Shown here piece after piece: positions 1 to 64,000 of a stretch of 64,000 nucleotides of DNA. The stretch spans positions 69,686 through 133,685 of the forward strand of contig JAVCCL010000043.1 in the NCBI GenBank assembly GCA_030765505.1, written 5' to 3'. The notes under the pieces are model-generated. The model saw only the letters and a list, made by a program, of their open reading frames with translations. It was not told where the DNA came from and made no database searches. A program made the position numbers and the translations under genes. Within the stretch, counting starts at the first letter, position 1; every line of letters begins with the position of its first letter. The stretch is from Candidatus Kaelpia imicola. Its GTDB lineage: Bacteria; Omnitrophota; Gorgyraeia; Kaelpiales; Kaelpiaceae.

Positions 1-49
1 TAGCAGCAGCTTCGGCTATTACCGGCAAGATAACCAAGCCTAGCAGCTT

Positions 50-931
50 GTGAGAATATTTTTAACATCTGCTCTTTTATTTTTTACTATAGGCTGCAGG
101 TCTCTTTTTCAAAATGACTATCTATTTAAGATTCAGCAAGAAGAGTTTTTTTTACAAGGTTCTGTTTTAGTTAAAGGATGGGGCATTGCAGATAGTTGTT
201 TTAAAAATATATCCTTTGAGATTCCGGGCAAGCCTTACAAAGCTTTTCTTTATTATGCAGGTAGAAACAGTGGCCATCTAGAGGATAAATCTTTATATAT
301 TGAAGGTAAGATAGTATCCGGCAGATTAATATATGCTGAGAATGTAAACAAGGATCCTGCATATAATAGATATGTGCATACTCTGCGTTACGATGTTACA
401 TCTTTTGTGAAAAGAGGAGAGAATAATTTAGAGATTTGGGGTTTTGAATCATTTATAAATGAAGGTCTTGGTATAGTTATACTTTATGAAGACAGCAACG
501 AGAGCTTTAAAAGAGTTGTTCTTAAATCAGGTCTTGGTTTTTTCTGGTCCGGACTTGAAGGTGAAGAGAGAGATGACTCCCCAATAGTTGAGTTTAAAGT
601 TAAGTCTGGAGAGACACCTAAAGAGGTGCGTGCATTTATGTTTTTTGCAGGAGGTTCAGATTCTCCCAGAGACGAGAGGGTCTGGTTCAGGAGGTCTTCA
701 GTTAAGCTGAATTCTAGTATTATTGCTAACTCAGAACTGTTATTTGAAAATCAGATAGCTTCATATAGTGGAAGAGAGTGGGATAGCTTGGATTTTAAGC
801 TGCCTCTTAAAGAAGAAGATAAATTTGTATATTTTCAAATTGAATCTCTGGATTTTACTGCCTCTGAACATAACGGAGACAGTTTGAATTTTATTCTTTT
901 AGGGTTAGAGATTCCGCTTGCAAAGGAATAA
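50..931 (+). CDS. Hypothetical secreted lipoprotein; GTG start
   Basis: N-terminus MRIFLTSALLFFTIGC has a signal-peptide-like hydrophobic core and a lipobox-like TIGC. No family recognised. Confidence 0.45.
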   Translation: MRIFLTSALLFFTIGCRSLFQNDYLFKIQQEEFFLQGSVLVKGWGIADSCFKNISFEIPGKPYKAFLYYAGRNSGHLEDKSLYIEGKIVSGRLIYAENVNKDPAYNRYVHTLRYDVTSFVKRGENNLEIWGFESFINEGLGIVILYEDSNESFKRVVLKSGLGFFWSGLEGEERDDSPIVEFKVKSGETPKEVRAFMFFAGGSDSPRDERVWFRRSSVKLNSSIIANSELLFENQIASYSGREWDSLDFKLPLKEEDKFVYFQIESLDFTASEHNGDSLNFILLGLEIPLAKE

Positions 932-1055
932 AATCTAAGATAGCATTTAACTAGTAGGGGCAGCTGGTAGTATTTTATTTTGTAGTGTAAATAGAAGTGT
1001 TTGTTGATATAATGAATTTAGCTCATTAAAATTATGTTTCAAAGAGTTAATAATT

Positions 1056-1131
1056 GGAGACCCGGTATCCCTGCCACAACCCCACGCCCGTGGCCAAGCC
1101 CCCTCCTCCACCCCCTAAATGCCGGGTCTCC
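1056..1131 (+). other. GC/C-rich palindromic element: 10-bp perfect inverted repeat enclosing a 56-nt C-rich loop
   Basis: ggagacccgg (1056-1065) pairs with ccgggtctcc (1122-1131). The loop contains an inner gccac/gtggc hairpin and a ccccctcctccaccccc run. A T-rich tract follows at 1132-1147. The element stands out in an AT-rich intergenic region. Confidence 0.4.
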
Positions 1132-1261
1132 TTTATAGTTTTTTTGTGGACATAAATATAGGTGTGATATAAAGTTAAAAAAGCTCTTTTAAAATATAGT
1201 TCAACGGTGTAAGGGAAGTTGGTGTGCCTCATATTTTGGCAAATCCAACACAGCCCCGCTG

Positions 1262-1380
1262 CTGTAGCTCAGCCCTGCATAGCAGGGAACTTTTTTAGCA
1301 AGTTTGAAGCCACTGCCTGTATAATGTAGGTGGGAAGGCGGCTAAAAGAGCTGAGGAGTCAGAAAACCTGACTGTTGAAG
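1262..1380 (+). promoter_or_regulatory. Cobalamin (AdoCbl) riboswitch aptamer in the btuB leader
   Basis: Conserved riboswitch elements appear in the canonical order: AGCAGGGAA (~1281), GCCACUGCC (1309-1317), GGUGGGAAGGC (1329-1339) and a B12-box-like GAGUCAGAAAACCUGACUG (1357-1375). It lies directly upstream of a TonB-dependent receptor/ABC importer operon. Confidence 0.75.
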
Positions 1381-1446
1381 ATAAGTTATAGTTCTCTCGC
1401 GGTGAGGAGAACGGCTATCGTACCATTGGGTTTATAAATCGAGGGT

Positions 1447-1486
1447 GAGCCCTGTTATCTTTTTAGGTAGCAGGGCTTTTTTTATT
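1447..1486 (+). terminator. Intrinsic terminator hairpin; likely the riboswitch expression platform
   Basis: gagccctg (1447-1454) pairs with cagggct (1471-1477), followed by a ttttttt run, about 35 nt before the btuB-like start. Confidence 0.6.
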
Positions 1487-1521
1487 TTAAACCAGTTTTT
1501 CAAATTAAAAGGAGTAGAGAG

Positions 1522-3522
1522 ATGAGGAGAGTATTAATAGTTTTGGGTTTAGTCTGTCTGTTTTCTATAGTAGTTTTAGAGAATGGAATTTCGGAAGTTG
1601 TTAGTTTAAATCCGATAGTTGTCTCATATTATGATCAGCTAAAAGGTGTCTCAGGTTATGATATACCTTCAAATATCCAGGTCTATTCTAAGGATGAGAT
1701 TGAAGAATCTGGTGCGGTATCGTTACTTGATTTTTTAAAGAAAATTCCAACAGTTAATGTTTCTGATTATTATGGTACAGGTATAAAGGCAAGCGTGGAT
1801 TTGATGGGGTATGGCGATAATGCCTCTTCAAATATACTGGTGCTTGTTAATGGAAGACGTGTTAATGATATAGATTTAAGTGGTGTTGATTGGACTCAGA
1901 TACCTTTAGAGAACATAGAGAGTGTTGAGATTATGAAAGGCGGAGGCGTTGTTCTCTATGGAGATAATGCAACAGGTGGTGTGATTAGCATAGTCACAAA
2001 AAAACCCAAGAGTAAAGATTTGAAGGTTAATTTAAGTACTAAGTTTGGAAGTTATTCTTTGGATAATGAAGTTATTGAGATAGAGAAGGCTGGTGAGGGA
2101 TGCTCTTTTTACATTAATTCCAGTCATTACGGAACCAATGGTTACAGAGAGAACAGCTTTTATTCTTCAGATAGTATTTATGCTAATTTTGATTTTAACC
2201 CTTTTAATGATTTAGAGCTTTCTCTTGAATCCGGTTACCAGAATTATAACTACGGTTTGCCGGGTTCACTTCTTACAACTGATTTGGAGGGAAGCTATTC
2301 ACGTCGTGATACCAAAAATCCTGACGATACTGTACGAATGGAAGATTGCTATGTGAATTCTAAAATTAATTACAAAATACAAGAAGATATCAAAGCTTCA
2401 ATAAGTGCTTATCTGAGAGATAAAAACGGAAGAGATGATATGGTAAGTTATAGCTCTGTAACAGATAAGCATATTCAACAGGAAGGGGCTAAGGCTCAAT
2501 TCTTTATAGATAAGGATATATACGGGTTAGAAAACAGCCTTATACTAGGAGTAGAGTTTTTCCAGGCTGATTATTCAGCAAACTCTATTGGCTTATGGAC
2601 AGGGGTTACATGTACTGATATTGACAGAAGATCGTTTACGGTCTTTATACAGAATCAGTTTAATTTAACAGATAAGCTCTCTGCTCTTTTAGGTGCCAGA
2701 CATCAGAAAGATAGATTTACTTTTGATTATATTCCATCATCAGGGAGCATTTTTGATGACAGTTTAAATCTCAACGAAGAAGGGTATGAAGCAGGGCTTA
2801 ATTATAAATGGAGTAATGAAACAAATGTTTTTCTACATTTTGCACGAGCTTTTAGAGTCCCTAAGACGGATGAGTATTTTTCAACTTGGCCATCTGCTTC
2901 CATTACAACTTCTCTTATACCGCAGCGCTCTAAAACGTATACTTTAGGTGCTAATTCTAAAATGAATGAAAAAATTACATTAAATACAGATTTATTTTTA
3001 AGTAATGTTGATAACGAGCTTTATTGTAACGATTTATCTACTGAGGATAATTTAAACGACAACTATCCTAAAATCGAAAGACTGGGTTTTAATATTTTAA
3101 CTACTATCTGTTTGACTCCAGATTTAAGCATGGATTTTGGATACCGCTACATAGATGCAGAATTTAAAAAAGGAGATCATAAAGGTAGGAAAGTTCCATT
3201 TGTTCCGGAGAATCTTTTTAGTTATGTTTTAAGATATGACTTTAAGGAACTATTCTCTGTTTATTTTGATCTTAATTATAGAGATAAGGTTTATAGAATA
3301 AACGATTTAAACAATGCAGTTTCAAAACTGGATTCTTACTGGGTTGCTAATTTGAAATTAGATTATAAATGTAAAAACAATCTCTTAGTTTATTTCGGTA
3401 TCAACAATTTATTTAATGAAAGATACTCAGAATATGGAAGCTATGGTAATTCATCGGGGAATATGGCCTTATATCCATCTCCTGGAAGAAACTATTATGC
3501 TGGGGCGAAATACTCATTTTAA
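1522..3522 (+). CDS. btuB: TonB-dependent outer-membrane receptor (BtuB-like vitamin B12 receptor)
   Basis: Signal peptide and plug-domain motifs (VNGRRVNDIDL, VEIMKGGG, YGDNATGGVISIVTK). C-terminus ends ...AKYSF with an aromatic residue typical of beta-barrel proteins. Lies downstream of a B12 riboswitch. Confidence 0.85.
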   Translation: MRRVLIVLGLVCLFSIVVLENGISEVVSLNPIVVSYYDQLKGVSGYDIPSNIQVYSKDEIEESGAVSLLDFLKKIPTVNVSDYYGTGIKASVDLMGYGDNASSNILVLVNGRRVNDIDLSGVDWTQIPLENIESVEIMKGGGVVLYGDNATGGVISIVTKKPKSKDLKVNLSTKFGSYSLDNEVIEIEKAGEGCSFYINSSHYGTNGYRENSFYSSDSIYANFDFNPFNDLELSLESGYQNYNYGLPGSLLTTDLEGSYSRRDTKNPDDTVRMEDCYVNSKINYKIQEDIKASISAYLRDKNGRDDMVSYSSVTDKHIQQEGAKAQFFIDKDIYGLENSLILGVEFFQADYSANSIGLWTGVTCTDIDRRSFTVFIQNQFNLTDKLSALLGARHQKDRFTFDYIPSSGSIFDDSLNLNEEGYEAGLNYKWSNETNVFLHFARAFRVPKTDEYFSTWPSASITTSLIPQRSKTYTLGANSKMNEKITLNTDLFLSNVDNELYCNDLSTEDNLNDNYPKIERLGFNILTTICLTPDLSMDFGYRYIDAEFKKGDHKGRKVPFVPENLFSYVLRYDFKELFSVYFDLNYRDKVYRINDLNNAVSKLDSYWVANLKLDYKCKNNLLVYFGINNLFNERYSEYGSYGNSSGNMALYPSPGRNYYAGAKYSF

Positions 3523-3557
3523 TATATAGAGCTTATCTTCTATGTTAAAATAATGCA

Positions 3558-4379
3558 ATGTTGGTTCGCATATTAATAATTCTAATAATAGGTTTTTTTC
3601 TATCCAATGCCCATGCATTAAGAATTATCTCTTTAAGCCCCTATCTTACCGAGTCTATTCTATTACTTGACGGCGGGGACTCTCTGGTTGGTATTACAAC
3701 GATATCTAAGAAGCTATTTGGTATTGATAAAGAAGTAGTAGGGGATACTTTAAATATCAATATAGAGAAAGTTGTCTCGCTTAAGCCCGATATCATTTTA
3801 GCAACTCCCATGAATAAGATTGAGAGGGTAGAAAGAATCAAGGGGTTAGGTTTTAGAGTTGAGTATTTTGAGATCGAAAAGAGTTTTGAAGATTGTTGTA
3901 ATAATTTCATGAAACTTGCAGAGATGATTAACAAAGTTGAAAAAGCAAAGATTATGATAGCTGAATCAAAAGAGAGGTTGGGGCTGATAGCCCGGAAGTT
4001 AAAATCAGGGAGTATAAAGAATATTTTTATAGAGGTTGGCTGCAGACCTCTTATTACTGCAGGTAGAAATTGCTATCTAAATGATTTAGCTCAATATTCA
4101 GGAGCTTATAACGTAGCTAGTGATATAGGGAGTAGTTTTTTTAGGATAACCAGAGAGAGGGTGCTAGAACTAGACCCTGAATATATCCTGATTCTTTCTG
4201 AGGATTATTTGGCGAGTTCTAAAGCATGGGGAGAGTACGATTTTTTGATTGCAGTTAAAAATAAGAATTTAATTAAAGTAAATAAGAACGTCTTTTCAAG
4301 GCCTAATCCTGTAAACTTTGTTCAAGCTGTTTATATGTTGAGCTCTAAAATAAATCCAGAAATATTAAATGAAGATTAA
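3558..4379 (+). CDS. btuF: ABC transporter periplasmic substrate-binding protein (BtuF/FhuD family)
   Basis: Signal peptide followed by RIISLSPYLTESILLLDGGDSLVGIT, typical of PF01497 periplasmic binding proteins. Sits in operon with a FecCD permease and an ATPase. Confidence 0.75.
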   Translation: MLVRILIILIIGFFLSNAHALRIISLSPYLTESILLLDGGDSLVGITTISKKLFGIDKEVVGDTLNINIEKVVSLKPDIILATPMNKIERVERIKGLGFRVEYFEIEKSFEDCCNNFMKLAEMINKVEKAKIMIAESKERLGLIARKLKSGSIKNIFIEVGCRPLITAGRNCYLNDLAQYSGAYNVASDIGSSFFRITRERVLELDPEYILILSEDYLASSKAWGEYDFLIAVKNKNLIKVNKNVFSRPNPVNFVQAVYMLSSKINPEILNED

Positions 4380-5355
4380 GATTTTAATAATTGTAATCCT
4401 ACTTTTAACTATAGTTGTATTTTCTTTAAAATCAGGTGAAGTCGAAGTCTCTTGGCAGAAGATATTTAAAATTATAACTGTTGATTATGGTTCAGGAGTC
4501 GAGAGTTCTATTGTGAGAGATATCCGTTTACCCAGAATTCTAATTGCTCTTATAGTTGGAGCTGGTCTTGCGGTAAGCGGAGCGGTGTTTCAATCTATTT
4601 TAAGAAACCCTTTGGCCGAGCCTTATACCCTTGGTATCTCAGGCGGTGCTTGTTTTGGTGTTGCTCTGGCAAGCCTACTGCTTGGTTTTAGATTTTCTTT
4701 TTTGATTCCTTGTGCCGGCTGGTTGGGAGCGTTAGCTGCTGTCTTTATTGTCTATCTTCTTTCGCTAAGGCGTAATTTTACGACTATAAGCCTTATCTTA
4801 TCGGGTATTGTAATCAATTTTTTATTCTCATCTTTAGTGCTTGTCCTATTTGCATTTATTGAGCCTAACAGGGTTCAATCCATGATACTCTGGTTGATGG
4901 GGGATCTTTCGTCTTCTAATTTCAATTTAGTAAAAATAGGATGCTCTATTATCCTGCCGGCAATATTGATTATTATTCTTCTCTCTCGCAGGCTCGATAT
5001 TTTAAGTTTAGGCGATGAGAAAGCGTACTCTTTAGGTCTCAATGTCAAAAGAGAGAAGCAATACTTTTATATTTTAGCCTCTCTTATTACCGGTACGGCT
5101 ATAGTCTTATCAGGAGTAGTTGGTTTTGTAGGACTTCTTATTCCACATCTGATGAGAAGGTTCTTTGGGACTTTAAACAGGGGGGTATTGATATCTTCTG
5201 CTTTGTCTGGAGCGGCTTTTCTGCTTTTGGCTGATACATTTGCCCGGGTTGTAATATCACCTCTGGAACTGCCTGTAGGTGTTATAACCGGACTTGTCGG
5301 GGGAGTATTCTTTCTTATGGTTCTCATTTTAGGTAAGGAGTTTAAGATTGGATAG
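4369..5355 (+). CDS. btuC: ABC transporter permease, FecCD/BtuC family
   Basis: Multi-TM protein with RLPRILIALIVGAGLAVSGAVFQSILRNPLAEPYTLGISGGA, the characteristic FecCD signature. Confidence 0.85.
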   Translation: MKIKILIIVILLLTIVVFSLKSGEVEVSWQKIFKIITVDYGSGVESSIVRDIRLPRILIALIVGAGLAVSGAVFQSILRNPLAEPYTLGISGGACFGVALASLLLGFRFSFLIPCAGWLGALAAVFIVYLLSLRRNFTTISLILSGIVINFLFSSLVLVLFAFIEPNRVQSMILWLMGDLSSSNFNLVKIGCSIILPAILIIILLSRRLDILSLGDEKAYSLGLNVKREKQYFYILASLITGTAIVLSGVVGFVGLLIPHLMRRFFGTLNRGVLISSALSGAAFLLLADTFARVVISPLELPVGVITGLVGGVFFLMVLILGKEFKIG

Positions 5356-6133
5356 TATCTTAGAGTTAAAAAATGTCTCTTCTGGTTATAAAGATAAGAT
5401 AGTTATAAAGGATATCAATTTTAAAGTTAAGAGAGGCGAGTTCATAGGTTTAATTGGGCCTAATGGTGCAGGCAAGACTACTCTTTTCAAGACTCTTATG
5501 GGTATATTAAGGCCTGATAGAGGAGAGATTCTGTATGGAGAGATGGCTATAATAGATATACCTCTTAAGGAGAGAGCGAGAAGAATAGCGTTTCTGCCTC
5601 AGATATTTGAAACCAGGTTCTCATATACAGTGGAGGAGTTTATAGCGATGGGGAGGTTTCCTCATCAGGATGGGCTTAGTACCTATTCTAAGGAAGATTT
5701 AGAGAGGGTTAAAGATGTCATTGGGAGATTCTCGTTGACCGATATAAGAGACCGCAGGATAGATGAGTTATCAGGCGGCGAACTTCAAAGGGTATTATTT
5801 GCTCAGAGTATTGCCCAGGATCCGGAGTTGCTGCTTTTGGATGAACCCACGACTCATCTTGATATTGGACATCAGCTTGAGATTATGAACAGTCTAAGCG
5901 ATCTTAATCAAGAGGGGCTTACTGTAATTGCAATATTGCATGATTTAAATATCTCTGCAGAGTTTTGCGATAGGCTTATTCTTATGGATAAAGGTAGAGT
6001 GGCGAGAGACGGAGAACCCTCTTTTGTTATGGACTATAATATAATAGAAGAGGTCTACAATGCTCGAGTTGTGATAAGAGAGAATCCTTATTCCGGGAAA
6101 CCATTTTTGATATTGTATCGAAATAGAGCATAG
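5348..6133 (+). CDS. btuD: ABC transporter ATP-binding protein (BtuD/FepC-like)
   Basis: Walker A GPNGAGKTT, ABC signature LSGGELQRV, and Walker B LLLLDEPT. Confidence 0.85.
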   Translation: MDSILELKNVSSGYKDKIVIKDINFKVKRGEFIGLIGPNGAGKTTLFKTLMGILRPDRGEILYGEMAIIDIPLKERARRIAFLPQIFETRFSYTVEEFIAMGRFPHQDGLSTYSKEDLERVKDVIGRFSLTDIRDRRIDELSGGELQRVLFAQSIAQDPELLLLDEPTTHLDIGHQLEIMNSLSDLNQEGLTVIAILHDLNISAEFCDRLILMDKGRVARDGEPSFVMDYNIIEEVYNARVVIRENPYSGKPFLILYRNRA

Positions 6134-6165
6134 GGTAAGATGTTTTTTTATTATAAAGGAGGCAG

Positions 6166-7284
6166 TTGATGAAAGCAGTTGTTAGCGGTGGATGTGGTTT
6201 TATAGGTTCTCATTTGGTGGATACTCTTCTTAATGAAGAGTACGAGGTCCTTGTCTATGATAATTTAGAAGAGCAAGTTCATCAAGGCAAGAAGCCTCCC
6301 TATCTAAATAAGGGTGCTGAATATATATATGGAGATATTAGAGACTATGATTCTTTTAAGAATGTTCTCATGGATTGTGACTATCTTTTCCATTTTGCTT
6401 CTATGGTAGGGGTGGGGCAGTCTCAATATCAGATTAGAAAGTATATGGAAGTCAACGATCTTGGGATAGCAAATCTTTGGGATATTTTAGTAAATAGTAA
6501 AAATAGAGTTAAGAAGGTTATAGTTAGCGCTTCGATGTCGAGTTACGGAGAGGGGCTCTATAACTGCGACAGCTGCGGCAAGGTGAAGCCCTCTTTAAGA
6601 GAAGAATCTCAGCTTAAAGATAAAGATTGGCGGCTGCACTGTCCTAACTGTTCATCTATTTTAACCCCTATAACTACGACAGAAGATACTCCTCTTGTTC
6701 CTAATTCTATCTATGCCTTAGGCAAGAAAGTTCAGGAAGAGATCTCTCTTATGATGGGTAAGACTTATGGCATACCAGTTACCTCTCTCAGGTTCTTTAA
6801 TGTCTATGGTTCCAGACAATCGTTATCCAATCCTTATACAGGTGTCTGTGCTATCTTTATGTCCCGAATTAAAAATAATAAATCTCCTTTTGTTTTTGAG
6901 GATGGTAAACAGAGCAGAGATTTTATATCGGTTAAGGATGTAGTAAGAGCGGTTATCGGAGCGATTAAGAAGAGCGAGTCAGATTATAAGATTTGCAACC
7001 TTGGCAATGGAAAACCTTATACTATAGAATCTGTTGCGCTTGAGCTTGCTAAATTGTTTGACAAAGATATAACACCTCATATATCCGGTGGTTACAGAAA
7101 GGGTGATGTAAGGCATTGTTATGCAAGTATTGAGAATGCTAAGGAGTATCTTGGTTGGGAGCCTGAGATTGATCTTGCGGCTGGACTAGGAGAGTTGATT
7201 GAGTGGGCTAAAAATGAACCTGCTTTCGATAGATTCGATAAAGCATTTGATGAGCTTATAGAGAAAAATTTAATCAAAGAGTGA
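6166..7284 (+). CDS. NAD-dependent epimerase/dehydratase (extended SDR) with an inserted Cys4 zinc-ribbon
   Basis: Rossmann motif GGCGFIGSHL and catalytic YALGK. A CDSCGK...CPNCSS insertion lies between the N-terminal NAD-binding domain and the catalytic YALGK region. Confidence 0.8.
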   Translation: MMKAVVSGGCGFIGSHLVDTLLNEEYEVLVYDNLEEQVHQGKKPPYLNKGAEYIYGDIRDYDSFKNVLMDCDYLFHFASMVGVGQSQYQIRKYMEVNDLGIANLWDILVNSKNRVKKVIVSASMSSYGEGLYNCDSCGKVKPSLREESQLKDKDWRLHCPNCSSILTPITTTEDTPLVPNSIYALGKKVQEEISLMMGKTYGIPVTSLRFFNVYGSRQSLSNPYTGVCAIFMSRIKNNKSPFVFEDGKQSRDFISVKDVVRAVIGAIKKSESDYKICNLGNGKPYTIESVALELAKLFDKDITPHISGGYRKGDVRHCYASIENAKEYLGWEPEIDLAAGLGELIEWAKNEPAFDRFDKAFDELIEKNLIKE

Positions 7285-7295
7285 TTTACAAGAAA

Positions 7296-7635
7296 ATGCA
7301 GAGGGTCTTGGTGACCGGTGGTGCCGGTTTTATCGGGTCTAGTTTCGTCCGTCTTTTAATTTTTAAAGGATATTGTGTACCTGTTCTAGGTAATTTGAGT
7401 TATGCTGAGCGTAAGAAGAATCTGGAAGAGAAATGTTGAGCTAGTTAAAATGATCTTAAAAAAGACGAATAAAACTGTTAATTTTATTAAATATATTAAA
7501 GATAGAGTTGATTATAATTTTAGGTATGCTATGGACAGTTCTAGGCTCTTAAGCCTTAGCTGGAGAAGCAATTTTAGTTTAAGTAGAGGTTTAGATAATA
7601 CAATAGATTGGTATCGTAAAAATGAAAAGTGGTGA
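7296..7635 (+). pseudogene. rfbB: Remnant of dTDP-glucose 4,6-dehydratase (rfbB): N-terminal ~47 codons plus C-terminal ~55 codons in a different frame, middle deleted
   Basis: 7296-7439 encodes MQRVLVTGGAGFIGSSFVRLL...NLSYAERKKNLEE and then a stop. 7402-7635 encodes ...DRVDYNFRYAMDSSRLLSLSWRS...LDNTIDWYRKNEKW, which matches the RfbB C-terminus. The catalytic core is absent. Confidence 0.6.
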
Positions 7636-8281
7636 CAGAGAGCTGTTTAATATCAAACTTATAATGTTCGATCTCGATGGTACTCTCTTGGATGCTTATA
7701 TTGCAATCGAGAAAGCCCTGAATGTAGTAAGAGCAGGCTATGATTTAGGGTTTGTATCTTATGCTGAGATTAAAAGGGCCGTAGGTAGAGGAGATAAGAG
7801 TCTTATAGAGGATTATTTTCCAGATGATATTGCTATAGAGGCTTTAAATTCTTATCGCCAGGTGCATAGAGATACGCTCCTTAAAGATGCAAAACTTTTG
7901 CCTTATGCAGAGGATATATTGAGTTATCTTAAAGAGAGAGATTATCTCCTGGCTCTTGGAACCAATAGACCAGCTCTATTTGCCAGGCTTATAATAGGGC
8001 ATTTTGGTATTGATAGGTTCTTTGATTATGTAATCTGCGGGGATGAGATAGGCGTTTTTAAACCGGAACCGGAGATGATTTTAGAGACTATGATGAAGTT
8101 TAATTTAAATCCTGAAGAAGTTATATATATAGGTGATATGGCTATTGATATTGAGACCGCAAATAACGCTGGAGTAAGATCGATTGCCCTTACAACAGGT
8201 TCTAGCAGCAGAGAAGAGTTAATTACCGGTAATCCTTTTGCGATTGTAAGCGGTTTAGATCGACTCAAAGACTTTTTTTAA
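7622..8281 (+). CDS. HAD-superfamily hydrolase (phosphoglycolate phosphatase-like)
   Basis: HAD motif I IMFDLDGTLLD, with later GTNRP and YIGDMAIDIETANNAG motifs. Confidence 0.75.
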   Translation: MKSGDRELFNIKLIMFDLDGTLLDAYIAIEKALNVVRAGYDLGFVSYAEIKRAVGRGDKSLIEDYFPDDIAIEALNSYRQVHRDTLLKDAKLLPYAEDILSYLKERDYLLALGTNRPALFARLIIGHFGIDRFFDYVICGDEIGVFKPEPEMILETMMKFNLNPEEVIYIGDMAIDIETANNAGVRSIALTTGSSSREELITGNPFAIVSGLDRLKDFF

Positions 8282-8298
8282 ATCTTTAATATTATTCC

Positions 8299-8327
8299 TT
8301 GACAGAGCCTGTTTTGTATTGTAATAT
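8299..8327 (+). promoter_or_regulatory. sigma70-type promoter TTGACA-N17-TAATAT for the hrcA operon
   Basis: TTGACA at 8299-8304, a 17-nt spacer, then TAATAT at 8322-8327. It overlaps the CIRCE operator. Confidence 0.65.
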
Positions 8328-8354
8328 TTAGCACTCAATCTCAAAGAGTGCTAA
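8328..8354 (+). promoter_or_regulatory. CIRCE operator (HrcA binding site): perfect TTAGCACTC-N9-GAGTGCTAA
   Basis: Exact consensus inverted repeat located 13 nt upstream of the hrcA start. Confidence 0.9.
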
Positions 8355-8366
8355 AGAGGTAAAAAT

Positions 8367-9413
8367 ATGGTAAGAATCAATAAAGAAGAGAGAATGGATA
8401 AGATACTTACAGGTATAGTCAAAACCTACATAGAGACTGCCATGCCTGTTGCATCCAAAGCCCTTGTCTATAAATACAGGCTTAAGGTCTCATCTGCTAC
8501 TGTCAGGAATATCATGGTTGAATTGGAAGAGTTGGGATATCTCAAAAATCTCCATACCTCTTCAGGCAGAGTTCCTACAGATAAAGGATATAGATATTAT
8601 GTAAATATGGTAATGGATGAGGAGCAGCTCAACCCCTCTGAGAAGAAGAAGATCTTAATGCATATTATTAATACTCAATGGGATGAGGTTGAGAGATTAT
8701 TTACACATGCCCTTCAAGTGGTTACAAAGTATACAAACCAGGTCTCTGTTTTGTTATACCATCGTATTCGCAATGTCTATGTGGAAAAGATAGATTTGGT
8801 ATATATTAACGAGTTTAAAGTTCTGTTTATAATAATAGCTGATAACGGAGATGTATTGCACCTCTTCATAGAAAATGAAAATATCCCCTCCATAGATGAA
8901 CTCAGGGGCTTTCTTAAGTTTGTGAATAGAGAGCTGCAGGGTCAATCTCTTTTTGAGATAAAGAGTTATATAAAGAGAAAATTGATCTCCTTAGACGATT
9001 CTTTTTATCGTTTATTTTCTTCGTTATTCAATCTTTTGATTAAATCACTGGAGAATATGGATGAGAAAACATTTATGTACTTTGGAGCTAATAGGATAAT
9101 CCAATATCCGGAATTTAGAAATATAGAGGTTTTAGAGAAAGTTATGAAGTTATTTGAAGAAGAGTCGGAATTGACTAAAATTATGGAAGGTGATATTGAA
9201 GGTTCGGATATTAATATTCATATAGGTGGAGAGAGTACTTCTATGGATATAGAGAGTTGCTGTATCTTGACTTCAAAGTATAAAGTTAAAAATAGAGTTT
9301 TAGGAACAATAGGTATACTTGGTCCTACCAGGATTCCTTATGCCAGGTCTATTTCAGTTGTGAAATATGTATCTGATGTTTTAACACAGGCGCTGGAGAG
9401 TGCTATATTTTAA
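8367..9413 (+). CDS. hrcA: Heat-inducible transcriptional repressor HrcA
   Basis: About 348 aa, first gene of the hrcA-grpE-dnaK-dnaJ operon. N-terminal winged-helix region and a CIRCE operator upstream. Confidence 0.85.
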   Translation: MVRINKEERMDKILTGIVKTYIETAMPVASKALVYKYRLKVSSATVRNIMVELEELGYLKNLHTSSGRVPTDKGYRYYVNMVMDEEQLNPSEKKKILMHIINTQWDEVERLFTHALQVVTKYTNQVSVLLYHRIRNVYVEKIDLVYINEFKVLFIIIADNGDVLHLFIENENIPSIDELRGFLKFVNRELQGQSLFEIKSYIKRKLISLDDSFYRLFSSLFNLLIKSLENMDEKTFMYFGANRIIQYPEFRNIEVLEKVMKLFEEESELTKIMEGDIEGSDINIHIGGESTSMDIESCCILTSKYKVKNRVLGTIGILGPTRIPYARSISVVKYVSDVLTQALESAIF

Positions 9414-9427
9414 AGGGGCAAGTAGCT

Positions 9428-9979
9428 ATGAAGAAGAGAAAAGACAGAGAGCCTGAAGCTAAAGAACCTGGACTAGAGAAGGTCTCAGAAGACGCAGCTT
9501 TAGCTAAAGTAAAAGGAGAGCTAAGTGAGACTAAAGATAATTGGTTAAGAGCGGTTGCAGAACTGGATAATGCCAGAAAGAAGTGGGCAAAAGAGAGACA
9601 GGATCTATTCTCCTATGCTCAAGTGGATTTAATCAGAGGCATTATACCTGTCTTAGACCATTTTGAGCATGCTATGCAGTTATTACCAGATGTAAGAGAT
9701 GAGTTTGAACAGGGTGTTGAAATGATATATAAAGAGATTAGTGGTGCTCTCGAGAGATACGGTTTGGTAAGAATTGATAATCTTGAAGACAAAGATTTTG
9801 ATCCTTTTGAACAGGAAGCCGTATCTCATGAAGAGAGCGAGGAAGTAATTGAGAATGGAATAATAGAAGTATTAAGACCGGGCTATAAATTCAAAAATAT
9901 TTTGATAAGACCGGCTATGGTAAAAGTATCTAAGGGTAAAGTTGAACAGGAGAAAACAGGAGGTAAAGAAAATGGCTAA
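9428..9979 (+). CDS. grpE: Nucleotide exchange factor GrpE
   Basis: Protein size, position between hrcA and dnaK, and a coiled-coil N-terminus followed by a GrpE C-terminal domain. Confidence 0.9.
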
Positions 9980-11897
9980 AGCTATAGGAATTGATTTAGG
10001 TACAACAAATTCAGTAATTGCGGTTTATGATGCGGGAGAACCGCAGGTTATTACCAACAAAGAGGGTACGCGTACTACCCCCTCGGTTGTTGCGTTTACC
10101 AAGACTGGTGAGATTCTTGCCGGGGGGCCGGCAAAGAGACAGGCGGTAACGAATGCTGAAAACACAGTCTTCTCTATTAAAAGGTTTATGGGCAGAAGAT
10201 ACAACGAAGTGAATGAAGAGATGAAGATGGTTCCTTATAAAGTTATAGAGGAGTCTAATAATGATGCCAGGATAAAGATCAACGATAAGGTTTACTCTCC
10301 GCCTGAGATATCGGCTATAACTTTAAGAAAGTTAAAACAGGATGCGGAAGAGTATTTAGGGGAGAAGATTACCCAGGCTGTAATAACAGTACCTGCTCAT
10401 TTTAACGATTCTCAGCGTCAGGCTACAAAAGATGCCGGTTCTATTGCCGGCCTTGAGGTCTTAAGAATTATAAACGAGCCTACAGCTGCGGCTCTGGCGT
10501 ACGGATTAGACAAGAAGCAGGGTGGTAAGATTGTTATATATGATTTTGGCGGCGGTACTTTTGATATCTCTATTTTGGAGATTGGAGATGGAGTCTTTGA
10601 GGTCAAGTCTACCTCAGGCGATACGCATCTGGGAGGAGATAATATTGACCAGAAGATTATTGACTGGATTGCAGATGAGTTTAAAAGAGAGCAGGGGATA
10701 GACTTAAGAGAGGATAGGATGGCTCTTCAAAGACTTAAGGAGGCTGCAGAGAAGGCTAAATGCGAGTTATCTTTTAGTCTTCAGACAGAGATTAACCTTC
10801 CCTTTGTTACAGCTGACAGTTCTGGGCCTAAGCATCTTACTATGAATTTAACGAGAGCAAAATTAGAAGCTCTTTGTGAAGACCTTTTAAATAGAACTAT
10901 AGGTCCCTGCAAGCAGGCGCTCTCTGATGCAAAGCTGAGTCCGGAAGATATAGATGAGGTTATACTTGTAGGCGGTCAGACAAGGATGCCTAAAGTGCAG
11001 GAGATGGTTAAAGAGATATTCTCTAAAGAACCTCATAAGGGTATAAACCCTGATGAGGTTGTTGCTTTAGGGGCTGCTATTCAGGCAGGCGTTCTGGTGG
11101 GAGATGTAAAGGACATATTACTCTTGGATGTTACGCCTCTCTCTTTAGGGATTGAGACTTTAGGCGGAGTCATGACTACTCTTATTCCCAGAAACACTAC
11201 TATACCAACAAAGAAGAGTGAGACTTTTACAACAGCGGCAGATAGTCAGACAAATGTTGAGGTACATGTACTCCAAGGCGAGAGGTCTACGGCGCGTGAC
11301 AATAGAAGTTTAGGTAAGTTTATTTTGGAAGGTATTCCGGCAGCTCCGCGCGGTGTTCCGCAGATTGAGGTTTCATTTGATATTGATGCTAACGGTATTC
11401 TCCATGTTACAGCAAAGGATAAAGGGACAGGCAAAGAGCGGAAGATAAGGATTGAGTCCTCTTCGGGGTTAGAGAAGAATGAGGTTGAAGATTTGGTTAA
11501 AGATGCGGAAGCTCATGCTGAGGAAGATAAGAAAAAGAAAGAGTTGATAGAGATAAAAAATGAACTTGATGGTTTGATCTATTCAACAGAGAAATCGCTC
11601 AAGGAGTATGGAGATAAGATATCTGAAGAGGAGAGAAAGGTACTTCAGGAATCTTTAAACACGGCTAAACAGAAGGTTAGCTCTGAAAATGCAGCTGAGA
11701 TTAAGGAAGCAAAGGAGAGCCTGTTAAAATCATCTCATAAATTGGCTGAGGAGATTTATAAGAAGACAACTCAGGATGCAGCCCAGAGTCAGGCTTCTTC
11801 TGAAGACGTCTCAGAACCTAAGCCTGAAACTGGAGAGGATAAGCCTAAAGGCGATGGTGATGATGTTATAGATGCGGAGTATAAAGAAGAGCAATAA
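9972..11897 (+). CDS. dnaK: Molecular chaperone DnaK (Hsp70)
   Basis: [22 protein letters not shown] and [11 protein letters not shown] motifs. The likely true start is the ATG at 9972 after an aggagg RBS; the ORF-track start at 9942 is probably an N-terminal over-extension. Confidence 0.95.
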
Positions 11898-11988
11898 TGT
11901 AGTATGGTTAAGCAGGAATTATAACCGGAATAGATATAATTTCTGCTTTTAACCGCTCTGCTTATCTTCGAATAGATCTGTTATTAAT

Positions 11989-13128
11989 ATGAAAAGAGAT
12001 TATTACGAGATATTGGGTCTTACCAAGGGTGCTTCAAAGGATGAGATTAAAAAGACTTATAGGAAGCTCGCTATGGAACACCATCCTGATAGGGTATCTG
12101 CTGATAAAAAAGGAGAGGCTGAGAGGAGATTCAAGGAGATCTCAGAGGCATATGCCGTTCTCTCCGACGATGAGAAGAAAGCTCAGTACGATGCTTATGG
12201 TCATGCCGGAATAAACTCTCATTATACACAGGAGGATCTCTTTAGAAATGCAGATTTCTCCAGCATATTCTCAGACCTTGATTTTGGGGGTTCTATATTC
12301 GAGAATCTTTTTGGAGGTTTTGGTTTCTCTCAACAGAGCAATTATCCCGGAGGGGCTAAGAGGGGAAGAGATCTGGAGTTCAAGATGTCTTTAACTTTTC
12401 AGGAGGCTGTTAAAGGTGCGGAGAGAGAGCTTGGTTTCCCGTCCTATGCAAAATGTTCTAAATGTTCAGGAAGCGGTTCTGCTTCAGGTAATTTAGAAGA
12501 TTGTCGTTACTGCGGCGGGGCTGGACGGGTATCTCAACAGAGAGGTTTTTTTGCAGTTACCACTATATGCCCTTCTTGTAAGGGTGAGGGCAGGATCATA
12601 AAAGACCCTTGTCCTGATTGCCGCGGCATAGGAAAGATAAATGAGACAAAAAAACTGGAAGTAAAGATACCCCCTGGAGTTGATAATGGCAGTATTTTGC
12701 GCCTCTCAGGAAAGGGAGAGATTGGAGATAAGGGAGGCCCTCCTGGGGACCTCTATTTACATATCTCAGTTAAACCCCATGAAATATTTAAAAGAGAGGG
12801 CAGGGATATTGGAATAGAACTTCCTATTACTCCTTCAGAGGCTGCTTTGGGTGCAGAGATTAAGGTACCTACTATTGATGGTGTGGTTAAGATGAAGATT
12901 CCAGCCGGAACTCAGAGTGAGAGGATCTTTAGGCTTAGAGGTAAAGGGGTGGCAGATCCTAAAATCGGAGCTAGAGGAGATGAGCTTGTTAAAGTACTAA
13001 TAGATACCCCGACAGGATTAAACAGAAGTCAGAGAAAGCTTCTCGATAGTTTTAACAAAGAGATTCCCGGCGACCATTATCCTCAAAAGAAAAGGTTTCA
13101 TAAATTGGTAAGAAAACATTTTGGTTAA
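11989..13128 (+). CDS. dnaJ: Co-chaperone DnaJ
   Basis: J-domain with HPD (HHPDR), a G/F-rich region, and four CxxCxGxG zinc-finger repeats. Confidence 0.95.
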   Translation: MKRDYYEILGLTKGASKDEIKKTYRKLAMEHHPDRVSADKKGEAERRFKEISEAYAVLSDDEKKAQYDAYGHAGINSHYTQEDLFRNADFSSIFSDLDFGGSIFENLFGGFGFSQQSNYPGGAKRGRDLEFKMSLTFQEAVKGAERELGFPSYAKCSKCSGSGSASGNLEDCRYCGGAGRVSQQRGFFAVTTICPSCKGEGRIIKDPCPDCRGIGKINETKKLEVKIPPGVDNGSILRLSGKGEIGDKGGPPGDLYLHISVKPHEIFKREGRDIGIELPITPSEAALGAEIKVPTIDGVVKMKIPAGTQSERIFRLRGKGVADPKIGARGDELVKVLIDTPTGLNRSQRKLLDSFNKEIPGDHYPQKKRFHKLVRKHFG

Positions 13129-13252
13129 GTAGAGAAGTTTTTCGTTTATTTTTTATTCTATTTATGTTATATCAGATAGAATAATCTTAGTCTTTTCTTT
13201 TGCAGTGTTTATATTAACGTCTATTATTAAGAGATAGATATCTATTTAAGAG

Positions 13253-14476
13253 ATGGCAAAGATAAAACCTTTTAAGGGTCTTATATATAATAGCGATAAG
13301 GTAGAGCCTGCTAATGTTGTTACTCCTCCTTATGATGTGATAACTCCTCAGGGGCGAGATGATTATTACGAATCATCACCTTACAATGTTATTCGCCTGA
13401 TATTGAATAAATCATCTCAGACTTACAAGGAAGCCAAGTCAGTATTGAATAGATGGATAGAGGAGGAGGTTTTAATCTTTGACAGTAATGATTCAATCTA
13501 TCTCTATCGCCAGAAATATAATTATTGCGGGAATAGTTACTCCCGTTATGGATTTATCTCTTTACTCAAGTTAGAGTCTCCAGGATCTGACATTCTTCCC
13601 CACGAGAAAACTTATGAAGGTCCAAAAAAAGATAGGTTTAGTCTCCTGGAAGAGGTTGAGACGAATCTCTCACCTATATTTGCTACTTTTTCAGATAAAG
13701 ATAGAGAGTTGCTGAAAATATTTAAAAATATAGAGAGAGAAGATCCGCTATTTAATTTCGATTTTGAAGATGTGGATCACACTCTTTGGGGGGTATTCGA
13801 AAAAGAGCCTCTTGATAAGATAATCTCTCTGATGAGTTCAAAATCGATATTAATAGCAGATGGCCATCACAGATATGAGGTTGCTTTAAATTATAGGAAT
13901 ATGAAACGATTGAAATCTCAATCTTCAGGCGAAGAGAGCTATGATTACCTTATGAGCTATTTTGCCCCGATAGAGCAGGATGGCCTCATTATTTTACCTA
14001 CTCACAGGCTGGTAAAATTGGGTCTTTCAGAAGATGATTTTAAAGCTAAGTTGTCGGATTACTTTGAGATCGAAGATTTTATGGATTTAGAAAGCATACT
14101 TAAATCTTTAGCAGAATTACAGAGTCTTGGGTTCGGAGTCTCTACTCAATCCGGGTTTTCTCTGTTAAAAATAAGACCTGGTACTGAAGAGAGGTTTCAG
14201 AAAGAGAATAACCAGCTCTTTAAATTTGATGTAACTGTACTCCATAATTTTATTTTGGGTGAGGTCTTTGATTATAAAGGAAATATAATATACAAGAAAG
14301 ATGAAGAAGAAGCCGTAAGAGAGCTTAAGGAGAATAAAGCTGATACTATATTCTTTCTTAAATCTATTCCTGTAGAGCATATTATAGATGTAGCCGAGAA
14401 GAAGCTTCTGATGCCTCAGAAGTCAACCTACTTTTACCCTAAGATATTAACGGGTTTGCTCTTCCACAAGTTTTAA
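13253..14476 (+). CDS. Conserved hypothetical protein, DUF1015-like
   Basis: About 400 aa. N-terminus MAKIKPFKGLIYN...VVTPPYDV resembles the DUF1015 family N-terminus as recalled from memory; no function is assigned. Confidence 0.4.
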   Translation: MAKIKPFKGLIYNSDKVEPANVVTPPYDVITPQGRDDYYESSPYNVIRLILNKSSQTYKEAKSVLNRWIEEEVLIFDSNDSIYLYRQKYNYCGNSYSRYGFISLLKLESPGSDILPHEKTYEGPKKDRFSLLEEVETNLSPIFATFSDKDRELLKIFKNIEREDPLFNFDFEDVDHTLWGVFEKEPLDKIISLMSSKSILIADGHHRYEVALNYRNMKRLKSQSSGEESYDYLMSYFAPIEQDGLIILPTHRLVKLGLSEDDFKAKLSDYFEIEDFMDLESILKSLAELQSLGFGVSTQSGFSLLKIRPGTEERFQKENNQLFKFDVTVLHNFILGEVFDYKGNIIYKKDEEEAVRELKENKADTIFFLKSIPVEHIIDVAEKKLLMPQKSTYFYPKILTGLLFHKF

Positions 14477-14555
14477 ATTGATAAATATAGCCTACTGCTG
14501 TATAATCCAAAATTGCCTATAGATACTTTAAAAAACAAATTTTGGGGTTAAATCT

Positions 14556-15404
14556 ATGTCATTCTGGAGTAAGCCTAAATATACCTTGGTAAGAATAACC
14601 AGAAAGAAAGATATTCCGGCAGGGTTGTGGAGTAAGTGTCCTTCTTGCGGGGGGATTCTGTTTAAAAAAAAGATAGAAGAAAATTTAAAAGTTTGTACTC
14701 ATTGCGATTACCATTTTACGCTCAAAGCCGATGAGAGAATAAGCCTTATAGCAGACAAGAGAAGTTTTAAAGAGATAGATAGGGCTATCTTTTCAACCGA
14801 TATTTTAAATTTTCAGGGTCCCAAATCTTACGGGGAGAAATTAAAAAAAGAGAGAGAGAAGACTGGATTATACGATGCTGCTGTTACAGGCAGGGCTAAA
14901 ATTGATGGAATAGATATCATGTTAGGAGTTACCGATTCTCGTTTTATGATGGGCTCCATGGGTTGTGTCTTAGGAGAGAAGATTACTCGTCTTACTGAGG
15001 AGGCTCTGGATTCTAAAATTCCGGTTGTCATTATATCAGGTTCCGGCGGAGGAGCCAGAATGCAGGAAGGTATGTTCTCCCTGATGCAGATGGCTAAGAC
15101 TTCAGCAGCTCTATCGAGATTAAAAGAGTCGAATATTCCCTACATCTCTGTTTTGACTAACCCTACCATGGCTGGTGTTCTTGCCAGCTTTGCTACCCTG
15201 GGAGATATTTTGATTGCCGAGCCTAAAGCTTTGATAGGCTTTACAGGTCCAAGGGTCATTGAGCAGACTATCAGACAGAAGCTGCCTGCCGGTTTTCAGA
15301 CTTCAGAGTTTCTTCTTGAACATGGTTTAATAGATTCAATAGTTCACAGAAAAGATCTGAAATATACCTTGAGCACTATTCTGGATTATTTTATTCGTTC
15401 TTAG
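14556..15404 (+). CDS. accD: Acetyl-CoA carboxylase carboxyltransferase beta subunit
   Basis: N-terminal C4 zinc finger (CPSCGG...CTHCDYH) followed by a carboxyltransferase domain. Confidence 0.85.
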   Translation: MSFWSKPKYTLVRITRKKDIPAGLWSKCPSCGGILFKKKIEENLKVCTHCDYHFTLKADERISLIADKRSFKEIDRAIFSTDILNFQGPKSYGEKLKKEREKTGLYDAAVTGRAKIDGIDIMLGVTDSRFMMGSMGCVLGEKITRLTEEALDSKIPVVIISGSGGGARMQEGMFSLMQMAKTSAALSRLKESNIPYISVLTNPTMAGVLASFATLGDILIAEPKALIGFTGPRVIEQTIRQKLPAGFQTSEFLLEHGLIDSIVHRKDLKYTLSTILDYFIRS

Positions 15405-15966
15405 ATAGTACCCATCTTGCTATCGTTTCATACCGAGGCCCATCTGACGTAAGATTGCTTTTGATAAGAGAGATTCTGTCTACGTCTATCTGCTGAAACC
15501 TTTGTTCGGGAAAATTCAACAGTGTCGTTTCTAAGGTACTTATATCCTTGGATGGTCTTATTCGTCCGATAGTCATATGAGGGTGATACTCTCTGTTATC
15601 CGTTGTAATTTTGCAGTTCTTAAGCAGTAATTTTATTTTTTTGTTCAGTTCTATCAGTCTCTCTACTCCGTCTTTTATGCCTATCCAGAGTATTCTGGGA
15701 TTTTTTGCATTTGGAAAGCAGCCTATATCCTTAGGCAATATCTTAAAAATTCTGATATCCGAGATAGGATTTTGAAGTACTTTTTTCATCTCGTTAACTT
15801 TGGTTATCTCGATATTACCTATAAAGATTAGTGTTATGTGGATATTATTCGGTGCTACAAATCTAATCTCTGCTCCGGATTTTTTAAAGCTGTTCTGAAT
15901 CTTAGATATTCTATTTCGAGTTTCGTCGTCTATCTCAATGGCTATGAAAGTTCTTAAAGTCGGCAT
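15391..15966 (-). CDS. thpR: RNA 2',3'-cyclic phosphodiesterase (2H family, ThpR/LigT)
   Basis: Two H-x-T/S-x motifs: HITLIF and HMTIGR. Confidence 0.8.
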   Translation of the reverse strand: MPTLRTFIAIEIDDETRNRISKIQNSFKKSGAEIRFVAPNNIHITLIFIGNIEITKVNEMKKVLQNPISDIRIFKILPKDIGCFPNAKNPRILWIGIKDGVERLIELNKKIKLLLKNCKITTDNREYHPHMTIGRIRPSKDISTLETTLLNFPEQRFQQIDVDRISLIKSNLTSDGPRYETIARWVLSKNE

Positions 15967-16436
15967 AGCTGTTGGTATAACATTTTCAGGGCTTGAGTTA
16001 CAGCTTCTTTTTTAATTTTAGCCCTATTACCCTTCAATCTCAATTTTTTAACAATAGATTTACTCGATAGTGATATCGCTATATATATCTCTCCCTTAAG
16101 CTTATTCTCTATGGTTTGAGGCCCCAGTATTCCAGTTGTAGATATGCCTATCTCGCTATCCGTTAAGGACCTTATATTGTTTGCCATCTCTTTAGCGCAT
16201 TCCTTGCTTATAGTTCCATAGTTATTGATTGTATCTTTATCTATCTTTAGGTATTTCAACTTCGACTCTCTGTTGTAAGCAATGAACCCTGTTTTAAAAT
16301 AAGAAGAACTGCCGGCTATGTCGGTGAGACTGCTTGCTAGGAGGCCGCCTGTACATGATTCGGCAGATGATATGGTGAGGTTATGTTTTTTAAGCAGAGA
16401 AGATATTTTATAACTTATTCTGGCTGTATTGCTCAT
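15954..16436 (-). CDS. CinA C-terminal domain protein / nicotinamide-nucleotide amidohydrolase PncC-like
   Basis: ISSAESCTGGLLASSLTDIAGSS motif characteristic of the CinA C-terminal domain. Confidence 0.8.
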   Translation of the reverse strand: MSNTARISYKISSLLKKHNLTISSAESCTGGLLASSLTDIAGSSSYFKTGFIAYNRESKLKYLKIDKDTINNYGTISKECAKEMANNIRSLTDSEIGISTTGILGPQTIENKLKGEIYIAISLSSKSIVKKLRLKGNRAKIKKEAVTQALKMLYQQLCRL

Positions 16437-16505
16437 ACTCTTTTCATTGTAGCGTTTCTTTTAGCTGTTGAAAATAAGTTTTTTTTCATTTAGAATAGGC
16501 AAATC

Positions 16506-16988
16506 ATGAAGATAGAAGGCAGAGTTTGGAGATTTGGTAACGATATCGATACGGATTTAATAATTCCTGCGAGATATCTTGTTACAACGGACGCAGAAGA
16601 GCTGGGGTTACACTGCCTTGAGGGTCTTAAGAGAGGTTTTCCCTCTGAGGTCAAAAGCGGAGATATTATAGTGGGGGGCAAGAACTTTGGTTCCGGGTCA
16701 TCCCGCGAACACGCACCTCTGGCTATTAAAGGTTCAGGTGTGGCTGCTGTGATTGCCTCTTCTTTTGCCAGAATATTTTACAGGAACTCGATAAATATAG
16801 GGTTGCCTATAATAGAGATTGACTCTGTGAGCAGGTTTAAAGATAGAGATTTGATAGAGATAGATTTTTTAGGCGGCAGTATAGATAATTTAACTACAGG
16901 AGAGGAGCTCTCTTTTCAGAGCTATCCTCAGTTTTTACAGAGAATCATTCAAGCAGGAGGTTTGATGAGATGGGCAAAGAAGCTTTAA
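16506..16988 (+). CDS. leuD: 3-isopropylmalate dehydratase small subunit (LeuD type 2)
   Basis: MKIEGRVWRFGNDIDTDLIIPARYL and GSSREHAP motifs. Confidence 0.85.
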   Translation: MKIEGRVWRFGNDIDTDLIIPARYLVTTDAEELGLHCLEGLKRGFPSEVKSGDIIVGGKNFGSGSSREHAPLAIKGSGVAAVIASSFARIFYRNSINIGLPIIEIDSVSRFKDRDLIEIDFLGGSIDNLTTGEELSFQSYPQFLQRIIQAGGLMRWAKKL

Positions 16989-18058
16989 AATTATACAATA
17001 TTGCTGTTATAGCCGGCGATGGAACGGGGCCCGAGGTTATAAGAGAGGGGCTGAAGGTTCTGGAGGCGGCAGGTTCAAAGTATGATATCAAATTCAACTT
17101 TAATGAGTATGATTTTGGGGGAGATAGGTACTTAAAGACTAAAGAGATACTCCCGGACTCTGCAATTGAAGAGCTAAAAAGCTATGATGCAATCTATCTA
17201 GGTGCGATTGGTCATCCTGATGTTGCTCCTGGGATTCTTGAGAAAGGAATTCTACTCAAGGTTAGATTTGCGTTGGATCAATATATTAATTTAAGGCCTG
17301 TAAAACTATATCCCGGTGTCTGGACTCCGATTAAAGGTAAAGGTCCGGAGGAGATAGACTTTGTTGTTGTGCGGGAGAATACCGAAGGGCTCTATACCGG
17401 CTGCGGCGGTTTCCTGAGGAAAGGTACGGATAAAGAGGTAGCAATTCAAGAATCCGTAAATACTAGATTTGGTGTTGAGAGATGTCTTAGGTATGCGTTT
17501 GAATATACTATGAAGAGGAATAAGGGTAAAAAGCTTACCCTTTGCGGAAAGACTAATGTCTTAACTTATGCTTTTGATCTCTGGGAGAGGGCTTTTAATG
17601 AAGTGGCTAAAGAGTATTCCGAAATTGCTGCTGACTATGCTCATGTAGATGCAATCTGTATGTGGATGGTCAAGAATCCGGAGTGGTTTGATGTTATTGT
17701 GACCGACAATATGTTTGGAGATATTATTACGGATTTAGGAGCCATGATTCAGGGTGGTATGGGTATTGCGGCTGGAGGCAACATCAACCCGGAAGGGGTC
17801 TCTATGTTTGAGCCTATTGGCGGTTCTGCCCCTAAATATACTGGTCAAAACGTTATTAATCCTCTTGCTGCTATCTCTGCAGGGGCTATGATGCTGGATG
17901 TTATCGGAGAGGAAGATGCAGCTTTAAAGATTGAAGAAGCGGTTATGGATATTACAGCCAACAAATTAAAAAGCCTCTCGGCTGGTAAGATGGGTTATTC
18001 TACTGCTGAAGTAGGCGATATGGTAGTCGAGTGTTTCTTAAACGGTAAAATAAATTAA
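16970..18058 (+). CDS. leuB: 3-isopropylmalate dehydrogenase (isocitrate/isopropylmalate DH family)
   Basis: [12 protein letters not shown] signature. Adjacent to leuD. Confidence 0.8.
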
Positions 18059-18071
18059 TAGAGATTCTATT

Positions 18072-19088
18072 ATGAAAGAATATAATGTGGCTGTGTGCGG
18101 AGCAACCGGCGTAGTCGGCAGTGAGATGCTTAAAGTGCTTAAAGAGAGGAGTTTTCCGATTAAGAAATTACTTCCTCTGGCCTCTGAGCGTTCTATAGGT
18201 AAAGAGATTGAGTTTAAAGGTGAAAAAGTAAGAGTTGAGCTTCTCAAACCCGATGCTTTTTCGGGTATAGATTATGCTCTGTTTTCAGCTGGTTCATCTG
18301 TAAGCTCTGAGATTGCGCCTGAAGCTGCTAAGAGGGGAGTGGTTGTTATAGATAATTCCTCGGCTTTTAGAATGGATGATAATGTTCCTCTTGTTGTACC
18401 TGAAGTAAATCCGGAAGATGCTTTTAAGCATAAAGGGATAATTGCCAATCCTAATTGTTCTACTATACAGATGGTTGTGGTCTTAAAGCCGATAGATGAT
18501 AATTTTAAGATCAAAAGAGTTGTTGTCTCTACCTATCAGTCTGTATCCGGATGGGGCAAGGGTGCAGTAGATCAGCTCTGGGAAGAGATAGCTAAGATTG
18601 CAGGGAGCGGTAAGCCCAAAGCAGATTTAGAAAATAGGGTCTTGCCTTCTCAGATTGCATTCAATCTCTTTCCTCATATAGATGCTTTTTCAGAGAATGG
18701 ATATACCAAAGAAGAGTTGAAGATGGTCAATGAGACAAATAAGATTATGCATGGGAATCTCTCTGTTACTGCAACATGTGTAAGAGTTCCTGTCTTAATA
18801 TCCCATAGTGAGGCGATAAATATTGAGCTGGAGAAAAACGCAGATCCTGATGCGATAAGAGAAATCTTAAGAAGTGCTCCAGGAGTAAAGGTTGTCGATG
18901 ATATATCCAGCGATAGTTACCCGATGCCTCTCTATGCGGCGGGTTCAGATGATATCTTTGTAGGCAGAATAAGGAGAGACCCTACAGTTGAGAATGGAAT
19001 CTGGCTTTGGGTCGTATCCGATAACCTCAAGAAAGGAGCTGCTTTAAATGCGGTTCAGATTACTGAGCTTCTTGCGCAAAAGAATTAA
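18072..19088 (+). CDS. asd: Aspartate-semialdehyde dehydrogenase
   Basis: CGATGVVGSEM N-terminus and the active-site Cys region IANPNCSTIQM. Confidence 0.9.
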   Translation: MKEYNVAVCGATGVVGSEMLKVLKERSFPIKKLLPLASERSIGKEIEFKGEKVRVELLKPDAFSGIDYALFSAGSSVSSEIAPEAAKRGVVVIDNSSAFRMDDNVPLVVPEVNPEDAFKHKGIIANPNCSTIQMVVVLKPIDDNFKIKRVVVSTYQSVSGWGKGAVDQLWEEIAKIAGSGKPKADLENRVLPSQIAFNLFPHIDAFSENGYTKEELKMVNETNKIMHGNLSVTATCVRVPVLISHSEAINIELEKNADPDAIREILRSAPGVKVVDDISSDSYPMPLYAAGSDDIFVGRIRRDPTVENGIWLWVVSDNLKKGAALNAVQITELLAQKN

Positions 19089-19116
19089 CAGTCATTGCAT
19101 AATCTGATCTTTTGGT

Positions 19117-20628
19117 ATGAAAAATGAATATATGCAGCTCCATCGCCCTCAGTGGAAGACGAGAGTAGGTTTTTTGCTTGCAGCCTTGGGTTCAGCAGTA
19201 GGTCTTGGTAATATCTGGAGGTTCTCCTATCTCTGCTACAAGAACGGCGGCGGAGCGTTTTTAGTCCCTTACTTTATAGCTCTTTTAGTTGTAGGTATAC
19301 CGTTAATGATTCTTGAGCTTGGGGTCGGGCATAAGATGAGAGGCTCGGCTCCGATGAGTTTGGCAAAGATAAGCCGTAGATGGGAATGGCTGGGATGGTG
19401 GTCGGTAATATTTGTAATGTTTGGAATAGTTCTCTACTATTCTGTAATAATATCCTGGTGCTTCAACTATCTTCTATATGCTTTAGATCTCAGATGGGGT
19501 TCAGACCCTAACGGCTTCTTTTTCAAGCAGTTTCTCGGTGTTACCAAGGGTCCGTTTCAGATAGGCAATATCAGATTCGGGATATTGATAGCCCTTGCTT
19601 TTGTATGGTTTATAAATTGGATAATTGTTTTTTTAGGTATCGAGAAAGGAATAGAGAGGGCAAACAAGATATTTATGCCCCTGCTCTTCTTCTTAACAGC
19701 TATTCTTGTCTTTTGGAGCATAAAGCTGCCCGGTGCTTTAGAAGGCCTAAAAATATATCTTAAGCCTGATTTCTCTCTTCTTAGAGAATCCAGAGTATGG
19801 ATAGAAGCTTTCTCTCAGATATTCTTTACCTTAAGTCTCGGTTTTGGAATAATGATAACATACGGGTCTTATCTGCCTAAGAAATCTGATATAGTATTAA
19901 ACTCTTACTGTATAGCGGGTTTAAATTCTATCTTTTCTTTTTTTGCCGGGCTTGCCGTTTTTGCCACTATAGGTTATATGGCCAATCAGACCGGAGTAGG
20001 ATTTAACGAGGTTATAAAAGAGTCTATAGGGCTGGCATTTGTAGTATACCCTCAGGCTATAAGCCTGCTGCCGTTTCTACCTCAGCTTTTTGGTTTTCTG
20101 TTTTTCTTAACACTCTGTATTGCCGGTATATCGTCATCTATATCGATTATTGAGGCTTTTAGCTCTGCACTAATAGATAAGTTTCATTTCAACAGAAAGA
20201 CTATTACGAGCATAGTCTGTATTCTGGGCTTTTTCGGTTCTATGATATTTACTACCGGAGGCGGGCTGTTCTGGATAGATATAGTCGACCATTTTCTCTC
20301 TCATTACGGGTTGATAATGATTGGAATACTCCAGACTGTCTTAGTGGCCTGGGTATATAAGGCTGGAAAATTAAGAGAGCATATCGATAATGTATCCGAT
20401 CTTAAAATAGGAGTATGGTGGGACGGGGCAGTAAAATATATTATCCCGGGTGTACTTTTAATTCTCTTCTTCAATGATTTAAGTTATGAAATTTTAAACC
20501 CCTACGGAGGTTACTCTTCTATTGCATTGCTTCTCATAGGCAGGGATTGGCTTCTCTATACTCTATTTGCTGCTCTGATTTTTGCTATGTGTCCCTGGAG
20601 AAAAAATATTCATTCTAATAAGGAGTGA
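19117..20628 (+). CDS. Sodium-dependent transporter, neurotransmitter:sodium symporter (SNF) family
   Basis: GLGNIWRFSY motif and about 12 TM helices. Confidence 0.85.
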   Translation: MKNEYMQLHRPQWKTRVGFLLAALGSAVGLGNIWRFSYLCYKNGGGAFLVPYFIALLVVGIPLMILELGVGHKMRGSAPMSLAKISRRWEWLGWWSVIFVMFGIVLYYSVIISWCFNYLLYALDLRWGSDPNGFFFKQFLGVTKGPFQIGNIRFGILIALAFVWFINWIIVFLGIEKGIERANKIFMPLLFFLTAILVFWSIKLPGALEGLKIYLKPDFSLLRESRVWIEAFSQIFFTLSLGFGIMITYGSYLPKKSDIVLNSYCIAGLNSIFSFFAGLAVFATIGYMANQTGVGFNEVIKESIGLAFVVYPQAISLLPFLPQLFGFLFFLTLCIAGISSSISIIEAFSSALIDKFHFNRKTITSIVCILGFFGSMIFTTGGGLFWIDIVDHFLSHYGLIMIGILQTVLVAWVYKAGKLREHIDNVSDLKIGVWWDGAVKYIIPGVLLILFFNDLSYEILNPYGGYSSIALLLIGRDWLLYTLFAALIFAMCPWRKNIHSNKE

Positions 20629-20631
20629 GAG

Positions 20632-21363
20632 ATTATAAATATTAAATTAGTCCTGGAGTATGACGGCGGTTGTTTCTCTGGTTGGCAGAGACAGAGAGAG
20701 AAGACTACCGTACAGGGTGAGATTGAATCGGGGCTATCTAAGATTCTGTCTCAGCCTGTGAATTTAATATCTTCGGGCAGGACAGATGCTGGAGTTCATG
20801 CAAAATATCAGGTGGCCAACTTTAAGACAGAGAAAAGAGTGCAGCCTGAAGATATTAAGAGAGCTTTAAACTCACTCTTACCTTCAGATATTAGGATTAA
20901 ATTTGCACAGAGAGTGGGTTTGGATTTTCATGCTCGTTATTCTGTTAAAAACAAAATTTACAGGTATAATATATTTACAGGAGAGTATATCTCTCCGTTT
21001 AAAGTTAGATACTTCTGGCATCTGCCTTTAGGTTTGGATTTTTATAAGATGAGTGAAGAGATAGGATATATTTTAGGTAAACATGATTTTATAAATTTTC
21101 AGGCTAAAGGAAGCAGTGTTAAAGATACTAAGAGAACAGTATCTAAGGCTTTTCTGAAAAAAGACGGCAGCTATTGCAGTATCTTTATAGAGGCAGATGG
21201 TTTTCTTTATAAGATGGTAAGGTTCATTGTTGGAACTCTTGTTGAGGTTGGTAGAGGTAGATTTGAGCCTGGGAGAGTTAAAGTTCTTCTTGGCGGTAAG
21301 AGATTAAAGAGAGGTCCTGTAGCTCCAGCAGAAGGGCTTTTTCTCTGGAAGGTGAAATATTGA
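20632..21363 (+). CDS. truA: tRNA pseudouridine(38-40) synthase TruA; apparent non-canonical start (ATT/ATA) immediately after the upstream TGA
   Basis: The TruA N-terminus IKLVLEYDGGCFSGWQRQ...SSGRTDAGVHA is encoded from ~20641 in the same frame. The ORF-track start at 20758 is an internal GTG. No ATG, GTG or TTG lies between the upstream stop (20626-28) and this homology. Confidence 0.8.
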   Translation: MINIKLVLEYDGGCFSGWQRQREKTTVQGEIESGLSKILSQPVNLISSGRTDAGVHAKYQVANFKTEKRVQPEDIKRALNSLLPSDIRIKFAQRVGLDFHARYSVKNKIYRYNIFTGEYISPFKVRYFWHLPLGLDFYKMSEEIGYILGKHDFINFQAKGSSVKDTKRTVSKAFLKKDGSYCSIFIEADGFLYKMVRFIVGTLVEVGRGRFEPGRVKVLLGGKRLKRGPVAPAEGLFLWKVKY

Positions 21364-22145
21364 AGAAGATAGGCGTAAGACAGCTGCAGGATTTTTTAAA
21401 GATTTTAGGAGTAGATTATTATAAAGATGGTCTCTATTACTATAAGCTTTTAGAATACCCCTTGATTTTAAAAGAGATAGACTTTGAAGAATCTGGAAAG
21501 ATTCTTGATATAGGTTGCGGTAAAAGCTTTTTGCCGCTCTACTTTCTTTACAGGGGGTTTGAAACTTGGGTGGTGGATAATGGCGAATTCTATGCTGACT
21601 TCGATAAATTCTATAGGCAGATTCTAGATTCAAGACGTTTTATGGATGATGAGAATATGAGTATTATCTGGGGTAATTTTCAGGAAATAGATTTTCCTAC
21701 AGGTTATTTTGATTTTATTACGGCTATTTCAACATTGGAGCATTTTAAGTTTAGTGGTGATATGCAGGCAGCAATGAAGATAAATGCCTTACTTAAAAAG
21801 GGTGGAAGATTTATTGTAACTCTACCTTTCTCTCAGGCCGGTACAAGAGAGAAGTTTTTTGACAATAATGGCCATACATATTTTCAGCGTGACTATGAAT
21901 TGGATTGCGTCTTTAAAAGAATAGTTGAGCCTTCTAAATTAAAATTAAAATATTTTTATATTATTGGTGAGAGGTTTCCTTCTCTGGGAAAGTTTTTTTT
22001 CTTTAAAATGCCTTTTGCAAAACGTAAAAATACCTGGGCACGTCTCTTCTCTAAGCTATTTTGGAAGGTTTATTACAAAGGGAAGGATAGGAAGCTGCCC
22101 CAGTTTAAATATCCCGGAGTGATAATCATGGTACTAGAGAAATGA
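21360..22145 (+). CDS. Class I SAM-dependent methyltransferase
   Basis: Motif I LDIGCGKS and FDFITAISTLEH. Its start overlaps truA (ATGA). Confidence 0.7.
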   Translation: MKKIGVRQLQDFLKILGVDYYKDGLYYYKLLEYPLILKEIDFEESGKILDIGCGKSFLPLYFLYRGFETWVVDNGEFYADFDKFYRQILDSRRFMDDENMSIIWGNFQEIDFPTGYFDFITAISTLEHFKFSGDMQAAMKINALLKKGGRFIVTLPFSQAGTREKFFDNNGHTYFQRDYELDCVFKRIVEPSKLKLKYFYIIGERFPSLGKFFFFKMPFAKRKNTWARLFSKLFWKVYYKGKDRKLPQFKYPGVIIMVLEK

Positions 22146-23080
22146 AGTTATCCAAGATTTCTGTTGTAATGCCGGTCTACGATGAAGAGGATAGCCTTCC
22201 CCGTATCTTTAATGAGCTGAAAGATGTCTTAACCGGAATACCCTATGATTATGAGATAGTGATTGTAGATGACGGCAGTAAGGACGGGAGCTGGGATTTA
22301 ATATCGAGTGTTTCCAGTTCGGATGAAAAGATAAAGGCTATCAGGCTTCTTAAGAACTATGGGCAGACGGCGGCAATTCAGGTTGGTTTTGAGAATGTTA
22401 GCGGTAATCTCATTGTAGTTATGGATAGCGATGGACAGAATGACCCTGCCGATATCCCTCTCTTAATTTCAAAACTTAATGAAGGTTATGATGTTGTAAG
22501 CGGATTGAGATTTAAAAGAAAAGACTCTCTGGTAAGGAGGTTCTTCTCTTATTCCGGTAATCTCTTGATTAGAAAAACGACAGGACTTAAGATTCATGAC
22601 GTAGGCTGCAGCTTGAAGGTATATAAGAAAGAGTGGGTTGATAATTTAAAACTTCTTGGCGAAATGCATAGAATATTCGTTGTCTATCTGGCTGAGATGG
22701 GAGCTAAAGTTGCTGAAGTTAAGGTCAACCATCGTGAGAGGATAGGGGGGCGCTCAAAGTATGGAATAGCAAGGGTTATGAAATTGATGATGGACCTGAT
22801 ACTCTATAAATTCTTTACAAGCTTTGCTTCAAGACCGATATATGTATTTGGCGGAACAGGTTTTATAAGTATATCTATGTCTCTATCTGTGTTTATCTTT
22901 GTTGTCTACAGGAAGATTGTCTTTCGGGGTCTCTGGTTAAGTCCGCTATTCTTTATAGCGGTGTCGTTATTTACCGTGGGAATTCTTTTTATCATGCTGG
23001 GTATACTGGCTGAAATTGTTATGCGGATCTATTATCAGACTAAGTATGGGTTTCCTTATAAAATCAAAGAGAAGATATAG
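22142..23080 (+). CDS. GT2 polyprenyl-phosphate glycosyltransferase (DPM1/ArnC/GtrB-like) with C-terminal TM helices
   Basis: VVMPVYDEEDSL, IVIVDDGSKDGS and VVMDSDGQND (DxD) motifs, with two C-terminal TM segments. Confidence 0.8.
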   Translation: MKLSKISVVMPVYDEEDSLPRIFNELKDVLTGIPYDYEIVIVDDGSKDGSWDLISSVSSSDEKIKAIRLLKNYGQTAAIQVGFENVSGNLIVVMDSDGQNDPADIPLLISKLNEGYDVVSGLRFKRKDSLVRRFFSYSGNLLIRKTTGLKIHDVGCSLKVYKKEWVDNLKLLGEMHRIFVVYLAEMGAKVAEVKVNHRERIGGRSKYGIARVMKLMMDLILYKFFTSFASRPIYVFGGTGFISISMSLSVFIFVVYRKIVFRGLWLSPLFFIAVSLFTVGILFIMLGILAEIVMRIYYQTKYGFPYKIKEKI

Positions 23081-23086
23081 CTAAAA

Positions 23087-24952
23087 ATGTGCGGTATTCT
23101 CGGTTCATTAACCGATAGCGTTATAGATAACAGAGAGAGATTTAAGGAGGCTCTTGGTCTTTTATACCATCGCGGCCCTGATGAGATTGGGTATTTTCTG
23201 AGTCAGAATATTAGCCTGGGTTGCCGCAGGCTTAAGATCATAGGGTTAGATAATGGTAATCAGCCTATAGTTAATGAAGATGGTACATTAAGGATAATAT
23301 TTAATGGGGAAATATATAATTACAGAGAGTTAAGATCAGATCTTAAATCCAAAGGTCATCTTTTCAAAACCGATACCGATACAGAGGTTATCCTCCATCT
23401 TTATGAAGAGGAAGGAGTTGGATGTTTAGAGCGTTTTGAAGGTATGTTTGCTTTTGCTATTTGGGATAGCCGGGATAGGAGCCTTTTTATTGCCAGAGAT
23501 AGGTTCGGTATTAAGCCGCTTTTCTATTCCCATAACAGAGATGGATTTATTTTCTCGTCTTCTATCAAACCTATCTTGAAGCTTCTAAATAGTAAGCCTG
23601 GTATATCTGATAAGGCCTTAAATCTCTACTTTTGGCTGGACTATGTGCCTTCACCCTACACCATATATAAGGGTATATCCTCTCTGCTGCCGGCCCATTA
23701 CCTTGTTTTTTCAAAAGATAGGGGTTTAGATATAAAAAAGTATTATAGCCTGGGGAAGTGCGATCTTAGAAATAGAAGCAGAGAGGATATTATTTTAGAT
23801 CTGAGAGAGCGTATCTCGAACTCAGTTAAGAAACATCTTGTTTGCGATGTTGAGCCGGGTCTTTTTTTAAGCGGAGGACTTGATTCAAGTATATTGGCTT
23901 ATCATATGAATGAGCACCTGGGTTCTTTTAAGACATTCAATATCGGTTTTAGGGAGAGTAGCTTTGATGAATCAAGGTATGCAAAGTTGATTGCAGATCG
24001 GTTTAGGCTGGAATACAACTTTAAATGTTTTTCCAGCGATTATCTTTTAGGATATTTAGAGAATATTGTTTCCAGGCTGGATCAGCCTTTTGCCGATCAT
24101 TCACTATTACCTACTTATCTTCTCTCCGATTTCAGTTCTAGAAAATTAAAGCTGGTTCTTTCTGGTGATGGAGGAGATGAGTTGTTTTGCGGGTATCAGA
24201 CATATATTGCTCATAGATTATTTCGTTTTTATAAGATTATGCCTTTAAAATTAAGAGAGAGTTTTTTAAGATTGGCTCTCTCTCTTGTCCCGGTTTCTGA
24301 TAGATATTTTAGTTTAAACTTTTGTCTGGACAGATTTTCGAGGTCTCAAAGTATAAATGATATTAAGAGGCATATCTCCTGGATGGAAAGTTTTGGTCAG
24401 GAAAGAAGAGAACTTTTAAATGATAGATATGAAGATGTTGAGGATGAGTATATAGATTTTATTCAGGATAAGTTTATATCAGACTCTAAGGGGTTAGAGA
24501 AGATTCAAAAGTTCGATATTTATAGCTATCTTAGTAATGACATTTTATATAAGACTGATTTTTCAAGCATGCAGAATTCATTAGAAGTCAGGGTTCCTTA
24601 TTTAGAGAAGAGTGTGGTTGAGCTGGCTTTATCATTGCCTGAGAATCTGAAATTAAGGAATCTCAGAGATACTAAACATATATTGCGATCTGCCTACAGA
24701 GGTAGTTTGCCCGCTGCGATTCTCGAGAGGAAAAAAGCAGGCTTCAGTTTGCCTGTAGCAGGAATGTTGAGGGGTCAGTTAAAGAGTATGCTTAATGATC
24801 TTATCGAAGATAACAGTAGTCTAAGATATTTAAATAGAGGTTATCTGAAAGATATCTTCTTGGAACATTTGCAATATAGGAAGAATAACCGTAAAATACT
24901 TTGGAATATTTTGATTTTCTCTATATGGTCCATAAAACATGAAGCAGAATAA
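23087..24952 (+). CDS. asnB: Asparagine synthetase (glutamine-hydrolysing) family amidotransferase, AsnB-like
   Basis: N-terminal MCGILG (Ntn nucleophile Cys2) and the PP-loop SGGLDSS. Confidence 0.85.
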   Translation: MCGILGSLTDSVIDNRERFKEALGLLYHRGPDEIGYFLSQNISLGCRRLKIIGLDNGNQPIVNEDGTLRIIFNGEIYNYRELRSDLKSKGHLFKTDTDTEVILHLYEEEGVGCLERFEGMFAFAIWDSRDRSLFIARDRFGIKPLFYSHNRDGFIFSSSIKPILKLLNSKPGISDKALNLYFWLDYVPSPYTIYKGISSLLPAHYLVFSKDRGLDIKKYYSLGKCDLRNRSREDIILDLRERISNSVKKHLVCDVEPGLFLSGGLDSSILAYHMNEHLGSFKTFNIGFRESSFDESRYAKLIADRFRLEYNFKCFSSDYLLGYLENIVSRLDQPFADHSLLPTYLLSDFSSRKLKLVLSGDGGDELFCGYQTYIAHRLFRFYKIMPLKLRESFLRLALSLVPVSDRYFSLNFCLDRFSRSQSINDIKRHISWMESFGQERRELLNDRYEDVEDEYIDFIQDKFISDSKGLEKIQKFDIYSYLSNDILYKTDFSSMQNSLEVRVPYLEKSVVELALSLPENLKLRNLRDTKHILRSAYRGSLPAAILERKKAGFSLPVAGMLRGQLKSMLNDLIEDNSSLRYLNRGYLKDIFLEHLQYRKNNRKILWNILIFSIWSIKHEAE

Positions 24953-26663
24953 ATGGTTTCTAATATTATTTTTTATTATCCTGATCTATTCTCTTGTAGC
25001 CGTTTATATTATTGCTTCTAATTCAAATTTTCCTACAATAGATGCTCCTAACCATGCCATATTCTGTGTTCAATTTTATGGTGATACAATAGATTTATTT
25101 CATAATTCTGAGCTCTCTATTGCCGGTAAGATATTTGAATTCAGAAATATTTTTTCTAAAGGCATAATCTATTGGCCTAAGCTGCTTAATTTAAGCTCGC
25201 TGCCTTTTATGTTTATCTTTGGGTTATCAGCTTGTAGTATAAAAATGGCCAACGTATTGTATTTAATAATTTTTGCGGTTTTTGGCTATCTGCTGGCTTT
25301 AAAACTTGGAGCTAATAATAGAGAGGCTCTTTTTGTTACGATTATTCTTCCGCTCTATCCTGTTATTTTAAGGGCTATACAGAGTTACGGTTTAGATCTG
25401 CCGCTTATGAGTATAGTTGTCCTGTTTTTCTTCTTGCTTTTAAAGACAGATGGTTTTAAGAAGACCCTTTATTCAATATTGGCAGGTTCTGTGTTTGGAA
25501 TTGGCTTACTGATCAAAGGTCAGGTTGTGATATTTGTTTTATTTCCTCTCTCTCTCTATCTGTTTATTTCATTATCAAAAGAGATTAAAGGTGACGGAAA
25601 CTACATTCCTCTTTTTAGGTTACTTGCCAATCTCTCTCTATTCTTGATCTTTGCTTTTCAAATTGGTGGTTTATGGTGGCAAGGGAAGTATAATGATCTA
25701 TTATCGGCTTTAAGAGAGCATACCATACCTGATTATAAACATTTTGAGAGTTATCCTTATGAAGCTTCAGGGTCTTTAAGTTACTACCTCTTTTATTTTA
25801 AATATCTTTATTTAGATGGTTTTGGACCTCTGCTTAGCTGTTTTTCGGTATTGTCGTTTTTTAGATATATTTTTAATAAATCTCTACCTAATAAAAAAAT
25901 AGCATTATCCTGGTTGTTTTTTCCGCTCCTAATACTGTCTTTTTTGTTTAAAGTCCATCAGCTTAGATATATTATCCCCCTTGTTCCGGTTATTGTCATT
26001 ATTACTACGATAGGCTCAAGGTTTAAAAGACTGCTTTGGACTATCTTTTTTAGGTCTCTACTTTTAATTATATTAGTTTTTCGGGTCTATCTGTTAGTGT
26101 TCTCTGGGAAAGATAAGCCTCTCTGCAGTAAACTGTTTGCCATTAGGTATAGCGATGGTATTTTAAAAGATTTTGAAATGAATAATTCTGATATAGCCGA
26201 TATTTTTTATGAAAATTTAGAAGATCATTTAGCCCCCGGTCGGTATAACTGCTTGATTATCCGTTCAGCCGGCATTGAAGACGGGCCTGTTGGTATACAG
26301 CTCTGGCTTGAGATGAAAGCATATAACAAGGGTTATAGAATTTTGACCCATGATTTATATGATCAATGGTATTCAATCTATGAATGGTGGAAGGGAGAAC
26401 CGGGTAAGTATATAATATTGTTTATTGAAGACGGAAGTCAAGATTTAGGTGGGGATAGATTGTTTGATAAGGATTGGATATTAAAAAGAGATGAAGAGCT
26501 GTTTCCCAGGATAGAAGAGTTTAAAAATCATCCTGTAACGGCTGAGCTTTTAGATGAATTTTTCCCGCTTTTAAAAGAGCGGGCTCAAAAAATGTTTGAT
26601 TTTGATATAGCCATATATCACTGCGAAGCCTATGAATACGAAAATGTTCCAACCTCTTATTGA
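24939..26663 (+). CDS. GT-C fold membrane glycosyltransferase (PMT_2/ArnT-like, GT39/83-type), paralog 1
   Basis: More than 10 TM helices. An acidic/His motif IDAPNHA follows TM1. This architecture is shared with five other ORFs in the window. Confidence 0.5.
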   Translation: MKQNKWFLILFFIILIYSLVAVYIIASNSNFPTIDAPNHAIFCVQFYGDTIDLFHNSELSIAGKIFEFRNIFSKGIIYWPKLLNLSSLPFMFIFGLSACSIKMANVLYLIIFAVFGYLLALKLGANNREALFVTIILPLYPVILRAIQSYGLDLPLMSIVVLFFFLLLKTDGFKKTLYSILAGSVFGIGLLIKGQVVIFVLFPLSLYLFISLSKEIKGDGNYIPLFRLLANLSLFLIFAFQIGGLWWQGKYNDLLSALREHTIPDYKHFESYPYEASGSLSYYLFYFKYLYLDGFGPLLSCFSVLSFFRYIFNKSLPNKKIALSWLFFPLLILSFLFKVHQLRYIIPLVPVIVIITTIGSRFKRLLWTIFFRSLLLIILVFRVYLLVFSGKDKPLCSKLFAIRYSDGILKDFEMNNSDIADIFYENLEDHLAPGRYNCLIIRSAGIEDGPVGIQLWLEMKAYNKGYRILTHDLYDQWYSIYEWWKGEPGKYIILFIEDGSQDLGGDRLFDKDWILKRDEELFPRIEEFKNHPVTAELLDEFFPLLKERAQKMFDFDIAIYHCEAYEYENVPTSY

Positions 26664-29565
26664 CGGCGCTAAATCGGATCTGTTGCTTTTAATGATTCAC
26701 ACCTGGTATCCCTGGATGCCCCCTCTAGGCATATCTTATATATCAAATTATATGGAGTCTAAGGGTTATAAAGCGCTGCTCTTTGATTTTAATGCCAAAC
26801 TATACAATAATACTTCCGGTGAGAAGAAGAGGTTCTGGGATATAAGCACTATAAGCAGCTTACCGCTGCAGGATATAGTAGCTCTTTTGATAAATAGTTT
26901 TTCCAAAGAGATTGATGAATTAATCGATATAGTTCTTAAACGTCCAGAACCTATTATAGGATTCTCTACTAATTATTTAAGTATCCACGTTGTGAATCAT
27001 ATTGCTAAAATTATCAAAAGTAGAAATAGTGATAAGTTACTGATTGCAGGGGGTCCAGGTTGTTTCTGGGATCATGATCGCAGTGTTGTCGAACCTGGAG
27101 CGATAGATATTTTTGTTTTAGGAGAGGGAGAGAGGCCGCTCTATAATATAGTGGAGAGTTTTTATAAAGGGTCTAGTCTGGAAAATATTCCAGGCACTAT
27201 ATTTATAAAAGATAAAAAAGAGATAGATAATAGGCCGGCTGATCCGATATTTGATTTAAACAGCATCCCCTACCCGGATTTTAAAAATCTAGATTTAGAT
27301 GACTATGGATTTGGTGAAAAACAGACCAGAACTCTGCCTCTATTGGCCAGTCGCGGCTGTATCTCCAAGTGCACTTTCTGCATAGATCACTTTATGTGTA
27401 CCCCTTTTAGGATGAGAGAGCCAAGAAATATAGTCGATGAGATAAAGTTTCATATAAAAGAAAATGGTGTAAAAAACTTCTCTTTTAACGACCTGCTCTG
27501 TAACGGAGATTTAAAGAGACTCAGAGAATTTGCTGAGCTTATCAAAGAAGAGTCTCTCAATATACAGTGGGGCAGTTATGCTGTTGCCAGAGGGGATATG
27601 GATTTAGAGCTATTGAAGAGTCTTAAAGATGCAGGCTGTGTATCTCTCTGTTATGGGATAGAGAGCGGGTCAGATAAAATCTTAAAGGTGATGAGCAAGA
27701 TTTATACTGCCTCTGATGCTGAGCGGGTCTTAAGGTTGACAAAAGAGGCAGGCATAAAGGCTACTTTTAACATAATTATAGGCTATCCCGGGGAGGGGAG
27801 AAGGGAGTTCAAGCAGACTCTCCGTTTCGTAAAGAGAAACAGAGCTTACACAGAGAGTATTATCAATGTCTCTACTCTCTTTATCAATCCTACGGCAGCA
27901 CTTGGTGTGGAGCCTGAAAAGTTTAATATTTATTTTCCAAGACACCCCCGGAGTTTTAAGTTTATTTCATTAAAAAAGGCTTTGATTCCTAAATATTATA
28001 GTCTTTTTGGTATAAGTTCAGCTGTCAAAGATACGAAAGGAGTGGATATTTCGGAATTTGTCGATAAAAACGGAAACACAAAACCAGTAAGACTAAAAAG
28101 GTTAGTAAAGACACTCTATTTCTTGCAAAGACTGGGATTGTTTAGAAACGAGCCGATTATAAATGTTTATGCCACTAGGAACAGAAAAGTAAAGAAGGCT
28201 ATTGAATATATAGGGAGCAGGCAGAGCCTTACCTCTGGAGATCTTAGCGTTAAATGCAACAGGGAAGGTTTTGTAAGGATATTTTTAAAACATAAGTGTA
28301 TCACTGCAGGCCCGGGACTGAATATTGCTTTTTGGATTAAAGATAATTGGTATGATACATCTAGATATATCTGGGAGATTAAAAAGATAGGTTTAAATAG
28401 GATTGAGATTTTGATCAATATGGATGATATTGCTATAGAACACAAGTGGCTCTTAGAGCTTAAACCTGAAGGATTATATTGGCATATCAATGTCTGTTTT
28501 AGGGCCAAAAACTATACTGTTAACGAGACTAAGATAGGACTTCAGCTCTCAGAGTTTTATAAACATTGGTATTCTAAGTCTTATCAGGGAGAGTTTCCTG
28601 TTTTAGATGATAAATGGAAGAGCTTAGATCTGGAAGATGTCCAGAGTATTTGGGCTATGACAGAAGGAGGCTCTCCTTTAGGGGTTGAGATGAGTAAGAT
28701 TAAAAGCTCTATACCTTTGAGTTTGAGGATGGAGAGTTCTTATGCAAAGTACGGTTTTAGATTCTTAGCCTTCAGGAATAAAATTATTAGGCCTTACAAC
28801 AATAATAAGTTGAATATTAAACTGTTTTTTGGTTTTCGGGAAATACCCAAATCTTATTTAAAGATAAAAGAAGAGAAGAGAGCGTTAGAGAAAAAAGAGT
28901 TTCAGATTGTTGGAGCCGGGGATGAACTTAACGAAAGAAGAGAGCCTCTCTATGTAAAGAGATTTCGTTTTTTAGATTTAAGTATAAATAAAGGTATAAA
29001 GTTGTATTATAAGCAACGTGAGATAACGTCTGGGTGCGGAGCTATTATAACATGCCACCATAATGGCAGGATATTTGACAGTAGAGATGCTATCTGGAGC
29101 CTTATAGGTGGTAAAAATTATGATATCTTCGATCTCTATTGGGAGAATATATGTTTTCAAATAGAATGGGGGATAAGAGTTAAGAGAAACAATATTTTAT
29201 GGAGCTTTAGAGTTAATTCCTTAGAGAAGATAGAGTTAAAAGAATTGAAGTTTGGTCTTTTTTTAAATAAAAAATATGATTCTTGGTCTTTGGGTCCGTT
29301 CAGGGGGGGGTTGCCGGATAGCGTTAAAGATAGGTGGGATTATCTTCCTCTTACAAAAAGTAATGACAATAAAATATTATTAAGCTCTAGTCAAAATAAT
29401 CTTCCCGCTCTTTCATTCTCTAAATCCAAACTGGGATTTTTTCAAATAGAGGTACCCGATTTAAATATTGCAGAAGGTAAGATTATCTATGCTGCTTTAA
29501 ATAATTTATGTCTTAAGAGCGGAAAACCGTTAAATTTTCACTACAAGATTGGTCTGGAAGAATAA
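26632..29565 (+). CDS. B12-binding domain / radical SAM protein (class B) fused to a ~500-aa C-terminal region of unknown function
   Basis: The N-terminal Rossmann-like B12-binding region (LIAGGPGCF...GEGERPL) is followed by the radical SAM CxxxCxxC motif SRGCISKCTFC. The C-terminal half shows no recognisable motifs. Confidence 0.8.
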   Translation: MNTKMFQPLIDGAKSDLLLLMIHTWYPWMPPLGISYISNYMESKGYKALLFDFNAKLYNNTSGEKKRFWDISTISSLPLQDIVALLINSFSKEIDELIDIVLKRPEPIIGFSTNYLSIHVVNHIAKIIKSRNSDKLLIAGGPGCFWDHDRSVVEPGAIDIFVLGEGERPLYNIVESFYKGSSLENIPGTIFIKDKKEIDNRPADPIFDLNSIPYPDFKNLDLDDYGFGEKQTRTLPLLASRGCISKCTFCIDHFMCTPFRMREPRNIVDEIKFHIKENGVKNFSFNDLLCNGDLKRLREFAELIKEESLNIQWGSYAVARGDMDLELLKSLKDAGCVSLCYGIESGSDKILKVMSKIYTASDAERVLRLTKEAGIKATFNIIIGYPGEGRREFKQTLRFVKRNRAYTESIINVSTLFINPTAALGVEPEKFNIYFPRHPRSFKFISLKKALIPKYYSLFGISSAVKDTKGVDISEFVDKNGNTKPVRLKRLVKTLYFLQRLGLFRNEPIINVYATRNRKVKKAIEYIGSRQSLTSGDLSVKCNREGFVRIFLKHKCITAGPGLNIAFWIKDNWYDTSRYIWEIKKIGLNRIEILINMDDIAIEHKWLLELKPEGLYWHINVCFRAKNYTVNETKIGLQLSEFYKHWYSKSYQGEFPVLDDKWKSLDLEDVQSIWAMTEGGSPLGVEMSKIKSSIPLSLRMESSYAKYGFRFLAFRNKIIRPYNNNKLNIKLFFGFREIPKSYLKIKEEKRALEKKEFQIVGAGDELNERREPLYVKRFRFLDLSINKGIKLYYKQREITSGCGAIITCHHNGRIFDSRDAIWSLIGGKNYDIFDLYWENICFQIEWGIRVKRNNILWSFRVNSLEKIELKELKFGLFLNKKYDSWSLGPFRGGLPDSVKDRWDYLPLTKSNDNKILLSSSQNNLPALSFSKSKLGFFQIEVPDLNIAEGKIIYAALNNLCLKSGKPLNFHYKIGLEE

Positions 29566-29690
29566 GAAACAAGATGCTTTTAATTTTATTTTAATTTATT
29601 TTACAGAACAATGTTGAATGAAATAATAAGATTTTGGTCTCTATTAGAGCGCTTCTTTAGGAGAAGTGTTTTTATTAAGGAGAGATAGGT

Positions 29691-31640
29691 TTGAAGAGAG
29701 ATGTTCAAAAAGAATTAAGTAGTTTAAGGCGGGAGTTAGACTGCCTTAAGAAGAAAGAGAAATCTTATAAAAAAAACGGGTTAGAGTTACGGGAGAGCGA
29801 AGAGAGGTTTAGGAAGCTATTTGACGCTACCATGGAGGCTATAGTCTTACATGAGAAGGGTAGGATTTTAGCGGTAAACAAATTCTTTCTCAAAATGTTC
29901 GGTTATAGAAAAAAGTCTGAAATAATAGGAAAGAGCGTTCTGGATTTAGCCACTCCTAAATATAGAAACATTGTTAAAAGACACGTGCTGTCAGGTTATC
30001 AGAAAGTATATATTGCCGAGGGTAAAAAGTGTGATGGGACCATTGTAAAAGCTGTGCTTTCAAGTAGGCCTGTTAAGCTGAGAGGCAGGAATGTTAGGGT
30101 GACTGTTCTGCGTGATATTACTTCTCAGGATAAAGAACAGAAGGAATTAAAGCTCTTTAAAACAGTTGCTGATGTTTCGAAGTACGGTTCAGCTATTATG
30201 GATATGAATAAGAGGTTGGTGTATATCAACGGTGCTTTTGCTAAAATGCACGGCTACAGCAAAAAAGAGCTTATAGGTAGAAAGATACTCCTTCTGCATT
30301 CTAATCGGAATTTAAAAAAAATAGATAAATCTATTGAAGATGTTATTAAAAAAGGAGGTTTTATTGATTGCGAGCAGGTTCACTTAAGAAAAGACGGTAC
30401 AGAGTTTGTTGCTTCTATGAGCGCAGCTTTAATAGAAGGTGATAGCACAGATTCTTCCTATATGACTGCTGTAATTATAGATATAAGCGATAGAAAAAAA
30501 GCCGAGGTTTTACTTAAAGCAGAGCGTGCTCAACTTCTCTCTATCTTTGATAGCATAGATGAGGTGATCTATGTTACAGATCCTCATAATTATGAGATTC
30601 TGTATATGAATAAGTTTTTTAAAAAGATTTTAGGCAAGAATTCTATAGGAGGTTTTTGTTATCGTGAATTTCAGAATTTTGATAGACCCTGCTACTTCTG
30701 CACAAATGAAATAATCTTAAAAAGGGCTGGTAGACCTTATAAGTGGGAATATCATAACCCGATTCTGGATAAAGATTATTATATTGTAGATAGAATTATT
30801 AAATGGCCTGATGGTCGGGATGTAAGGTTTGAAATAGCGATAGATATTACAGAGCGTAAAAAAGCTGAAGCTCTTATTATGAGGTATAACAGAGAACTTG
30901 AAGGAGAGGTAAAGAGAAGAACAGATGAATTACTGAAAGCAGAGAGGAAGCTTGAAGAGTCTAAACGTCTCTCTGATATCGGTATGTTGGCTGCAACAGT
31001 AGCGCATGAACTCAATAACCCTTTGGGAGTTATAAAGACAGCTGTATTTAATATCAGGAAAGAGAGAGCTGAGATTGACGATGATTTGGAGGGCCATCTC
31101 TTTAACATAGAGAAGAAGATATCCCAGAGCAGCAGGATTATTAAAAATTTGCTTGGTTATGCTAAAATAAAGAAGCCTATTTATGAAAAGGTAGATATTA
31201 TAACTATCGTTGATGAATGTATCGACAGTTGTAGCAAAAAATATAGCGATTATGAAGTAGTTATCGATAAAAGGTATAAGATAGATAGAGATAAAGTTAT
31301 AAAGGCAGATATTATACAGATAATCGAGCTGTTTACAAATATCCTTGAGAATGCCTTCCAATCTTTTAAAGGTAAAAAAGGGAAGATAATAATAATTGTA
31401 AATCGTAGTAAAGATAAGAGTAGTATCGATTTTAAGATTAGGGATAGTGGTTCGGGTGTGCCTGAGGATGACTTAGATAATGTCTTTGAACCATTTTTTA
31501 CAAAAAAACCAAGAGGTCTAGGCCTAGGACTTACTGTTTCGAAGCAGATAGTCCATCTTCATAGAGGCAGCATATATTTTAAGAGTAAATTGGGAGAAGG
31601 AACAGAGGTGAATATAAGTTTGCCTTGTACAATAGGATAG
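29691..31640 (+). CDS. Multi-PAS sensor histidine kinase (orphan; no response regulator adjacent)
   Basis: Repeated PAS segments, the HisKA H-box AHELNNPLGV, and an HATPase_c domain with G-boxes (RDSGSGVPED, GLGLGL). Confidence 0.85.
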   Translation: MKRDVQKELSSLRRELDCLKKKEKSYKKNGLELRESEERFRKLFDATMEAIVLHEKGRILAVNKFFLKMFGYRKKSEIIGKSVLDLATPKYRNIVKRHVLSGYQKVYIAEGKKCDGTIVKAVLSSRPVKLRGRNVRVTVLRDITSQDKEQKELKLFKTVADVSKYGSAIMDMNKRLVYINGAFAKMHGYSKKELIGRKILLLHSNRNLKKIDKSIEDVIKKGGFIDCEQVHLRKDGTEFVASMSAALIEGDSTDSSYMTAVIIDISDRKKAEVLLKAERAQLLSIFDSIDEVIYVTDPHNYEILYMNKFFKKILGKNSIGGFCYREFQNFDRPCYFCTNEIILKRAGRPYKWEYHNPILDKDYYIVDRIIKWPDGRDVRFEIAIDITERKKAEALIMRYNRELEGEVKRRTDELLKAERKLEESKRLSDIGMLAATVAHELNNPLGVIKTAVFNIRKERAEIDDDLEGHLFNIEKKISQSSRIIKNLLGYAKIKKPIYEKVDIITIVDECIDSCSKKYSDYEVVIDKRYKIDRDKVIKADIIQIIELFTNILENAFQSFKGKKGKIIIIVNRSKDKSSIDFKIRDSGSGVPEDDLDNVFEPFFTKKPRGLGLGLTVSKQIVHLHRGSIYFKSKLGEGTEVNISLPCTIG

Positions 31641-31757
31641 GCGGTTATTCTGCAGTTTCTCTATTTGAAAGTTCAGTTTTCGTATTTACTCCGCTGCAGT
31701 TTTCTGTTAACCTTTATCTGTATTTTGCAAGTTTTTCTAGCGATAATTAAACTTTAT

Positions 31758-31831
31758 GCGCCTGTGGCTCAATTGGATAGAGCGGCTGGCTACGGACCAG
31801 TAGATTGGGGGTTCGAGTCCCTCCAGGCGTG
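31758..31831 (+). tRNA. tRNA-Arg (anticodon ACG)
   Basis: Hand-folded cloverleaf. Acceptor stem GCGCCTG/CAGGCGT with a G1-U72 wobble. D-arm GCTC...GAGC. Anticodon loop CTACGGA gives ACG. T-arm GGGGGTTCGAGTCCCTC. CCA is not encoded. Confidence 0.8.
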
Positions 31832-31846
31832 TATGTTTTTTACACA

Positions 31847-32302
31847 ATGAACGACAATTTTTACATGCAGGAGGCTTTAAAAGAGGCTTTTAAAGCACTG
31901 GATAAAGACGAGGTGCCTGTTGGGGCGGTTATAGTATATCAGAATAAGATAGTAGCCCGAGCATACAATCAGGTAAGAATGTTAAAGGATCCTACTGCTC
32001 ATGCGGAGATTCTTGCTATAACACAGGCAGCAGATTATTTAAAGTACGAGAGATTGAATGGATGTAATATCTATGTTACAATCGAGCCGTGTATAATGTG
32101 TGCTGGTGCGTTAATATTGGCGCGGGTAGATAAATTGATATACGGAGCTTCAGATAATAGACAGGGAGCTTTTGGTTCTCTGCTGGATGTTACAAAATAC
32201 AAAGATACGCATCATAAGATAAAAGTAAAGAATGGTGTTTTAAAAGAAGATTGTGCTTTTTTAGTTCAGGATTTTTTTAAAGAGAAAAGAGTTACAGCTT
32301 AA
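31847..32302 (+). CDS. tadA: tRNA-specific adenosine deaminase TadA
   Basis: HAEILAI and PCIMCAGAL zinc-binding CDA motifs. ATG at 31847, 16 nt after the tRNA-Arg gene. The ORF-track start at 31805 overlaps the tRNA. Confidence 0.9.
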   Translation: MNDNFYMQEALKEAFKALDKDEVPVGAVIVYQNKIVARAYNQVRMLKDPTAHAEILAITQAADYLKYERLNGCNIYVTIEPCIMCAGALILARVDKLIYGASDNRQGAFGSLLDVTKYKDTHHKIKVKNGVLKEDCAFLVQDFFKEKRVTA

Positions 32303-32308
32303 ATAGAT

Positions 32309-32400
32309 GGAGAGGTGGCTGAGCGGCCGAAAGCAGCCGCCTGCTAAGCGGTTGGCCCTGTAAAAGGGGCCCCCGGGTTCAAATCCCGGCCTCTCCGCCA
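32309..32400 (+). tRNA. tRNA-Ser (anticodon GCU), class II with long variable arm; CCA encoded
   Basis: Acceptor stem GGAGAGG/CCTCTCC with discriminator G and CCA. Anticodon loop CTGCTAA gives GCT. Long variable stem ggccc/gggcc. T-arm CGGGTTCAAATCCCG. Confidence 0.8.
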
Positions 32401-32446
32401 ATATTAATAGCAAGTGGGCAAAAAGTCTTATAGAGAGGGAGATATT

Positions 32447-34114
32447 TTGAGTTATTTAGCTTTAGCAAGGAAGTGGCGTCCTCAGAATTTCGATGATATA
32501 GTTGCTCAAGACCATATTGTTGAAATATTAAAGAATGCGATTAGACTTAATAGAGTTTCTCATGCCTATCTTTTTGCAGGTCCTCGAGGGATAGGTAAGA
32601 CTACAACAGCCCGAGTTTTAGCAAAAGCATTAAACTGTAAAGAGTCCTTCTCTCCAGCTCCTTGCCTTAAGTGCGGTAACTGTCTTCAGATAAAAGAGGG
32701 CAGCAGCCTTGATGTTTTAGAGATTGATGGGGCTTCTAATAGGGGGATAGACCAGATTCGCGATCTGCGTGAAAATGTTAAGTTAAAACCGGCTCAATCC
32801 AGATTTAAGATATATATAATAGATGAGGTTCATATGTTGACAGAGGCTGCTTTCAATGCGCTTCTTAAGACATTAGAAGAGCCGCCGGAGCATGTTAAGT
32901 TTATCTTTGCTACGACTCAACCTAACAAGGTTCCAGTTACTATCCTTTCGCGCTGCCAGAGGTTTGATTTTAAGCCGTTCTCTATAACTGCAATAAAAGA
33001 GAAGCTTATTGATATATTAACTCAAGAGAAGATAGATTTTGAGCCTGAAGCTGTTCTTATGATAGCAGAATCTGCCGGGGGTAGTTTGCGGGATGGGGAG
33101 TCTCTATTAGATCAGCTTATATGTGTTGCAAAAGGCGGGAAGCTTAAGGTAGATATGGTCAAAGATTTTTTAGGAGTAATCGAAACGACTGTGTTGTATG
33201 ATTTGACGCAGAGTTTAATAAAATCTGATGTCAATAAGAGCTTTACGATATTAGACAGGCTGCTCTCTGATGGTAGAGATATTCCCATTATCATTGAAAG
33301 CCTGCTCTCTTATTTCAGAGCTGTGCTCCATTATAAGATTCTATGCTCCACTGATTTTACAGTTGGAACTATAGCTGTAGATTTGGATAAAGTTAAGGAG
33401 CAGTCCGGGCAGTTAAGCAGAGAGGAATTGATTTTTATATTAGAGCTGCTTAGTGAACTTCAAAATAGAGCAAAGATTGTTTTATCTCCAAGAGTTTTGG
33501 TCGAAGTAGGTCTTTTAAAGATATGCAGCAGATCTAAATATCAGATAGTTTTTAATCAGTTTTTAGATAATGATTCAAAAGAGAGGCGGAGTGTCAAAGA
33601 GCGGGTATTACCTCTGGTTAAACCTAAGCTTCAGATAAATACTCTGATTAAAAAAAAAGTAACGAAAACATCTCTTTCTCAGAATGATAACAATTTTAAA
33701 AAAAATGATTCTGAATTAAAAAGTAACAATAAAGCATTAAGTTTTCAGGAGATTGAGGAGGTTTGGCGAGATGTAGTCGGAGATTTAAGAGATACCAAGC
33801 TTTACCTTGCTTCTTATCTTGAAGGTTCTAAGGTTAAGTCTTTTGAGTCTGACAGTATTGTTGTTGAGGTCAAAATTGATTTTGATTTTCAGCGTGAGTT
33901 AATAGATGAAAATGATAATAGAAGAATTATTGAAGATTCAATCTCTTTAAAATCGGGCAGGAAGATCAGATTAAAATATCTCTATAGTAAGGTAATTACC
34001 GTTGATAATAAAAAAAGAATTCAAGAGATATTAAAAAATCCAAACATAAAAAAGATTTCCAAGCTCTTTAATGCTAAAGTTCTTAAAGTGATACCCAGGA
34101 ATGATGAAGTTTGA
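32447..34114 (+). CDS. dnaX: DNA polymerase III subunit gamma/tau
   Basis: ALARKWRPQNF, FAGPRGIGKTT (Walker A) and IYIIDEVHML motifs. The likely start is the TTG at 32447 after a gagggag RBS. The ORF-track ATG at 32414 lies only 14 nt after the tRNA. Confidence 0.9.
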   Translation: MSYLALARKWRPQNFDDIVAQDHIVEILKNAIRLNRVSHAYLFAGPRGIGKTTTARVLAKALNCKESFSPAPCLKCGNCLQIKEGSSLDVLEIDGASNRGIDQIRDLRENVKLKPAQSRFKIYIIDEVHMLTEAAFNALLKTLEEPPEHVKFIFATTQPNKVPVTILSRCQRFDFKPFSITAIKEKLIDILTQEKIDFEPEAVLMIAESAGGSLRDGESLLDQLICVAKGGKLKVDMVKDFLGVIETTVLYDLTQSLIKSDVNKSFTILDRLLSDGRDIPIIIESLLSYFRAVLHYKILCSTDFTVGTIAVDLDKVKEQSGQLSREELIFILELLSELQNRAKIVLSPRVLVEVGLLKICSRSKYQIVFNQFLDNDSKERRSVKERVLPLVKPKLQINTLIKKKVTKTSLSQNDNNFKKNDSELKSNNKALSFQEIEEVWRDVVGDLRDTKLYLASYLEGSKVKSFESDSIVVEVKIDFDFQRELIDENDNRRIIEDSISLKSGRKIRLKYLYSKVITVDNKKRIQEILKNPNIKKISKLFNAKVLKVIPRNDEV

Positions 34115-34703
34115 ACTACTCAATAGCTTGATTGAAAAATTTGTCAAATTTCCCGGTGTAGGTAGAAAAACTGCGGAACGTTATGTTTTTCATATATTAG
34201 ATATGAAGGCCGATGAAGTAGAGGAGTTGGTGGATTCTATGAAGTATCTTAAGGAGAGGGTCTGTAACTGCAAGCAGTGTAATAACCTTACTGAGGATGA
34301 GTTTTGTGATATCTGTAAGAGTGGAAATAGAGATAGCTCTCTTCTCTGCGTTGTTGAGGAGCCAAAAGATTTGATAGCTATCGAAAAGGCAGGATGTTTT
34401 AAGGGCAAATACTTTGTTCTCTTGGGTGTACTCTCACCTCTGGATGGTGTAGGAATTGAAGATATAAAACTGAATGAGCTTTTCTGTTATGTTAAATCCA
34501 ACTCTACTATAAAAGAGATTATTATATCAACAGATGCTGATGCTGAAGGTGAATCTACAGCCTATTACATTATGAAGCTGCTTAAGCCTTTGGGCAGGAA
34601 GGTTTCACGTATAGGTATGGGTTTACCTGTCGGAGCAGATTTGGAATTCATAGATAGAAATACACTTCAGGAAGCTTTTAAAGGGCGAAAAGAGATTCTC
34701 TGA
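34101..34703 (+). CDS. recR: Recombination protein RecR
   Basis: Helix-hairpin-helix FPGVGRKTAER, a C4 zinc finger CxxC...CxxC, and a Toprim domain. Confidence 0.9.
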   Translation: MMKFELLNSLIEKFVKFPGVGRKTAERYVFHILDMKADEVEELVDSMKYLKERVCNCKQCNNLTEDEFCDICKSGNRDSSLLCVVEEPKDLIAIEKAGCFKGKYFVLLGVLSPLDGVGIEDIKLNELFCYVKSNSTIKEIIISTDADAEGESTAYYIMKLLKPLGRKVSRIGMGLPVGADLEFIDRNTLQEAFKGRKEIL

Positions 34704-34890
34704 TTTCTTCACTTTTTTTATTCTTTTAACAAAAGTTGCACTTTTCCCTCAATTTTTCCCGATTTTTTAATATTATTAAATAGATACTTGTTGTTTCTTC
34801 TTTTATTTCAATTAGTTAGAGATACTTGTTTTATCTTTTTTTTTGGCATGGAATTTGTTTAATACAAGGTGTGAACTAAGGAGGTATAAG

Positions 34891-35193
34891 ATGAAAGTAA
34901 AATTTTACAAGATTCAGAAAGAGAGACTGGGAGAAGACGATGTAGTTGTAATATATACCAAGGGAAGTTTCAGCGGTACGCTGGAGGTAAAAGATAGAGA
35001 TATGTCTTTTAAGGGTAAAAAAGATGGAGATCTTATGGATATTCTCTTTCGTCCTTACCGTATAAATATTCCTGATAGAGCTGGTAAAGGGCTTAAGGAG
35101 AAGGTTCTTATACCTGGCTCCCCGCAGCATCTTGAGGCTATACGCAGAAGCTGCTGGTCCCATGGTTATATATCAGAGATGGAGGAGAGTTAG
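34891..35193 (+). CDS. Hypothetical small protein (100 aa), no recognisable family
   Basis: ATG at 34891 with an aaggagg RBS. The ORF-track start at 34843 is a TTG over-extension. Tightly followed by a second unknown ORF. Confidence 0.45.
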   Translation: MKVKFYKIQKERLGEDDVVVIYTKGSFSGTLEVKDRDMSFKGKKDGDLMDILFRPYRINIPDRAGKGLKEKVLIPGSPQHLEAIRRSCWSHGYISEMEES

Positions 35194-35196
35194 AAA

Positions 35197-35523
35197 ATGC
35201 ATAGTATAATATTTGCAAAACAGGCTCAGCCTAAGGCCGACAATAGAGAGGTCAGGGTTACGGAGAAAGTGTTTGAGGATGGGGTTTTGGTCTATTCTCG
35301 CAGGAGTAGTTCCTACAAGGTGCTTTTAAGCCACGAAGATAGAGAGCCTGTATATGAATATAGTTTTAAACCTCAAATGTATATCTATAAGAATATTCAG
35401 AACAAGAGAAAGTTTTTCAAATGGAAGATTGTTGGAGTGTTAAAAGTTCCTCATAGAGGTAATCAATATTCTCTTATATCCTATCAGCATTCTTTCTGGA
35501 TGTTAGTTAAAGATAAGTATTAA
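35197..35523 (+). CDS. Hypothetical small protein (108 aa), no recognisable family
   Basis: Starts 4 nt after the previous stop, so likely co-transcribed with it. Confidence 0.45.
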   Translation: MHSIIFAKQAQPKADNREVRVTEKVFEDGVLVYSRRSSSYKVLLSHEDREPVYEYSFKPQMYIYKNIQNKRKFFKWKIVGVLKVPHRGNQYSLISYQHSFWMLVKDKY

Positions 35524-35557
35524 TATCCGCTTATTCCTATCTTATTTCAGTTATGGT

Positions 35558-35586
35558 TTGCCATTTCAGCATATCTTGCGTATAAT
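35558..35586 (+). promoter_or_regulatory. sigma70-type promoter TTGCCA-N17-TATAAT upstream of argD
   Basis: TTGCCA at 35558-35563, a 17-nt spacer, and a perfect TATAAT at 35581-35586, 27 nt before the argD ATG. Confidence 0.55.
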
Positions 35587-35612
35587 AAATTTCTTAAGAA
35601 AGAGAGGTTTTT

Positions 35613-36800
35613 ATGAAGAATAAAGATGTTGCCCGGTTATATTCTAAATATATTATGGATACATATACCCATCTTCCAATCTCTCTTGTAAAGGGAAGAG
35701 AGTCCAGGGTATGGGATTTAGAGCAGAATGAGTATTTGGATTTATTTCCAGGTTGGGGTGTCTCTATTTTGGGACATTCTCCTTCTAAGGTTGTCTCTCA
35801 TATTAGAAATCAAGCCGGTAAGATAATACATATATCTAACAATTACTACAACCACCTCCAGGCTAAGCTTGCTCAAAAAATAGTTAAAATAGCGCAGATC
35901 GACGCCAAAGTTTTTTTCTGCAATTCAGGAGCAGAGGCTAATGAAGGAGCCTTTAAACTGGCAAGGTTATACGGAGCAGGCAATAGATATAAAATAATTA
36001 CGATGAACGACTCTTTTCATGGCAGAACTCTAGCCTCTCTCTCTGCAACAGGGCAGGAAAAATACAAAAAAGATTTCGAGCCTCTACCCGAAGGTTTTAC
36101 CCATGTTCCTTTTAACGATTTTGAGGCTTTTCAGAGCAGTGTTGACAATGAAACTGTGGCGATTATGTTAGAGCTGGTTCAGGGTGAGGGCGGTATAAAT
36201 GTTGCCGATTACGACTATATCCAGAGAGTGAAAAAGTTTTGTAATGAGCGGGATATATTATTTATTGCTGATGAGGTTCAGACTGGAATGGGTAGGACCG
36301 GAAAATGGTTTGCATATCAGAATTTTGACATTGAGCCCGATATAGTTACTTTAGCAAAAGGTATTGGCGGAGGAGTTCCTATGGGTGCTGTTTTTGCCAA
36401 AGATAAGGTTGCTGATTGTATTAAGCCTGGAATGCATGCTTCTACTTTTGGCGGAAGCCCTATTGCATGTAAAGCGGCTTTAGCCGTTGTAGATACTATA
36501 ATGAGCAAGAAATTGCTCAATAATGTAACCGATATGAGTAAATATTTTAAAGGCAGGCTGCTGGATTTAAAAGAAAAGTATGATTTAATAGATAGTGTTA
36601 GAGGTTTAGGTCTCATGATAGGTGTGGAGGTTAAAGATAAAGGCAAGGAGATTTTTGAGGGCTGCCTTGCTAATAGGCTTTTAATTAATTTAACCCAGGG
36701 CAATATCTTAAGATTTTTGCCGGCGCTGAATATTAACAAAAAGGATATAGATAAAGCTATTATAATATTAGATGGAGTATTAAAAGAGGTGCAGAGATGA
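35613..36800 (+). CDS. argD: Acetylornithine aminotransferase (class III PLP aminotransferase)
   Basis: Class III aminotransferase motifs including GIGGGVPMGA and the PLP-lysine region. Adjacent to argF. Confidence 0.85.
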   Translation: MKNKDVARLYSKYIMDTYTHLPISLVKGRESRVWDLEQNEYLDLFPGWGVSILGHSPSKVVSHIRNQAGKIIHISNNYYNHLQAKLAQKIVKIAQIDAKVFFCNSGAEANEGAFKLARLYGAGNRYKIITMNDSFHGRTLASLSATGQEKYKKDFEPLPEGFTHVPFNDFEAFQSSVDNETVAIMLELVQGEGGINVADYDYIQRVKKFCNERDILFIADEVQTGMGRTGKWFAYQNFDIEPDIVTLAKGIGGGVPMGAVFAKDKVADCIKPGMHASTFGGSPIACKAALAVVDTIMSKKLLNNVTDMSKYFKGRLLDLKEKYDLIDSVRGLGLMIGVEVKDKGKEIFEGCLANRLLINLTQGNILRFLPALNINKKDIDKAIIILDGVLKEVQR

Positions 36801-37525
36801 ATCATTTTTTAAGCATTAATGATTTAAGCAGGAAAGATATAACAGGGTTTATCAATGCTGCAAAAAATCTTAAAAAGAAGAGAAGGCAGGAGAAGATACT
36901 TAAAGGCAAGAGTTTCGTTCTTTTATTTGATAAACCTTCTTTAAGAACAAAGGTTAGCTTTGAAGTCGCCATAGCTGAACTTGGAGGTAGCTATTCATAT
37001 TTAGGAGATGGTTCGGCTGGGTTCGGTAAGCGTGAATCTCTCAAAGATACGGCAGAGGTGCTTTCAAGGTATATCCATTGTTCTATTGTAAGAACTTTTA
37101 AACAGAAAGACCTTTTAAGGTTTGCACGGTTTTCTTCAGCTTCTGTCGTTAATGCTCTTACTGATACAGAGCATCCCTGCCAGATTTTAAGCGACCTTCT
37201 AACCATAACTGAAAAAGTTGGGAGCCTGGATAATTTTAAAATTGCTTTCATCGGTGATGGTAATAATGTCTGTAATTCACTTATACAGGCAGCAGCAGTT
37301 TTGAAGTTCAAACTGTCAATTGCAACACCTTCTGGTTATGAGCCTAAGAGAGAGAGCTATAGGGTTAAACTGGAAGATTTAAATAAGCAGAGCTTAAGAG
37401 TAGAGATAGTCAATTCACCTCAAGATGCGGTAAGAGATGCAGATTTTGTATACACAGATGTTTGGACCTCTATGGGTTGGGAAGAAGAGCAGTCAGATAG
37501 AAAAAAGATCTTTGAGTCCTATTAA
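36797..37525 (+). CDS. argF: Ornithine carbamoyltransferase, interrupted by an in-frame TAA; homology continues in-frame to 37711
   Basis: STRTKVSFE-type motif PSLRTKVSFE. After the TAA at 37523-37525, the same frame encodes ...[21 protein letters not shown]...[16 protein letters not shown], the conserved OTC C-terminus. Confidence 0.8.
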   Translation: MNHFLSINDLSRKDITGFINAAKNLKKKRRQEKILKGKSFVLLFDKPSLRTKVSFEVAIAELGGSYSYLGDGSAGFGKRESLKDTAEVLSRYIHCSIVRTFKQKDLLRFARFSSASVVNALTDTEHPCQILSDLLTITEKVGSLDNFKIAFIGDGNNVCNSLIQAAAVLKFKLSIATPSGYEPKRESYRVKLEDLNKQSLRVEIVNSPQDAVRDADFVYTDVWTSMGWEEEQSDRKKIFESY

Positions 37526-37721
37526 ATTAATAAGGATTTACTTAAAAACGCAGGGAAGAGATGCTACGTGATGCATTGCCTGCCTGCGCATAGAGGAGAG
37601 GAGATAACAGATGATCTTATCGACTCTGAGAACTCTATAGTATTTGACCAAGCTGAAAACAGACTCCATATGCATAAAGCTATTTTAATTAAGCTTTTAT
37701 CTAAAAGGTAGATTTTCTTTA

Positions 37722-39305
37722 ATGTCCAGGAAAACAGTTTTTTTGATACTTCTTCTTATAGTCGTATTTCATCTCTTAAACAATTTTATTATTCTCACAA
37801 TAGATGATACTCCTCCAGTAGGACACTATGGGCTCTATTTTTCACATAGCCTGTATCTCTTTGAACAGTTTAAAAATCTTTCGCCTGGATTTATAACTGA
37901 GCTGTTTAACGTTAATAGTATATATCCCCCTCTGCTCTATTTAACGCCCATACCTCTCTATTATATTTTTAGCATAGATTATGATGTTGCTTCTTTTTCA
38001 GTCGGACTGCTCTATCTTTCTGTATTTATATTCTCTCTATATTTTCTAGCAACCTACCTCTTTAAACCTTCTGTAGGGATTGTAGCTGCTCTTATCGGTT
38101 CTCTCTTTGCGGCAGTCTTTGGCTATGCCAGGCTATTTCTAATGGCATTTCCAATGGTTGCCATTTTGACATTGAATATCTATCTTATGTTTAAGACCGA
38201 AGTGTTTAAGAAGAGGCTATATGTAGTACTCTTTGCTTCTGTTTTAGCTTTAGGGATGCTGATGAAGAAATTTTACTTTATCTATATCTCTTTTTTTACA
38301 TTAATCTATCTGATTGAAAACAGAAAATTGATATCTAAAGAGCGGTTCAAGGTTTTTTTAAATATTTTTATTGCAGCTGGTATTGTTATATCTATTTCCG
38401 GGTATTGGTATCTTCGCAACATTGAACCCATTTTGTTCCAGCTTAAAAGTGACCAGCCTACAATATTTTATAATGAAGGCTATAGTTTTAATTTTTTAAT
38501 TTATTTAAAGTATTTGATTAGATATCAATTAGGTTGGTTCTTATTCTCTCTTTTTTTAATATCTTTTATCTATCTTGTTATCAAAAAGAGGTCCGCGCTT
38601 TTTCTATCAGCTTGGGTTATATGGCCCTACCTTATCTCTTCTCTTTTTATTGTTGAGAAGAGTTCCCGCTATACAATGGCCATGCTGCCTGCGATTGCTA
38701 TCATAATTGCTAATGGAATAATGGGATTTTCAGATAACCTGAAGCTTAAAAGAAGGCCTGCTTTAAGGTGCTCTCTTATGTTTTTAATTTTAGCTGTTCC
38801 GGTGTTTAATTTTTTTAAGACCTCTTATGGCGGGGGAGTAGAAGTGTTCAATTATAGGGATGAGACAGATAGGTTCTTTTATACCGGATTATTAAGGTCT
38901 AAGAAGATTGGTTGGGATATTGAAGATTTAGAAAAAACCTTAATTCAAGATGGTAAAAATAAAATCATGATAGATGGGTTCGGCTACTGGTATCTTTTAA
39001 ATGACTACTTGAATAACTTTATTGAAAATAACAATCTCTCTATCAGCTTTATTCATTTGGAGTTTGACGAAAGAGATAAAGATTATAGAAAGCTTATAGA
39101 GGAAGGGGATTTTATTATTTTAAGATCCGATGACGGGTCTTCTATTCCCAATATCAGCCTACCTTTTGAAAATGAAAACTTAGAGAAGATCCGTTCTCTT
39201 CTGGTTATATTTAATGAATATAAAGAGAAGTTTGAATTAATCAATAGGGTTACCATAGAAGGTAGGTTTACGGAGAGAACGCTGTTGATTTATAAGAGAA
39301 TATAG
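37722..39305 (+). CDS. GT-C-like polytopic membrane protein (PMT_2/ArnT-like), paralog 2, with C-terminal soluble domain
   Basis: N-terminal TM helix followed by TIDDTPPVGHY, then about 11 further TM helices and a ~150-aa C-terminal domain. Confidence 0.45.
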   Translation: MSRKTVFLILLLIVVFHLLNNFIILTIDDTPPVGHYGLYFSHSLYLFEQFKNLSPGFITELFNVNSIYPPLLYLTPIPLYYIFSIDYDVASFSVGLLYLSVFIFSLYFLATYLFKPSVGIVAALIGSLFAAVFGYARLFLMAFPMVAILTLNIYLMFKTEVFKKRLYVVLFASVLALGMLMKKFYFIYISFFTLIYLIENRKLISKERFKVFLNIFIAAGIVISISGYWYLRNIEPILFQLKSDQPTIFYNEGYSFNFLIYLKYLIRYQLGWFLFSLFLISFIYLVIKKRSALFLSAWVIWPYLISSLFIVEKSSRYTMAMLPAIAIIIANGIMGFSDNLKLKRRPALRCSLMFLILAVPVFNFFKTSYGGGVEVFNYRDETDRFFYTGLLRSKKIGWDIEDLEKTLIQDGKNKIMIDGFGYWYLLNDYLNNFIENNNLSISFIHLEFDERDKDYRKLIEEGDFIILRSDDGSSIPNISLPFENENLEKIRSLLVIFNEYKEKFELINRVTIEGRFTERTLLIYKRI

Positions 39306-41240
39306 ATGAAAACAAAAGAGAGAGTTCTGCTCTATTTTCTATTATTAATCTTAGTTTTAACAAAGCTGCAGTATTTATTTAAAGCGGGATTGTTATTTGA
39401 TACCTGGGAGATGTGCAATCTATTTATTGCAAATACAATAGTAAAACATCGGATATTTTTGCCCTCATTTTTTCATCTCTCTGTACCTTATGCAGGCGGC
39501 GGAGACTATCTGTATAGTCTTCTCTCTGCTCCTTTTGTCTATCTGTTTGGCAGCAACATTTTTTCAATTCGGATATTAACTATCTTTCTTAACATGGTTG
39601 AACTTAGCCTTCTTTTTTACATTGTAAATAGGTATTGGAGCTGGAGGGAGGCTCTTGGAGCTTCTTTATTATTCATATTTTGTTCTAAGTATATTTTTAT
39701 CTATTCTATTGTCGGTATGGGACGGCATTTTCATTTAGGTCTATTCTTTTTATTATCGCTGTTTTTCTACCTTAGATTTAAAGAGAAAAAGGGGTATCTC
39801 TCTGCTGTTCTATTTGGTCTCAGCATGGGTATTGGTAATTATTTCTATCCGGCTTTTGCAGTATTTATCTCTATTTTTATACTTTTTTTTCTGCTGAGCA
39901 TTGACTGGAAGAGAGTATCAGATTATCTTAAGATCTTCATTGTGCTTTCCTCTACGATACTATCAGGTCTCTTTTACAAAGTTGTTTTTTTAGATTTTAA
40001 CATTGCCTACACTTTTAAAAGTACTTTTATGCTCTCTACCCATTCCCCTAAGGCAATATTCCCGATAGATAATATTTTTATTATTGTAAAAAGGTTTATC
40101 TTATTCCTGTTTTTTCTGGTTCCGGATTTTTTATCTTTTAATCTTTTTCACACTGGAGAATATTTTAACCTCTTTAGAGATATTGAGAGTCTATCTTTAG
40201 TAAAAGCTTTTCAAGAAATATTTAACCTCTATCAATCTAAGAGTAACTCTTTGGATATCTTTTATGCCGATCTATACCGGGTAATCTTTATTCTATTTTT
40301 TGCAATTATTATTTCTTATATTCTTAAAAGAGCAAAAAACTTTAAGCAGTTTGTGATTGGAGAGAGAGGAAGAGATAAGAAAGCATTGAAAAACTCTATT
40401 ACAGCATTGCTCTCTGTAACAATATTGGTCTATTTTTTCTTATATATCTTAAATGGCCGCTCTATCACTACTTATAAATATTATCTACCGTTATTTATAC
40501 CGATTATTCTTGCTCTAACTATAGTTACTGCATGGAAAAAAAGTTTTTTCTTGCCGTTATTAATTATTTTGCTGATTCCCGGTTTTAACTTTCAGCTTCA
40601 AGCGTTAAAAACCTCTGATTCCAAAGGCAACCCTCTTATGCCGCTCTATTATGGCGACAAATCGACTTTAGAGTTTCTGGGCGATAGCAATAACTCAGAA
40701 CAAAAGAAACTTATAGAGCTAAATATAAATACAGCCCATACTCTGGGCTATATATTGGCTGATAGGAGTAAAGATTGCTCTGCATTGCGTCTGCTGGCTG
40801 GAGATATTTCTTTTTCAGATAAGGCTAGGCGTTTTTTCTGGGAAGGATGGTTTTCCAAGATGTTCTTAAATGAGAGCATAGATATTGATTATGTTAAAAA
40901 TTATCTCGCAGATTTAAAGAGAGAAGAGAGGTTTTTCGCTTTTTCCGGGATAGGCGAAGCTCTCATCCAGAATTCTATATATTGTCCGGATATATCTGAA
41001 TATTTTAAAAGTGCAGAGAGAGATATTTTAAAGATAACAACTATAGAGGAGAGAGTCTATTTTTATCAGGGTTTAGGCAGGGGCTTAGCTCGCTTATACG
41101 GTAGCGATGTCTATTCTGCAAAAGGGCCTTATATAGCTGATAAGAGGTTGTTCTATTCTTACCTTCAGATGGTAGATAGGGATAATATAACTGATTTTAT
41201 AAATGGGTTTTTACTTAAAGAGTTATGGCAGCCTTTATAG
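39306..41240 (+). CDS. GT-C-like polytopic membrane protein, paralog 3, with ~200-aa C-terminal soluble domain
   Basis: Many TM helices. Start is adjacent to the previous stop. C-terminal domain is of unknown function. Confidence 0.4.
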   Translation: MKTKERVLLYFLLLILVLTKLQYLFKAGLLFDTWEMCNLFIANTIVKHRIFLPSFFHLSVPYAGGGDYLYSLLSAPFVYLFGSNIFSIRILTIFLNMVELSLLFYIVNRYWSWREALGASLLFIFCSKYIFIYSIVGMGRHFHLGLFFLLSLFFYLRFKEKKGYLSAVLFGLSMGIGNYFYPAFAVFISIFILFFLLSIDWKRVSDYLKIFIVLSSTILSGLFYKVVFLDFNIAYTFKSTFMLSTHSPKAIFPIDNIFIIVKRFILFLFFLVPDFLSFNLFHTGEYFNLFRDIESLSLVKAFQEIFNLYQSKSNSLDIFYADLYRVIFILFFAIIISYILKRAKNFKQFVIGERGRDKKALKNSITALLSVTILVYFFLYILNGRSITTYKYYLPLFIPIILALTIVTAWKKSFFLPLLIILLIPGFNFQLQALKTSDSKGNPLMPLYYGDKSTLEFLGDSNNSEQKKLIELNINTAHTLGYILADRSKDCSALRLLAGDISFSDKARRFFWEGWFSKMFLNESIDIDYVKNYLADLKREERFFAFSGIGEALIQNSIYCPDISEYFKSAERDILKITTIEERVYFYQGLGRGLARLYGSDVYSAKGPYIADKRLFYSYLQMVDRDNITDFINGFLLKELWQPL

Positions 41241-41257
41241 ATTGGTGCTTAATTGTC

Positions 41258-41956
41258 CTATGATTTTCGAGCTCTAAAGATTGAGCTTACTCCAAAAGGT
41301 ATATTGAATCTCTTAGAAAAGGCTAAGTCCCATCTTATAAAAAAGAAGGAGAGATTGTTTAAAAAATCAGGTAGATTTATACAGTCATCCGTCTCTTTTT
41401 TTATATTTAATATTTTTTGAAATTTTCTGAATAGATATACAGCTAAAAATATTGTCCAGCCAAAAAGATCAACTTCTGTATTACTAAAGCCGGATTTGGA
41501 TAGTTTATCCAAGAGTTCTCTCTTTCTGTAGCGGCGGTAATGCTTGTTAAGCTTATCTTGCTGTCCCCAGAGGGTAGGCGACATGGGTAGAGAGCCGAAT
41601 AGAAGTCCGGATTTCTCTAAAACTCTGGATATCTCTTCTAAGGCTCTCTTGTCATCTTTTATATGCTCTAATACTTCAAAGGAGACTACAATTTTAAAGC
41701 TCTCTTTTTTAAACGGTAGATTGGTCAAATTCGCGATTACTCGATTCTCTATAGTGTTGTTATCCATTGTTTTTAAATCCAGGGCTATTATTTTTTTATA
41801 GTTTAAGGCTATATTTGAAAAATAACCGTTGCCGCAGCCTGCATCAAGTATCAATGTCTCTTCGGGCATCTTTAGTTTTTTGAGGGTTTTTAGTGCGGTC
41901 TCATACTTTATCTTTATCCACCAGTAGTTGTGGGTAAGCTTAAAATAGTTCAGCAT
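41258..41956 (-). CDS. Class I SAM-dependent methyltransferase (type 11-like)
   Basis: Motif I LDAGCGNGY and VVSFEVLEH. Last gene of the minus-strand operon. Confidence 0.7.
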   Translation of the reverse strand: MLNYFKLTHNYWWIKIKYETALKTLKKLKMPEETLILDAGCGNGYFSNIALNYKKIIALDLKTMDNNTIENRVIANLTNLPFKKESFKIVVSFEVLEHIKDDKRALEEISRVLEKSGLLFGSLPMSPTLWGQQDKLNKHYRRYRKRELLDKLSKSGFSNTEVDLFGWTIFLAVYLFRKFQKILNIKKETDDCINLPDFLNNLSFFFIRWDLAFSKRFNIPFGVSSIFRARKS

Positions 41957-42665
41957 CTTTTTTTATCCTGCGAGTAGATTTCCATATTCGGAATACCTCT
42001 CTAAGTGTTCTTGGAATATCCTGGATGCCTATCTTTGAATAATCTCCGAGTCTTGGAAAATGTTCTACGGATATCTCAGCGATAGAAAGATTGAATATTT
42101 TTGCTTTTGCCAATATCTCTGTATTTACAGAGAATCTTTTAGATTCAATAGTTATTTTATTAAAGATGTCTTTATGAAATAGTTTAAAAGCGCAGTCTAT
42201 GTCCTTCACATTAAGGTTGAATATGTATCGCATGAGCAGGTTATAGCCTTTTGAGAGCACTATTCTCAAAAGAGAGTCTTTTCTTATTTTACGATAGCCG
42301 ATTACTATATCATGGTTTCTAATGCTCGGTAGTAATAGTTCAAGGTTTTTTATGTCAAACTGCCTGTCGGAATCAGTAAAGAATATTGTATCATTACTGC
42401 AGTTTTTAAATCCTGTCGCTAACGATGCACCGTAACCTGTATTAGAGTTATGCTTGATAAGTTTTATTCTATCGTTATGAAGGCTCAATCTATGGGCTAT
42501 AGAGAAAGAGCTATCTTTACTCCCGTCATCTACTAGTATAATTTCATAGGATTGGAACTTTTGAACTAAATAATCGTTAATATCTGTTATGGCTCTCTCT
42601 ATATGATACTGTTCATTATAAAATGGCAGTACTACGCTTATTGAATGCCTGATTATTTTTTCCAT
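41940..42665 (-). CDS. GT2 glycosyltransferase (DPM1-like, no TM)
   Basis: VVLPFYNEQ, ILVDDGSKDSS and FTDSDRQFD (DxD) motifs. Confidence 0.8.
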   Translation of the reverse strand: MEKIIRHSISVVLPFYNEQYHIERAITDINDYLVQKFQSYEIILVDDGSKDSSFSIAHRLSLHNDRIKLIKHNSNTGYGASLATGFKNCSNDTIFFTDSDRQFDIKNLELLLPSIRNHDIVIGYRKIRKDSLLRIVLSKGYNLLMRYIFNLNVKDIDCAFKLFHKDIFNKITIESKRFSVNTEILAKAKIFNLSIAEISVEHFPRLGDYSKIGIQDIPRTLREVFRIWKSTRRIKKDAELF

Positions 42666-44302
42666 AGCAATAGGTGTGTTATTAAATTCTTTGAATCAGT
42701 GCTTGTTAGTCTTAGTTTAAGTACTTCCTCTCTCTCTATGTTATCGGAGAGTGAATAGAGCCTGCTCTCTTCTTCAGGCATGATTCTAAAGACCGATATT
42801 GACTCTTTGAAGCTTTTTGCATCCATTATTATCTGTTCTATATCTTTAGCTGTAAATATCAACCTATATTTGAGAGAGTGCTTATCGGCGTATATTTTAA
42901 GGTAGGCGCTTATTTCACTACATAGTTGATGGGATTTGCTCTCTCTAATAAACATATCTATTATCAATTTATCAGTTGAGTATATTTTGATCTGCTCTAT
43001 TATACTCTGAAAGATAATCTTATTATTATAATCCGGCGGTCTTACCTCATAATTGTATAACAGGGGATAGATATTACCTTTAGCGTCATAATAATCTCTA
43101 TCTTTGAAGAGTTTTGTTTTAAGAAGGGGTTTCTGCTTGATCTCTAGGAAAGAGGATGAAATATTCTGCGTTATCCCGAATAAAAACAATACCGAGATTG
43201 TTGTATTGCGTAATCCTTTTTTAAGTCCGGATATGAATATGGCCGATATTATGGCGCATATTGGGATATAGCCGATACTGTAACGCGCCCATTTTACATC
43301 TCCGGTTTGAAGGAAGAGATAGGGGATTAAAATAGCTAACCATAGATGTGTAAAATTTTGGTCTATTTTTTTTCGAAAGATTAGATTTATAGTGCCCGAG
43401 ATAAACACTAAGAAGAATGGTAATGATAGTTGATAATTTATAAGTGTAAAAAGATAGAAAAACCAGGAGTTTAAGCTGCCAGACGGTATCGTCTCTCCAC
43501 CTATTAGACCCTTTCTGCTGTAGCTCATAAGCAGGTATCTAATTATCTCTTTATAGTTTTTTACATAGTAGCCTATAGCAGGGGCTAAGGCGATAAAGAT
43601 TATTAGCGCTATATTTAAACATTTAGTCTTATTGGTAGATGTTGAGTTTTTATTCCAGTTAATTATTAGCTTAAAGAGTTCATAGATAATGCCTGGGACA
43701 ACAAATATCAAGAAGTGATATTTAGTTAATAGCCCCAAACAGAGAGATAGCCCCAGGAGTATTGAATATTTGGTGTTTGAGAAGTTCTGGCTTTTTATAA
43801 TCAGATAGATTATCAGGGGAACTAAAGCCAGGATAAGTGTCTCTAACATCGGATAGCGGGATATTCCGTAAGTTGCAGGATAGAGTGTCAGGATAATAAA
43901 GCTTATGCAGCCTGCAGACCTATTTTTAAGAACTGATGATATTTTATAGCTAAATAGAGCTGATATTAATACTATTACAGAGTTAACTGTTACTACTGTC
44001 ATATGATTTATTCTTCCCAGAATTAATCCTGTCAGGGAATGAATCAGAAAATAGAGTGAGGGATAAGAGCTATGGCCGTAGCTCAAGTAAAGAGAGTCTT
44101 TTAAGAATCCAATGTCGTGTTGTAAATTTATAAAAAGGTCTATTATGCTATTAAAATTATCTGAGCCCATACACATATAGCTAAAGTTGAAATTATAATG
44201 TTCCCAGAGTAGATTTATTGCTATAAAAAGTAATGCAGAGATAGACAGCAGGGTCATCAGCAGATGCTTGCTGTTTTTTTTATCTATCTTATTTATCGAC
44301 AT
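42653..44302 (-). CDS. GT-C fold membrane glycosyltransferase (PMT_2/ArnT-like), paralog 4
   Basis: Polytopic N-terminal two-thirds plus a C-terminal soluble domain. Overlaps its neighbours by 13-14 nt. Confidence 0.5.
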   Translation of the reverse strand: MSINKIDKKNSKHLLMTLLSISALLFIAINLLWEHYNFNFSYMCMGSDNFNSIIDLFINLQHDIGFLKDSLYLSYGHSSYPSLYFLIHSLTGLILGRINHMTVVTVNSVIVLISALFSYKISSVLKNRSAGCISFIILTLYPATYGISRYPMLETLILALVPLIIYLIIKSQNFSNTKYSILLGLSLCLGLLTKYHFLIFVVPGIIYELFKLIINWNKNSTSTNKTKCLNIALIIFIALAPAIGYYVKNYKEIIRYLLMSYSRKGLIGGETIPSGSLNSWFFYLFTLINYQLSLPFFLVFISGTINLIFRKKIDQNFTHLWLAILIPYLFLQTGDVKWARYSIGYIPICAIISAIFISGLKKGLRNTTISVLFLFGITQNISSSFLEIKQKPLLKTKLFKDRDYYDAKGNIYPLLYNYEVRPPDYNNKIIFQSIIEQIKIYSTDKLIIDMFIRESKSHQLCSEISAYLKIYADKHSLKYRLIFTAKDIEQIIMDAKSFKESISVFRIMPEEESRLYSLSDNIEREEVLKLRLTSTDSKNLITHLLLWKK

Positions 44303-45737
44303 TATCGTATCCGTATATATGGTAGTAAATCAGTAGATAGGCTATATTGAGACCGTTTTTAATCAGACCCTTGTAGATATAGATAGAGAGGTGAAGAAAA
44401 TATTTAAGGCCCTGTTTTCTAATCATAGATAGTAATCTTTTGCCGAAGGTTATAAAATAGGCCAGTTTCTGATAATGTTCAATCTCTTTAGGCGTAAGCT
44501 CTTTAGTGTATATAGCTGCTCCAAAGGTTATATTATTAGCCTTCTTCCATCTTCTCTTATCTATCTTACCCCCTAAAGAGTATATCTGTTCGATGCTTTC
44601 TCTTGTGAAAGGCTTATAGATAAAAAATGCAGAGCGTTCCGCCTTTATCTTATCAGCAAATCTTATAGTATCCTTTATTGTCTTTTTTGTCTCTCCCGGG
44701 CCGCCTAATATATAAAAAGCGGTTAATGCTATATTATATTCTTTGCAGAGTTTGGCTATCTCTGTAATTTTTTTATTGCTAACAGGTTTTTTGTAAATAT
44801 TACTTCGTATATACTCATTACCGGTTTCAATTCCGACTCTCAACAATGCACACCCGGACTTGGCGAGGATTTTGAGCCTATCCTCATCCAGGTTGTCTAT
44901 TCGGGCAAAAGAACTGAACTTTATCTCCTTAGCCAGCCCTAATTTACGGTAATTATAACAGAACTCTTCAAGCCAGGTCCGGTCTATTGTAAATACAGGG
45001 TCAAATAATTGCAGCAGCCTTAGATTGCGGTTTTTGTATTTGTTCCAGTGGTATAACATCTCTTGGGCATAATCTTTTGGATTGCGCATTCTGAAATAAT
45101 TTCCTCCCACTGCATCTGATATTCCATGAGCATCGCAATAGCTGCATCTGTAAGGACAGCCCCTGGAACCGATAATGTATAGCATGCCCAGAAAATAGAA
45201 GTATCTATCCAGGTCTTCCCAGAGATCCCAGTCGGGATAGGGGAGGGCGTCCAGATTCTCATTGAAGCTGCCGCCGCCGTTCCTTATGATCTGGTCTTCT
45301 CTCTTGAACCAGATACCTTCAGTATTATATGGTTCTTCGTTATCCCTGACTCTATTCAGATAGTTTAAAAGCGGTATCTCTCCATCTCCGATATAGACAG
45401 CATCGCATTCAGGAATGTTGATTGTCTCTTCAGGGTATATCGATGCGTGATGCCCTCCCACCATTATGGGTAGATTGTAATGTTCTTTAATCTCTTCCAT
45501 CACGGTCTTTACATACTGCATATACATCGTATTGCTTGAGAAGCCGATTAAGTCTGGCTTATGTTTTTCTATTTTTGTTTTTAAATATTCTCTCCAGTGT
45601 CTTTTGTGAAAAGTTAGATCTATTATTGAAGCTGAATGTTCTGATTTTTTGTTTACGTAACTAGCAAGATAAGTGATAGCTATATCCATAGCGCTATAGT
45701 CATTACCGAGAGTAGGATTTATAAAACTTATATGCAT
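44289..45737 (-). CDS. B12-binding domain / radical SAM protein (class B)
   Basis: N-terminal B12-binding Rossmann region followed by IIGSRGCPYRCSYCDAH (CxxxCxxC). Confidence 0.8.
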   Translation of the reverse strand: MHISFINPTLGNDYSAMDIAITYLASYVNKKSEHSASIIDLTFHKRHWREYLKTKIEKHKPDLIGFSSNTMYMQYVKTVMEEIKEHYNLPIMVGGHHASIYPEETINIPECDAVYIGDGEIPLLNYLNRVRDNEEPYNTEGIWFKREDQIIRNGGGSFNENLDALPYPDWDLWEDLDRYFYFLGMLYIIGSRGCPYRCSYCDAHGISDAVGGNYFRMRNPKDYAQEMLYHWNKYKNRNLRLLQLFDPVFTIDRTWLEEFCYNYRKLGLAKEIKFSSFARIDNLDEDRLKILAKSGCALLRVGIETGNEYIRSNIYKKPVSNKKITEIAKLCKEYNIALTAFYILGGPGETKKTIKDTIRFADKIKAERSAFFIYKPFTRESIEQIYSLGGKIDKRRWKKANNITFGAAIYTKELTPKEIEHYQKLAYFITFGKRLLSMIRKQGLKYFLHLSIYIYKGLIKNGLNIAYLLIYYHIYGYDNVDK

Positions 45738-45738
45738 T

Positions 45739-47121
45739 TTAAAAGAACCTCGCTATCTTATTTAAGAGTTTTTTTATTCCTCGGAGACTCCTGAAGTGTC
45801 TCATTAAGTAAGCCCAGTGACGCGGGTGAAGATAGAATAGAGTGACACCTGTTTTTTGGAGTAAGGATACAACAAGAGCATTATTATTCCCGTTTTGAAA
45901 TGATACCTTAGAATAGTAATCGAAATTACTGGAGGAGCCGAGTATTTTGAATATAGATAGTTTCTTCATTTTTTGATAAAGCAGCGTTCCGATAAAAGGA
46001 GTTGTTATCGAAAAGCTCGCTTCGGCAAGATTCAATTTTAAAGATAGGTTTATAGTCTTTAAGATCTCTTTTTTTGATTCATCCGGTGCGCCTATCATAA
46101 AGAAACCCGAGGGGTAGATCCTGCTCTTCCTGGTACTCTCTATGGTTTTGCCTACTCTCTTTAGCTCTATCCCTTTATTGTAGACCTGGTCTAATATTCT
46201 TTGAGACCCTGATTCAATCCCGTAATGTATTACTCTTAAGCCTGATTGATACATCTTATTGAGCAGCTCTTCATCAACAGTATCTATCCTGCTGTTGCAG
46301 CCCCAGAGTATATTCATCTTATTGTTTTGGATTATATCGCAGAATCTATTTATCCAATCTCTGTTTACGGGTAGGGTATCATCATGAAAAAAGAAATTTT
46401 CTATTCTAAAACTCTCTCTATAGTAATTTAGCTCTTTTATCAGATACTGAGGGCTTTTATAGCGTATACCGTCTCCGAATATCAATCGTAAGGTAGGTTG
46501 GCAGTAGCTGCAGTTGAATAAGCATCCTCTTGAGGCTATGACATTTAACCCTCTTTTAGCCGGATCCAAAGGGTCGAGGTAGTGCCATAGGTCGAAGTAT
46601 TGGTCAAGATTTTCAAGTAGATCCAGCGCTGGTATCTCTAAAGAGTCAAGCTCTATTTGTTTGCGTTCTTCCCGGCTTTTAAATATTGTTCTATCTCTCT
46701 TGAAATATATACTTGGAACACTATCTAAATCTCTTTGAGGCAGCCTCTCTATCAGCCGGTTCATGGTATCCTCTGCTTCACCTATGACTGCGATATCGAC
46801 AATATCTATTATGCTCTCCGGTGCTACTGTTACCTGGGGTCCGCCTGCAATGAGAATAGTGGTTTTAGGAAGCTCTCTTATCAGTTCCCGGACAGCTTTA
46901 TACATAACAGAGTCTATATATATGCCTATGGCTTGGGGTCTTATTCTGGATATCTCATTCTTTATTTTTTTAAAGGAGTTGTGAAAGGTACTATCCAGTA
47001 TGTTTATCTTTAGCTCTGGATGCTGTCTTTTTAGATAAGAGGCTATTGAGCATATTCCTAAAGGAGGGTCTCCGGATCTATATTTTAGACGCGGGAAGAT
47101 AAAAGTTAATGAATCTATCAT
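45739..47121 (-). CDS. B12-binding domain / radical SAM protein (class B)
   Basis: B12-binding region (ILIAGGPQVT...GEAE) followed by VIASRGCLFNCSYCQP (CxxxCxxC). Confidence 0.8.
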   Translation of the reverse strand: MIDSLTFIFPRLKYRSGDPPLGICSIASYLKRQHPELKINILDSTFHNSFKKIKNEISRIRPQAIGIYIDSVMYKAVRELIRELPKTTILIAGGPQVTVAPESIIDIVDIAVIGEAEDTMNRLIERLPQRDLDSVPSIYFKRDRTIFKSREERKQIELDSLEIPALDLLENLDQYFDLWHYLDPLDPAKRGLNVIASRGCLFNCSYCQPTLRLIFGDGIRYKSPQYLIKELNYYRESFRIENFFFHDDTLPVNRDWINRFCDIIQNNKMNILWGCNSRIDTVDEELLNKMYQSGLRVIHYGIESGSQRILDQVYNKGIELKRVGKTIESTRKSRIYPSGFFMIGAPDESKKEILKTINLSLKLNLAEASFSITTPFIGTLLYQKMKKLSIFKILGSSSNFDYYSKVSFQNGNNNALVVSLLQKTGVTLFYLHPRHWAYLMRHFRSLRGIKKLLNKIARFF

Positions 47122-47171
47122 TGATAGCCTTGTTGATTTTAAGTTATAAAGTTATCTAATGTGTATTGACT

Positions 47172-47180
47172 ATTATAGCA
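47172..47180 (-). promoter_or_regulatory. Extended -10 promoter element (TGcTATAAT) for the minus-strand rSAM/GT operon
   Basis: The reverse complement of 47172-47180 reads TGCTATAAT, 51 nt upstream of the rSAM start codon at 47121. No good -35 hexamer. Confidence 0.4.
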
Positions 47181-47236
47181 TCTCATTCTGTTTTGGACTA
47201 TAAAGCATAAAGTTTAGATGTTTTAGCATTCTATTA

Positions 47237-48451
47237 TCAAATATTATCATTTTTATTCCAAGGTGTCTTTTTAAATAAAAAGATTGAGATTTTTAATATC
47301 GGGTCGAATCTACAGTCAAATATTATTTGCTTGCTATAGAGCAACTCGTATCCAATGATGCCGGTTTTATCTAATGCCGATTCTTTACTGCTAAATATAA
47401 TGAAATCATTATCTGCTTCCAAAGCTTCTTGGTGGTCTTCAAAAAACATCACATTTCTAAATCCGCGTTCTGTTAAGAATATACGCAACCACTGCGAGTA
47501 GCCATCTTCTTCAATTAGGGCTATCTTTACAAAGTTACGATTAGAGTTATTGAGATGCAAAAGCAGACCATTGAATTTTAACAATCTTATAGGGTTGCCA
47601 TACCTTGTATGCTTTGGGATAAAATATTTAGAGATGTTATCAGGTTTCATCAGTTTTGAGTTTACGAAGAAGCTGAATTTGAAAAAATATAGCAAACCGA
47701 AATATAATGTTATTATCCAGATTAATATTTTTAATTTTCTCCATTTTAATTCAGTTACCCCGTATGCTGATATAATAGCTAGTGCTGGCATTATAGGAAT
47801 TATATAACGGTCTCTCTTGGTTGTAGCTATGCTCAGTATAATCATCGAAAGGATAATCCAGCTAAACAATATATGTCTCTCTTTCTGTTTTTTCTTCAGG
47901 AGATAGTATAGGCCTAAAGCGATTAATGAGATTGAATAATAAGAGAGAGATAGGTTGCCTAAAGTAGAGATATAAAAGAATATCGGTTGATTATCTTTAA
48001 GAGTTGATAGTTTTATCAAGTCTTTTATCCGGTATTCTAAAGGGTAATAATATATCAGTGCTATTAGGAGAGTAAATGCAAAACAGATTATGAGATTGTT
48101 TAAATTGTTTTTCTTCTGTCCTCTTATAGTGATATAGGCAAGGTAGATTAAAGGTCCTGATATAAAAACTAAAACACTCTGTTTTGTAAGCAACCCCAAC
48201 CCTAATATTATTCCGCAGATTATAGAGTTGTATCTTTTGGAGAAAAAATCACTCTCTATAAGCGCAAGTATCGAGCAGGTTACCATTGTTGTAGTTGGTA
48301 ATATTAAATTGTAGCTGCGGGAATAGAGGTAGATTGGGGGATAGAGGGATAATATTGCAGCAGCCATCAATCCTGTCTCTCTGTCTTTTAGGTGCTTTCC
48401 GATAGTATAGGTTGCTATGATAAGGAAGATAAGGAATAGAGAGTTTGTCAT
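47237..48451 (-). CDS. GT-C fold membrane glycosyltransferase, paralog 5; the reading frame continues upstream to an ATG at 48757 through a single in-frame TGA at 48665-48667
   Basis: An upstream in-frame segment encodes MLSRISGIKKQKYILLLLTIVLFHLSANII, then a stop, then INANTYPELAEEIGHIGG...YAMTNS. This gives a TM1 plus acidic/His loop N-terminus matching the other paralogs. Confidence 0.5.
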   Translation of the reverse strand: MTNSLFLIFLIIATYTIGKHLKDRETGLMAAAILSLYPPIYLYSRSYNLILPTTTMVTCSILALIESDFFSKRYNSIICGIILGLGLLTKQSVLVFISGPLIYLAYITIRGQKKNNLNNLIICFAFTLLIALIYYYPLEYRIKDLIKLSTLKDNQPIFFYISTLGNLSLSYYSISLIALGLYYLLKKKQKERHILFSWIILSMIILSIATTKRDRYIIPIMPALAIISAYGVTELKWRKLKILIWIITLYFGLLYFFKFSFFVNSKLMKPDNISKYFIPKHTRYGNPIRLLKFNGLLLHLNNSNRNFVKIALIEEDGYSQWLRIFLTERGFRNVMFFEDHQEALEADNDFIIFSSKESALDKTGIIGYELLYSKQIIFDCRFDPILKISIFLFKKTPWNKNDNI

Positions 48452-48868
48452 GGCGTAAGTTGTATATCTTAAGCCTGCAATCTGTATAAATGCGAATGAG
48501 ATAAGATAAAATAGATGCGGTTTTTCGGCTTTAGGGTTAGCAAAGGTTCTAAATATAGCAGTTGGACTATACTCTTTATCATATTTAAGATAGCTATAGA
48601 TACCGGTAATTCCTCCGATATGCCCTATCTCTTCTGCCAGTTCAGGGTAGGTATTAGCATTAATTCATATGATGTTTGCACTTAGATGGAATAGTACGAT
48701 TGTTAAGAGAAGTAATATATATTTCTGTTTTTTGATTCCGGAAATACGACTGAGCATTTTAACATTATATATGGTAGTATAATTACAGCATAGGAAAAAT
48801 ATTGTTTTTGGAATAGAAAAAAGGTTGCTTTTCGGGTATCATATTGTTTTAAATAATCGGAGGATATT

Positions 48869-50041
48869 ATGGCTAAAAAAATAGTTTTGGCGTATTCAGG
48901 AGGTCTTGATACATCTGTTGCTATTCCATGGTTAATAGATAAGGGGTATGAGGTAACTGCTTTTAGCGCCGATGTTGGCCAGGGAAAAAAGAGTTTCGAT
49001 TCTGTCCTTAGAAGAGCCAAAAAAGCAGGAGCCAAGAGAATTATTTTCAGGGATTTAAAGAAAGAGTTTATCGAGAACTATGCTTTTAGCGCCCTTAAGG
49101 CCGAAGCTCTATACGAGAACAGGTACTATCTGGCTACTGCTCTATCCAGGCCTCTTATTGCCAAGCACCTTGTAGATATTGCAAAGAGAGAGAAGGCTCA
49201 GGCCATAGCTCACGGTTGTACCGGCAAGGGCAATGATCAGGTTAGGTTTGAAGTTGCTGTAAAAATTTTGGCTCCAAAGATGGAGATAGTTGCTCCTTTA
49301 AGAATCTGGGAACTTAAAAGCAGGGAAGAGGAGATTGAATATGCGAAGCTGAAGAGAGTTCCAATAGAGGTTAAGGAGTCCACTTATAGCATTGACAGGA
49401 ACCTCTGGGGTTTAAGTATTGAGTGCGGAGTGCTTGAAGAGATAGATAAGGAGACGCCGGAGGATATATTTATGCTTACAAGTTCTCTGGATAAGACTCC
49501 TAAGAAAGCAGAATATATAGAGGTTGAGTTTAAAAAAGGAGTGCCCGTAGGTTTAAACTCCAAGAAGTTATCTGCAGTTGAGATAGTTAGTAAGCTTAAT
49601 AAGATAGCCGGCAGGCATGGTATAGGCAGGGCGGATATGGTGGAGAATAGGTTGATTGGAATAAAAAGCAGGGAGGTATATGAATCCCCTGCTGCTGCCG
49701 TACTATATTTTGCTCACAGAGAGCTGGAATCTCTGGTTTTAGATAGAGAGTTATCCCACTTTAAAAACTCTATCTCCAGTAAATATGCAGAGTTAATTTA
49801 TTACGGTCTCTGGTTTACACCTTTAAGAGAAGCATTGGACAGTTTTATTGATTTTACGCAGGGCTCTGTCAATGGAAAGATAAAGTTGAAATTGCATAAA
49901 GGCAATATTAAAGTTGCAGGAAGAGAGTCCAAGAATTCAAAATATAACTATAACATGGCTACATATACCGATAAAGATAAGTTTGAACATAAGGCGTCTG
50001 AGGGTTTTATAAAGATATGGTCTCAAGCCTATATGAGGTAA
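48869..50041 (+). CDS. argG: Argininosuccinate synthase
   Basis: PP-loop AYSGGLDTS and ArgG-type motifs. Confidence 0.9.
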   Translation: MAKKIVLAYSGGLDTSVAIPWLIDKGYEVTAFSADVGQGKKSFDSVLRRAKKAGAKRIIFRDLKKEFIENYAFSALKAEALYENRYYLATALSRPLIAKHLVDIAKREKAQAIAHGCTGKGNDQVRFEVAVKILAPKMEIVAPLRIWELKSREEEIEYAKLKRVPIEVKESTYSIDRNLWGLSIECGVLEEIDKETPEDIFMLTSSLDKTPKKAEYIEVEFKKGVPVGLNSKKLSAVEIVSKLNKIAGRHGIGRADMVENRLIGIKSREVYESPAAAVLYFAHRELESLVLDRELSHFKNSISSKYAELIYYGLWFTPLREALDSFIDFTQGSVNGKIKLKLHKGNIKVAGRESKNSKYNYNMATYTDKDKFEHKASEGFIKIWSQAYMR

Positions 50042-50045
50042 TGAT

Positions 50046-51431
50046 ATGAAAGAGAAATTATGGGGCGGAAGATTTAAAGATGGTCTGGATCCTGTTATTC
50101 TGGAGTTCACCAAGAGTATCAATTATGACTGGTTTCTATTTGAATATGAGGCTTATTCCAATATTGCCTGGGTAGGTGAGCTGCAGAGCCTTAAGCTGAT
50201 AACTCAGAGAGAGAAGAGCTCTATCAAAAAGGCTATAAAAGAGCTCTTAAAAGAGTATTCCGATGGAAAGATAGAGATAGATTTTAAAGAAGAGGATATA
50301 CACTCTCTCTTCTATTCTCTGCTAAGGAAAAAAGTCTCTTCTCTTGTAGATAAGATTCATGCCGGTAAGAGCAGGAATGAACAGGTTGTTACTGTTATGA
50401 GAATGTTTTTACTCGATGCTATATCTGAAGAGGTTGAACTTATCACTAAACTGCAAAAGGGTTTTCTGAGGAAAGCAAAGAAGTATAACGACTCAGCTAT
50501 TCCAGGATTTACTCATCTTCAATATGCTCAGCCTGTACTGTTTGGGCATTGGCTGCTGTCTTTCGTTGAGCAGCTAGAGAGAGATAAAAAAAGGTTAATC
50601 AATTGTCTTGACGGTGTAAGCCTGCTGCCTTTGGGCAGCGGTGCTCTTGCCGGCAGCAATTTTAAATTAAACAGAGATAAACTAAGAAGAGAGCTTGGAT
50701 TTAAAAGCTTGGGAAAAAACAGCATCGATATGGTTTCAGACAGAGACTTCATTTTGGAATATCTTAATGCTAATCTTACTCTTCTCCTACATTTGAGCAG
50801 ACTTGCAGAAGACCTGATAATATACAATAGCCCGGGATATGGGATAATATATTTCTCGGATAAGGTTACTACCGGTTCAAGCCTGATGCCGCAGAAGAAA
50901 AACCCTGATCCTGTAGAGCTTATCAGGTCTTATTCTTCCGGAGCCCTGGCGGCCTATGTATCTATGGCGGATATCTTAAAGGGGCTCCCAACATCCTATA
51001 ACCGCGATTTACAACTGGATAAGAAGGCGCTTTTCTCATCATATCTTTCGGCTACAGCTGTTTTAGATGCTACTGAGATAGTTATCTTAAATACATATTT
51101 GGATAGAGACAGGGCTTTAGAGCTGCTAAAAGATGAGAGGTTTTATTTGACAGATATTTCGGATGAACTTATTAAAGATGGCTTATCTCATAAAGAGGCT
51201 CATTGGCGGGTAGGTAGGCTTTTGAGGAAGGCGGAAGAGAGCAAGAGTAATATAGCGGATTTTAAGAGAGAGGAGTTGATTAAAATATTAGGTCGGGATA
51301 TAAAGATAGACAATTTTTTTAGTGTCAGTAAATCTCTAAAAAGAAAAAAGGTTGACTGCTCTACAAACTTTAAGTATTTTTTAAAGAGGTTAAAGGAGTG
51401 GGAGATATTATTAGAGTCTCCTGAGCTATAA
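50046..51431 (+). CDS. argH: Argininosuccinate lyase
   Basis: Fumarate-lyase family signature region GSSLMPQKKNPD. Confidence 0.9.
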   Translation: MKEKLWGGRFKDGLDPVILEFTKSINYDWFLFEYEAYSNIAWVGELQSLKLITQREKSSIKKAIKELLKEYSDGKIEIDFKEEDIHSLFYSLLRKKVSSLVDKIHAGKSRNEQVVTVMRMFLLDAISEEVELITKLQKGFLRKAKKYNDSAIPGFTHLQYAQPVLFGHWLLSFVEQLERDKKRLINCLDGVSLLPLGSGALAGSNFKLNRDKLRRELGFKSLGKNSIDMVSDRDFILEYLNANLTLLLHLSRLAEDLIIYNSPGYGIIYFSDKVTTGSSLMPQKKNPDPVELIRSYSSGALAAYVSMADILKGLPTSYNRDLQLDKKALFSSYLSATAVLDATEIVILNTYLDRDRALELLKDERFYLTDISDELIKDGLSHKEAHWRVGRLLRKAEESKSNIADFKREELIKILGRDIKIDNFFSVSKSLKRKKVDCSTNFKYFLKRLKEWEILLESPEL

Positions 51432-51434
51432 CTA

Positions 51435-52682
51435 ATGCATAGATTTAAATACCGGGGCAACCATCTTTATGCAGAGAATGTTAAACTCTCTTCTCTCCTG
51501 GAGAGGTTTGGGACACCGCTCTATATCTATAGCGCCAATACTTTTCTGGACCATTTCTTAAAACTTAAAAGCGCTTTTAAAGAGTTATCTCCGCTTATAT
51601 GTTTTAGTGTTAAGTCAAATTCCAATCTGGCTGTTCTGAGATTGCTATCTAAGGCTGGAGCGGGTATGGATGTTGTTTCAGGCGGAGAACTTTTCAGGGC
51701 ATTTAAATCCGGTTGCCCTGCATCTAAAGTTGTATATGCAGGGGTTGGCAAAAGAGAGGATGAGATAATCTATGCAATCAAAAAAGGTATAAAGTTTTTC
51801 AATATTGAGTCTCTCCCTGAACTTGAAAGAATTAATAAGGCTGCCGGGAGCCTGGGTAAGAGGCAGGGTGTCTGTCTGAGATTGAATCCCGACGTAGATT
51901 CTAAGACACATAAGTTTATTACAACAGGGAAGAAGGAGACAAAGTTTGGACTCTCCTATGGTGTTATAAAAAGTATTCTGCAAAACAGAGACAGCTATAA
52001 GAATCTATTAATCTCAGGTCTGCATCTACATATCGGATCTCAAATTATTTATAATGAGCCATTTTTAAAAGCTGTAAAGGTTGCTTTAAGATTAAAATCT
52101 GAGAGAGATTGTGATTTCCAATATTTAAATATCGGTGGTGGATTAGGAATCATCTATAAAGATGAGAAAGCTTTGACTGCTCAAAAATATGCATCTGAGA
52201 TAAAAGGTTTGATAAAGAAAACCGAACTCAAACTTATTCTGGAGCCGGGAAGGTTTATTGCCGGTAATTCTGGAATATTTGTTACCACAGTCCAATACGT
52301 CAAGGATGGTATAGATAAAAAGTTTGCCATAGTTGATGGAGGTATGAATTTGCTGATAAGGCCGGCTCTATACTCTGCCTACCATGAGGTAGGATTGATT
52401 GAAAAGAGGGCTGGGAGAAAAGAGCTATACGATGTTGTAGGTCCGATTTGCGAAAGCTCAGACTTCCTGGCTTTATCCAGAAAGCTTCCTCAGCTTAAGA
52501 GCGGAAATAGAATAGTTCTATTTAGCGCAGGAGCCTACGGGTTTACGATGGCATCGAATTATAATAGTTATCCTAGATGTGGTGAGGTTATGGTTAAAGG
52601 CAATAGTGCTCATCTTATCAGAGAGCCTGAAGATTATAAGGATTTAATAAGAGGAGAGAATATACCGGGGTTTTTAAAATGA
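51435..52682 (+). CDS. lysA: Diaminopimelate decarboxylase
   Basis: Fold-III PLP decarboxylase with FSVKSN and GGGLGI motifs. Sits in an operon with the dap genes. Confidence 0.9.
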   Translation: MHRFKYRGNHLYAENVKLSSLLERFGTPLYIYSANTFLDHFLKLKSAFKELSPLICFSVKSNSNLAVLRLLSKAGAGMDVVSGGELFRAFKSGCPASKVVYAGVGKREDEIIYAIKKGIKFFNIESLPELERINKAAGSLGKRQGVCLRLNPDVDSKTHKFITTGKKETKFGLSYGVIKSILQNRDSYKNLLISGLHLHIGSQIIYNEPFLKAVKVALRLKSERDCDFQYLNIGGGLGIIYKDEKALTAQKYASEIKGLIKKTELKLILEPGRFIAGNSGIFVTTVQYVKDGIDKKFAIVDGGMNLLIRPALYSAYHEVGLIEKRAGRKELYDVVGPICESSDFLALSRKLPQLKSGNRIVLFSAGAYGFTMASNYNSYPRCGEVMVKGNSAHLIREPEDYKDLIRGENIPGFLK

Positions 52683-53491
52683 GGATTATCTCTTTTCATA
52701 AAGCTGTTGCTAGTGGAAATGATTTTGTCATAATCAAAAACAGAACTTTTTCTAAATCCGAATTAAGAGATACAGCAATTAAGTTATGTAGTAGAAAATA
52801 CGGTGTTGGTGCAGACGGGCTTCTGGTTGCAGAGAGTTCAAAGAGAGCCGACCTTAAAATGAGAATATTTAATTCTGATGGAACTGAAGCTGAGATGTGC
52901 GGCAACGGAATGAGGTCTTTTATTCTCTGGGCTTATAATAAGAAGCTGATAGCTATAAATTCTTTTATTGAGACCAAGGCAGGTATTATAATAGGTAAGG
53001 TCAAAAAAGATGATTTTATCAAGATTAAGATTGGAGCTTCTTTTGAATACAGGCCGAATTTAAAAGTAAAGGTAGATGGGAAGACAATAGAGGGCGATTA
53101 TCTGGATACTGGAGTTCCCCATTTTGTTGTTGAGGTAAGCACCCTTTGCGGCTATGATGTCTTTAATATCGGTTCAAAGATAAGGCACCACTCTATTTTT
53201 AAGCCTCGGGGAACCAATGTGGACTTTATGCATTGGGAGAGAGGGTATCTTGCTGTTAGAACTTATGAGAGAGGGGTAGAGACTGAGACTTTGGCTTGTG
53301 GTACAGGCTGTGTAGCCTCTGCTTTGATAGCTGGATTGAAAAGAGGTTATGACTCTAAGAATATAGTCGTTCTTCCTTTAAGCGGCGAAAGATTGAGAGT
53401 TTCGTATTCTTATCAGAAGGGAAGATTTAGCGATGTCTATCTTGAAGGTGAGGCAGAGCTTCTCTTTGAATCAAAATTTAAAATTAAATAG
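52679..53491 (+). CDS. dapF: Diaminopimelate epimerase
   Basis: Catalytic-Cys motifs NSDGTEAEMCGNG and ACGTG. Confidence 0.85.
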   Translation: MRIISFHKAVASGNDFVIIKNRTFSKSELRDTAIKLCSRKYGVGADGLLVAESSKRADLKMRIFNSDGTEAEMCGNGMRSFILWAYNKKLIAINSFIETKAGIIIGKVKKDDFIKIKIGASFEYRPNLKVKVDGKTIEGDYLDTGVPHFVVEVSTLCGYDVFNIGSKIRHHSIFKPRGTNVDFMHWERGYLAVRTYERGVETETLACGTGCVASALIAGLKRGYDSKNIVVLPLSGERLRVSYSYQKGRFSDVYLEGEAELLFESKFKIK

Positions 53492-53503
53492 GAGGTAAGG
53501 TAT

Positions 53504-54379
53504 ATGTTTAGAGGTTCTATGGTGGCACTTGTTACACCTTTTAAAGACGGTAAGGTGGATAAAAGCGGCTTAAAAAAGCTTGTGAGATACCATATTAAGA
53601 ACAACACTTCAGCTCTTGTTCCATGTGGAACGACAGGAGAGTCTGCAACGCTCTCTGAGAGAGAACATGAGACTGTCGTGGAGACTGTTATAGAGGAGAC
53701 TGCCGGGCGTATCCCTGTCATTGCGGGTACAGGTTCTAACTCTACAGAAGAGGCTATTAGGTATACTAAATTTGCTCAGAAGAGAGGAGCTAGCGGAGCT
53801 TTGCTTATATGTCCTTATTACAATAAGCCTACTCAAGAGGGACTCTATCAGCATTTTAAAGCTATTGCAGAAGAGGTAAGGATACCGTTAATACTCTATA
53901 ATATCCCATCACGTACAGGTGTTAACATGAGCCCTGAGACTATAGCACGTCTTGGAAGACGATATAAGAATATAGTCGGGGTAAAAGAAGCAACAGGCAG
54001 CTTGGATCAGATGACGGCTATTAAGAGTCTATGTCCTAAAGAGTTTCTTCTGATATCAGGAGATGATGCTCTAACGCTTCCGATATTGTCTATTGGGGGA
54101 GTCGGAGTCATATCTGTTTTGGCCAATATTATACCCAGGGAGGTCGAAGATATGGTCAGGAGATTTGAGAGCGGAGATTTAAGAGTTGCGAGAAAACTAC
54201 ATATAAATTTATATCCATTGATTAAGACGATGTTTTTAGAGACAAATCCCGCCCCTGTTAAAACAGCTATGGGTATGATAGGTATTATATCGGATGAACT
54301 CAGGCTTCCTATGGTAAGAGTATCGACTCTAAATAGAGTGAAGATAAGGTCAATAATCAAAAAATACGGATTGATATAA
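53504..54379 (+). CDS. dapA: 4-hydroxy-tetrahydrodipicolinate synthase
   Basis: GSMVALVTPF N-terminus and GTTGES motif. Confidence 0.9.
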   Translation: MFRGSMVALVTPFKDGKVDKSGLKKLVRYHIKNNTSALVPCGTTGESATLSEREHETVVETVIEETAGRIPVIAGTGSNSTEEAIRYTKFAQKRGASGALLICPYYNKPTQEGLYQHFKAIAEEVRIPLILYNIPSRTGVNMSPETIARLGRRYKNIVGVKEATGSLDQMTAIKSLCPKEFLLISGDDALTLPILSIGGVGVISVLANIIPREVEDMVRRFESGDLRVARKLHINLYPLIKTMFLETNPAPVKTAMGMIGIISDELRLPMVRVSTLNRVKIRSIIKKYGLI

Positions 54380-55185
54380 TGAATACAAAAGTAATAGTCT
54401 CAGGTTGTCTGGGGAGAATGGGCAGAGAGATATCCATGCTTGCTCTTCTGGACTCTAAGATAGAGCTTATTGCAGGGATTGAGCAGCCTACCTCTCTCGG
54501 TCTTGGAGCGGATATAGGGTCTATTCTCTTAGGTGAAAATAAAGGTATTCTAATAGCTGAGGATCTAAGAGGATATATAGAGAATGCAGATCTGGTTATA
54601 GAGTTTAGCGCTCCTGATGCTACTTTGAGGCATTTGAGAATAGTCTCTGAGTTTGGCAAAGGCATGGTAATCGGAACTACCGGTTTTAATGCAGAACAGC
54701 TTAAAGAGCTGGAGAGCTTTTCAAAGAGAGCCGCAGTTCTGATTTCACCCAATATGAGCATAGGTGTTAATGTACTATTTAAGATTATACCGCAGCTGAC
54801 TGAATTGTTGGGCGAGGATTATAACATAGAGATTGTTGAGGTTCATCATAATAAGAAGAAGGATGCGCCGTCCGGGACTGCAAAGAGAATTGCCGAACTG
54901 ATAAAAGGTGTTAGAAAAGATCTGGTACTTACTTGCGGCAGGGAAAAGTCCAACACTCAGCGGAAGAAAAATGAGCTGGCTATACACGCTCTTCGCTTGG
55001 GCGAAATAGTGGGAGAACATAAGATTATATTTGCGGGTAATAATGAAGTTGTAGAGTTAAGCCATTCTGCTGTCTCACGCGACATATTTGCTATAGGGGC
55101 AATTTTGGGGGCTAAGTATATCAAAGATAAAAAAGCGGGGCTCTATACTATGCAGGATGTGATTTCTGCTAAGCTGGGCGGGTAA
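54379..55185 (+). CDS. dapB: 4-hydroxy-tetrahydrodipicolinate reductase
   Basis: KVIVSGCLGRMG NAD-binding motif and EVHHNKKKDAPSGTA signature. Confidence 0.9.
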   Translation: MNTKVIVSGCLGRMGREISMLALLDSKIELIAGIEQPTSLGLGADIGSILLGENKGILIAEDLRGYIENADLVIEFSAPDATLRHLRIVSEFGKGMVIGTTGFNAEQLKELESFSKRAAVLISPNMSIGVNVLFKIIPQLTELLGEDYNIEIVEVHHNKKKDAPSGTAKRIAELIKGVRKDLVLTCGREKSNTQRKKNELAIHALRLGEIVGEHKIIFAGNNEVVELSHSAVSRDIFAIGAILGAKYIKDKKAGLYTMQDVISAKLGG

Positions 55186-56867
55186 TGAAAAAAGTAAAAA
55201 TATACCTTATAACATCTGTTGTTCTAATAGGTGTTATTCTATCTCTTTCAGGGTTTTTCTGGAGGTTTGAGAAGTCCGTTCTTTCAAGATATCTGAAAGA
55301 TGAAGATATTTCTGCCAGTCAGATTGTGGTAGTCACTTTAACTGAGGAGAATTTTAGAGAGAGAGAGCTTTGGCCCTGGGGTAGTAATTGGTTGGATTAT
55401 CTCATTACTTATATTCTGGATTTTAAGCCCAACAAGTTGGTTTTAAATCCTGATTTTGTCGAAAGTGCCAAAGATATAAAAGGGTTTAATAAATTTTTAC
55501 AGAATGATAAGGTGATTATCCCATTTGCAGAGAATATCAAAGATTTAAAAACGGAATTCAAGACCCACATGGTATACGGCAAGGAGAATGGGCTCCTCTA
55601 TTCATTTACCAATTACAAAGATATGCCTAGTGTAGATTTTGCTCTTAAAGGGGATGGTGAGAGAGCAGCGTTGAGTAAAAGAGGAAAGTTTTATTTTCTT
55701 CTCCAAGAGAATGTCAGAGTTGTCCCCGCATCTAATATTGCCCTTTTCGGCATGCTGAAAAAAGAGGGTTACCGCGATAACAATATAGCCGATCTTAGTA
55801 ATAGCATAGTGTTTTTAAGTAAAGACGGGGGTTCTCTGCCAGAGTTATATTCATTTTTATATGCTTTATTGAACCACAGGACCTTCTCTGTTCTACCTGT
55901 GGAGTTTACAATATATATTGGGATTTTCATCTTTTCTATTGTCTGTATTATGTTGAAGTCACTTAAGTTTAAGCATCTCTTTATTATTTTTTCATTGATA
56001 TTTTTTGGCTGGTTTGCATTCCAGAGACTCTATTTCACTATTAGCAGGAATTATATTGAGTTAATACCAGTCTCTATATTTGCGCTGCTAGCTCTTGCAG
56101 TTGTTGTTTTTGAAAAAGAGTATAATAGCAGAGTTTGCAAGAAAGAGAGAAAAGATACTCAACTGGCACGACTTCTCAAAGAGAGAGAGGTTTTACCTAA
56201 TGCGGTCTTAAGTTCTAATGGTGCCTTAGTTAGCGTAAATCGCTATAAGATGGATTTTGTCGGAGGGGATTTTTATCAATTTCTGGAATTTTCTAAAGGT
56301 GAATTAGGAGTTGTTATAGGCTGGGTTCCAGGCAGCGGGATAGAGAGGGTGGAGTATATTATGGAGGTAGTACATAGTTGGAGAGATTTTGCTTCTGTCT
56401 ATAAAGAGCCAAGTAAGGTTATACAGGTTCTGAATAACAGTATGTTCAGATATGCAGAGCAGGCCAAGTATGCAACTTTAGCATACGTTCTATACGATGC
56501 AAAGAAGAGCAACTTAAGATATGTCAACGCTGGGCACGACCCTTTGATATTTGTCAATGGAGACGGGGTTGTAAATATCCTTGCTGCAGAAGAACCTACC
56601 CCTCTGGGTATAGCCAGAGATGTTCCTTTTAAAGAGGAGGAGGTCTCTGTAAAAGGTAATGCTATGCTTATTGGATATAGCGGCGGTATTGCAAAGATAC
56701 TCTCCAGAAGCGGCGGTATAACCGATAAGTTTTTAGGGCATCTTAAGGATTGCTTGAAAGATAAGAGAGAGAGAGTTACAGATGATATATTCAAAGAGTT
56801 TCTCAATTACTGTTCTAAGAAACCGGAGGAAGAATGGTCTTTACTCACTTTAAAAATAACGGCATAA
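55185..56867 (+). CDS. Membrane sensor protein: CHASE2-like extracytoplasmic domain + 3 TM + PP2C/SpoIIE-type Ser/Thr phosphatase
   Basis: Topology is TM1, a ~230-aa extracytoplasmic domain, a ~80-aa hydrophobic region (likely three TM helices), then GGDFYQF...VIGWVPGSG, a metal-binding PP2C motif as in RsbU/SpoIIE. Its start overlaps the dapB stop (ATGA). Confidence 0.6.
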   Translation: MKKVKIYLITSVVLIGVILSLSGFFWRFEKSVLSRYLKDEDISASQIVVVTLTEENFRERELWPWGSNWLDYLITYILDFKPNKLVLNPDFVESAKDIKGFNKFLQNDKVIIPFAENIKDLKTEFKTHMVYGKENGLLYSFTNYKDMPSVDFALKGDGERAALSKRGKFYFLLQENVRVVPASNIALFGMLKKEGYRDNNIADLSNSIVFLSKDGGSLPELYSFLYALLNHRTFSVLPVEFTIYIGIFIFSIVCIMLKSLKFKHLFIIFSLIFFGWFAFQRLYFTISRNYIELIPVSIFALLALAVVVFEKEYNSRVCKKERKDTQLARLLKEREVLPNAVLSSNGALVSVNRYKMDFVGGDFYQFLEFSKGELGVVIGWVPGSGIERVEYIMEVVHSWRDFASVYKEPSKVIQVLNNSMFRYAEQAKYATLAYVLYDAKKSNLRYVNAGHDPLIFVNGDGVVNILAAEEPTPLGIARDVPFKEEEVSVKGNAMLIGYSGGIAKILSRSGGITDKFLGHLKDCLKDKRERVTDDIFKEFLNYCSKKPEEEWSLLTLKITA

Positions 56868-57658
56868 GTAATTCTAAAAAAAATAACGCTATTGGAGAAG
56901 ATGGATCAAAAAATATTTCCGGAATAACAGAGCTTCTCTTTGAAGGGCTTAGCAGTTTAGAGAGAGGAATGTTTGGCTTAGATAGAGATATCTCTACTCC
57001 CGCCGGTAAGATAGATATTATGGCGGTGGATATGATTGGAAGATTTGCCATTGTTGAAGTCGGAGAGGGAGAGGTTAATGATTTGATATTCAAATCTATC
57101 GACCACTTTGATTGGGCGCTTACGAATATAAAGAGTCTTCAGGAGAGATATAAATCTTACAATATAGACCCTACTCTCGCTCCCAGAATTATCATACTTG
57201 CGCCTTCTTATTCAGAGAAATTTGTCAAGAGAGCTCATTATCTTAATCCTACTTTTATTGATATCTATGAGTATCAGATTAATGAGAGTCTGGGTATAAA
57301 GAAGATCTATTTCAGGCCTTTCTCTTTTATAAATCACAAAAAATGGATTGTCTATTTAAGAACAAAATCGGTAGACGATCATCTTAAGTATGTAGAGAAT
57401 GAATATTTAAAGAGTATACTAAAGAATTTTTTCATTGAACTGCAGTCTATAAGAAGCGATGCTACTTTAGATACCTCTTTAGGCTATATAAGGCTTAGAG
57501 ATAAGAATGATAATACCCTTTTAGGGATATATATATTGAAGAATTCTTTTTGGATTAATTGGAGCAGGTATAGATGGGATGGTTATTTTATCTCCAGTAG
57601 AGAAAAATTTCAGACGGTAAAGCGTGACGTTTTAGAAGCTATAAGAAGGAAGGCTTAA
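56834..57658 (+). CDS. Hypothetical protein with a PD-(D/E)xK nuclease-like core motif
   Basis: GKIDIMAVDMIGRFAIVEVGEGE resembles NucS/Hjc-type restriction-endonuclease-fold cores. No confident family assignment. Confidence 0.35.
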   Translation: MVFTHFKNNGISNSKKNNAIGEDGSKNISGITELLFEGLSSLERGMFGLDRDISTPAGKIDIMAVDMIGRFAIVEVGEGEVNDLIFKSIDHFDWALTNIKSLQERYKSYNIDPTLAPRIIILAPSYSEKFVKRAHYLNPTFIDIYEYQINESLGIKKIYFRPFSFINHKKWIVYLRTKSVDDHLKYVENEYLKSILKNFFIELQSIRSDATLDTSLGYIRLRDKNDNTLLGIYILKNSFWINWSRYRWDGYFISSREKFQTVKRDVLEAIRRKA

Positions 57659-57661
57659 GGT

Positions 57662-58828
57662 ATGGTTAAATATGAGGTTGCCCGGCGGCTTAAAGAATTA
57701 CCCCCTTATCTTTTTGTTGAAATAGATAGGATTAAAAAGAGATTAAAGAGCGAAGGCAGAGATCTTATAGACCTGGGTATTGGAGATCCTGATCTTCCTA
57801 CACCTCCCCGGATAAGAGAAGTTTTAAAAGAGAGGCTCAAAGATCAGGTTAATCATCAGTATCCTTTGGATTTAGGATTGAGTATCTTTAGAGCAGAGAT
57901 ATCCAAGTGGTTCTCAAAGAGATTTGATGTTCAGATAGATTCTGAAAATGAGATTCTGCCTTTGATAGGTTCTAAAGAAGGGATTGCCCATTTTCCGCTC
58001 TCTGTTATTAATCCCGGTGATTCAGTATTGATACCGGAACCGCTCTATCCTCCTTACCGTAGCGGAGCGATATTTGCAGGTGCCCGGATATACTATCTCC
58101 CGCTTAAAGAAGAGAATAATTTTATACCGGATTTTGAAGGTTTGAACAGGGATGTTTTAAAAAAAGTCAAACTGCTCTATCTGAATTATCCCAATAATCC
58201 CACTGCGGCAATTATCAAAAAAGAGGATCTTAAAAGAATTGTTGATCTGGCCCGGGAATTTGAGTTTATAGTGCTCTATGATGCTGCTTACTCTGAATTG
58301 ACCTACGGTTCTTCCGGAGCTTGCAGCATCCTGGAAGTTAAAGGTGCATCTGAGGTTGCTATAGAGTTTCACTCTTTCTCTAAGACCTACAACATGACCG
58401 GGTGGCGTATTGGCTGGGCTTGCGGAAATGAGAATCTTATTGAGTATTTAAGAAAGGTGAAATCGAATATAGATTCCGGAGTATTTAACCCCATACAGTA
58501 TGCGGCTATAGAGGCACTCAGGATATATGATACTCATATTACAGAGCTTAGAGAGATATATAGAGAGAGGAGAGATATCTTTATCCAGACTCTATCCAAA
58601 TCCGGCTGGGATATCAAAGCTCCGGAAGCTACTTTTTATGTTTGGGCGAAGATTCCCTCTGAGACGAATTCTGCGGATTTTGCCAAGTTGCTGCTTGAGG
58701 AATGTTTTATTATCGCTACTCCCGGTTCCGGGTTCGGTCCCTCAGGAGAAGGCTATTTAAGGTTCTCGTTAGTTAATGATAAGAGCCGTATTGAAGAGGC
58801 TGCTGAGAGGATTGCCAAAGTATTGTGA
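57662..58828 (+). CDS. dapL: Class I PLP aminotransferase, probable LL-diaminopimelate aminotransferase (DapL)
   Basis: Aminotransferase class I/II fold with PLP lysine in SFSKTYNMTGWRIG. Operon context with dapA, dapB, dapF and lysA, and no dapD/dapC/dapE in the window. Confidence 0.7.
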   Translation: MVKYEVARRLKELPPYLFVEIDRIKKRLKSEGRDLIDLGIGDPDLPTPPRIREVLKERLKDQVNHQYPLDLGLSIFRAEISKWFSKRFDVQIDSENEILPLIGSKEGIAHFPLSVINPGDSVLIPEPLYPPYRSGAIFAGARIYYLPLKEENNFIPDFEGLNRDVLKKVKLLYLNYPNNPTAAIIKKEDLKRIVDLAREFEFIVLYDAAYSELTYGSSGACSILEVKGASEVAIEFHSFSKTYNMTGWRIGWACGNENLIEYLRKVKSNIDSGVFNPIQYAAIEALRIYDTHITELREIYRERRDIFIQTLSKSGWDIKAPEATFYVWAKIPSETNSADFAKLLLEECFIIATPGSGFGPSGEGYLRFSLVNDKSRIEEAAERIAKVL

Positions 58829-59370
58829 GTAGAGCTTTTATCTCTTTGGGCTCAAACCTGGGTGACAGAAAGAAGATTCTGGAGTTATCTTTGGTTGAGC
58901 TGGGTAAGCTCTTTGAGCTAAAGGTTGTATCTTCGTTGTTTGAATCAGAACCATGGGGATATAAAGAGCAGAATGATTTTCTAAATGCTGTTGTTGAAAT
59001 AGAAGTAGCTGTCTCACCTCACGAGCTCCTGAGGCTGCTTAAAAACATAGAGAGAGATTTTGGCAGGGAGAGCGGCGGGTTAAGAATGGGCCCAAGAGCT
59101 CTGGACCTGGATATCCTGCTTTACGGTTCAAATGTTATTGATGGCCATGATCTAAAGATACCTCATCCGGGATTAAAGAAGAGATTTTTTCAACTTCTTC
59201 CTCTCCTTGAGTTAGCTCCAAGCGTTAAAGATCCTCTAAACGGTAAGAATTTTAAAGCAGAACTTGAAAACATTGGAAAAGATACTAGTATAAAGAAGAT
59301 AGCTGTTTTTAATAAAGATAATCTCTGTTGGGATGAAGATATTCAAAACTCCAAAATCATTACAGAGTAA
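58825..59370 (+). CDS. folK: 2-amino-4-hydroxy-6-hydroxymethyldihydropteridine pyrophosphokinase
   Basis: AFISLGSNLGDR N-terminus and EPWGY motif. Confidence 0.85.
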   Translation: MSRAFISLGSNLGDRKKILELSLVELGKLFELKVVSSLFESEPWGYKEQNDFLNAVVEIEVAVSPHELLRLLKNIERDFGRESGGLRMGPRALDLDILLYGSNVIDGHDLKIPHPGLKKRFFQLLPLLELAPSVKDPLNGKNFKAELENIGKDTSIKKIAVFNKDNLCWDEDIQNSKIITE

Positions 59371-60172
59371 TAATTTAGGATTAAAGCGGGAAGGTAAGAG
59401 TTTAGGTTTTATTCCCTCTATGGGCTATCTCCATCAAGGCCACATCAGCTTAATAAGAGCAGCAAGAAAAGAGAATGATACGGTTGTCTTAAGCATCTTT
59501 GTAAATCCTATTCAATTCTCTTCCGGAGAAGATTGTAAAAGATATCCAAGGGATTTTAAGAGAGATTGCAGTATTGCCAGGAATGAGGGTGTGGATATTC
59601 TTTTCTATCCTTCCAGTGATGAGCTTTATCCTCGAGGGTATTTAAGTTATGTTAAAGTTGACGGGTTATCGTCTCTTCTCTGCGGAAAGAGCAGGCCCAA
59701 TCATTTTAAAGGTGTTACTACGGTATGTGCGAAACTCTTCAATATAGTGCAGCCTGACCTGGTCTATTTTGGTCAGAAAGATGTTCAGCAGGCTATCATT
59801 ATCAGGCGCATGATAAAAGATTTGAATATGCCTTTTAAGATAAGAGTCTTACCGCTGTTAAGGGAGGAGAGCGGGCTGGCTATGAGTTCTAGGAATAAAT
59901 ATTTGAGTAAGACTGCAAGAGATAATGCAGCCAGTATATATAAAGCCTTAAAAGAGGCAAAGACCCTTTTTGAGAATGGACAGAGAGATGCAGTCAAAAT
60001 AAAAACTATATTTAAGAAGAAGATTAAAGAGATATCGAATGTCAGAATAGATTATGTAGATATTGTAGATAATGAGTCGTTAAAATCTCTGAGTGAAGTC
60101 AAAAAAAAATCTATTCTAGTTATTGCGATATGGATTGACAAAATTAGATTAATAGATAATATAGTTTTCTAA
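59333..60172 (+). CDS. panC: Pantoate--beta-alanine ligase
   Basis: GFIPSMGYLHQGHISL (HIGH-like) motif. Start overlaps folK by 38 nt. Confidence 0.9.
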   Translation: MKIFKTPKSLQSNNLGLKREGKSLGFIPSMGYLHQGHISLIRAARKENDTVVLSIFVNPIQFSSGEDCKRYPRDFKRDCSIARNEGVDILFYPSSDELYPRGYLSYVKVDGLSSLLCGKSRPNHFKGVTTVCAKLFNIVQPDLVYFGQKDVQQAIIIRRMIKDLNMPFKIRVLPLLREESGLAMSSRNKYLSKTARDNAASIYKALKEAKTLFENGQRDAVKIKTIFKKKIKEISNVRIDYVDIVDNESLKSLSEVKKKSILVIAIWIDKIRLIDNIVF

Positions 60173-60174
60173 TT

Positions 60175-60966
60175 ATGAAAGTCGGTATTATAGGTCTGGG
60201 TACAATAGGAAGTTCTGTTATAGAGCGTGTTCTCTCTAAATATAGCTCTTCTTTAGAGGAAGTCTATATTTATGATGTAGAGAAGAGCAGCATCCGATCA
60301 GTTCTAAATAGTTATAGTTGGGCTAAAAGTCTGGATAGCCTTAAAGAGGTGGTAGCGGAGTCCGATTTTTTAATAGAGACAGCTTCAGCTTCCTGTGTTA
60401 AAGATCTTATGCCTCTGGTTGTTAAATATAGAAGGGATATTCTGGTTATGAGTACGGGTGGACTTCTTAAAGTTAAAGATTTACTATCTCAGGCAGAAGA
60501 TATGGGCGTTGAGGTTATAATACCTCAAGGGGCCATTGCGGGTTTAGATGCAATTGAGGCGATTAGAGATTGGGGAATAGATAGTATAAGACTCTCCAGC
60601 TATAAGCCTCTTAGGGCTCTTAATAATGCGCCCTATGTTGTTAATAATAATATAAAGTTGGAAAATTTATATAGAGGTCTTGTTTTTAAAGGTGGTGTTA
60701 GTGAGGCAACAGAAGGATTTCCGAAAAGCATAAATGTCTCTGCTGCACTTCTTCTCCTGTCCGGTTTAGATGATATAGAGGTCAATATATATCTCTCTGG
60801 AGATAATAGCACTATAACCCATATAATCGAAGTTGAATCTAAGATATCCAGACTAAAGATTGAATGCAGGAATTACCCCTCCAGCAGTAATCCCAAGACT
60901 TCGGCTCTAGCAATTTGCTCAGCCGTTATAGAAGCAAAGAGATATATAGATAGGCATTTAAAATGA
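60175..60966 (+). CDS. nadX: L-aspartate dehydrogenase (NadX-like)
   Basis: MKVGIIGLGTIG, PQGAIAGLDA, FPKSINVSAA and NPKTSALA match the T. maritima NadX layout. Confidence 0.65.
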   Translation: MKVGIIGLGTIGSSVIERVLSKYSSSLEEVYIYDVEKSSIRSVLNSYSWAKSLDSLKEVVAESDFLIETASASCVKDLMPLVVKYRRDILVMSTGGLLKVKDLLSQAEDMGVEVIIPQGAIAGLDAIEAIRDWGIDSIRLSSYKPLRALNNAPYVVNNNIKLENLYRGLVFKGGVSEATEGFPKSINVSAALLLLSGLDDIEVNIYLSGDNSTITHIIEVESKISRLKIECRNYPSSSNPKTSALAICSAVIEAKRYIDRHLK

Positions 60967-60980
60967 TCTATGTTCAATAG

Positions 60981-62573
60981 ATGATTAAATCCACTTCGTT
61001 TCGCAGCGGGGTTTTTATCGTACTCTTCTTAGCTCTTCTTTTAGCTTTTGCCAACTATCTATACCTTTTAAAGTCCGACGATATTTTTACAGGTGATCAA
61101 GTAGCTCATATTACAAATAGTGTCAGGTGTTACAGGTCTGGGTTTGATATTTTTAATAAGAGACAGGGCTTTGCTCTCTATCTTATATCTTCTCTTCTTT
61201 ATCATCTCTTTCCTTTAAACTATTATACAGCAATTCTCTCCAATATTTTTTTCTCTCTTCTGTTATTCGGATCTGTGTATGCAATGGTTCTAAAGATTAA
61301 ACAAAAAAAATCCGCTGCTATGTTTGCAGCATTTTTAATTGCAGTCTATCCGATAAGCTTTGGGCTTTCACGTTTTTATCTTCTGGAATATTCGTTAATG
61401 TCCTGGGTTGCATTGTTCTACATGCTTCTTCTCTATTGTAATAATTTTAAGAATAGGTTCTATACTGTATTAGCGGCGCTTGTCCTCGGCTTAGGCCCGA
61501 TTACAAAAGAGTCTTTCTTTATATATGTAATCCCGGTTATCATCTATAAATTCTGTCTTGTTATTAAAGATAGAAGCGTAAACATAGAGAGGATTAGACT
61601 TAACCTGCTCTTTTTTCTTTCGTTTTCTTTTCTGGCCAGTTTCTGGTTTTTCTCCAGCCCCAAGGGTATTATCAACGAAGGTCTATGTAGATTATTGAGA
61701 GAGGGAGGCAATAATCCTGATATTAGTTGGTTCTCTTTAAGAAACATTACTTTCTATCTATATCCATTGGTTGATTTCAATCTCTCTCCTTTTTATGCTT
61801 TTTTGTTCGTTTCGGCTCTAGTGGTATTTTTCAAGAACAGATTTAAATTTAAACGGGAATTGGTCATCTGGTTTATTATGCCTTTTATTATATTCTCTCT
61901 CTTTCCCTGGAAGCTGGCCAGATATATTGCGGCGGTTACTCCTGCAGCAGCGGTAATTACATCTTTAGGAATAAGCACTTTTGGGAAATACCTGCGCCGG
62001 TCTCTATATCTATTCTCTGTTATCTTTGGTTTGGTGCAGTTTCTTACCTTAAGTTACGGTCTCTATCCTTTTAAAGCAAATTGTTTTATAAGAACAGAGT
62101 TTTTAAGTAAACTCTTTTCACTGACTCCGAATAGATATTGCGAAGATTTTGAAATAGCTACTCCTAATAAATCCTATAGCGGGTCTTTAGAGATTCTTGA
62201 TGCTTTCGATGAGTTCAGGATAAATATGGCAGGAGGGGCGGAACCTGAGGAGATTAAGGTCTGCAGGGTGCTCAATGTAAAGTCTAAATCCGGTTATTCA
62301 GTAGAGCATTCGATATCTTCTATGCTGCCTTACTTCAATGAAGTTAAAGGCCACTATTCAATAGATTATTGTTATCTGGATGAGAGTAGAGTTTTGAACT
62401 ATTTTGAAGGCAGCAGGGTAGAAGATTTAGATAAATTCGATATCTTTTTATTTTATCAGCCCGAATTATCTCTCTATATTGAAGGTAATCTAAGACTCTA
62501 CAAAGAGTTGAGTTATAAAACCGGAAATATAGATAGAAGTATCAGCATCTTCTATGATGCTGATAAATATTAG
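60981..62573 (+). CDS. GT-C fold membrane glycosyltransferase (PMT_2/ArnT-like), paralog 6
   Basis: TM1 followed by DDIFTGDQVAHI, about 11 TM helices, and a ~150-aa C-terminal domain. Confidence 0.5.
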   Translation: MIKSTSFRSGVFIVLFLALLLAFANYLYLLKSDDIFTGDQVAHITNSVRCYRSGFDIFNKRQGFALYLISSLLYHLFPLNYYTAILSNIFFSLLLFGSVYAMVLKIKQKKSAAMFAAFLIAVYPISFGLSRFYLLEYSLMSWVALFYMLLLYCNNFKNRFYTVLAALVLGLGPITKESFFIYVIPVIIYKFCLVIKDRSVNIERIRLNLLFFLSFSFLASFWFFSSPKGIINEGLCRLLREGGNNPDISWFSLRNITFYLYPLVDFNLSPFYAFLFVSALVVFFKNRFKFKRELVIWFIMPFIIFSLFPWKLARYIAAVTPAAAVITSLGISTFGKYLRRSLYLFSVIFGLVQFLTLSYGLYPFKANCFIRTEFLSKLFSLTPNRYCEDFEIATPNKSYSGSLEILDAFDEFRINMAGGAEPEEIKVCRVLNVKSKSGYSVEHSISSMLPYFNEVKGHYSIDYCYLDESRVLNYFEGSRVEDLDKFDIFLFYQPELSLYIEGNLRLYKELSYKTGNIDRSISIFYDADKY

Positions 62574-62634
62574 TGCTTGCAAAGAGGTCTCTTTGTTGTT
62601 AAAATTCTTTCTCAAATCGGCTATAAAATAATAA

Positions 62635-63663
<1,029 letters not shown>

Positions 63664-63691
63664 TTTAAAGTAGATAATTTGAAAAATAGAT

Positions 63692-63725
63692 AAATAGAAG
63701 GTATCGGGTCTTAAAACCCCATACC
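63692..63725 (+). terminator. Possible intrinsic terminator after gap
   Basis: aggtatcggg and ccccatacct form a 9/10-bp stem with an 8-nt loop, followed by a weak T-rich tail. Confidence 0.3.
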
Positions 63726-63738
63726 TTGCGCTGTTTTA

Positions 63739-64000
63739 TGCATATTCTGATAACGAATCCTTTTGGAATCGGTGATGTTCTATTCAGCCTTCCTATGGTC
63801 TATGCTCTTAAAAGAGAGTATCCTAACAGCAGAATAGATTATATTTGCAACAGAAGAGTAGCTGATATTCTAAGAGCGCAAGAAGATATAGAGAGAGTAT
63901 ATGTATATGAAAAAGATGAATGGCGTGATAGGTTTTCACAGTCAAAGTTAAAAGCAGTTAGAGATTTCAGAGGTTTTCTTAAAGTGATAAAGAGAGAGAG
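63739..64000 (+). CDS. Glycosyltransferase family 9 (heptosyltransferase-like), N-terminal fragment truncated by window end
   Basis: MHILITNPFGIGDVLFSLPMVYALKREYP matches the GT9 (RfaF/WaaC-like) N-terminus. Confidence 0.5.

What the first reader, a model, noticed from the sequence alone, without database searches (positions are those of the whole stretch)
21360..29565. Operon truA-MT-GT2-asnB-GT-C-(B12-radical-SAM fusion): candidate undescribed lipid-linked glycan modification pathway
Five overlapping genes follow truA. The encoded proteins are a SAM methyltransferase, a membrane-anchored DPM1/ArnC-like GT2 (which makes polyprenyl-phosphate-sugar donors), an AsnB-type amidotransferase, a polytopic GT-C transferase (which uses such lipid-linked donors), and a class-B B12-binding radical SAM enzyme. 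The AsnB-like enzyme, the methyltransferase and the rSAM enzyme could all modify a sugar or lipid intermediate. ArnC+ArnT-type pairs are known, but coupling them with a B12-rSAM enzyme and an AsnB amidotransferase in one translationally coupled operon is not a described pathway as far as I can tell.
Basis: partly seen in the sequence, partly recalled or inferred. Interest (0 to 1): 0.7.

Follow-up and report, generated by a model that had tools for sequence, protein, structure and literature searches.

The report
Omnitrophota lipid-linked sugar tailoring operon
A real, conserved and so far undescribed operon of an uncultivated Omnitrophota bacterium probably builds a sugar on a membrane lipid carrier, modifies it chemically and transfers it to the cell surface. 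One of the modifying enzymes is a vitamin-B12 radical enzyme fused to sugar-binding domains.

Summary
Five tightly packed genes follow truA. They encode a SAM methyltransferase, an ArnC-like GT2 with two C-terminal membrane helices, an AsnB-type glutamine amidotransferase, a GT-C-fold transferase and a 977-aa B12-type radical SAM (rSAM) protein.

The source is a MAG of Candidatus Kaelpia imicola (Omnitrophota). The same order, after truA, recurs in at least seven further distinct lineages, down to 45% rSAM identity. Distant Omnitrophota carry the same components in other orders and other neighbourhoods, so this is not a chance juxtaposition. The core is GT2-AsnB-GT-C-rSAM. The methyltransferase and a sixth gene (GT87 or another membrane protein) come and go.

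Best reading: a polyprenyl-phosphate sugar is made and tailored in the cytoplasm (amidation, probably C-methylation, optional methylation), then transferred in the periplasm by the GT-C. The chemistry and the acceptor are inferred, not shown. No curated family or paper found here describes it. I rate it a new variant of ArnC/ArnT-type systems.

The parts
20632..21363 (+). truA (tRNA pseudouridine synthase). It is the upstream gene, overlapping the methyltransferase gene by 4 nt. It marks the conserved insertion point of the operon and is probably not functionally part of it.
   Evidence: PF01416 and TIGR00071. The conserved N-terminus 'IINIKLVLEYDGG' has no ATG/GTG/TTG start. ATT at 20632 lies 6 nt after an AAGGAG ribosome-binding site. 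truA precedes the operon in every relative with enough flank.
21360..22145 (+). Class I SAM-dependent methyltransferase (261 aa, soluble). An accessory tailoring enzyme.
   Evidence: Methyltransf_23/11/25 and no hydrophobic segment. It is lost in L011, where an in-frame deletion scar remains, and in L012. A 30%-identical homologue sits in the rearranged cluster of L030.
22142..23080 (+). ArnC/GtrB/DPM1-type GT2, a predicted polyprenyl-phosphate sugar synthase (312 aa, two C-terminal membrane helices).
   Evidence: PF00535 at 111.8 bits. The ArnC model NF007986 scores 208 bits, below its cutoff of 529. The closest solved structures are ArnC (E 1.7e-55), GtrB sll0501 (2e-33) and DPMS (2.6e-22). 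Hydrophobic segments lie at about 235-252 and 259-290.
23087..24952 (+). AsnB-type glutamine-dependent amidotransferase (621 aa, soluble).
   Evidence: Asn_synthase 267.6 bits, GATase_7 160 bits, TIGR01536 450 bits (above cutoff), and the XrtA/PEP-CTERM amidotransferase model at 455 bits (below its cutoff of 817). The catalytic Cys2 (MCGILG) and the PP-loop motif SGGLDS at residue 262 are both present. A 41%-identical homologue lies beside GT2 and GT-C in L009, and another in L030.
24939..26663 (+). GT-C-fold polytopic glycosyltransferase (574 aa) with a C-terminal soluble α/β domain from about residue 430 to 570.
   Evidence: PMT_2 at 24.7 bits. AlphaFold model pLDDT 75.8, pTM 0.79. Foldseek top hits are STT3, ArnT, AftA, ALG9, PglB, Emb and PMT. 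Invariant residues across 10 homologues are D35 and H39 in the first loop, W79-P80, D153 and K193. The family is very narrow: 11 proteins among 5.8 billion.
26632..27912 (+). Catalytic half of the rSAM protein (aa 1-427): a B12-binding-type N-terminal domain plus the radical SAM core.
   Evidence: PF04055 at 72.8 bits over residues 240-400; PF02310 at 24 bits over residues 29-173. The motif C243-x3-C247-x2-C250 is present. Full-length alignments to curated B12-rSAM models (PhpK, RiPP C-methyltransferase, HpnJ, BchE, QCMT) all fall below their cutoffs. The closest solved structures are 9ccb (E 4.7e-14), identified as QCMT in the review read, and AprD4 (2.4e-10).
28225..28842 (+). Galactose-mutarotase-like β-sandwich domain, repeat 1 (rSAM aa ~532-737).
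28951..29559 (+). Galactose-mutarotase-like β-sandwich domain, repeat 2 (rSAM aa ~774-976).
   Evidence: Internal repeat: 25% identity over 122 aa, E 7e-8. Same fold in the model.

Best explanation
This is a clade-conserved operon of Omnitrophota (here Ca. Kaelpia imicola) for a carrier-lipid-based envelope glycosylation pathway with unusual cytoplasmic tailoring.

Proposed steps:
1. The membrane-anchored ArnC/GtrB-type GT2 loads a sugar from a nucleotide sugar onto polyprenyl (undecaprenyl) phosphate at the cytoplasmic face.
2. The soluble AsnB-type enzyme uses glutamine and ATP to turn a carboxylate of that sugar, or of its nucleotide precursor, into a carboxamide. The likeliest case is uronic acid to uronamide.
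3. The B12-type radical SAM enzyme is held on its substrate by two C-terminal mutarotase-like glycan-binding domains and performs radical chemistry on the sugar. C-methylation is the most likely reaction.
4. Where it is present, the class I methyltransferase adds an O- or N-methyl group.
5. After flipping by a factor that is not encoded here, the GT-C enzyme transfers the modified sugar to a periplasmic acceptor (lipid A/LPS, another glycan or a surface protein). In relatives a second GT-C (GT87) does the same or extends the product.

Shown: the gene set, its coupling, its conservation, the protein families and the folds. Inferred: the substrate, the order of the steps, the chemistry of each tailoring enzyme and the acceptor.
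For: Operon structure: 4-32 nt overlaps or a 6-nt spacer at every junction.

Conservation: the same order after truA occurs in L001, L002/L016, L003/L004/L017, L005/L006, L011, L012 and L014, with partial copies in L013 and L015. Identity to the window ranges from 84% down to 45% for the rSAM protein.

Independent rearranged co-occurrence:
- L009: rSAM arrays, GT2, GT-C, AsnB, GT4, in a purine-gene neighbourhood.
- L030: rSAM arrays, MT, GT2, B12-rSAM, two GT-C, AsnB.
- L024: rSAM arrays, B12-rSAM, GT2, a carbamoyltransferase (a family that by my recollection includes sugar O-carbamoyltransferases such as NodU and TobZ), GT-C.
- A second MT/GT2/GT-C/B12-rSAM island in the same window at 37722-48451.

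GT2: closest to ArnC, GtrB and DPMS, with two C-terminal membrane helices.

GT-C: the fold is confirmed, and an invariant Asp sits in the first loop.

AsnB: both active sites are intact.

Topology: MT, AsnB and rSAM have no hydrophobic segments and so are cytoplasmic.

Cofactor supply: a cobalamin riboswitch lies upstream of a TonB-receptor/BtuFCD-like importer in the same window.

Precedents: an AsnB homologue sits in a characterised glycan cluster in Tannerella, and class B rSAMs methylate carbohydrates, with MoeK5, GenK and Fom3 listed in the review read.
Against: There is no experimental data of any kind, and the organism is uncultivated. The sugar, the acceptor and the rSAM chemistry are all unknown.

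The B12-binding Pfam hit is below its gathering score in this protein. No curated rSAM subfamily is matched.

AsnB passes the generic asparagine synthase model, and the neighbourhood is rich in amino-acid biosynthesis genes (leu, asd, arg, dap). It could therefore also be, or only be, the cell's asparagine synthetase.

The operon encodes no flippase and no nucleotide-sugar enzyme such as a UDP-sugar dehydrogenase. The mutarotase-like fold implies sugar binding only by analogy.

The methyltransferase is dispensable in two lineages, and the sixth gene is missing here. The end product therefore differs between relatives.
Confidence: 0.55

Rival explanations
1. The tailoring enzymes act on a peptide or protein, so the cluster is a RiPP-like or protein-modification cluster. 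The AsnB homologue would be a lasso-cyclase or macrolactam-type enzyme, the B12-rSAM a peptide C-methyltransferase (PoyC, QCMT or ApyD type), and GT2 plus GT-C a separate Ppm1/Pmt-like protein O-glycosylation pair.
For: The RiPP C-methyltransferase model TIGR03975 scores 116 bits and ApyD 110 bits. The lasso cyclase model NF033535 scores 222 bits on AsnB. All of these are below their cutoffs. The closest solved rSAM structure is QCMT, a protein glutamine C-methyltransferase. Distant clusters carry SPASM-domain rSAMs, which are common in RiPP pathways. NCBI names the K. aquatica GT-C 'glycosyltransferase family 39'.
Against: The tightly packed operon leaves no room for a small precursor ORF. 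AsnB keeps the glutaminase Cys2 and scores far better on glutamine-hydrolysing amidotransferase models, at 450-455 bits. The rSAM C-terminus has a carbohydrate-binding-type fold that is shared with ABC-transporter ATPases in glycan-type clusters and with a PMT-type GT-C, not a peptide-recognition (RRE) fold. The recurrent partners are glycosyltransferases and a carbamoyltransferase.
Confidence: 0.1
2. The B12-rSAM enzyme modifies a lipid rather than a sugar: the polyprenyl carrier or a membrane lipid. This would resemble the hopanoid methylases HpnP/HpnR or tetraether-lipid rSAM enzymes. The glycosyltransferases would then decorate that lipid.
For: HpnJ (114 bits), the lipid-biosynthesis B12-rSAM model TIGR04072 (92 bits) and HpnR (48 bits) are among the matches, all below their cutoffs. 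Omnitrophota are mentioned in papers on rSAM lipid enzymes. The product of the GT2 is itself a lipid.
Against: The fused domains have a sugar-binding-type fold and are shared with ABC-transporter ATPases, one of them beside an ABC-2 permease and GT4 genes. The rSAM protein has no membrane segment. No lipid-synthesis genes are linked in any of the loci.
Confidence: 0.1
3. The grouping has no joint function. AsnB is the housekeeping asparagine synthetase sitting among amino-acid biosynthesis genes, and the rSAM and methyltransferase genes are unrelated passengers next to an ordinary GT2/GT-C pair.
For: TIGR01536 is passed. The flanks are leuD, leuB, asd and truA upstream, and dnaX, recR, argD, argF, argG, lysA and dapFAB downstream. 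The whole region is collinear among relatives, so conserved order alone is weak evidence within this clade.
Against: The start and stop codons overlap. GT2, GT-C, AsnB and B12-rSAM also co-occur in different orders and different neighbourhoods in L009 and L030, at 30-43% identity. The rSAM protein carries a glycan-type binding module.
Confidence: 0.06
4. It is a known Arn-type (lipid A aminoarabinose) or Gtr-type (O-antigen glucosylation) locus.
For: ArnC is the best model and the best solved structure for the GT2. ArnT is among the best fold matches for the GT-C.
Against: The ArnC equivalog scores 208 bits against a cutoff of 529. The GT-C gives no NCBIfam hit at all, including ArnT. No ArnA, ArnB, ArnD, ArnE/F or GtrA homologue is present in the operon. 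AsnB and the rSAM protein have no role in either pathway.
Confidence: 0.02

Closest known systems
ArnC/ArnT, and the related pairs GtrB/GtrC, Ppm1/Pmt, PpgS/Rv3779 and PgfS/PgfM2: a polyprenyl-phosphate sugar synthase plus a GT-C transferase
   Same: A GT2 with C-terminal membrane helices that is closest to ArnC (E 1.7e-55), paired in one operon with a GT-C-fold enzyme. The overall logic is the same: load the carrier lipid in the cytoplasm and transfer in the periplasm.
   Different: No curated equivalog threshold is passed. ArnA/B/D, ArnE/F and GtrA are absent. The operon adds an AsnB-type amidotransferase, a B12-rSAM protein with glycan-binding domains and a methyltransferase. The GT-C family is very narrow, with 11 proteins found.
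Moenomycin unit-F tailoring: MoeK5, a B12-rSAM C-methyltransferase; MoeF5, an AsnB-like amidotransferase; MoeM5, a carbamoyltransferase
   Same: By my recollection, an AsnB-like enzyme and a class B rSAM methylase act there on a lipid-linked uronic acid to give a C-methyl uronamide. MoeK5 is listed as a Csp3-methyltransferase in the review read. A carbamoyltransferase also appears in a related Omnitrophota cluster, L024.
   Different: Moenomycin is a Streptomyces secondary metabolite built on a phosphoglycerate lipid by cytoplasmic glycosyltransferases, with no GT-C and no mutarotase-like fusion. Sequence relatedness to MoeK5 and MoeF5 could not be tested, because the sequences and the primary paper were not available.
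HpnI/HpnJ/HpnK: hopanoid glucosamine and cyclitol ether formation
   Same: By my recollection, a GT2 puts a sugar on a lipid and a B12-rSAM (HpnJ) then rearranges that lipid-linked sugar. The HpnJ model aligns over residues 113-404 at 114 bits.
   Different: The score is far below the HpnJ cutoff of 577.6. There are no hopanoid genes here. The lipid acceptor is different, and that system has no GT-C, no AsnB and no glycan-binding fusion.
C-terminal carbohydrate-binding domains of Wzt, the ATPase of O-antigen ABC exporters
   Same: By analogy from my own knowledge, a cytoplasmic domain appended to the exporter ATPase recognises the finished lipid-linked glycan. The domain found in this rSAM protein occurs as 2-5 repeats C-terminal to ABC_tran in 29 of the 40 closest representatives. 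In L007 it lies beside an ABC-2 permease.
   Different: The fold here is the mutarotase-like supersandwich. No Pfam model, including the known Wzt C-terminal model, matches these regions. Glycan binding has not been demonstrated.
AsnB-type amidotransferases in glycan and exopolysaccharide loci: the XrtA/PEP-CTERM amidotransferase TIGR03108, Tannerella asnB, and WbpS-type enzymes
   Same: A full-length glutamine-dependent AsnB homologue embedded among glycosyltransferases and methyltransferases. TIGR03108 scores 455 bits over the whole length. The Tannerella O-glycosylation cluster contains asnB together with methyltransferases.
   Different: The score is below the TIGR03108 cutoff of 816.9. 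There is no XrtA/PEP-CTERM context. The substrates of those enzymes are themselves mostly inferred.

Membership tests
Polyprenyl-phosphate glycosyltransferase (GT2, ArnC/GtrB/DPM1 type) | GT-A GT2 catalytic domain | tested here: met
   PF00535 at 111.8 bits against a gathering score of 23.3.
Polyprenyl-phosphate glycosyltransferase (GT2, ArnC/GtrB/DPM1 type) | C-terminal transmembrane hairpin and closest similarity to enzymes that use a polyprenyl-phosphate acceptor | tested here: met
   Hydrophobic segments at about 235-252 and 259-290. The full-length best solved structures are ArnC, GtrB and DPMS.
ArnC proper (undecaprenyl-phosphate Ara4FN transferase) | Passes the equivalog model NF007986 and sits with arnA/B/D/T/E/F | tested here: not met
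   208.5 bits against a cutoff of 529. No other arn genes are present.
GT-C glycosyltransferase superfamily | Polytopic GT-C fold | tested here: met
   Model pTM 0.79. The 34 best Foldseek matches in the PDB are all GT-C enzymes, with E down to 8e-7 and TM-scores of about 0.5.
GT-C glycosyltransferase superfamily | Conserved acidic residue in the first extracytoplasmic loop | tested here: met
   D35 (with H39) is invariant in 10 homologues down to 24% identity. Its catalytic role is inferred.
PMT_2 / GT39 / GT83 family | Passes Pfam PF13231 or PF02366 | tested here: inconclusive
   24.7 bits against a gathering score of 26.1 for the window protein. Orthologues P0122 and P0125 and the distant P0129 carry the precomputed domain. 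There are no NCBIfam hits.
Class II glutamine amidotransferase / asparagine synthase B family | N-terminal nucleophile Cys, PP-loop SGGxDS motif, and family models passed | tested here: met
   MCGILG at the N-terminus and SGGLDS at residue 262. PF00733 at 267.6 bits, PF13537 at 160 bits, TIGR01536 at 450.5 bits against a cutoff of 267.1.
Asparagine synthetase in the strict sense (aspartate as substrate) | Makes asparagine from aspartate | not testable with these tools
   The E. coli AsnB-type model NF006949 scores 297 bits against a cutoff of 499. The operon context argues for another carboxylate substrate, but it does not exclude aspartate.
Class B (cobalamin-dependent) radical SAM enzymes | Radical SAM core with a CxxxCxxC motif | tested here: met
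   PF04055 at 72.8 bits. C243-x3-C247-x2-C250.
Class B (cobalamin-dependent) radical SAM enzymes | N-terminal cobalamin-binding Rossmann domain | tested here: inconclusive
   PF02310 at 24 bits against a gathering score of 32.1. Curated B12-rSAM models do align from about residue 30 to 430, and many homologues carry the precomputed PF02310. Cobalamin binding itself was not tested.
Any curated B12-rSAM subfamily (PhpK, RiPP C-methyltransferase, HpnJ, BchE, QCMT, ladderane type, BzaD and others) | Passes the model's trusted cutoff | tested here: not met
   The best is PhpK at 129.5 bits against a cutoff of 600. All 32 matches are below their cutoffs.
Galactose mutarotase-like (aldose 1-epimerase) fold | β-supersandwich fold | tested here: met
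Aldose 1-epimerase enzymes | Conserved catalytic His and Glu residues (from my own knowledge of GalM) | tested here: not met
   The invariant and near-invariant positions across 15 homologous tandems are Gly, Trp, Tyr, Thr, Arg, Glu and Ala, with no conserved His. No Pfam Aldose_epim hit. This points to a binding module rather than an epimerase.

The most novel reading that the evidence does not exclude
Omnitrophota as a phylum use arrays of cobalamin-dependent (and SPASM-type) radical SAM enzymes to modify lipid-linked envelope glycans, probably by C-methylation. These enzymes would be targeted by a previously unrecognised mutarotase-like glycan-recognition module that they share with ABC glycan-exporter ATPases and with a GT-C enzyme. 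That would be a new substrate class for class B rSAM enzymes (primary cell-surface glycans rather than antibiotics, cofactors, lipids or peptides) and a new cytoplasmic carbohydrate-binding module family. The window's five-gene operon would be the most compact version and the easiest to work with experimentally.
Probability: 0.4. Interest if true: 0.75.

Novelty: new variant of a known kind. Interest (0 to 1): 0.6.

Why it matters
If the model is right, it extends radical SAM/B12 chemistry to the tailoring of carrier-lipid-linked cell-envelope sugars.

It would also define a new glycan-recognition domain that links the tailoring enzymes to the exporter.

It would give a first handle on the surface chemistry of Omnitrophota. 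This is a widespread, uncultivated phylum of very small, possibly host-dependent bacteria, for which surface glycans are likely to matter in cell-cell contact.

The compact four-gene core (GT2, AsnB, GT-C, rSAM) is small enough for heterologous reconstitution. Its product, possibly a C-methylated uronamide sugar, would be a new building block.

The finding remains a genomic prediction. It is moderately surprising rather than paradigm-changing, because each component family and the carrier-lipid logic are already known.

Tried and rejected
- Exact look-up of the window's rSAM protein in the contig index found nothing. The source organism was identified instead from a 100%-identical NCBI protein.
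- Promoter and terminator scans were at chance level (55 found against 47±6 expected; 11 against 10±3) and were not used.
- The word-index search with the C-terminal domain alignment returned a single protein, an ABC ATPase. The exhaustive HMMER search was needed to see the family.
- The afdb50 fold library was unavailable.
- The moenomycin primary paper is not held, and searches for MoeK5/MoeF5 found nothing. That analogy therefore rests on my own knowledge plus one review line.
- A GT87 homologue was sought in the window by tblastn and is absent.
- The Arn, Gtr and Pgf readings were rejected on model cutoffs and missing partner genes.
- An aldose-epimerase enzymatic role for the C-terminal domains was rejected for lack of conserved catalytic residues.
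- The methyltransferase has no informative relatives among solved structures.

Full report
**1. What is there**

The window is AT-rich (about 37% G+C) and almost every gene lies on the + strand. Five ORFs sit at the stated coordinates:

| Gene | Coordinates | Length |
|---|---|---|
| Methyltransferase (MT) | 21360-22145 | 261 aa |
| GT2 | 22142-23080 | 312 aa |
| AsnB homologue | 23087-24952 | 621 aa |
| GT-C | 24939-26663 | 574 aa |
| Radical SAM (rSAM) | 26632-29565 | 977 aa |

The junctions are overlaps of 4, 4, 14 and 32 nt, plus one 6-nt spacer between GT2 and AsnB. The first MT codon also overlaps the truA stop codon.

truA itself is longer than the ORF finder reports. The conserved N-terminus 'IINIKLVLEYDGG' has no canonical start codon. 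It most likely begins at ATT 20632, 6 nt after an AAGGAG ribosome-binding site.

A PAS histidine kinase follows after 125 nt, and a sodium:neurotransmitter-family transporter precedes truA.

**2. Families**

- **MT.** Class I SAM methyltransferase (Methyltransf_23/11/25). Nothing more specific emerges.
- **GT2.** PF00535 scores 111.8 bits. The best curated model is ArnC (208 bits, cutoff 529), followed by PgfS. The best solved structures are ArnC (E 1.7e-55), Synechocystis GtrB (2e-33) and Pyrococcus DPMS. Two C-terminal hydrophobic helices are present. This is the signature of enzymes that load a sugar onto polyprenyl phosphate.
- **AsnB.** Both domains score strongly. TIGR01536 passes (450 against 267). 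The XrtA/PEP-CTERM amidotransferase model aligns end to end (455 bits, below its cutoff). The glutaminase Cys2 and the PP-loop motif SGGLDS are intact, so this is an active glutamine- and ATP-dependent amidotransferase.
- **GT-C.** PMT_2 falls just below its gathering score (24.7 against 26.1). There is no NCBIfam hit and no sequence hit in the PDB. The AlphaFold model (pLDDT 75.8, pTM 0.79) matches only GT-C enzymes at the top of the list: STT3, ArnT, AftA, ALG9, PglB, EmbA/B/C and Pmt. D35 and H39 in the first loop, W79-P80, D153 and K193 are invariant across homologues down to 24% identity.
- **rSAM.** The Radical_SAM core scores 72.8 bits and carries C243-x3-C247-x2-C250. The N-terminal region gives a sub-threshold B12-binding hit. 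It aligns over its full length to many curated B12-rSAM models (PhpK, RiPP C-methyltransferase, HpnJ, BchE, ApyD, QCMT and others), none above its cutoff. The closest solved structure is 9ccb (E 4.7e-14), which is QCMT.

**3. Source and conservation**

The rSAM protein is 100% identical to a protein of a Candidatus Kaelpia imicola MAG. This is an Omnitrophota genus described from Ace Lake, Antarctica.

Orthologous loci keep the order leuD-leuB-asd-SNF-truA-[MT]-GT2-AsnB-GT-C-rSAM-[sixth gene]. They are Ca. K. aquatica (84% rSAM identity), Ca. Saelkia tenebricola (49%), Omnitrophica 4484_49 (45%) and several metagenome lineages.

A scan of one genome per GTDB species found 25 loci. All come from Omnitrophota MAGs, or from MAGs deposited as 'uncultured Planctomycetia/Planctomycetales' or, in one case, simply 'uncultured bacterium'.

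Two elements are variable:

- **The MT.** It has been deleted in L011, leaving an in-frame scar that joins its first and last codons, and it is absent from L012.
- **The sixth gene.** In relatives it is a GT87-family GT-C that directly follows the rSAM gene in L001 and L002, overlapping it by 4 nt. Other relatives (L003, L004, L006, L017) have an unrelated 426-458 aa membrane protein in its place. It is absent from this window.

The conserved core is therefore GT2-AsnB-GT-C-rSAM.

Between the window and Saelkia, the rSAM catalytic half is 61% identical. The rSAM C-terminal half is only 37% identical and the GT-C 45%. These are the parts expected to track the glycan and the acceptor.

**4. Is the linkage functional?**

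Collinearity within one clade is weak evidence on its own. The same parts also recur independently:

- **L009/L010** (GT-C 30% identical): rSAM arrays, GT2 (42%), GT-C, AsnB (41%) and a GT4, next to purine genes.
- **L030:** a triple rSAM-SPASM protein, several B12-rSAM proteins, an MT (30%), GT2, a further B12-rSAM, two GT-C genes and AsnB.
- **L024:** rSAM-SPASM proteins, a B12-rSAM, GT2, a carbamoyltransferase (Carbam_trans N- and C-terminal domains) and a GT-C.
- **L007:** an ABC-2 permease, an ABC ATPase, three giant rSAM proteins, four GT4 genes, a PF00953 (MraY/WecA-family) transferase and a Wzy_C protein.
- **This window, 37722-48451:** a second island between argF and argG, absent from K. 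aquatica. It holds four GT-C-like genes, a short GT2, an MT and two B12-rSAM genes.

The association of polyprenyl-phosphate sugar synthases, GT-C transferases and B12-rSAM enzymes is thus a recurrent Omnitrophota theme. It is not a chance juxtaposition.

**5. The 'fusion' part of the rSAM protein**

Residues from about 430 to 977 have no Pfam or NCBIfam match. They contain an internal repeat (25% identity over 122 aa, E 7e-8).

The positions conserved among homologues are mostly Trp, Gly and Tyr, with no conserved His. I read this as a binding module, not an epimerase.

An exhaustive HMMER search of 1.84 billion cluster representatives finds only 211 proteins carrying this domain. Of the 40 best, 29 are ABC-transporter ATPases carrying the domain, 4 are rSAM/SPASM proteins and 1 is a PMT-type GT-C.

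The L007 ATPase has three copies C-terminal to its ABC domain and lies beside an ABC-2 permease. From my own knowledge, the ATPases (Wzt) of O-antigen ABC exporters carry C-terminal carbohydrate-binding domains that recognise the finished undecaprenyl-linked glycan in the cytoplasm.

By analogy, this domain is most simply a cytoplasmic glycan-recognition module that the exporter and the tailoring enzymes share.

**6. Mechanism proposed**

The following steps are inferred.

1. GT2 makes a polyprenyl-phosphate sugar at the inner face of the membrane.
2. AsnB amidates a carboxylate, most plausibly turning a uronic acid into a uronamide, either on the nucleotide sugar or on the lipid-linked sugar.
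3. The rSAM protein, docked by its tandem glycan-binding domains, does radical chemistry on the sugar.
   - C-methylation is the commonest activity of class B enzymes.
   - Ring rearrangement (HpnJ/OxsB-like) and deoxygenation (AprD4-like) are alternatives.
4. The MT adds an optional methyl group.
5. An unidentified flippase moves the product across the membrane.
6. The GT-C transfers the sugar to an unknown periplasmic acceptor. In relatives the GT87 does the same or extends the product.

MT, AsnB and rSAM have no membrane segments, which fits cytoplasmic tailoring. A cobalamin riboswitch (1165-1389, 64 bits) upstream of a TonB receptor and a BtuFCD-like importer in the same window shows that the cell imports corrinoids.

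Because the operon sits at a fixed core-genome position across genera, its product is more likely a clade-wide envelope feature than a strain-variable antigen. The second island, by contrast, looks variable.

**7. Rivals**

- **RiPP or protein-modification reading.** The sub-threshold matches to peptide-modifying families and the SPASM partners support it. Against it are the absence of a precursor ORF, the intact glutaminase site, the sugar-type binding fold and the glycosyltransferase-rich company.
- **Lipid-methylation reading (HpnP/HpnR-like).** The same fold evidence weakens it.
- **A purely housekeeping AsnB.** This cannot be excluded for the asparagine function, but it is unlikely to explain the linkage.
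- **Arn or Gtr identity.** This fails on model cutoffs and on the missing partner genes.

**8. Comparison with what is known, and novelty**

In outline this is an ArnC/ArnT- or PpgS/Rv3779-type two-step carrier-lipid system. It differs in three ways:

- An AsnB-type amidotransferase and a B12-rSAM enzyme are obligatorily linked to it.
- The rSAM enzyme is fused to a glycan-recognition module.
- The GT-C family is narrow and restricted to Omnitrophota, apart from MAGs deposited as uncultured Planctomycetia or uncultured bacterium.

The nearest chemical precedents are moenomycin unit-F tailoring and HpnI/HpnJ. The first combines an AsnB-like amidation with a MoeK5 B12-rSAM C-methylation on a lipid-linked uronic acid. 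That description is from my own knowledge, although MoeK5 is listed. Neither precedent involves a GT-C or this fusion.

No paper in the searchable library describes the operon. I rate it a new variant of a known kind, with interest 0.6. It is well supported as a conserved and unusual gene module, but its chemistry and its acceptor remain predictions for an uncultivated organism.

Noticed in passing
window 37722-48451: A second island with the same theme lies between argF and argG. On the + strand are two GT-C-like genes (37722-39305, 39306-41240). On the - strand are an MT (41258-41956), a short GT2 without membrane helices (41940-42665), a GT-C (42653-44302), two B12-rSAM genes (44289-45737, 45739-47121) and another GT-C (47237-48451). 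In Ca. K. aquatica argF and argG are only about 540 bp apart, so this is a lineage-specific insertion, with lower G+C (0.33-0.37).
   Followed up: partly
window 1165-1389 and 1522-6133: A cobalamin riboswitch (Rfam RF00174, 64 bits) lies upstream of a TonB-dependent receptor, a BtuF-like binding protein, a FecCD permease and an ABC ATPase. This is probably a corrinoid uptake system, which fits the three B12-rSAM genes in the window.
   Followed up: partly
window 20626-20760: truA has no canonical start codon for its conserved N-terminus. The likely start is ATT 20632 or ATA 20635, just after an AAGGAG site. Ca. K. aquatica has the same ATT-ATA-AAT-ATT sequence. The first canonical start (GTG 20758) would remove about 42 conserved residues.
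   Followed up: partly
window 36797-37705 (stop near 37523): argF (ornithine carbamoyltransferase) carries an in-frame TAA where Ca. K. aquatica has CAA (Gln243). The rest of the gene stays in frame and is 86% identical. This could be a nonsense mutation, a pseudogene or a MAG consensus error.
   Followed up: partly
L001 12925-14082, L002 12949-14118; window 29566-29690: Relatives carry a sixth operon gene that the window lacks. In L001 and L002 it is a GT87-family GT-C overlapping the rSAM stop codon by 4 nt. The L003, L004, L006 and L017 lineages instead carry an unrelated 426-458 aa membrane protein without a Pfam match at that position. In the window only 125 nt separate the rSAM gene from the histidine kinase.
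   Followed up: yes
L007 600-14620, L009 1-9040, L030 21-13881, L024 895-14306: Other Omnitrophota encode giant multi-domain rSAM proteins next to glycan genes. They include up to three rSAM-SPASM units or two to three B12-rSAM units in one polypeptide of 1000-1540 aa. Some carry the same mutarotase-like domain. Their function is unknown.
   Followed up: partly
L011 4160-4230: An in-frame deletion scar of the methyltransferase gene reads 'LKKISIKQLPRFKYLGVIIVVLEK'. It joins the N- and C-terminal codons of the MT. This shows a recent loss of the MT from an otherwise intact operon.
   Followed up: yes
window 31757-31832 and 31805-32302: tRNA-Arg(ACG) overlaps the 5' end of the ORF-finder's 165-aa ORF. 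By synteny with L001 and L002 that ORF should be the dCMP deaminase-family gene (not scanned here), so its real start must lie further downstream. tRNA-Ser(GCT) lies at 32309-32400.
   Followed up: no
window 6166-7284: An NAD-dependent sugar epimerase/dehydratase (372 aa) lies directly after the Btu-like transporter. Its Pfam match is split into two stretches. It is a possible nucleotide-sugar enzyme, and no link to the operon has been shown.
   Followed up: no

Follow-up and report, generated by a model that had tools for sequence, protein, structure and literature searches.

Operon structure and continuity of the gene

The window, the whole 64,000-nucleotide stretch of Candidatus Kaelpia imicola DNA analyzed here, contains a conserved plus-strand operon whose last gene (26632–29565; ORF, Pfam, and homologs) encodes a 977-residue protein, a predicted B12-binding radical SAM (rSAM) enzyme with two predicted C-terminal β-supersandwich modules. 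The genes preceding it encode a class-I SAM methyltransferase (21360–22145), an ArnC/PgfS-like GT2 polyprenyl-phosphate sugar transferase with two C-terminal transmembrane helices (22142–23080; full-length match of 208.5 bits, below the equivalog cutoff of 529), an AsnB-type glutamine amidotransferase identified by Pfam and NCBIfam (23087–24952), and a PMT_2-like GT-C membrane glycosyltransferase with approximately nine hydrophobic segments (24939–26663), all on the + strand. These four genes are conserved across seven orthologous Omnitrophota loci to an extent that varies by gene: the methyltransferase gene in L005 and L007, the GT2 and AsnB genes in L002, L003, L005, and L007, and the GT-C gene, immediately upstream of the rSAM gene, in L002–L008. 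The 5′ end of the rSAM gene overlaps the GT-C gene by 32 nt, and a GT87-type GT-C gene lies directly downstream of the gene for the homolog P0001. In pairing an ArnC/PgfS-like GT2 with a GT-C membrane glycosyltransferase the operon resembles the ArnC/ArnT and GtrB/GtrC (GacI/GacL) systems; however, its AsnB-type amidotransferase, class-I methyltransferase, and module-bearing B12-rSAM protein have no counterpart there. No Wzm/Wzt genes were found near the operon, either in the window or in the orthologous loci. The downstream neighbor, a PAS/HisKA/HATPase sensor kinase gene (29691–31640, + strand) conserved in L002, L004, and L007, is probably a separate transcription unit, judging from the 125-nt gap that precedes it. 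Also in the window, a cobalamin riboswitch precedes a BtuB/F/C/D-like uptake operon.

The rSAM open reading frame begins with ATG and lies exactly where the first-pass annotation had placed it. That annotation had raised the question of whether a frameshift might make the frame two genes; it is a single gene, and its homologs are continuous over both junctions. P0001 is 50% identical across 719 residues without interruption, P0006 (980 residues) likewise has two modules, and the products of genome loci L002 and L003, at 71% identity, cover residues 1–977 and 1–976. Fusion of an rSAM domain to the module also occurs in P0001, P0006, P0080, P0062, P0085, and P0123, and roughly 40 species-representative genomes encode it. 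The unusual length of the protein is the sole hint of an artefact, whether of two genes merged by a sequencing frameshift or of a decaying pseudogene tail; with an unbroken frame, the identical fusion in six proteins and about 40 genomes, the full-length alignments to L002 and L003, and the continuity of P0001 and P0006, such an artefact is refuted, and we give it a negligible probability. An exact-sequence look-up of the protein returned no matching record.

The radical SAM half

A cobalamin-binding, Rossmann-like domain is probably present at the N terminus (residues 29–173; 26716–27150), where the Pfam B12-binding model PF02310 matches weakly (24 bits; cutoff 32.1) and where it exceeds that cutoff in the 44% identical ortholog P0006 (36.9 bits); NCBIfam class-B models span residues ∼30–430. 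Use of cobalamin by the enzyme is suggested indirectly by the riboswitch and uptake operon in the window. The rSAM core (residues 240–400; 27349–27831) matches PF04055 with 72.8 bits (E = 4.7e-20; cutoff 29.5) and contains the [4Fe-4S] cluster motif CISKCTFC (CxxxCxxC; residues 243–250; 27358–27381), of which Cys243, Cys247, and Cys250 are invariant in an alignment of the rSAM subfamily (A3). The protein is thus a member of the radical SAM superfamily, and the earlier description of a core with this motif, probably of the B12 type, holds. Within the linker and post-core region (residues 401–530; 27832–28221), delimited in the same alignment, a basic segment, NTKPVRLKRLVKTLYFLQRLGLF (residues ∼482–504), is conserved, with Asn482, Arg487, Arg490, Leu491, and Leu501 invariant; it might form an active-site cap or an amphipathic membrane-association helix. 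Hydropathy analysis found no transmembrane segments in the 977-residue protein, which is best read as soluble and cytoplasmic.

No curated NCBIfam cutoff for a named class-B equivalog or subfamily is reached. The best match is PhpK (129.5 bits; cutoff 600), followed by the rSAM_ocin_1 RiPP C-methyltransferases (115.9; 281.85), HpnJ (114.4; 577.6), BchE (112.7; 481.35), ApyD (110.3; 750), and the MgmA type (95.1; 360). Since RiPP C-methyltransferases, a P-methyltransferase, HpnJ, and BchE score much alike and well short of their cutoffs, the rSAM half singles out no one chemistry. Its nearest solved relative is MgmA (PDB 9ccb; E = 4.7e-14). The CxxxCxxC core and the probable B12-binding domain correspond to those of known class-B enzymes (PhpK, GenK/Fom3-type C-methyltransferases, HpnJ, BchE, and MgmA); in contrast to these, the 977-residue protein has ∼450 additional C-terminal residues, which make up the two supersandwich modules. 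The two rSAM proteins encoded on the minus strand of the window are, as first listed, 482 and 460 residues long (481 and 459 in the sequences scanned). The appended domains described in a 2026 review of B12-rSAM structures, namely the PDZ domain of DUF512 proteins, the C-terminal domains of TokK and TsrM, and the extra domains of OxsB, are all of other kinds (PMC12931638). We found no published description of the module or of its fusion to rSAM proteins in the literature.

The tandem C-terminal modules and their family

Residues 481–977 match no Pfam or NCBIfam family at E ≤ 1, in agreement with the first-pass annotation, which had seen no recognizable motif in this tail; a SPASM domain, DUF4070, or second rSAM domain, sought in the same region and at the same threshold, was not found. 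The tail had been taken for one domain of ∼500 residues. It consists instead of two tandem copies of a ∼210-residue module, an internal duplication missed earlier: module 1 (residues 531–735; 28222–28836), a charged linker that falls between the module envelopes (residues 736–777; 28837–28962), and a diverged module 2 (residues 778–977; 28963–29562). The two modules are 25% identical, residues ∼548–667 aligning with ∼789–907 (BLASTP E = 9e-8), and the duplication is ancient. A self-BLAST of the full protein gave the identity match alone, and the repeat emerged on direct comparison of the two halves.

Searched against a word index, the whole tail recovered a single homolog and a 50-sequence module profile gave no matches; the resulting picture of an orphan tail was abandoned when an exhaustive HMMER profile search exposed the limited sensitivity of the word index and recovered 428 or more representatives of clusters at 50% identity (E ≤ 1e-3). 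A module HMM of 211 positions, made from 164 instances, fits both modules of the 977-residue protein (E = 2.5e-42 for module 1 and 2.4e-40 for module 2). The module is not confined to this protein: it is fused to other glycan-handling proteins and is also encoded as stand-alone genes, an occurrence that the first-pass annotation had proposed to look for. The family is absent from Pfam and NCBIfam, and the best match of its profile among PDB sequences, at E = 1.1, is not significant.

The fold, previously given as unknown, was approached by modeling. An AlphaFold2 model of module 1 built from the 50-sequence module alignment (pLDDT 93.3, pTM 0.89) has a galactose-mutarotase (GalM)-like β-supersandwich fold; a single-sequence model of residues 471–977 (pLDDT 30) was discarded. 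Foldseek comparison of the module 1 model with the PDB gave 40 matches at E ≤ 1e-3; GalM-like folds dominate those listed, with a probability of 1.00, E values from 1.5e-5 to 1e-3, and TMq of 0.5–0.67. Each of the top matches is a GalM-like supersandwich domain from a carbohydrate-active protein, and they include the GH36-like galactosaminidase 9ayu, GH94 cellobiose phosphorylases, a cyclic glucan synthase, aldose-1-epimerase-like proteins, GH65, GH97, and GH38 enzymes, heparinase III, and MdoD. Matches of the same fold with non-sugar roles are the YidC P1 domain, a PBCV-1 capsid protein, and an NDH subunit. Module 2 would share the fold of module 1 by homology. This fold serves as a non-catalytic carbohydrate-binding-type domain in many glycoside hydrolases. 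Compared with the GalM-like domains of the same fold (the N-domains of GH36, GH94, GH65, and GH97, and those of GH38, heparinase III, aldose 1-epimerases, and YidC P1), however, the module is merely ∼7%–13% identical in sequence, has no profile link to Pfam or the PDB, and is joined to rSAM, ABC, and GT-C proteins rather than to glycoside hydrolases.

Module proteins carry one to nine copies and come from Omnitrophota in every case where the source names the organism. Among the best 151 of the at least 428 representatives, 79 (52%) have a TagH/Wzt-type nucleotide binding domain (NBD), 14 a SPASM-rSAM, 13 a B12-rSAM, and seven a GT-C domain. The best-scoring models for the module-fused NBDs are teichoic-acid and galactan exporter ATPases, and JGI names the NBD-module proteins [quoted passage not shown] An ABC-2 permease gene lies directly 5′ of the NBD-module gene in L031, L023, and L038, with a WecA/MraY-family GT4 gene also upstream in L031; rSAM-module genes adjoin NBD-module genes in L031, L035, and L041, and in large clusters most enzymes bear the module. 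For the GT-C fusions the hydropathy count ranges from 7 to 12 segments, and their modules may also be periplasmic. Relatives from Wallbacteria and Cloacimonadota have a different tail of ∼300 residues, and a by-eye reading of it as GT-A-like was dropped for lack of Pfam support.

Eight positions of the family are near-invariant across 314 full-length module instances (T 0.90, W 0.86, W 0.88, Y 0.88, W 0.83, F 0.89, P 0.91, and R 0.79), and the conserved residues of module 1 are Thr557, Trp580, Trp605, Tyr642, Trp645, Phe654, and Arg709. Among polar positions with a consensus of at least 50% there is no histidine, and the acidic ones are one aspartate (56%) and one glutamate (62%). The polar consensus is partly lost in the copies of the 977-residue protein, where Asn174 is replaced by serine or valine and Gln72 by histidine or isoleucine, and Arg182 is a lysine in module 2. 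Modules on different proteins of one locus are only 21%–30% identical and group according to host protein and position rather than locus, so we see no locus-level co-specificity, and nothing suggests that they recognize a common epitope.

Proposed role of the modules

Half of the module family has the layout of Wzm/Wzt, with a TagH/Wzt-type NBD, C-terminal β-rich modules, and an adjacent ABC-2 permease gene. The C-terminal carbohydrate binding domain of Wzt recognizes its polysaccharide and provides a precedent, in functional terms, for placing a domain that reads glycans on a cytoplasmic protein that handles them (PMC9445017). Unlike Wzt, the 977-residue protein is an rSAM enzyme and not a transporter, and members of the module family carry 2–9 tandem copies where Wzt has one. 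The modules of the 977-residue protein, P0002, and P0018 match neither Wzt_C nor any other Pfam family, and the top 50 Foldseek matches of module 1 include no Wzt chain; the likeness to Wzt is functional only.

From fold class and context, we lean with modest confidence toward a soluble glycan-tailoring rSAM enzyme that is tethered by its two binding modules to a glycan or lipid-linked sugar substrate. By analogy with the polysaccharide-export pumps of Omnitrophota that bear the same module, the probable target to which the enzyme docks and which it modifies is a sugar polymer of the cell surface or a lipid-linked sugar, and its reaction is probably B12-dependent C-methylation, since this is the commonest class-B rSAM reaction. 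In a pathway of the ArnC/ArnT or GtrB/GtrC type, the GT2 would put a sugar on undecaprenyl phosphate, the AsnB-type amidotransferase and class-I methyltransferase would add further decorations, and the GT-C would pass the product to an extracytoplasmic acceptor. Like the C-terminal carbohydrate binding domain of a Wzt-type O-antigen exporter ATPase, the modules would bind the glycan or lipid-linked sugar, keeping the enzyme attached to this substrate on the cytoplasmic side of the membrane, and the rSAM core would then carry out a radical tailoring step on the bound sugar or polymer.

Of the two roles first suggested for the tail, substrate recognition is the most likely; a second catalytic domain, for instance one that acts on the sugar like an epimerase or mutarotase, either ahead of the radical step or following it, appears very unlikely, since the modules have almost no consensus His, Glu, or Asp and occur in up to nine tandem repeats typical of binding modules. 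The Foldseek matches do include the aldose-1-epimerase-like structures 3k25, 3q1n, 3dcd, and 3nre, but these chains are ∼290–300 residues long against ∼210 for the module, there is no Aldose_epim Pfam match, and attachment of 2–9 repeats to transporter ATPases is unlike enzymes. With no Pfam match, no consensus histidine, and one weakly conserved glutamate, the module does not belong with the aldose 1-epimerases. The modules could also be protein-protein docking or oligomerization domains that assemble rSAM enzymes, GT-C, and exporter ATPase into a membrane-associated complex without binding substrate. GalM-like domains often mediate oligomerization in glycoside hydrolases, and the spread of the module over most enzymes of the large clusters, its evolution by host protein and position without locus-level co-specificity, and the partial loss of polar consensus residues in the copies studied here would all be consistent with docking. 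We nevertheless regard this as rather unlikely: the near-invariant aromatic and polar positions of the family are those expected of a ligand site, the 2–9 tandem copies on exporter ATPases look like multivalent polymer binding, and there is no obvious docking partner in the window, where the operon encodes a single module-bearing protein.

A substrate other than a glycan, either a RiPP-like peptide or a membrane lipid that the modules would bind, is in our judgment improbable. RiPP C-methyltransferases, at 115.9 bits (140.2 bits in P0006), HpnJ, and ladderane-lipid rSAM enzymes are among the best NCBIfam matches, but all lie two- to five-fold under the curated cutoffs. The SPASM-rSAM partner domains are typical of peptide maturases and the YidC P1 domain shares the fold, as would suit a peptide or lipid ligand, and Omnitrophota carry lipid-modifying rSAM genes (https://doi.org/10.1101/2023.10.20.563219). 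Against this, no precursor-peptide-like context was observed, the conserved neighbors are GT2, GT-C, and AsnB genes, and in sister architectures the module recurs on TagH/Wzt exporters that are accompanied by ABC-2 permeases and a WecA-like GT4.

Beyond the tethered glycan-tailoring enzyme favored above, the supersandwich modules might be a common address system in Omnitrophota, bringing rSAM enzymes of both the B12 and the SPASM type, GT-Cs, and a Wzm/Wzt-like exporter onto one lipid-linked surface polysaccharide, with radical chemistry performed directly on the polymer and coupled to export. This proposal is speculative, and we consider it possible rather than probable; to our knowledge, no rSAM tailoring at the polysaccharide level has been described.

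Class-B rSAM enzymes form a large and mostly uncharacterized group, and the catalytic domain alone is a poor guide to what they act on. In this case, an appended domain of carbohydrate-binding-type fold, borne also by polysaccharide-exporter ATPases and GT-Cs, points to a glycan or lipid-linked sugar as the substrate, a testable hypothesis that extends to a whole set of Omnitrophota rSAM enzymes. The module family is sizeable, with no fewer than 428 clusters at 50% identity, and fit for curation. The bacteria of the uncultured phylum Omnitrophota are very small and perhaps dependent on hosts, and next to nothing is known of their cell envelope. If polymer tailoring is true, radical SAM chemistry would extend to export-coupled modification of polysaccharides, for example by C-methylation of unactivated sugar carbons.

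Catalytic half and integrity of the fusion

The radical SAM (rSAM) fusion gene (26632-29565, plus strand) is present as the first-pass annotation described it; it encodes 977 aa from an ATG start and shares its first 32 nt with the 3' end of the upstream gene. Pfam places a Radical_SAM domain at residues 240-400 (72.8 bits), with the cluster motif, CISKCTFC, at residues 243-250. Its B12-binding match at residues 29-173 is sub-threshold, scoring 24 bits where the cutoff is 32.1. The class-B NCBIfam models PhpK, RiPP C-methyltransferase, HpnJ, BchE, ApyD, and MgmA-type align over residues ~30-430, none reaching its curated cutoff and all falling 2-5 fold under; among solved structures, MgmA (9ccb, E 4.7e-14), the MCR glutamine methyltransferase, is nearest in sequence. 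No transmembrane (TM) segment was found in the protein. Between the rSAM core and the first of two C-terminal modules lies a conserved basic segment of amphipathic appearance, NTKPVRLKRLVKTLYFLQRLGLF (residues 482-504, window 28075-28143), and a similar basic/hydrophobic leader of ~45 aa occurs at the N-termini of stand-alone module proteins (P0102, P0108, P0134, and P0146). Neither the segment nor these leaders reach the hydropathy threshold for a TM helix; the segment may act as a membrane-surface anchor.

Homologues running across the junctions rule out a frameshift joining two genes, an artefact the first-pass annotation had allowed for. P0001, a 772-aa homologue from a public sequencing-run assembly (50% identity over 719 aa), spans the rSAM-to-tail junction, and both junctions are crossed by the ortholog P0006 (980 aa) and by the proteins of orthologous loci L002 and L003 (71% identity, residues 1-977 and 1-976). 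About 40 relatives covering residues ~1-970 turned up when species-representative genomes were scanned.

Relatives of the rSAM half from Wallbacteria, Cloacimonadota, and an unclassified bacterium (L032:2953-5181, L033:3093-5321, L036:9902-12214, and L037:4608-6890; 743-771 aa as stop-to-stop ORFs) share a conserved C-terminal extension of ~300 aa that is unlike the module and matches neither it nor Pfam. Because these tails differ, the catalytic subfamily appears to have gained different C-terminal domains in different lineages. A GT-A-like identity suggested by eye for the ~300-aa extension received no confirmation from Pfam.

Duplicated tail, predicted fold and module family

Residues 481-977 belong to no recognised sequence family, as proposed earlier, with Pfam and NCBIfam empty even at E ≤ 1. 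Rather than the single ~500-aa extension first described, however, the tail is an internal duplication, in which residues ~548-667 match ~789-907 (BLASTP E 9e-8, 25% identity). The three copies known at that stage were made into a profile, and exhaustive scoring of 1.84 billion cluster representatives with it retrieved 428 proteins at E ≤ 1e-3, of which 234 reached E ≤ 1e-10; a single protein had up to eight matched stretches. The refined HMM (211 positions, 164 instances) places module 1 at residues 531-735 (E 2.5e-42) and module 2 at 778-977 (E 2.4e-40), separated by a charged linker of ~40 aa; no other ORF in the window bears a module.

In AF2, a single-sequence model of the complete tail gave a pLDDT of 30; module 1 modelled with a 50-sequence module alignment reached pLDDT 93.3 and pTM 0.89, with ~18 β strands. 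Foldseek returned 40 PDB matches to this model at E ≤ 1e-3, and among those listed galactose-mutarotase-like supersandwich domains dominate. The best of the named matches is the GH36-like galactosaminidase 9ayu (E 1.5e-5, TMq 0.67), and others include GH94 cellobiose phosphorylase N-domains, cyclic β-glucan synthase, and aldose-1-epimerase-like proteins, together with GH65, GH97, and GH38 domains, heparinase III, MdoD, and the YidC P1 domain. The model thus overturns the description of the tail as an unknown fold, predicting a known supersandwich. The sequence family itself has no name, though its fold is known: identity to these matches reaches only ~7-13%, and against PDB sequences the module profile has no significant match (best E = 1.1). 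Precomputed Pfam annotation of 138 relatives contains the ABC domain alone, and module-only fragments are labelled 'hypothetical protein' in databases.

Among the best 151 of the 428 representatives, with partner domains of confirmed identity, 79 carry an ABC ATPase domain followed by 2-8 modules, 13 have the B12-rSAM architecture of the window gene with 1-2 modules, 14 contain a SPASM-rSAM (some joined with B12-rSAM or ABC domains), 7 a PMT-type GT-C, and 43 modules only, many being contig-end fragments. The module also occurs as a stand-alone gene, a point flagged for checking, in ~9 of the 151 (~250-300 aa, with the ~45-aa leader). Tandem arrays of 8-9 modules, several degenerate, occur in P0025 (2244 aa, ABC class) and P0084 (1881 aa, without a recognised partner domain).

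The top-scoring matches of the ABC domains are TagH and galactan Wzt/RfbE exporter ATPases; the ABC-module proteins are named 'ABC-type polysaccharide/polyol phosphate transport system ATPase subunit' by JGI and assigned to Candidatus Omnitrophota by NCBI. In related loci L031, L023, and L038 an ABC-2 permease gene (PF01061) lies immediately 5' of the ATPase-module gene, and permease followed by ATPase is the classical wzm-wzt order. A WecA/MraY-family GT4 lies upstream in L031, and the ATPase-module gene adjoins rSAM-module genes in L031, L035, and L041. Giant multi-rSAM fusions also occur in related Omnitrophota loci: L031:8456-12652 (B12-rSAM, module, SPASM-rSAM, module; 1398 aa), P0106 (SPASM domain, two B12-rSAM units, module; 1451 aa), P0023, P0114, and P0151.

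Genomic setting

The fusion is the last gene of a tightly packed set comprising a class-I methyltransferase (21360-22145), a GT2 (22142-23080), an AsnB-type amidotransferase (23087-24952), and a PMT_2-like GT-C (24939-26663); beyond a gap lies the gene for a PAS histidine kinase. This order is retained across seven orthologous Omnitrophota loci (L002-L008), no exporter genes were seen beside the orthologous operons, and on the contig of P0001 a GT87-type GT-C lies directly 3' of the fusion. The GT2 matches ArnC and PgfS over its full length (208.5 bits; residues 2-303 on profile positions 4-303 of 316) and has two C-terminal TM helices. ArnC and PgfS are undecaprenyl-phosphate sugar transferases. 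The GT2 and GT-C are therefore read, from what is established for such systems, as a putative ArnC/ArnT- or GtrB/GtrC-type lipid-carrier glycosylation couple.

At 1165-6133 (plus strand), a cobalamin riboswitch (1165-1389, 64 bits) precedes genes for a TonB-dependent receptor, a Peripla_BP_2 (BtuF-like) binding protein, a FecCD permease, and an ABC ATPase. Together they make up a complete BtuB/F/C/D-like B12 uptake operon, which fits the B12 dependence of the three rSAM genes in the window. A second, paralogous cassette occupies 41258-48451 (minus) and 37722-41240 (plus). Its minus-strand part encodes a GT-C (47237-48451), B12-rSAM proteins of 460 aa (45739-47121) and 482 aa (44289-45737), lengths agreeing with those first reported, a PMT-type GT-C (42653-44302), an ArnC-like GT2 (41940-42665), and a class-I methyltransferase (41258-41956); two further GT-C genes lie within the plus-strand part. 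The cassette mirrors the methyltransferase/GT2/GT-C/rSAM operon but lacks modules and AsnB. Six PMT/PMT_2-like GT-C paralogues (starts 24939, 37722, 39306, 42653, 47237, and 60981) are unusually many for a 64-kb window and suggest that the envelope is extensively glycosylated. Elsewhere, the TTG start listed mechanically for a 165-aa ORF (31805-32302), nucleoside-deaminase-like by eye, falls inside a tRNA (31758-31831); the ORF probably begins at a downstream Met (MNDNFYMQEAL...).

Proposed role of the modules

The most economical reading is that the fusion is a glycan-tailoring rSAM enzyme. [quoted passage not shown] The remaining operon enzymes would amidate, methylate, lipid-load, and lastly transfer the sugar.

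Substrate recognition is the best-supported candidate role for the modules. In Wzm/Wzt systems the ATPase ends in a carbohydrate-binding domain that reads the modified O-antigen terminus (PMC9445017). The module is neither a sequence nor a fold member of the Wzt domain, which serves as a functional precedent; the fusion would be a class-B rSAM enzyme with appended binding modules following a similar logic. The second catalytic domain raised in the first-pass annotation, here an epimerase-like activity, is unlikely because the module has no conserved His and forms long tandem arrays. Modules of different proteins within one locus are 21-30% identical, against 35-85% for positional orthologues across loci; the copies are ancient paralogues without locus-level co-specificity. 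A common single epitope for all modules is therefore not supported, which leaves room for the modules serving as a protein scaffold; the GalM-like fold is also known in non-sugar settings among the Foldseek matches. In the window modules the positions of the structural core (T, G, W, W, Y, W, G, and P) are intact, but some polar consensus positions are gone.

Part of the value of substrate recognition as the preferred reading is that it gives a whole set of orphan rSAM enzymes a concrete substrate hypothesis; part of the value of the finding also lies in the module family itself, an uncurated domain family of the Omnitrophota.

Follow-up and report, generated by a model that had tools for sequence, protein, structure and literature searches.

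A probably old and variable putative envelope-glycosylation locus between argF and argG in Candidatus Kaelpia imicola

Gene content of the argF-argG locus

Eight genes (I1–I8, 37722–48757; the island) separate argD-argF from argG-argH in the uncultivated Candidatus Kaelpia imicola. We consider it probable that an old, clade-wide envelope-glycosylation locus entered between argF and argG in a single event and has been variable since, and that the in-frame stops in the two boundary genes are unrelated to it. The window, that is, the whole stretch of DNA analysed, is 64,000 nt of the metagenome-assembled genome (MAG) GCA_030765505.1 (contig JAVCCL010000043.1, positions 69,686–133,685, forward strand). 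We take the GTDB lineage of this organism to be Bacteria; Omnitrophota; Gorgyraeia; Kaelpiales; Kaelpiaceae.

The ORF layout and Pfam annotation confirmed the first-pass annotation, which had reported eight genes of unrelated function here, two on the + strand and six on the - strand against the flanking arg genes. Four GT-C glycosyltransferases, one ArnC/DPMS-like GT2, one methyltransferase and two B12-domain radical SAM (rSAM) enzymes were annotated (Table 1). The flanking arg genes are all on the + strand, as are I1 and I2, whereas I3–I8 are on the - strand. The intergenic gaps of the island are at most 116 nt. The genes lysA, dapF, dapA and dapB follow argG-argH, and their order is kept in relatives. 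The 111-nt spacer between I8 and argG contains a -10-like box and the argG Shine-Dalgarno sequence, together with two tandem copies of ATAGnAAAAAnnnTGnTTTT (48790–48809 and 48813–48832), both of which are kept in the sister species.

Table 1. Features of the argF-argG locus and of the module at 21–29 kb (positions in the window)
Feature	Position	Strand	Evidence
Distantly paralogous module: methyltransferase, GT2, AsnB, GT-C, 977-aa B12-rSAM	21360–29565	+	Pfam
argD, acetylornithine aminotransferase, left flank	35613–36800	+	395-aa ORF; orthologues upstream of argF in >50 related loci
argF, ornithine carbamoyltransferase, left flank	36797–37711	+	Pfam OTCace_N + OTCace, split exactly at in-frame TAA
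I1, GT-C (GT39-like) membrane glycosyltransferase	37722–39305	+	PMT_2 24.2 bits, just under cutoff
I2, GT-C-like membrane protein, 644 aa, soluble C-terminal region	39306–41240	+	PMT_2 21.8 bits, below cutoff
I3, class I SAM-dependent methyltransferase	41258–41956	-	Methyltransf_11, E 8.6e-17
I4, polyprenyl-phosphate-type GT2 (ArnC/DPMS/GtrB-like), soluble	41940–42665	-	Glycos_transf_2, E 1.2e-27
I5, GT-C glycosyltransferase	42653–44302	-	PMT_2 38.6 bits, PMT 25.3 bits, both over cutoff
I6, B12-binding-domain radical SAM enzyme	44289–45737	-	Pfam B12-binding + Radical_SAM; CPYRCSYC motif
I7, B12-binding-domain radical SAM enzyme	45739–47121	-	Pfam B12-binding + Radical_SAM; CLFNCSYC motif
I8, GT-C glycosyltransferase with in-frame TGA	47237–48757	-	PMT_2 30.3 bits, above cutoff
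I8/argG divergent spacer	48758–48868	.	Sequence motifs; aligns with sister species
argG, right flank	48869–50041	+	ORF
argH, right flank	50046–51431	+	ORF

Conservation of the arrangement in related genomes

The gap between argF and argG was counted in 53 related loci carrying both genes, mostly from Omnitrophota. It was ≤150 nt in 47/53 loci, 150–600 nt in 4/53 and 1.8–2.4 kb in 2/53, and in most genomes it was only 8–50 nt. The island therefore breaks an otherwise canonical arg cluster, as had been proposed; the conserved order in relatives is argD-argF-argG-argH-lysA-dapF-dapA. Adjacency of argF and argG extends beyond Omnitrophota to a Bacillota MAG (L053) and Desulfurella (L072). Since the two genes are adjacent in the other sampled loci, the island represents the derived state. 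Toxin-antitoxin-like genes occupy the argF|argG gap in L003 and L010.

The sister species is covered by L163 (from argF to the I5 side) and L161/L162 (the I8-argG side), the I6–I7 stretch lying outside the recovered contigs; that these loci form one genome was inferred from the sample and the identity level. L163 is collinear with 37.5–44.3 kb of the window at approximately 74% DNA identity, with the same gene order and orientation and the same 10-nt argF-I1 junction. L161 and L162 carry an I8 orthologue divergent from argG, which is the right junction of the window, and L161 overlaps L001 identically. The sister I8 orthologue stops early, at the contig end. The sister orthologues of I1 and I3 showed 62% and 76% identity, respectively. 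The identity of the membrane glycosyltransferases was 62–74%, compared with 82–87% for the ArgG/ArgH flanks.

The arrangement was also found in more distant relatives. The ArgG of island-bearing relatives was 67–87% identical to that of the window, and that of L164, L165, L166, L168 and L170 was 67–71% identical. Each of these five loci shows GT-C genes after argF or the rSAM pair facing away from argG. L170 showed both junctions on one 6-kb contig, in the order argF, GT-C, a 163-aa ORF, I6 and I7 on the opposite strand, and argG. In L164 and L166, the GT-C gene is convergent with I6–I7, which are divergent from argG. In L168, argD-argF-GT-C-X is convergent with I6–I7, and the right neighbour is V-ATPase genes, not argG. 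This neighbour indicates later rearrangements, and a single insertion must be supplemented with one or more further events. In L168 and L170, argF is followed by I2-like GT-C genes (32–34% identity), and in L166 such genes flank I6. The identity of I6 was 66–69% in L164–L166, L168 and L170 and 57% in L167, where the rSAM pair lies beside a PMT-type GT-C, a GT2 and nucleotide-sugar enzymes. The rSAM pair also occurs in polysaccharide clusters far from arg genes.

The neighbour-joining tree based on ArgG and ArgH showed that the window, L001, L164, L165 and L166 form a clade (100/100 bootstrap). This clade is the basal branch among the Omnitrophota sampled, and within-phylum parsimony is ambiguous. 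The whole block was found in every recovered clade member, with patchy sub-blocks, and the smallest island had only a single GT-C and a small ORF besides the rSAM pair. L164 and L165, which are 88–89% identical in DNA, differ by a 3.45-kb rSAM and GT-C indel located exactly in the argG|I7 spacer. The relatively recent insertion proposed in the first-pass annotation is thus upheld as a derived insertion but not as a recent one, the junctions being common to the sister species and distant relatives. An arrangement shared by distant relatives, with a composition like that of the flanks, had been named as evidence against that proposal. Such an arrangement does reach moderately distant relatives, and the composition agrees (see below), but it was not found in the rest of the sampled phylum.

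Composition and signs of mobility

The composition of 37.7–48.8 kb, which had been suggested for comparison with the flanks, was measured in several ways. The island had the lowest GC in the window (0.348), and its raw tetranucleotide distance of 0.165 was the window maximum (≤0.154 elsewhere), which we tentatively attribute to the four membrane proteins and to strand. By contrast, the TETRA z-score correlation was 0.75, with a window range of 0.67–0.88, and the GC3 of the island was 0.36 against 0.35. The four-fold-site skews of I1 and I2 were those of other + strand genes, and the six minus-strand genes showed the complementary shift (AT3 skew +0.10 vs -0.34; GC3 skew -0.28 vs -0.06). Once strand and membrane-protein content are considered, the composition appears to match that of native DNA. 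Since the four-fold-degenerate sites of the minus-strand genes already carry the expected strand-specific mutational bias, the insertion does not seem to be recent.

No integrase, recombinase or transposase was detected in or beside the block, and all eight genes carry glycosylation, methyltransferase or rSAM domains. Direct repeats or tRNA-like att sites had been envisaged at the junctions; direct repeats spanning the junctions were searched for and none was found. There was no tRNA at the island, the only tRNAs of the window being at 31757 and 32309. Remnants of arg genes or DNA repeats were not detected inside the island.

The island had also been described as a repeat of the module at 21–29 kb (Table 1). 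The domain families are indeed alike, but the proteins of the module and the island share only 25–33% identity. This level indicates a likeness of domain families rather than a duplicated segment.

In-frame stops in argF and I8

The two stops noted in the first-pass annotation are present, one in each gene. The TAA of argF (37523–37525) lies between OTCace profile positions 99 and 101 and takes the place of Gln in the Y/F-Q-[VI]-N motif, which is FQVN in the sister L163, FQIN in L003 and YQIN in L010. The reading frame past the TAA is intact for 61 codons. The TGA of I8 (48665–48667, - strand) lies 30 codons past the ATG at 48757 and takes the place of Trp after the first TM helix, the stop region being SANII*INANTYP in the window and SNILWINTNTYP in the sister orthologue. 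The NCBI product of I8 (439 aa) begins 67 residues downstream with a non-canonical start codon.

The stops had been read as a sign of insertion. The sister species has Gln (CAG) in argF and Trp (TGG) in I8 at these positions, with identical junctions. Since it has the same junctions and no stops, the stops are not insertion scars. Both are C-to-T changes on the + strand. Judged from these alignments, they appear to be independent, private to this MAG and unrelated to the insertion, and would represent nonsense mutations of very recent origin or errors in the consensus. Each stop is approximately 200 nt away from an outer boundary of the island, and the nominal chance of one junction-gene stop per side is approximately 0.004. 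We treat this closeness as a probable coincidence.

Glycosyltransferase and methyltransferase genes

I5 and I8 scored above the PMT_2 cutoff of 26.1 bits, and I1 and I2 fell just below it (Table 1). The hydropathy scan showed 7–10 hydrophobic segments per GT-C protein, with approximately 10 each in I1 and I2. I1 is paralogous to I8 (E 1.7e-16) and is named glycosyltransferase family 39 protein by NCBI. Acidic residues that might correspond to the catalytic one in extracytoplasmic loop 1 of GT-C enzymes follow TM1 in each paralogue, for example in I8 (ELAEE), I1 (DD) and I2 (FDTWE), with no common alignment column. The GT-C fold was checked by a structure model for I5. The whole AF2 model had a pLDDT of 61.6, and its TM core blocks reached approximately 65–94, mostly 73–94, with a brief drop around residue 260. 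In Foldseek, 38/38 matches at probability 1.00 were GT-C enzymes, with ArnT as the best match and the others being STT3/AglB/PglB, ALG9/12/3, Pmt1/2/4, AftA/B and Emb.

The best PDB sequence matches of I4 were ArnC (E 1.2e-17), DPMS (1.1e-16) and GtrB (4.8e-9). Its best NCBIfam match was ArnC, with 74.5 bits against a cutoff of 529. The hydropathy scan revealed no hydrophobic or TM segment in I4, which has no C-terminal TM helices, and two C-terminal TM segments in the GT2 paralogue at 22142–23080. By likeness, I4 is assigned to the ArnC/DPMS/GtrB branch, but it is not an ArnC orthologue.

Radical SAM pair I6–I7

PF02310 and PF04055 were over the cutoff in both I6 and I7, and the CX3CX2C cysteines were invariant in 66 homologues. 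I6 is the more conserved half of the pair, and I7 has >1,400 homologues. The AF2 model of I7 had a pLDDT of 93.9, and its best folds were AprD4 (TM 0.75), MgmA/QCMT, TsrM and OxsB. Identity to any solved member of the class B rSAM enzymes and the AprD4 group was only 14–19%, and the scores were below all NCBIfam equivalog cutoffs, including those of HpnJ, BchE, ApyD and ladderane-type rSAM. AprD4 has the same architecture without cobalamin binding (PMC12931638). Because AprD4 is the top structural match, cobalamin use and methyl transfer by I6 and I7 are regarded as putative.

Proposed history and function

We propose that the locus entered argF|argG once, in the common ancestor of the Kaelpia-containing Omnitrophota clade, and that genes of the GT-C, GT2, methyltransferase and rSAM types have since come and gone. 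Its oldest recognisable content would be one or two GT-C genes on the same strand as argF and a convergent rSAM pair I7–I6 divergent from argG. Relative to this minimal form, K. imicola carries five extra genes, namely I1, the methyltransferase-GT2-I5 block and I8. The TAA of argF and the TGA of I8 would have arisen as independent changes on the G/T-rich + strand of the MAG.

The likely function is periplasmic transfer of a polyprenyl-phosphate-linked sugar, with rSAM or methyl modification of a putative substrate. On the cytoplasmic side of the membrane, the soluble I4 may join the sugar to polyprenyl phosphate. Once this has been flipped, the four GT-C paralogues, which are ArnT/PMT-like, would pass the sugar to periplasmic acceptors (lipid, glycan or protein), and the two rSAM enzymes and the methyltransferase may alter the sugar or lipid moiety. 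With only 10 nt between argF and I1, transcripts of argD-argF probably run on into I1–I2. argG may have its own promoter in the divergent spacer.

Alternative explanations

A recent horizontal island or mobile element that damaged the boundary genes on entering the arg operon would explain why the cluster is broken only in the K. imicola lineage, why 6/8 genes are on the opposite strand, why this 11-kb segment is extreme in GC and raw tetranucleotide distance, and why both junction genes carry stops. This is largely refuted, and we hold it to be very improbable: both junctions and the orientation are kept in relatives whose ArgG identity is 67–87%, these relatives form one clade, the strand-corrected third-position composition looks native, no integrase, transposase, tRNA, direct repeat or arg remnant was found, and the sister species has the same junctions without the stops. 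The opposite history, in which the split is ancestral and the other Omnitrophota re-fused argF and argG by deleting the island, would suit the basal position of the clade and the ambiguous parsimony. It seems equally improbable, as argF is directly upstream of argG outside the phylum (L053 and L072) and the 8–50 nt gaps seen in most genomes are more readily explained by an old operon than by numerous clean deletions. Chimerism of the MAG contig deserves almost no credence. The source is metagenome-assembled, and the contigs of relatives often break near the junctions (L001 starts 40 nt before argG; L161 and L162 end in I8), but independent assemblies (JGI, ENA and Logan) from other samples and pipelines repeat the left junction in L163, L168 and L170 and the right junction in L161, L162, L164, L165, L166 and L170, with both on one contig in L170.

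Selection for a link to arginine or ornithine, with GT-C genes co-transcribed with argD-argF and the rSAM pair sharing the argG regulatory region, is unlikely but more plausible than these. The 10-nt argF-I1 spacing kept in the sister species, the GT-C genes after argF in L168 and L170, and the conserved tandem motif in the I8/argG spacer agree with it. However, the right neighbour in L168 is a V-ATPase operon, the rSAM pair occurs in polysaccharide clusters apart from arg genes, and no biochemical tie is known between OTC/ASS and GT-C/rSAM enzymes; the toxin-antitoxin-like genes of L003 and L010 suggest that the site is merely permissive. It is also highly doubtful that the stops are read through, recoded (TGA as Trp, TAA as Gln) or programmed, leaving both genes functional as written. 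They sit exactly at Trp and Gln, and the frames on either side are intact and conserved. Yet the 55 genes of the window use TAA (31), TAG (12) and TGA (12) as ordinary terminators, and in-frame stops are rare, with one TGA against 199 TGG codons (1/200 Trp positions) and one TAA against 394 Gln codons (1/395). An alternative code (TGA as Trp/Gly or TAA as Gln) was thus not indicated in the window, which also holds no suppressor tRNA, and two different stops would need two separate reassignments. A single old insertion, with unrelated stops, remains our preferred explanation.

Comparison with known systems

Like classical integrative islands, the locus is an accessory block that breaks conserved synteny. 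It differs from them in its native-like composition, in its vertical inheritance across the clade and in the absence of an integrase, a tRNA and att repeats. I6 and I7 share the N-terminal Rossmann-like B12-binding domain and the CX3CX2C barrel with class B (cobalamin-dependent) rSAM enzymes. They differ from class B and the AprD4 group in forming a conserved adjacent pair, which is undescribed for characterised members.

The two-step ArnC/ArnT (undecaprenyl-phosphate Ara4N) and DPMS/PMT systems resemble the island in that the GT2 I4 is encoded beside a multi-pass GT-C. The best fold match of the I5 model is ArnT bound to undecaprenyl phosphate, and the logic of a cytoplasmic polyprenyl-phosphate-sugar synthase with a periplasmic GT-C fits the island. 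However, no island protein reached an equivalog cutoff, ArnC and GtrB have C-terminal TM helices that I4 lacks, and the genes ArnA, ArnB, ArnD, ArnE and ArnF are absent from the island. Where those systems have one GT-C, the island has four paralogues, accompanied by a methyltransferase and two rSAM enzymes with B12 domains.

In Enterobacteriaceae, galF and gnd enclose the O-antigen cluster, an example of the variable surface-polysaccharide loci that lie between conserved housekeeping genes. The island differs from such loci in interrupting a biosynthetic operon (arg/dap) instead of lying between operons, in being without Wzx/Wzy, ABC-transporter or nucleotide-sugar synthesis genes, and in consisting mostly of GT-C and rSAM genes. 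It resembles them in its fixed site between conserved flanks, its freedom from mobile-element genes, its content that differs among close relatives (the L164/L165 indel) and its fast-evolving membrane glycosyltransferases.

Gene Content of the argF–argG Island

The ORF map agrees with the first-pass annotation that eight genes (I1–I8), two on the + strand and six on the − strand, part argD–argF from argG–argH. Candidatus Kaelpia imicola was described from Ace Lake, Antarctica (PMC8542988), and that paper does not discuss the argF–argG island locus. The 64-kb window holds six GT-C/PMT_2 glycosyltransferase paralogues with a mutual identity of only 17–30%. The family is unusually dense and fast-diverging in the K. 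imicola genome. I1 and I8 had almost no homologues (2 and 4 matches) in a database of 5.8 billion proteins.

Coordinates, strands and assignments of the features in the window
Feature	Position	Strand	Assignment or remark	Basis
tadA-like gene	31805–32302		deaminase
ORF pair	34843–35193, 35197–35523		116 aa and 108 aa
argD	35613–36800		left flank of the island	ORF map
argF	36797–37711		left flank; one in-frame TAA, 37523–37525	ORF map
I1	37722–39305	+	PMT_2-type GT-C membrane glycosyltransferase	Pfam
I2	39306–41240	+	PMT_2-type GT-C membrane glycosyltransferase	Pfam
I3	41258–41956	−	class I methyltransferase	Pfam
I4	41940–42665	−	GT2	Pfam
I5	42653–44302	−	PMT_2-type GT-C membrane glycosyltransferase	Pfam
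I6	44289–45737	−	B12-binding-domain radical SAM protein	Pfam
I7	45739–47121	−	B12-binding-domain radical SAM protein	Pfam
I8	47237–48757	−	PMT_2-type GT-C; one in-frame TGA, 48665–48667	Pfam
Tandem motif	48790–48832		I8/argG spacer
argG	48869–50041		right flank	ORF map
argH	50046–51431		right flank, followed by lysA, dapF, dapA, dapB	ORF map
Other GT-C/PMT_2 paralogues	24939–26663, 60981–62573
B12-domain radical SAM protein	26632–29565		977 aa, 21–29 kb module	Pfam

The module at 21–29 kb encodes a methyltransferase, a GT2, AsnB, a GT-C and a 977-aa B12-domain radical SAM protein. The island had been read as a repeat of this module (21360–29565). The two share a functional theme, but their counterpart proteins are only 25–33% identical, which rules out a recent intragenomic duplication. 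The recognisable domains of the 977-aa protein stop near residue 430, and its C-terminal ~540 residues had no Pfam match.

Just upstream of argD, two ORFs lie in the same frame with a TAG and one codon between them. They had no Pfam match, and relatives have no equivalent in front of argD; they may be a single gene interrupted by a third in-frame stop, or two separate genes. The tadA-like gene sits between tRNA-Arg(ACG) and tRNA-Ser(GCT) (31757–32400), and the gene's TTG start, as listed, overlaps the tRNA-Arg 3′-end. tRNA-Arg is the substrate of TadA.

argF–argG Adjacency in Other Genomes

The ArgG scan, with one genome per species, yielded 80 loci, of which 53 hold both argF and argG. In all 53, argF lies directly upstream of argG. 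The gap is ≤150 nt in 47 loci and 150–600 nt in 4, and the remaining 2 carry inserts of 1.8–2.4 kb. The split of the arg cluster in K. imicola is unusual. Since argF and argG are also adjacent in two loci outside Omnitrophota (L053, L072), adjacency is the ancestral state, and the view of the island as an insertion is borne out.

The two larger inserts, both in Omnitrophota (L003, 7273–9646; L010, 2039–3641), consist of toxin-antitoxin-like pairs and other small accessory ORFs, so the gap between argF and argG tolerates insertion. As independent insertions at one site, the two suggest that the spot is generally permissive. A metagenome scan with ArgF showed no close relative; the best match was 59% identical, on a 2-kb contig.

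Island Junctions in Related Genomes

Junction-bearing contigs from other samples were reached through the nearest homologues of the island proteins. The sister-species contig L163 (ENA ERZ27317826) is collinear with 37.5–44.3 kb of the window at 74% DNA identity. It runs from the argF tail through a 10-nt gap to I1 and I2, and the methyltransferase, GT2 and I5 follow in the opposite orientation; its proteins are 62–82% identical to those of the window. On the right side, the sister contigs L161 and L162 carry an I8 orthologue (about 73–74% identical); the neighbouring argG, in divergent orientation, shares 87% identity with that of the window. The sister contig L001, the best match in the genome collection, begins 40 nt before argG and its start is overlapped identically by L161, so the closest sequenced species has the same right junction.

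The sister I8 orthologue stops at residue 367 (L161, 2104–2114; L162, 1462–1473), and the window's I8 runs ~140 residues further. L161 and L162 are independent contigs, and both end 8–9 nt after this point. The early end may reflect a break in assembly where strains vary or a rearrangement has occurred.

In three further loci (L164, L165 and L166; ArgG 67–71%), I7–I6 is divergent from argG-argH-lysA-dapF-dapA-dapB, and a GT-C gene converges on I6. Both junctions are present on the single 6-kb contig L170, where the argF tail, an I2-like GT-C and a 163-aa ORF are followed by I6 and I7, both on the opposite strand, and finally by argG. In locus L168, argD-argF-GT-C-X is convergent with I6–I7, and V-ATPase genes lie on the far side.

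Remodelling of the locus is directly visible in the difference between L164 and L165. L165 (2752–6203) has 3.45 kb that is absent from L164 (9844–9874), exactly in the argG|I7 spacer, and the DNA identity on both sides is 88–89%. The segment holds an extra B12-domain radical SAM gene and an I8-like GT-C gene, and its ends showed no clear repeats.

Age and Origin of the Insertion

The data are read most simply as a single insertion in the clade's ancestor with later remodelling. The first-pass annotation had favoured a recent insertion, and this dating is not supported: relatives' contigs from other samples reproduce both junctions, and the window, L001, L164, L165 and L166 formed one clade in 100/100 bootstraps (numpy implementation) of a neighbour-joining tree of ArgG+ArgH. 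The GC content of the island (0.348) is the lowest among the 11-kb segments of the window (0.348–0.399), and its raw tetranucleotide distance is the highest (0.165 vs. ≤0.154 elsewhere). Its TETRA z-score correlation with the rest (0.75) falls inside the window's range of 0.67–0.88. Half of the island genes code for multi-pass membrane proteins, a T-rich class. The direct repeats and tRNA-like att sites proposed as a check at both junctions were not found: no tRNA lies near the island, and the direct and inverted repeat scans showed no repeat spanning the junctions. A terminator scan at the junctions and the convergent I2/I3 ends found nothing. No integrase or transposase domain was found among the island genes (Pfam, NCBIfam), and there was neither an arg-gene fragment inside the island nor a DNA repeat common to the island and the rest of the window.

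The opposite strand of the six minus-strand genes had been taken as one sign of a recent insertion or rearrangement. Among the window's + strand genes, four-fold-degenerate sites showed an AT3 skew of −0.34 and a GC3 skew of −0.06, and those of I1 and I2 were similar (−0.30 and −0.11). The coding strand of the six minus-strand genes showed +0.10 and −0.28, as expected if a replication-strand bias towards G and T on the + strand had already been imprinted on them. These skews, together with the orientation kept in relatives, rule out a recent inversion.

In-Frame Stop Codons

In-frame stops had been reported in both boundary genes. The TAA in argF and the TGA in I8 are present, but they are not insertion scars: in the sister species the junctions are the same and the stops are absent. 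The argF TAA takes the place of Gln in a conserved Y/F-Q-[VI]-N motif, a residue encoded by CAG in the sister and also present in L003 and L010. The I8 TGA stands at a Trp (sister SNILWINTNTYP vs. window SANII*INANTYP). Upstream and downstream of each stop, the sequence is intact and conserved. TAA and TGA are ordinary terminators in the window (31/55 and 12/55 genes) and each occurs in-frame just once, so stop-codon reassignment was ruled out and recoding is very unlikely.

A single + strand C-to-T change suffices for each stop (CAA to TAA in argF; TGG to TGA on the minus strand in I8). Under the standard strand-asymmetry model, this direction would reflect the bias behind the window's excess of G over C and T over A. 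The stops are either very young nonsense mutations or MAG consensus errors. Each lies ~200 nt from the outer island boundary, in one junction gene per side. The nominal chance of this is about 0.004, calculated post hoc, and we treat the placement as coincidence. If the argF nonsense codon is real, the population would be an arginine auxotroph or a citrulline scavenger, which would bear on the debate over whether Omnitrophota depend on hosts.

In the public annotation, I8 (NCBI product P0001, 439 aa) begins 67 residues downstream at a non-canonical codon, which masks the TGA. This product would lack TM helix 1 and, after it, the first loop on the periplasmic side.

Transcription and the I8/argG Spacer

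I1 begins 10 nt after the argF stop in both K. imicola and the sister species, and on this spacing it is probably co-transcribed with argD–argF. I2 and I3 are convergent, and the 17 nt between them showed no terminator-like fold. The 111-nt I8/argG spacer contains a −10-like box and a strong Shine-Dalgarno sequence. Just upstream of this box, the 20-nt motif ATAGnAAAAAnnnTGnTTTT occurs in two tandem copies with a 23-nt period, both conserved in the sister species. No zero-mismatch copy was found elsewhere in the window (5 matches at ≤2 mismatches vs. 1.3 expected), and the tandem motif was not found upstream of argD. It may be an operator of a promoter that argG gained once it was cut off from argF.

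Glycosyltransferases and the Twin Radical SAM Pair

The best solved relatives of I4 are ArnC, dolichol-phosphate mannose synthase and GtrB, which load sugar onto polyprenyl phosphate. I4 differs in scoring far below the ArnC equivalog cutoff and in being without their membrane helices. The AlphaFold model of I5 has a block-mean pLDDT of about 65–94 in the membrane core, and its C-terminal third is unreliable. It matched GT-C enzymes only, and the top match was ArnT with bound undecaprenyl phosphate. The sequence and model evidence fits the known two-step scheme, in which I4 would make the polyprenyl-P-sugar inside and a GT-C would transfer the sugar outside.

No part of the locus is better conserved than the I7–I6 pair. 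The I7 model (pLDDT 93.9) is closest in fold to AprD4, followed by MgmA/QCMT, TsrM and OxsB. AprD4 is a radical SAM diol dehydratase whose substrate is an aminoglycoside sugar. The families nearest to I6 and I7 in sequence were HpnJ, BchE, ApyD and a ladderane-lipid-type family, and every score fell far short of the cutoff. The candidate targets of the radical SAM enzymes would be the sugar or the lipid moiety.

In the bacterial locus L167, an I7–I6-type pair has as neighbours a PMT-type GT-C, a GT2, nucleotide-sugar enzymes and an FAD amine-oxidase-like enzyme. In a MAG of Nanoarchaeota, a DPANN archaeon (L171), the pair occurs with an FAD amine-oxidase-like enzyme and a methyltransferase. 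The FAD amine-oxidase/CrtI-like gene directly precedes the I7-like/I6-like pair in both loci (L167, 6734–10809; L171, 2034–6754), and in L171 the methyltransferase lies between the two radical SAM genes. This hints at a deeper conserved module, only part of which is present in K. imicola.

The literature searched held no description of a cluster of B12-domain radical SAM and GT39/GT-C genes. The twin module tied to GT-C/GT2 genes is widespread, with more than 1,400 homologues, and has no characterised member. The genes that repeatedly accompany the pair are GT-C and polyprenyl-phosphate GT2 genes in Omnitrophota, and a methyltransferase and an FAD amine-oxidase-like gene in the archaeon. We speculate, with considerable doubt, that it may define an uncharacterised pathway for a radical-modified (C-methylated, deoxygenated or cross-linked) polyprenyl-linked sugar or lipid decorating the envelope of ultra-small, possibly host-attached cells; argF|argG would then be the clade's diversifying surface-antigen hotspot.

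Significance

As a genome-scan finding, the island is mostly ordinary, and the uncharacterised twin radical SAM module is the only part of wider interest. The locus illustrates that an operon-splitting block with an opposite strand and flanking stops can mimic a fresh island and yet be old, slowly remodelled and vertically inherited. The clade-defining insertion can be used as a synteny marker for the Kaelpia lineage of Omnitrophota. The locus also records how GT-C/radical SAM cassettes are gained and lost as modules while their place on the chromosome stays fixed, in a phylum that is uncultivated. We know of no study of the Omnitrophota cell surface. Specific to the clade, inherited vertically and still evolving, the island is a locus of probable envelope glycosylation inside the arg/dap cluster, and it joins a familiar kind, the variable surface-polysaccharide locus.
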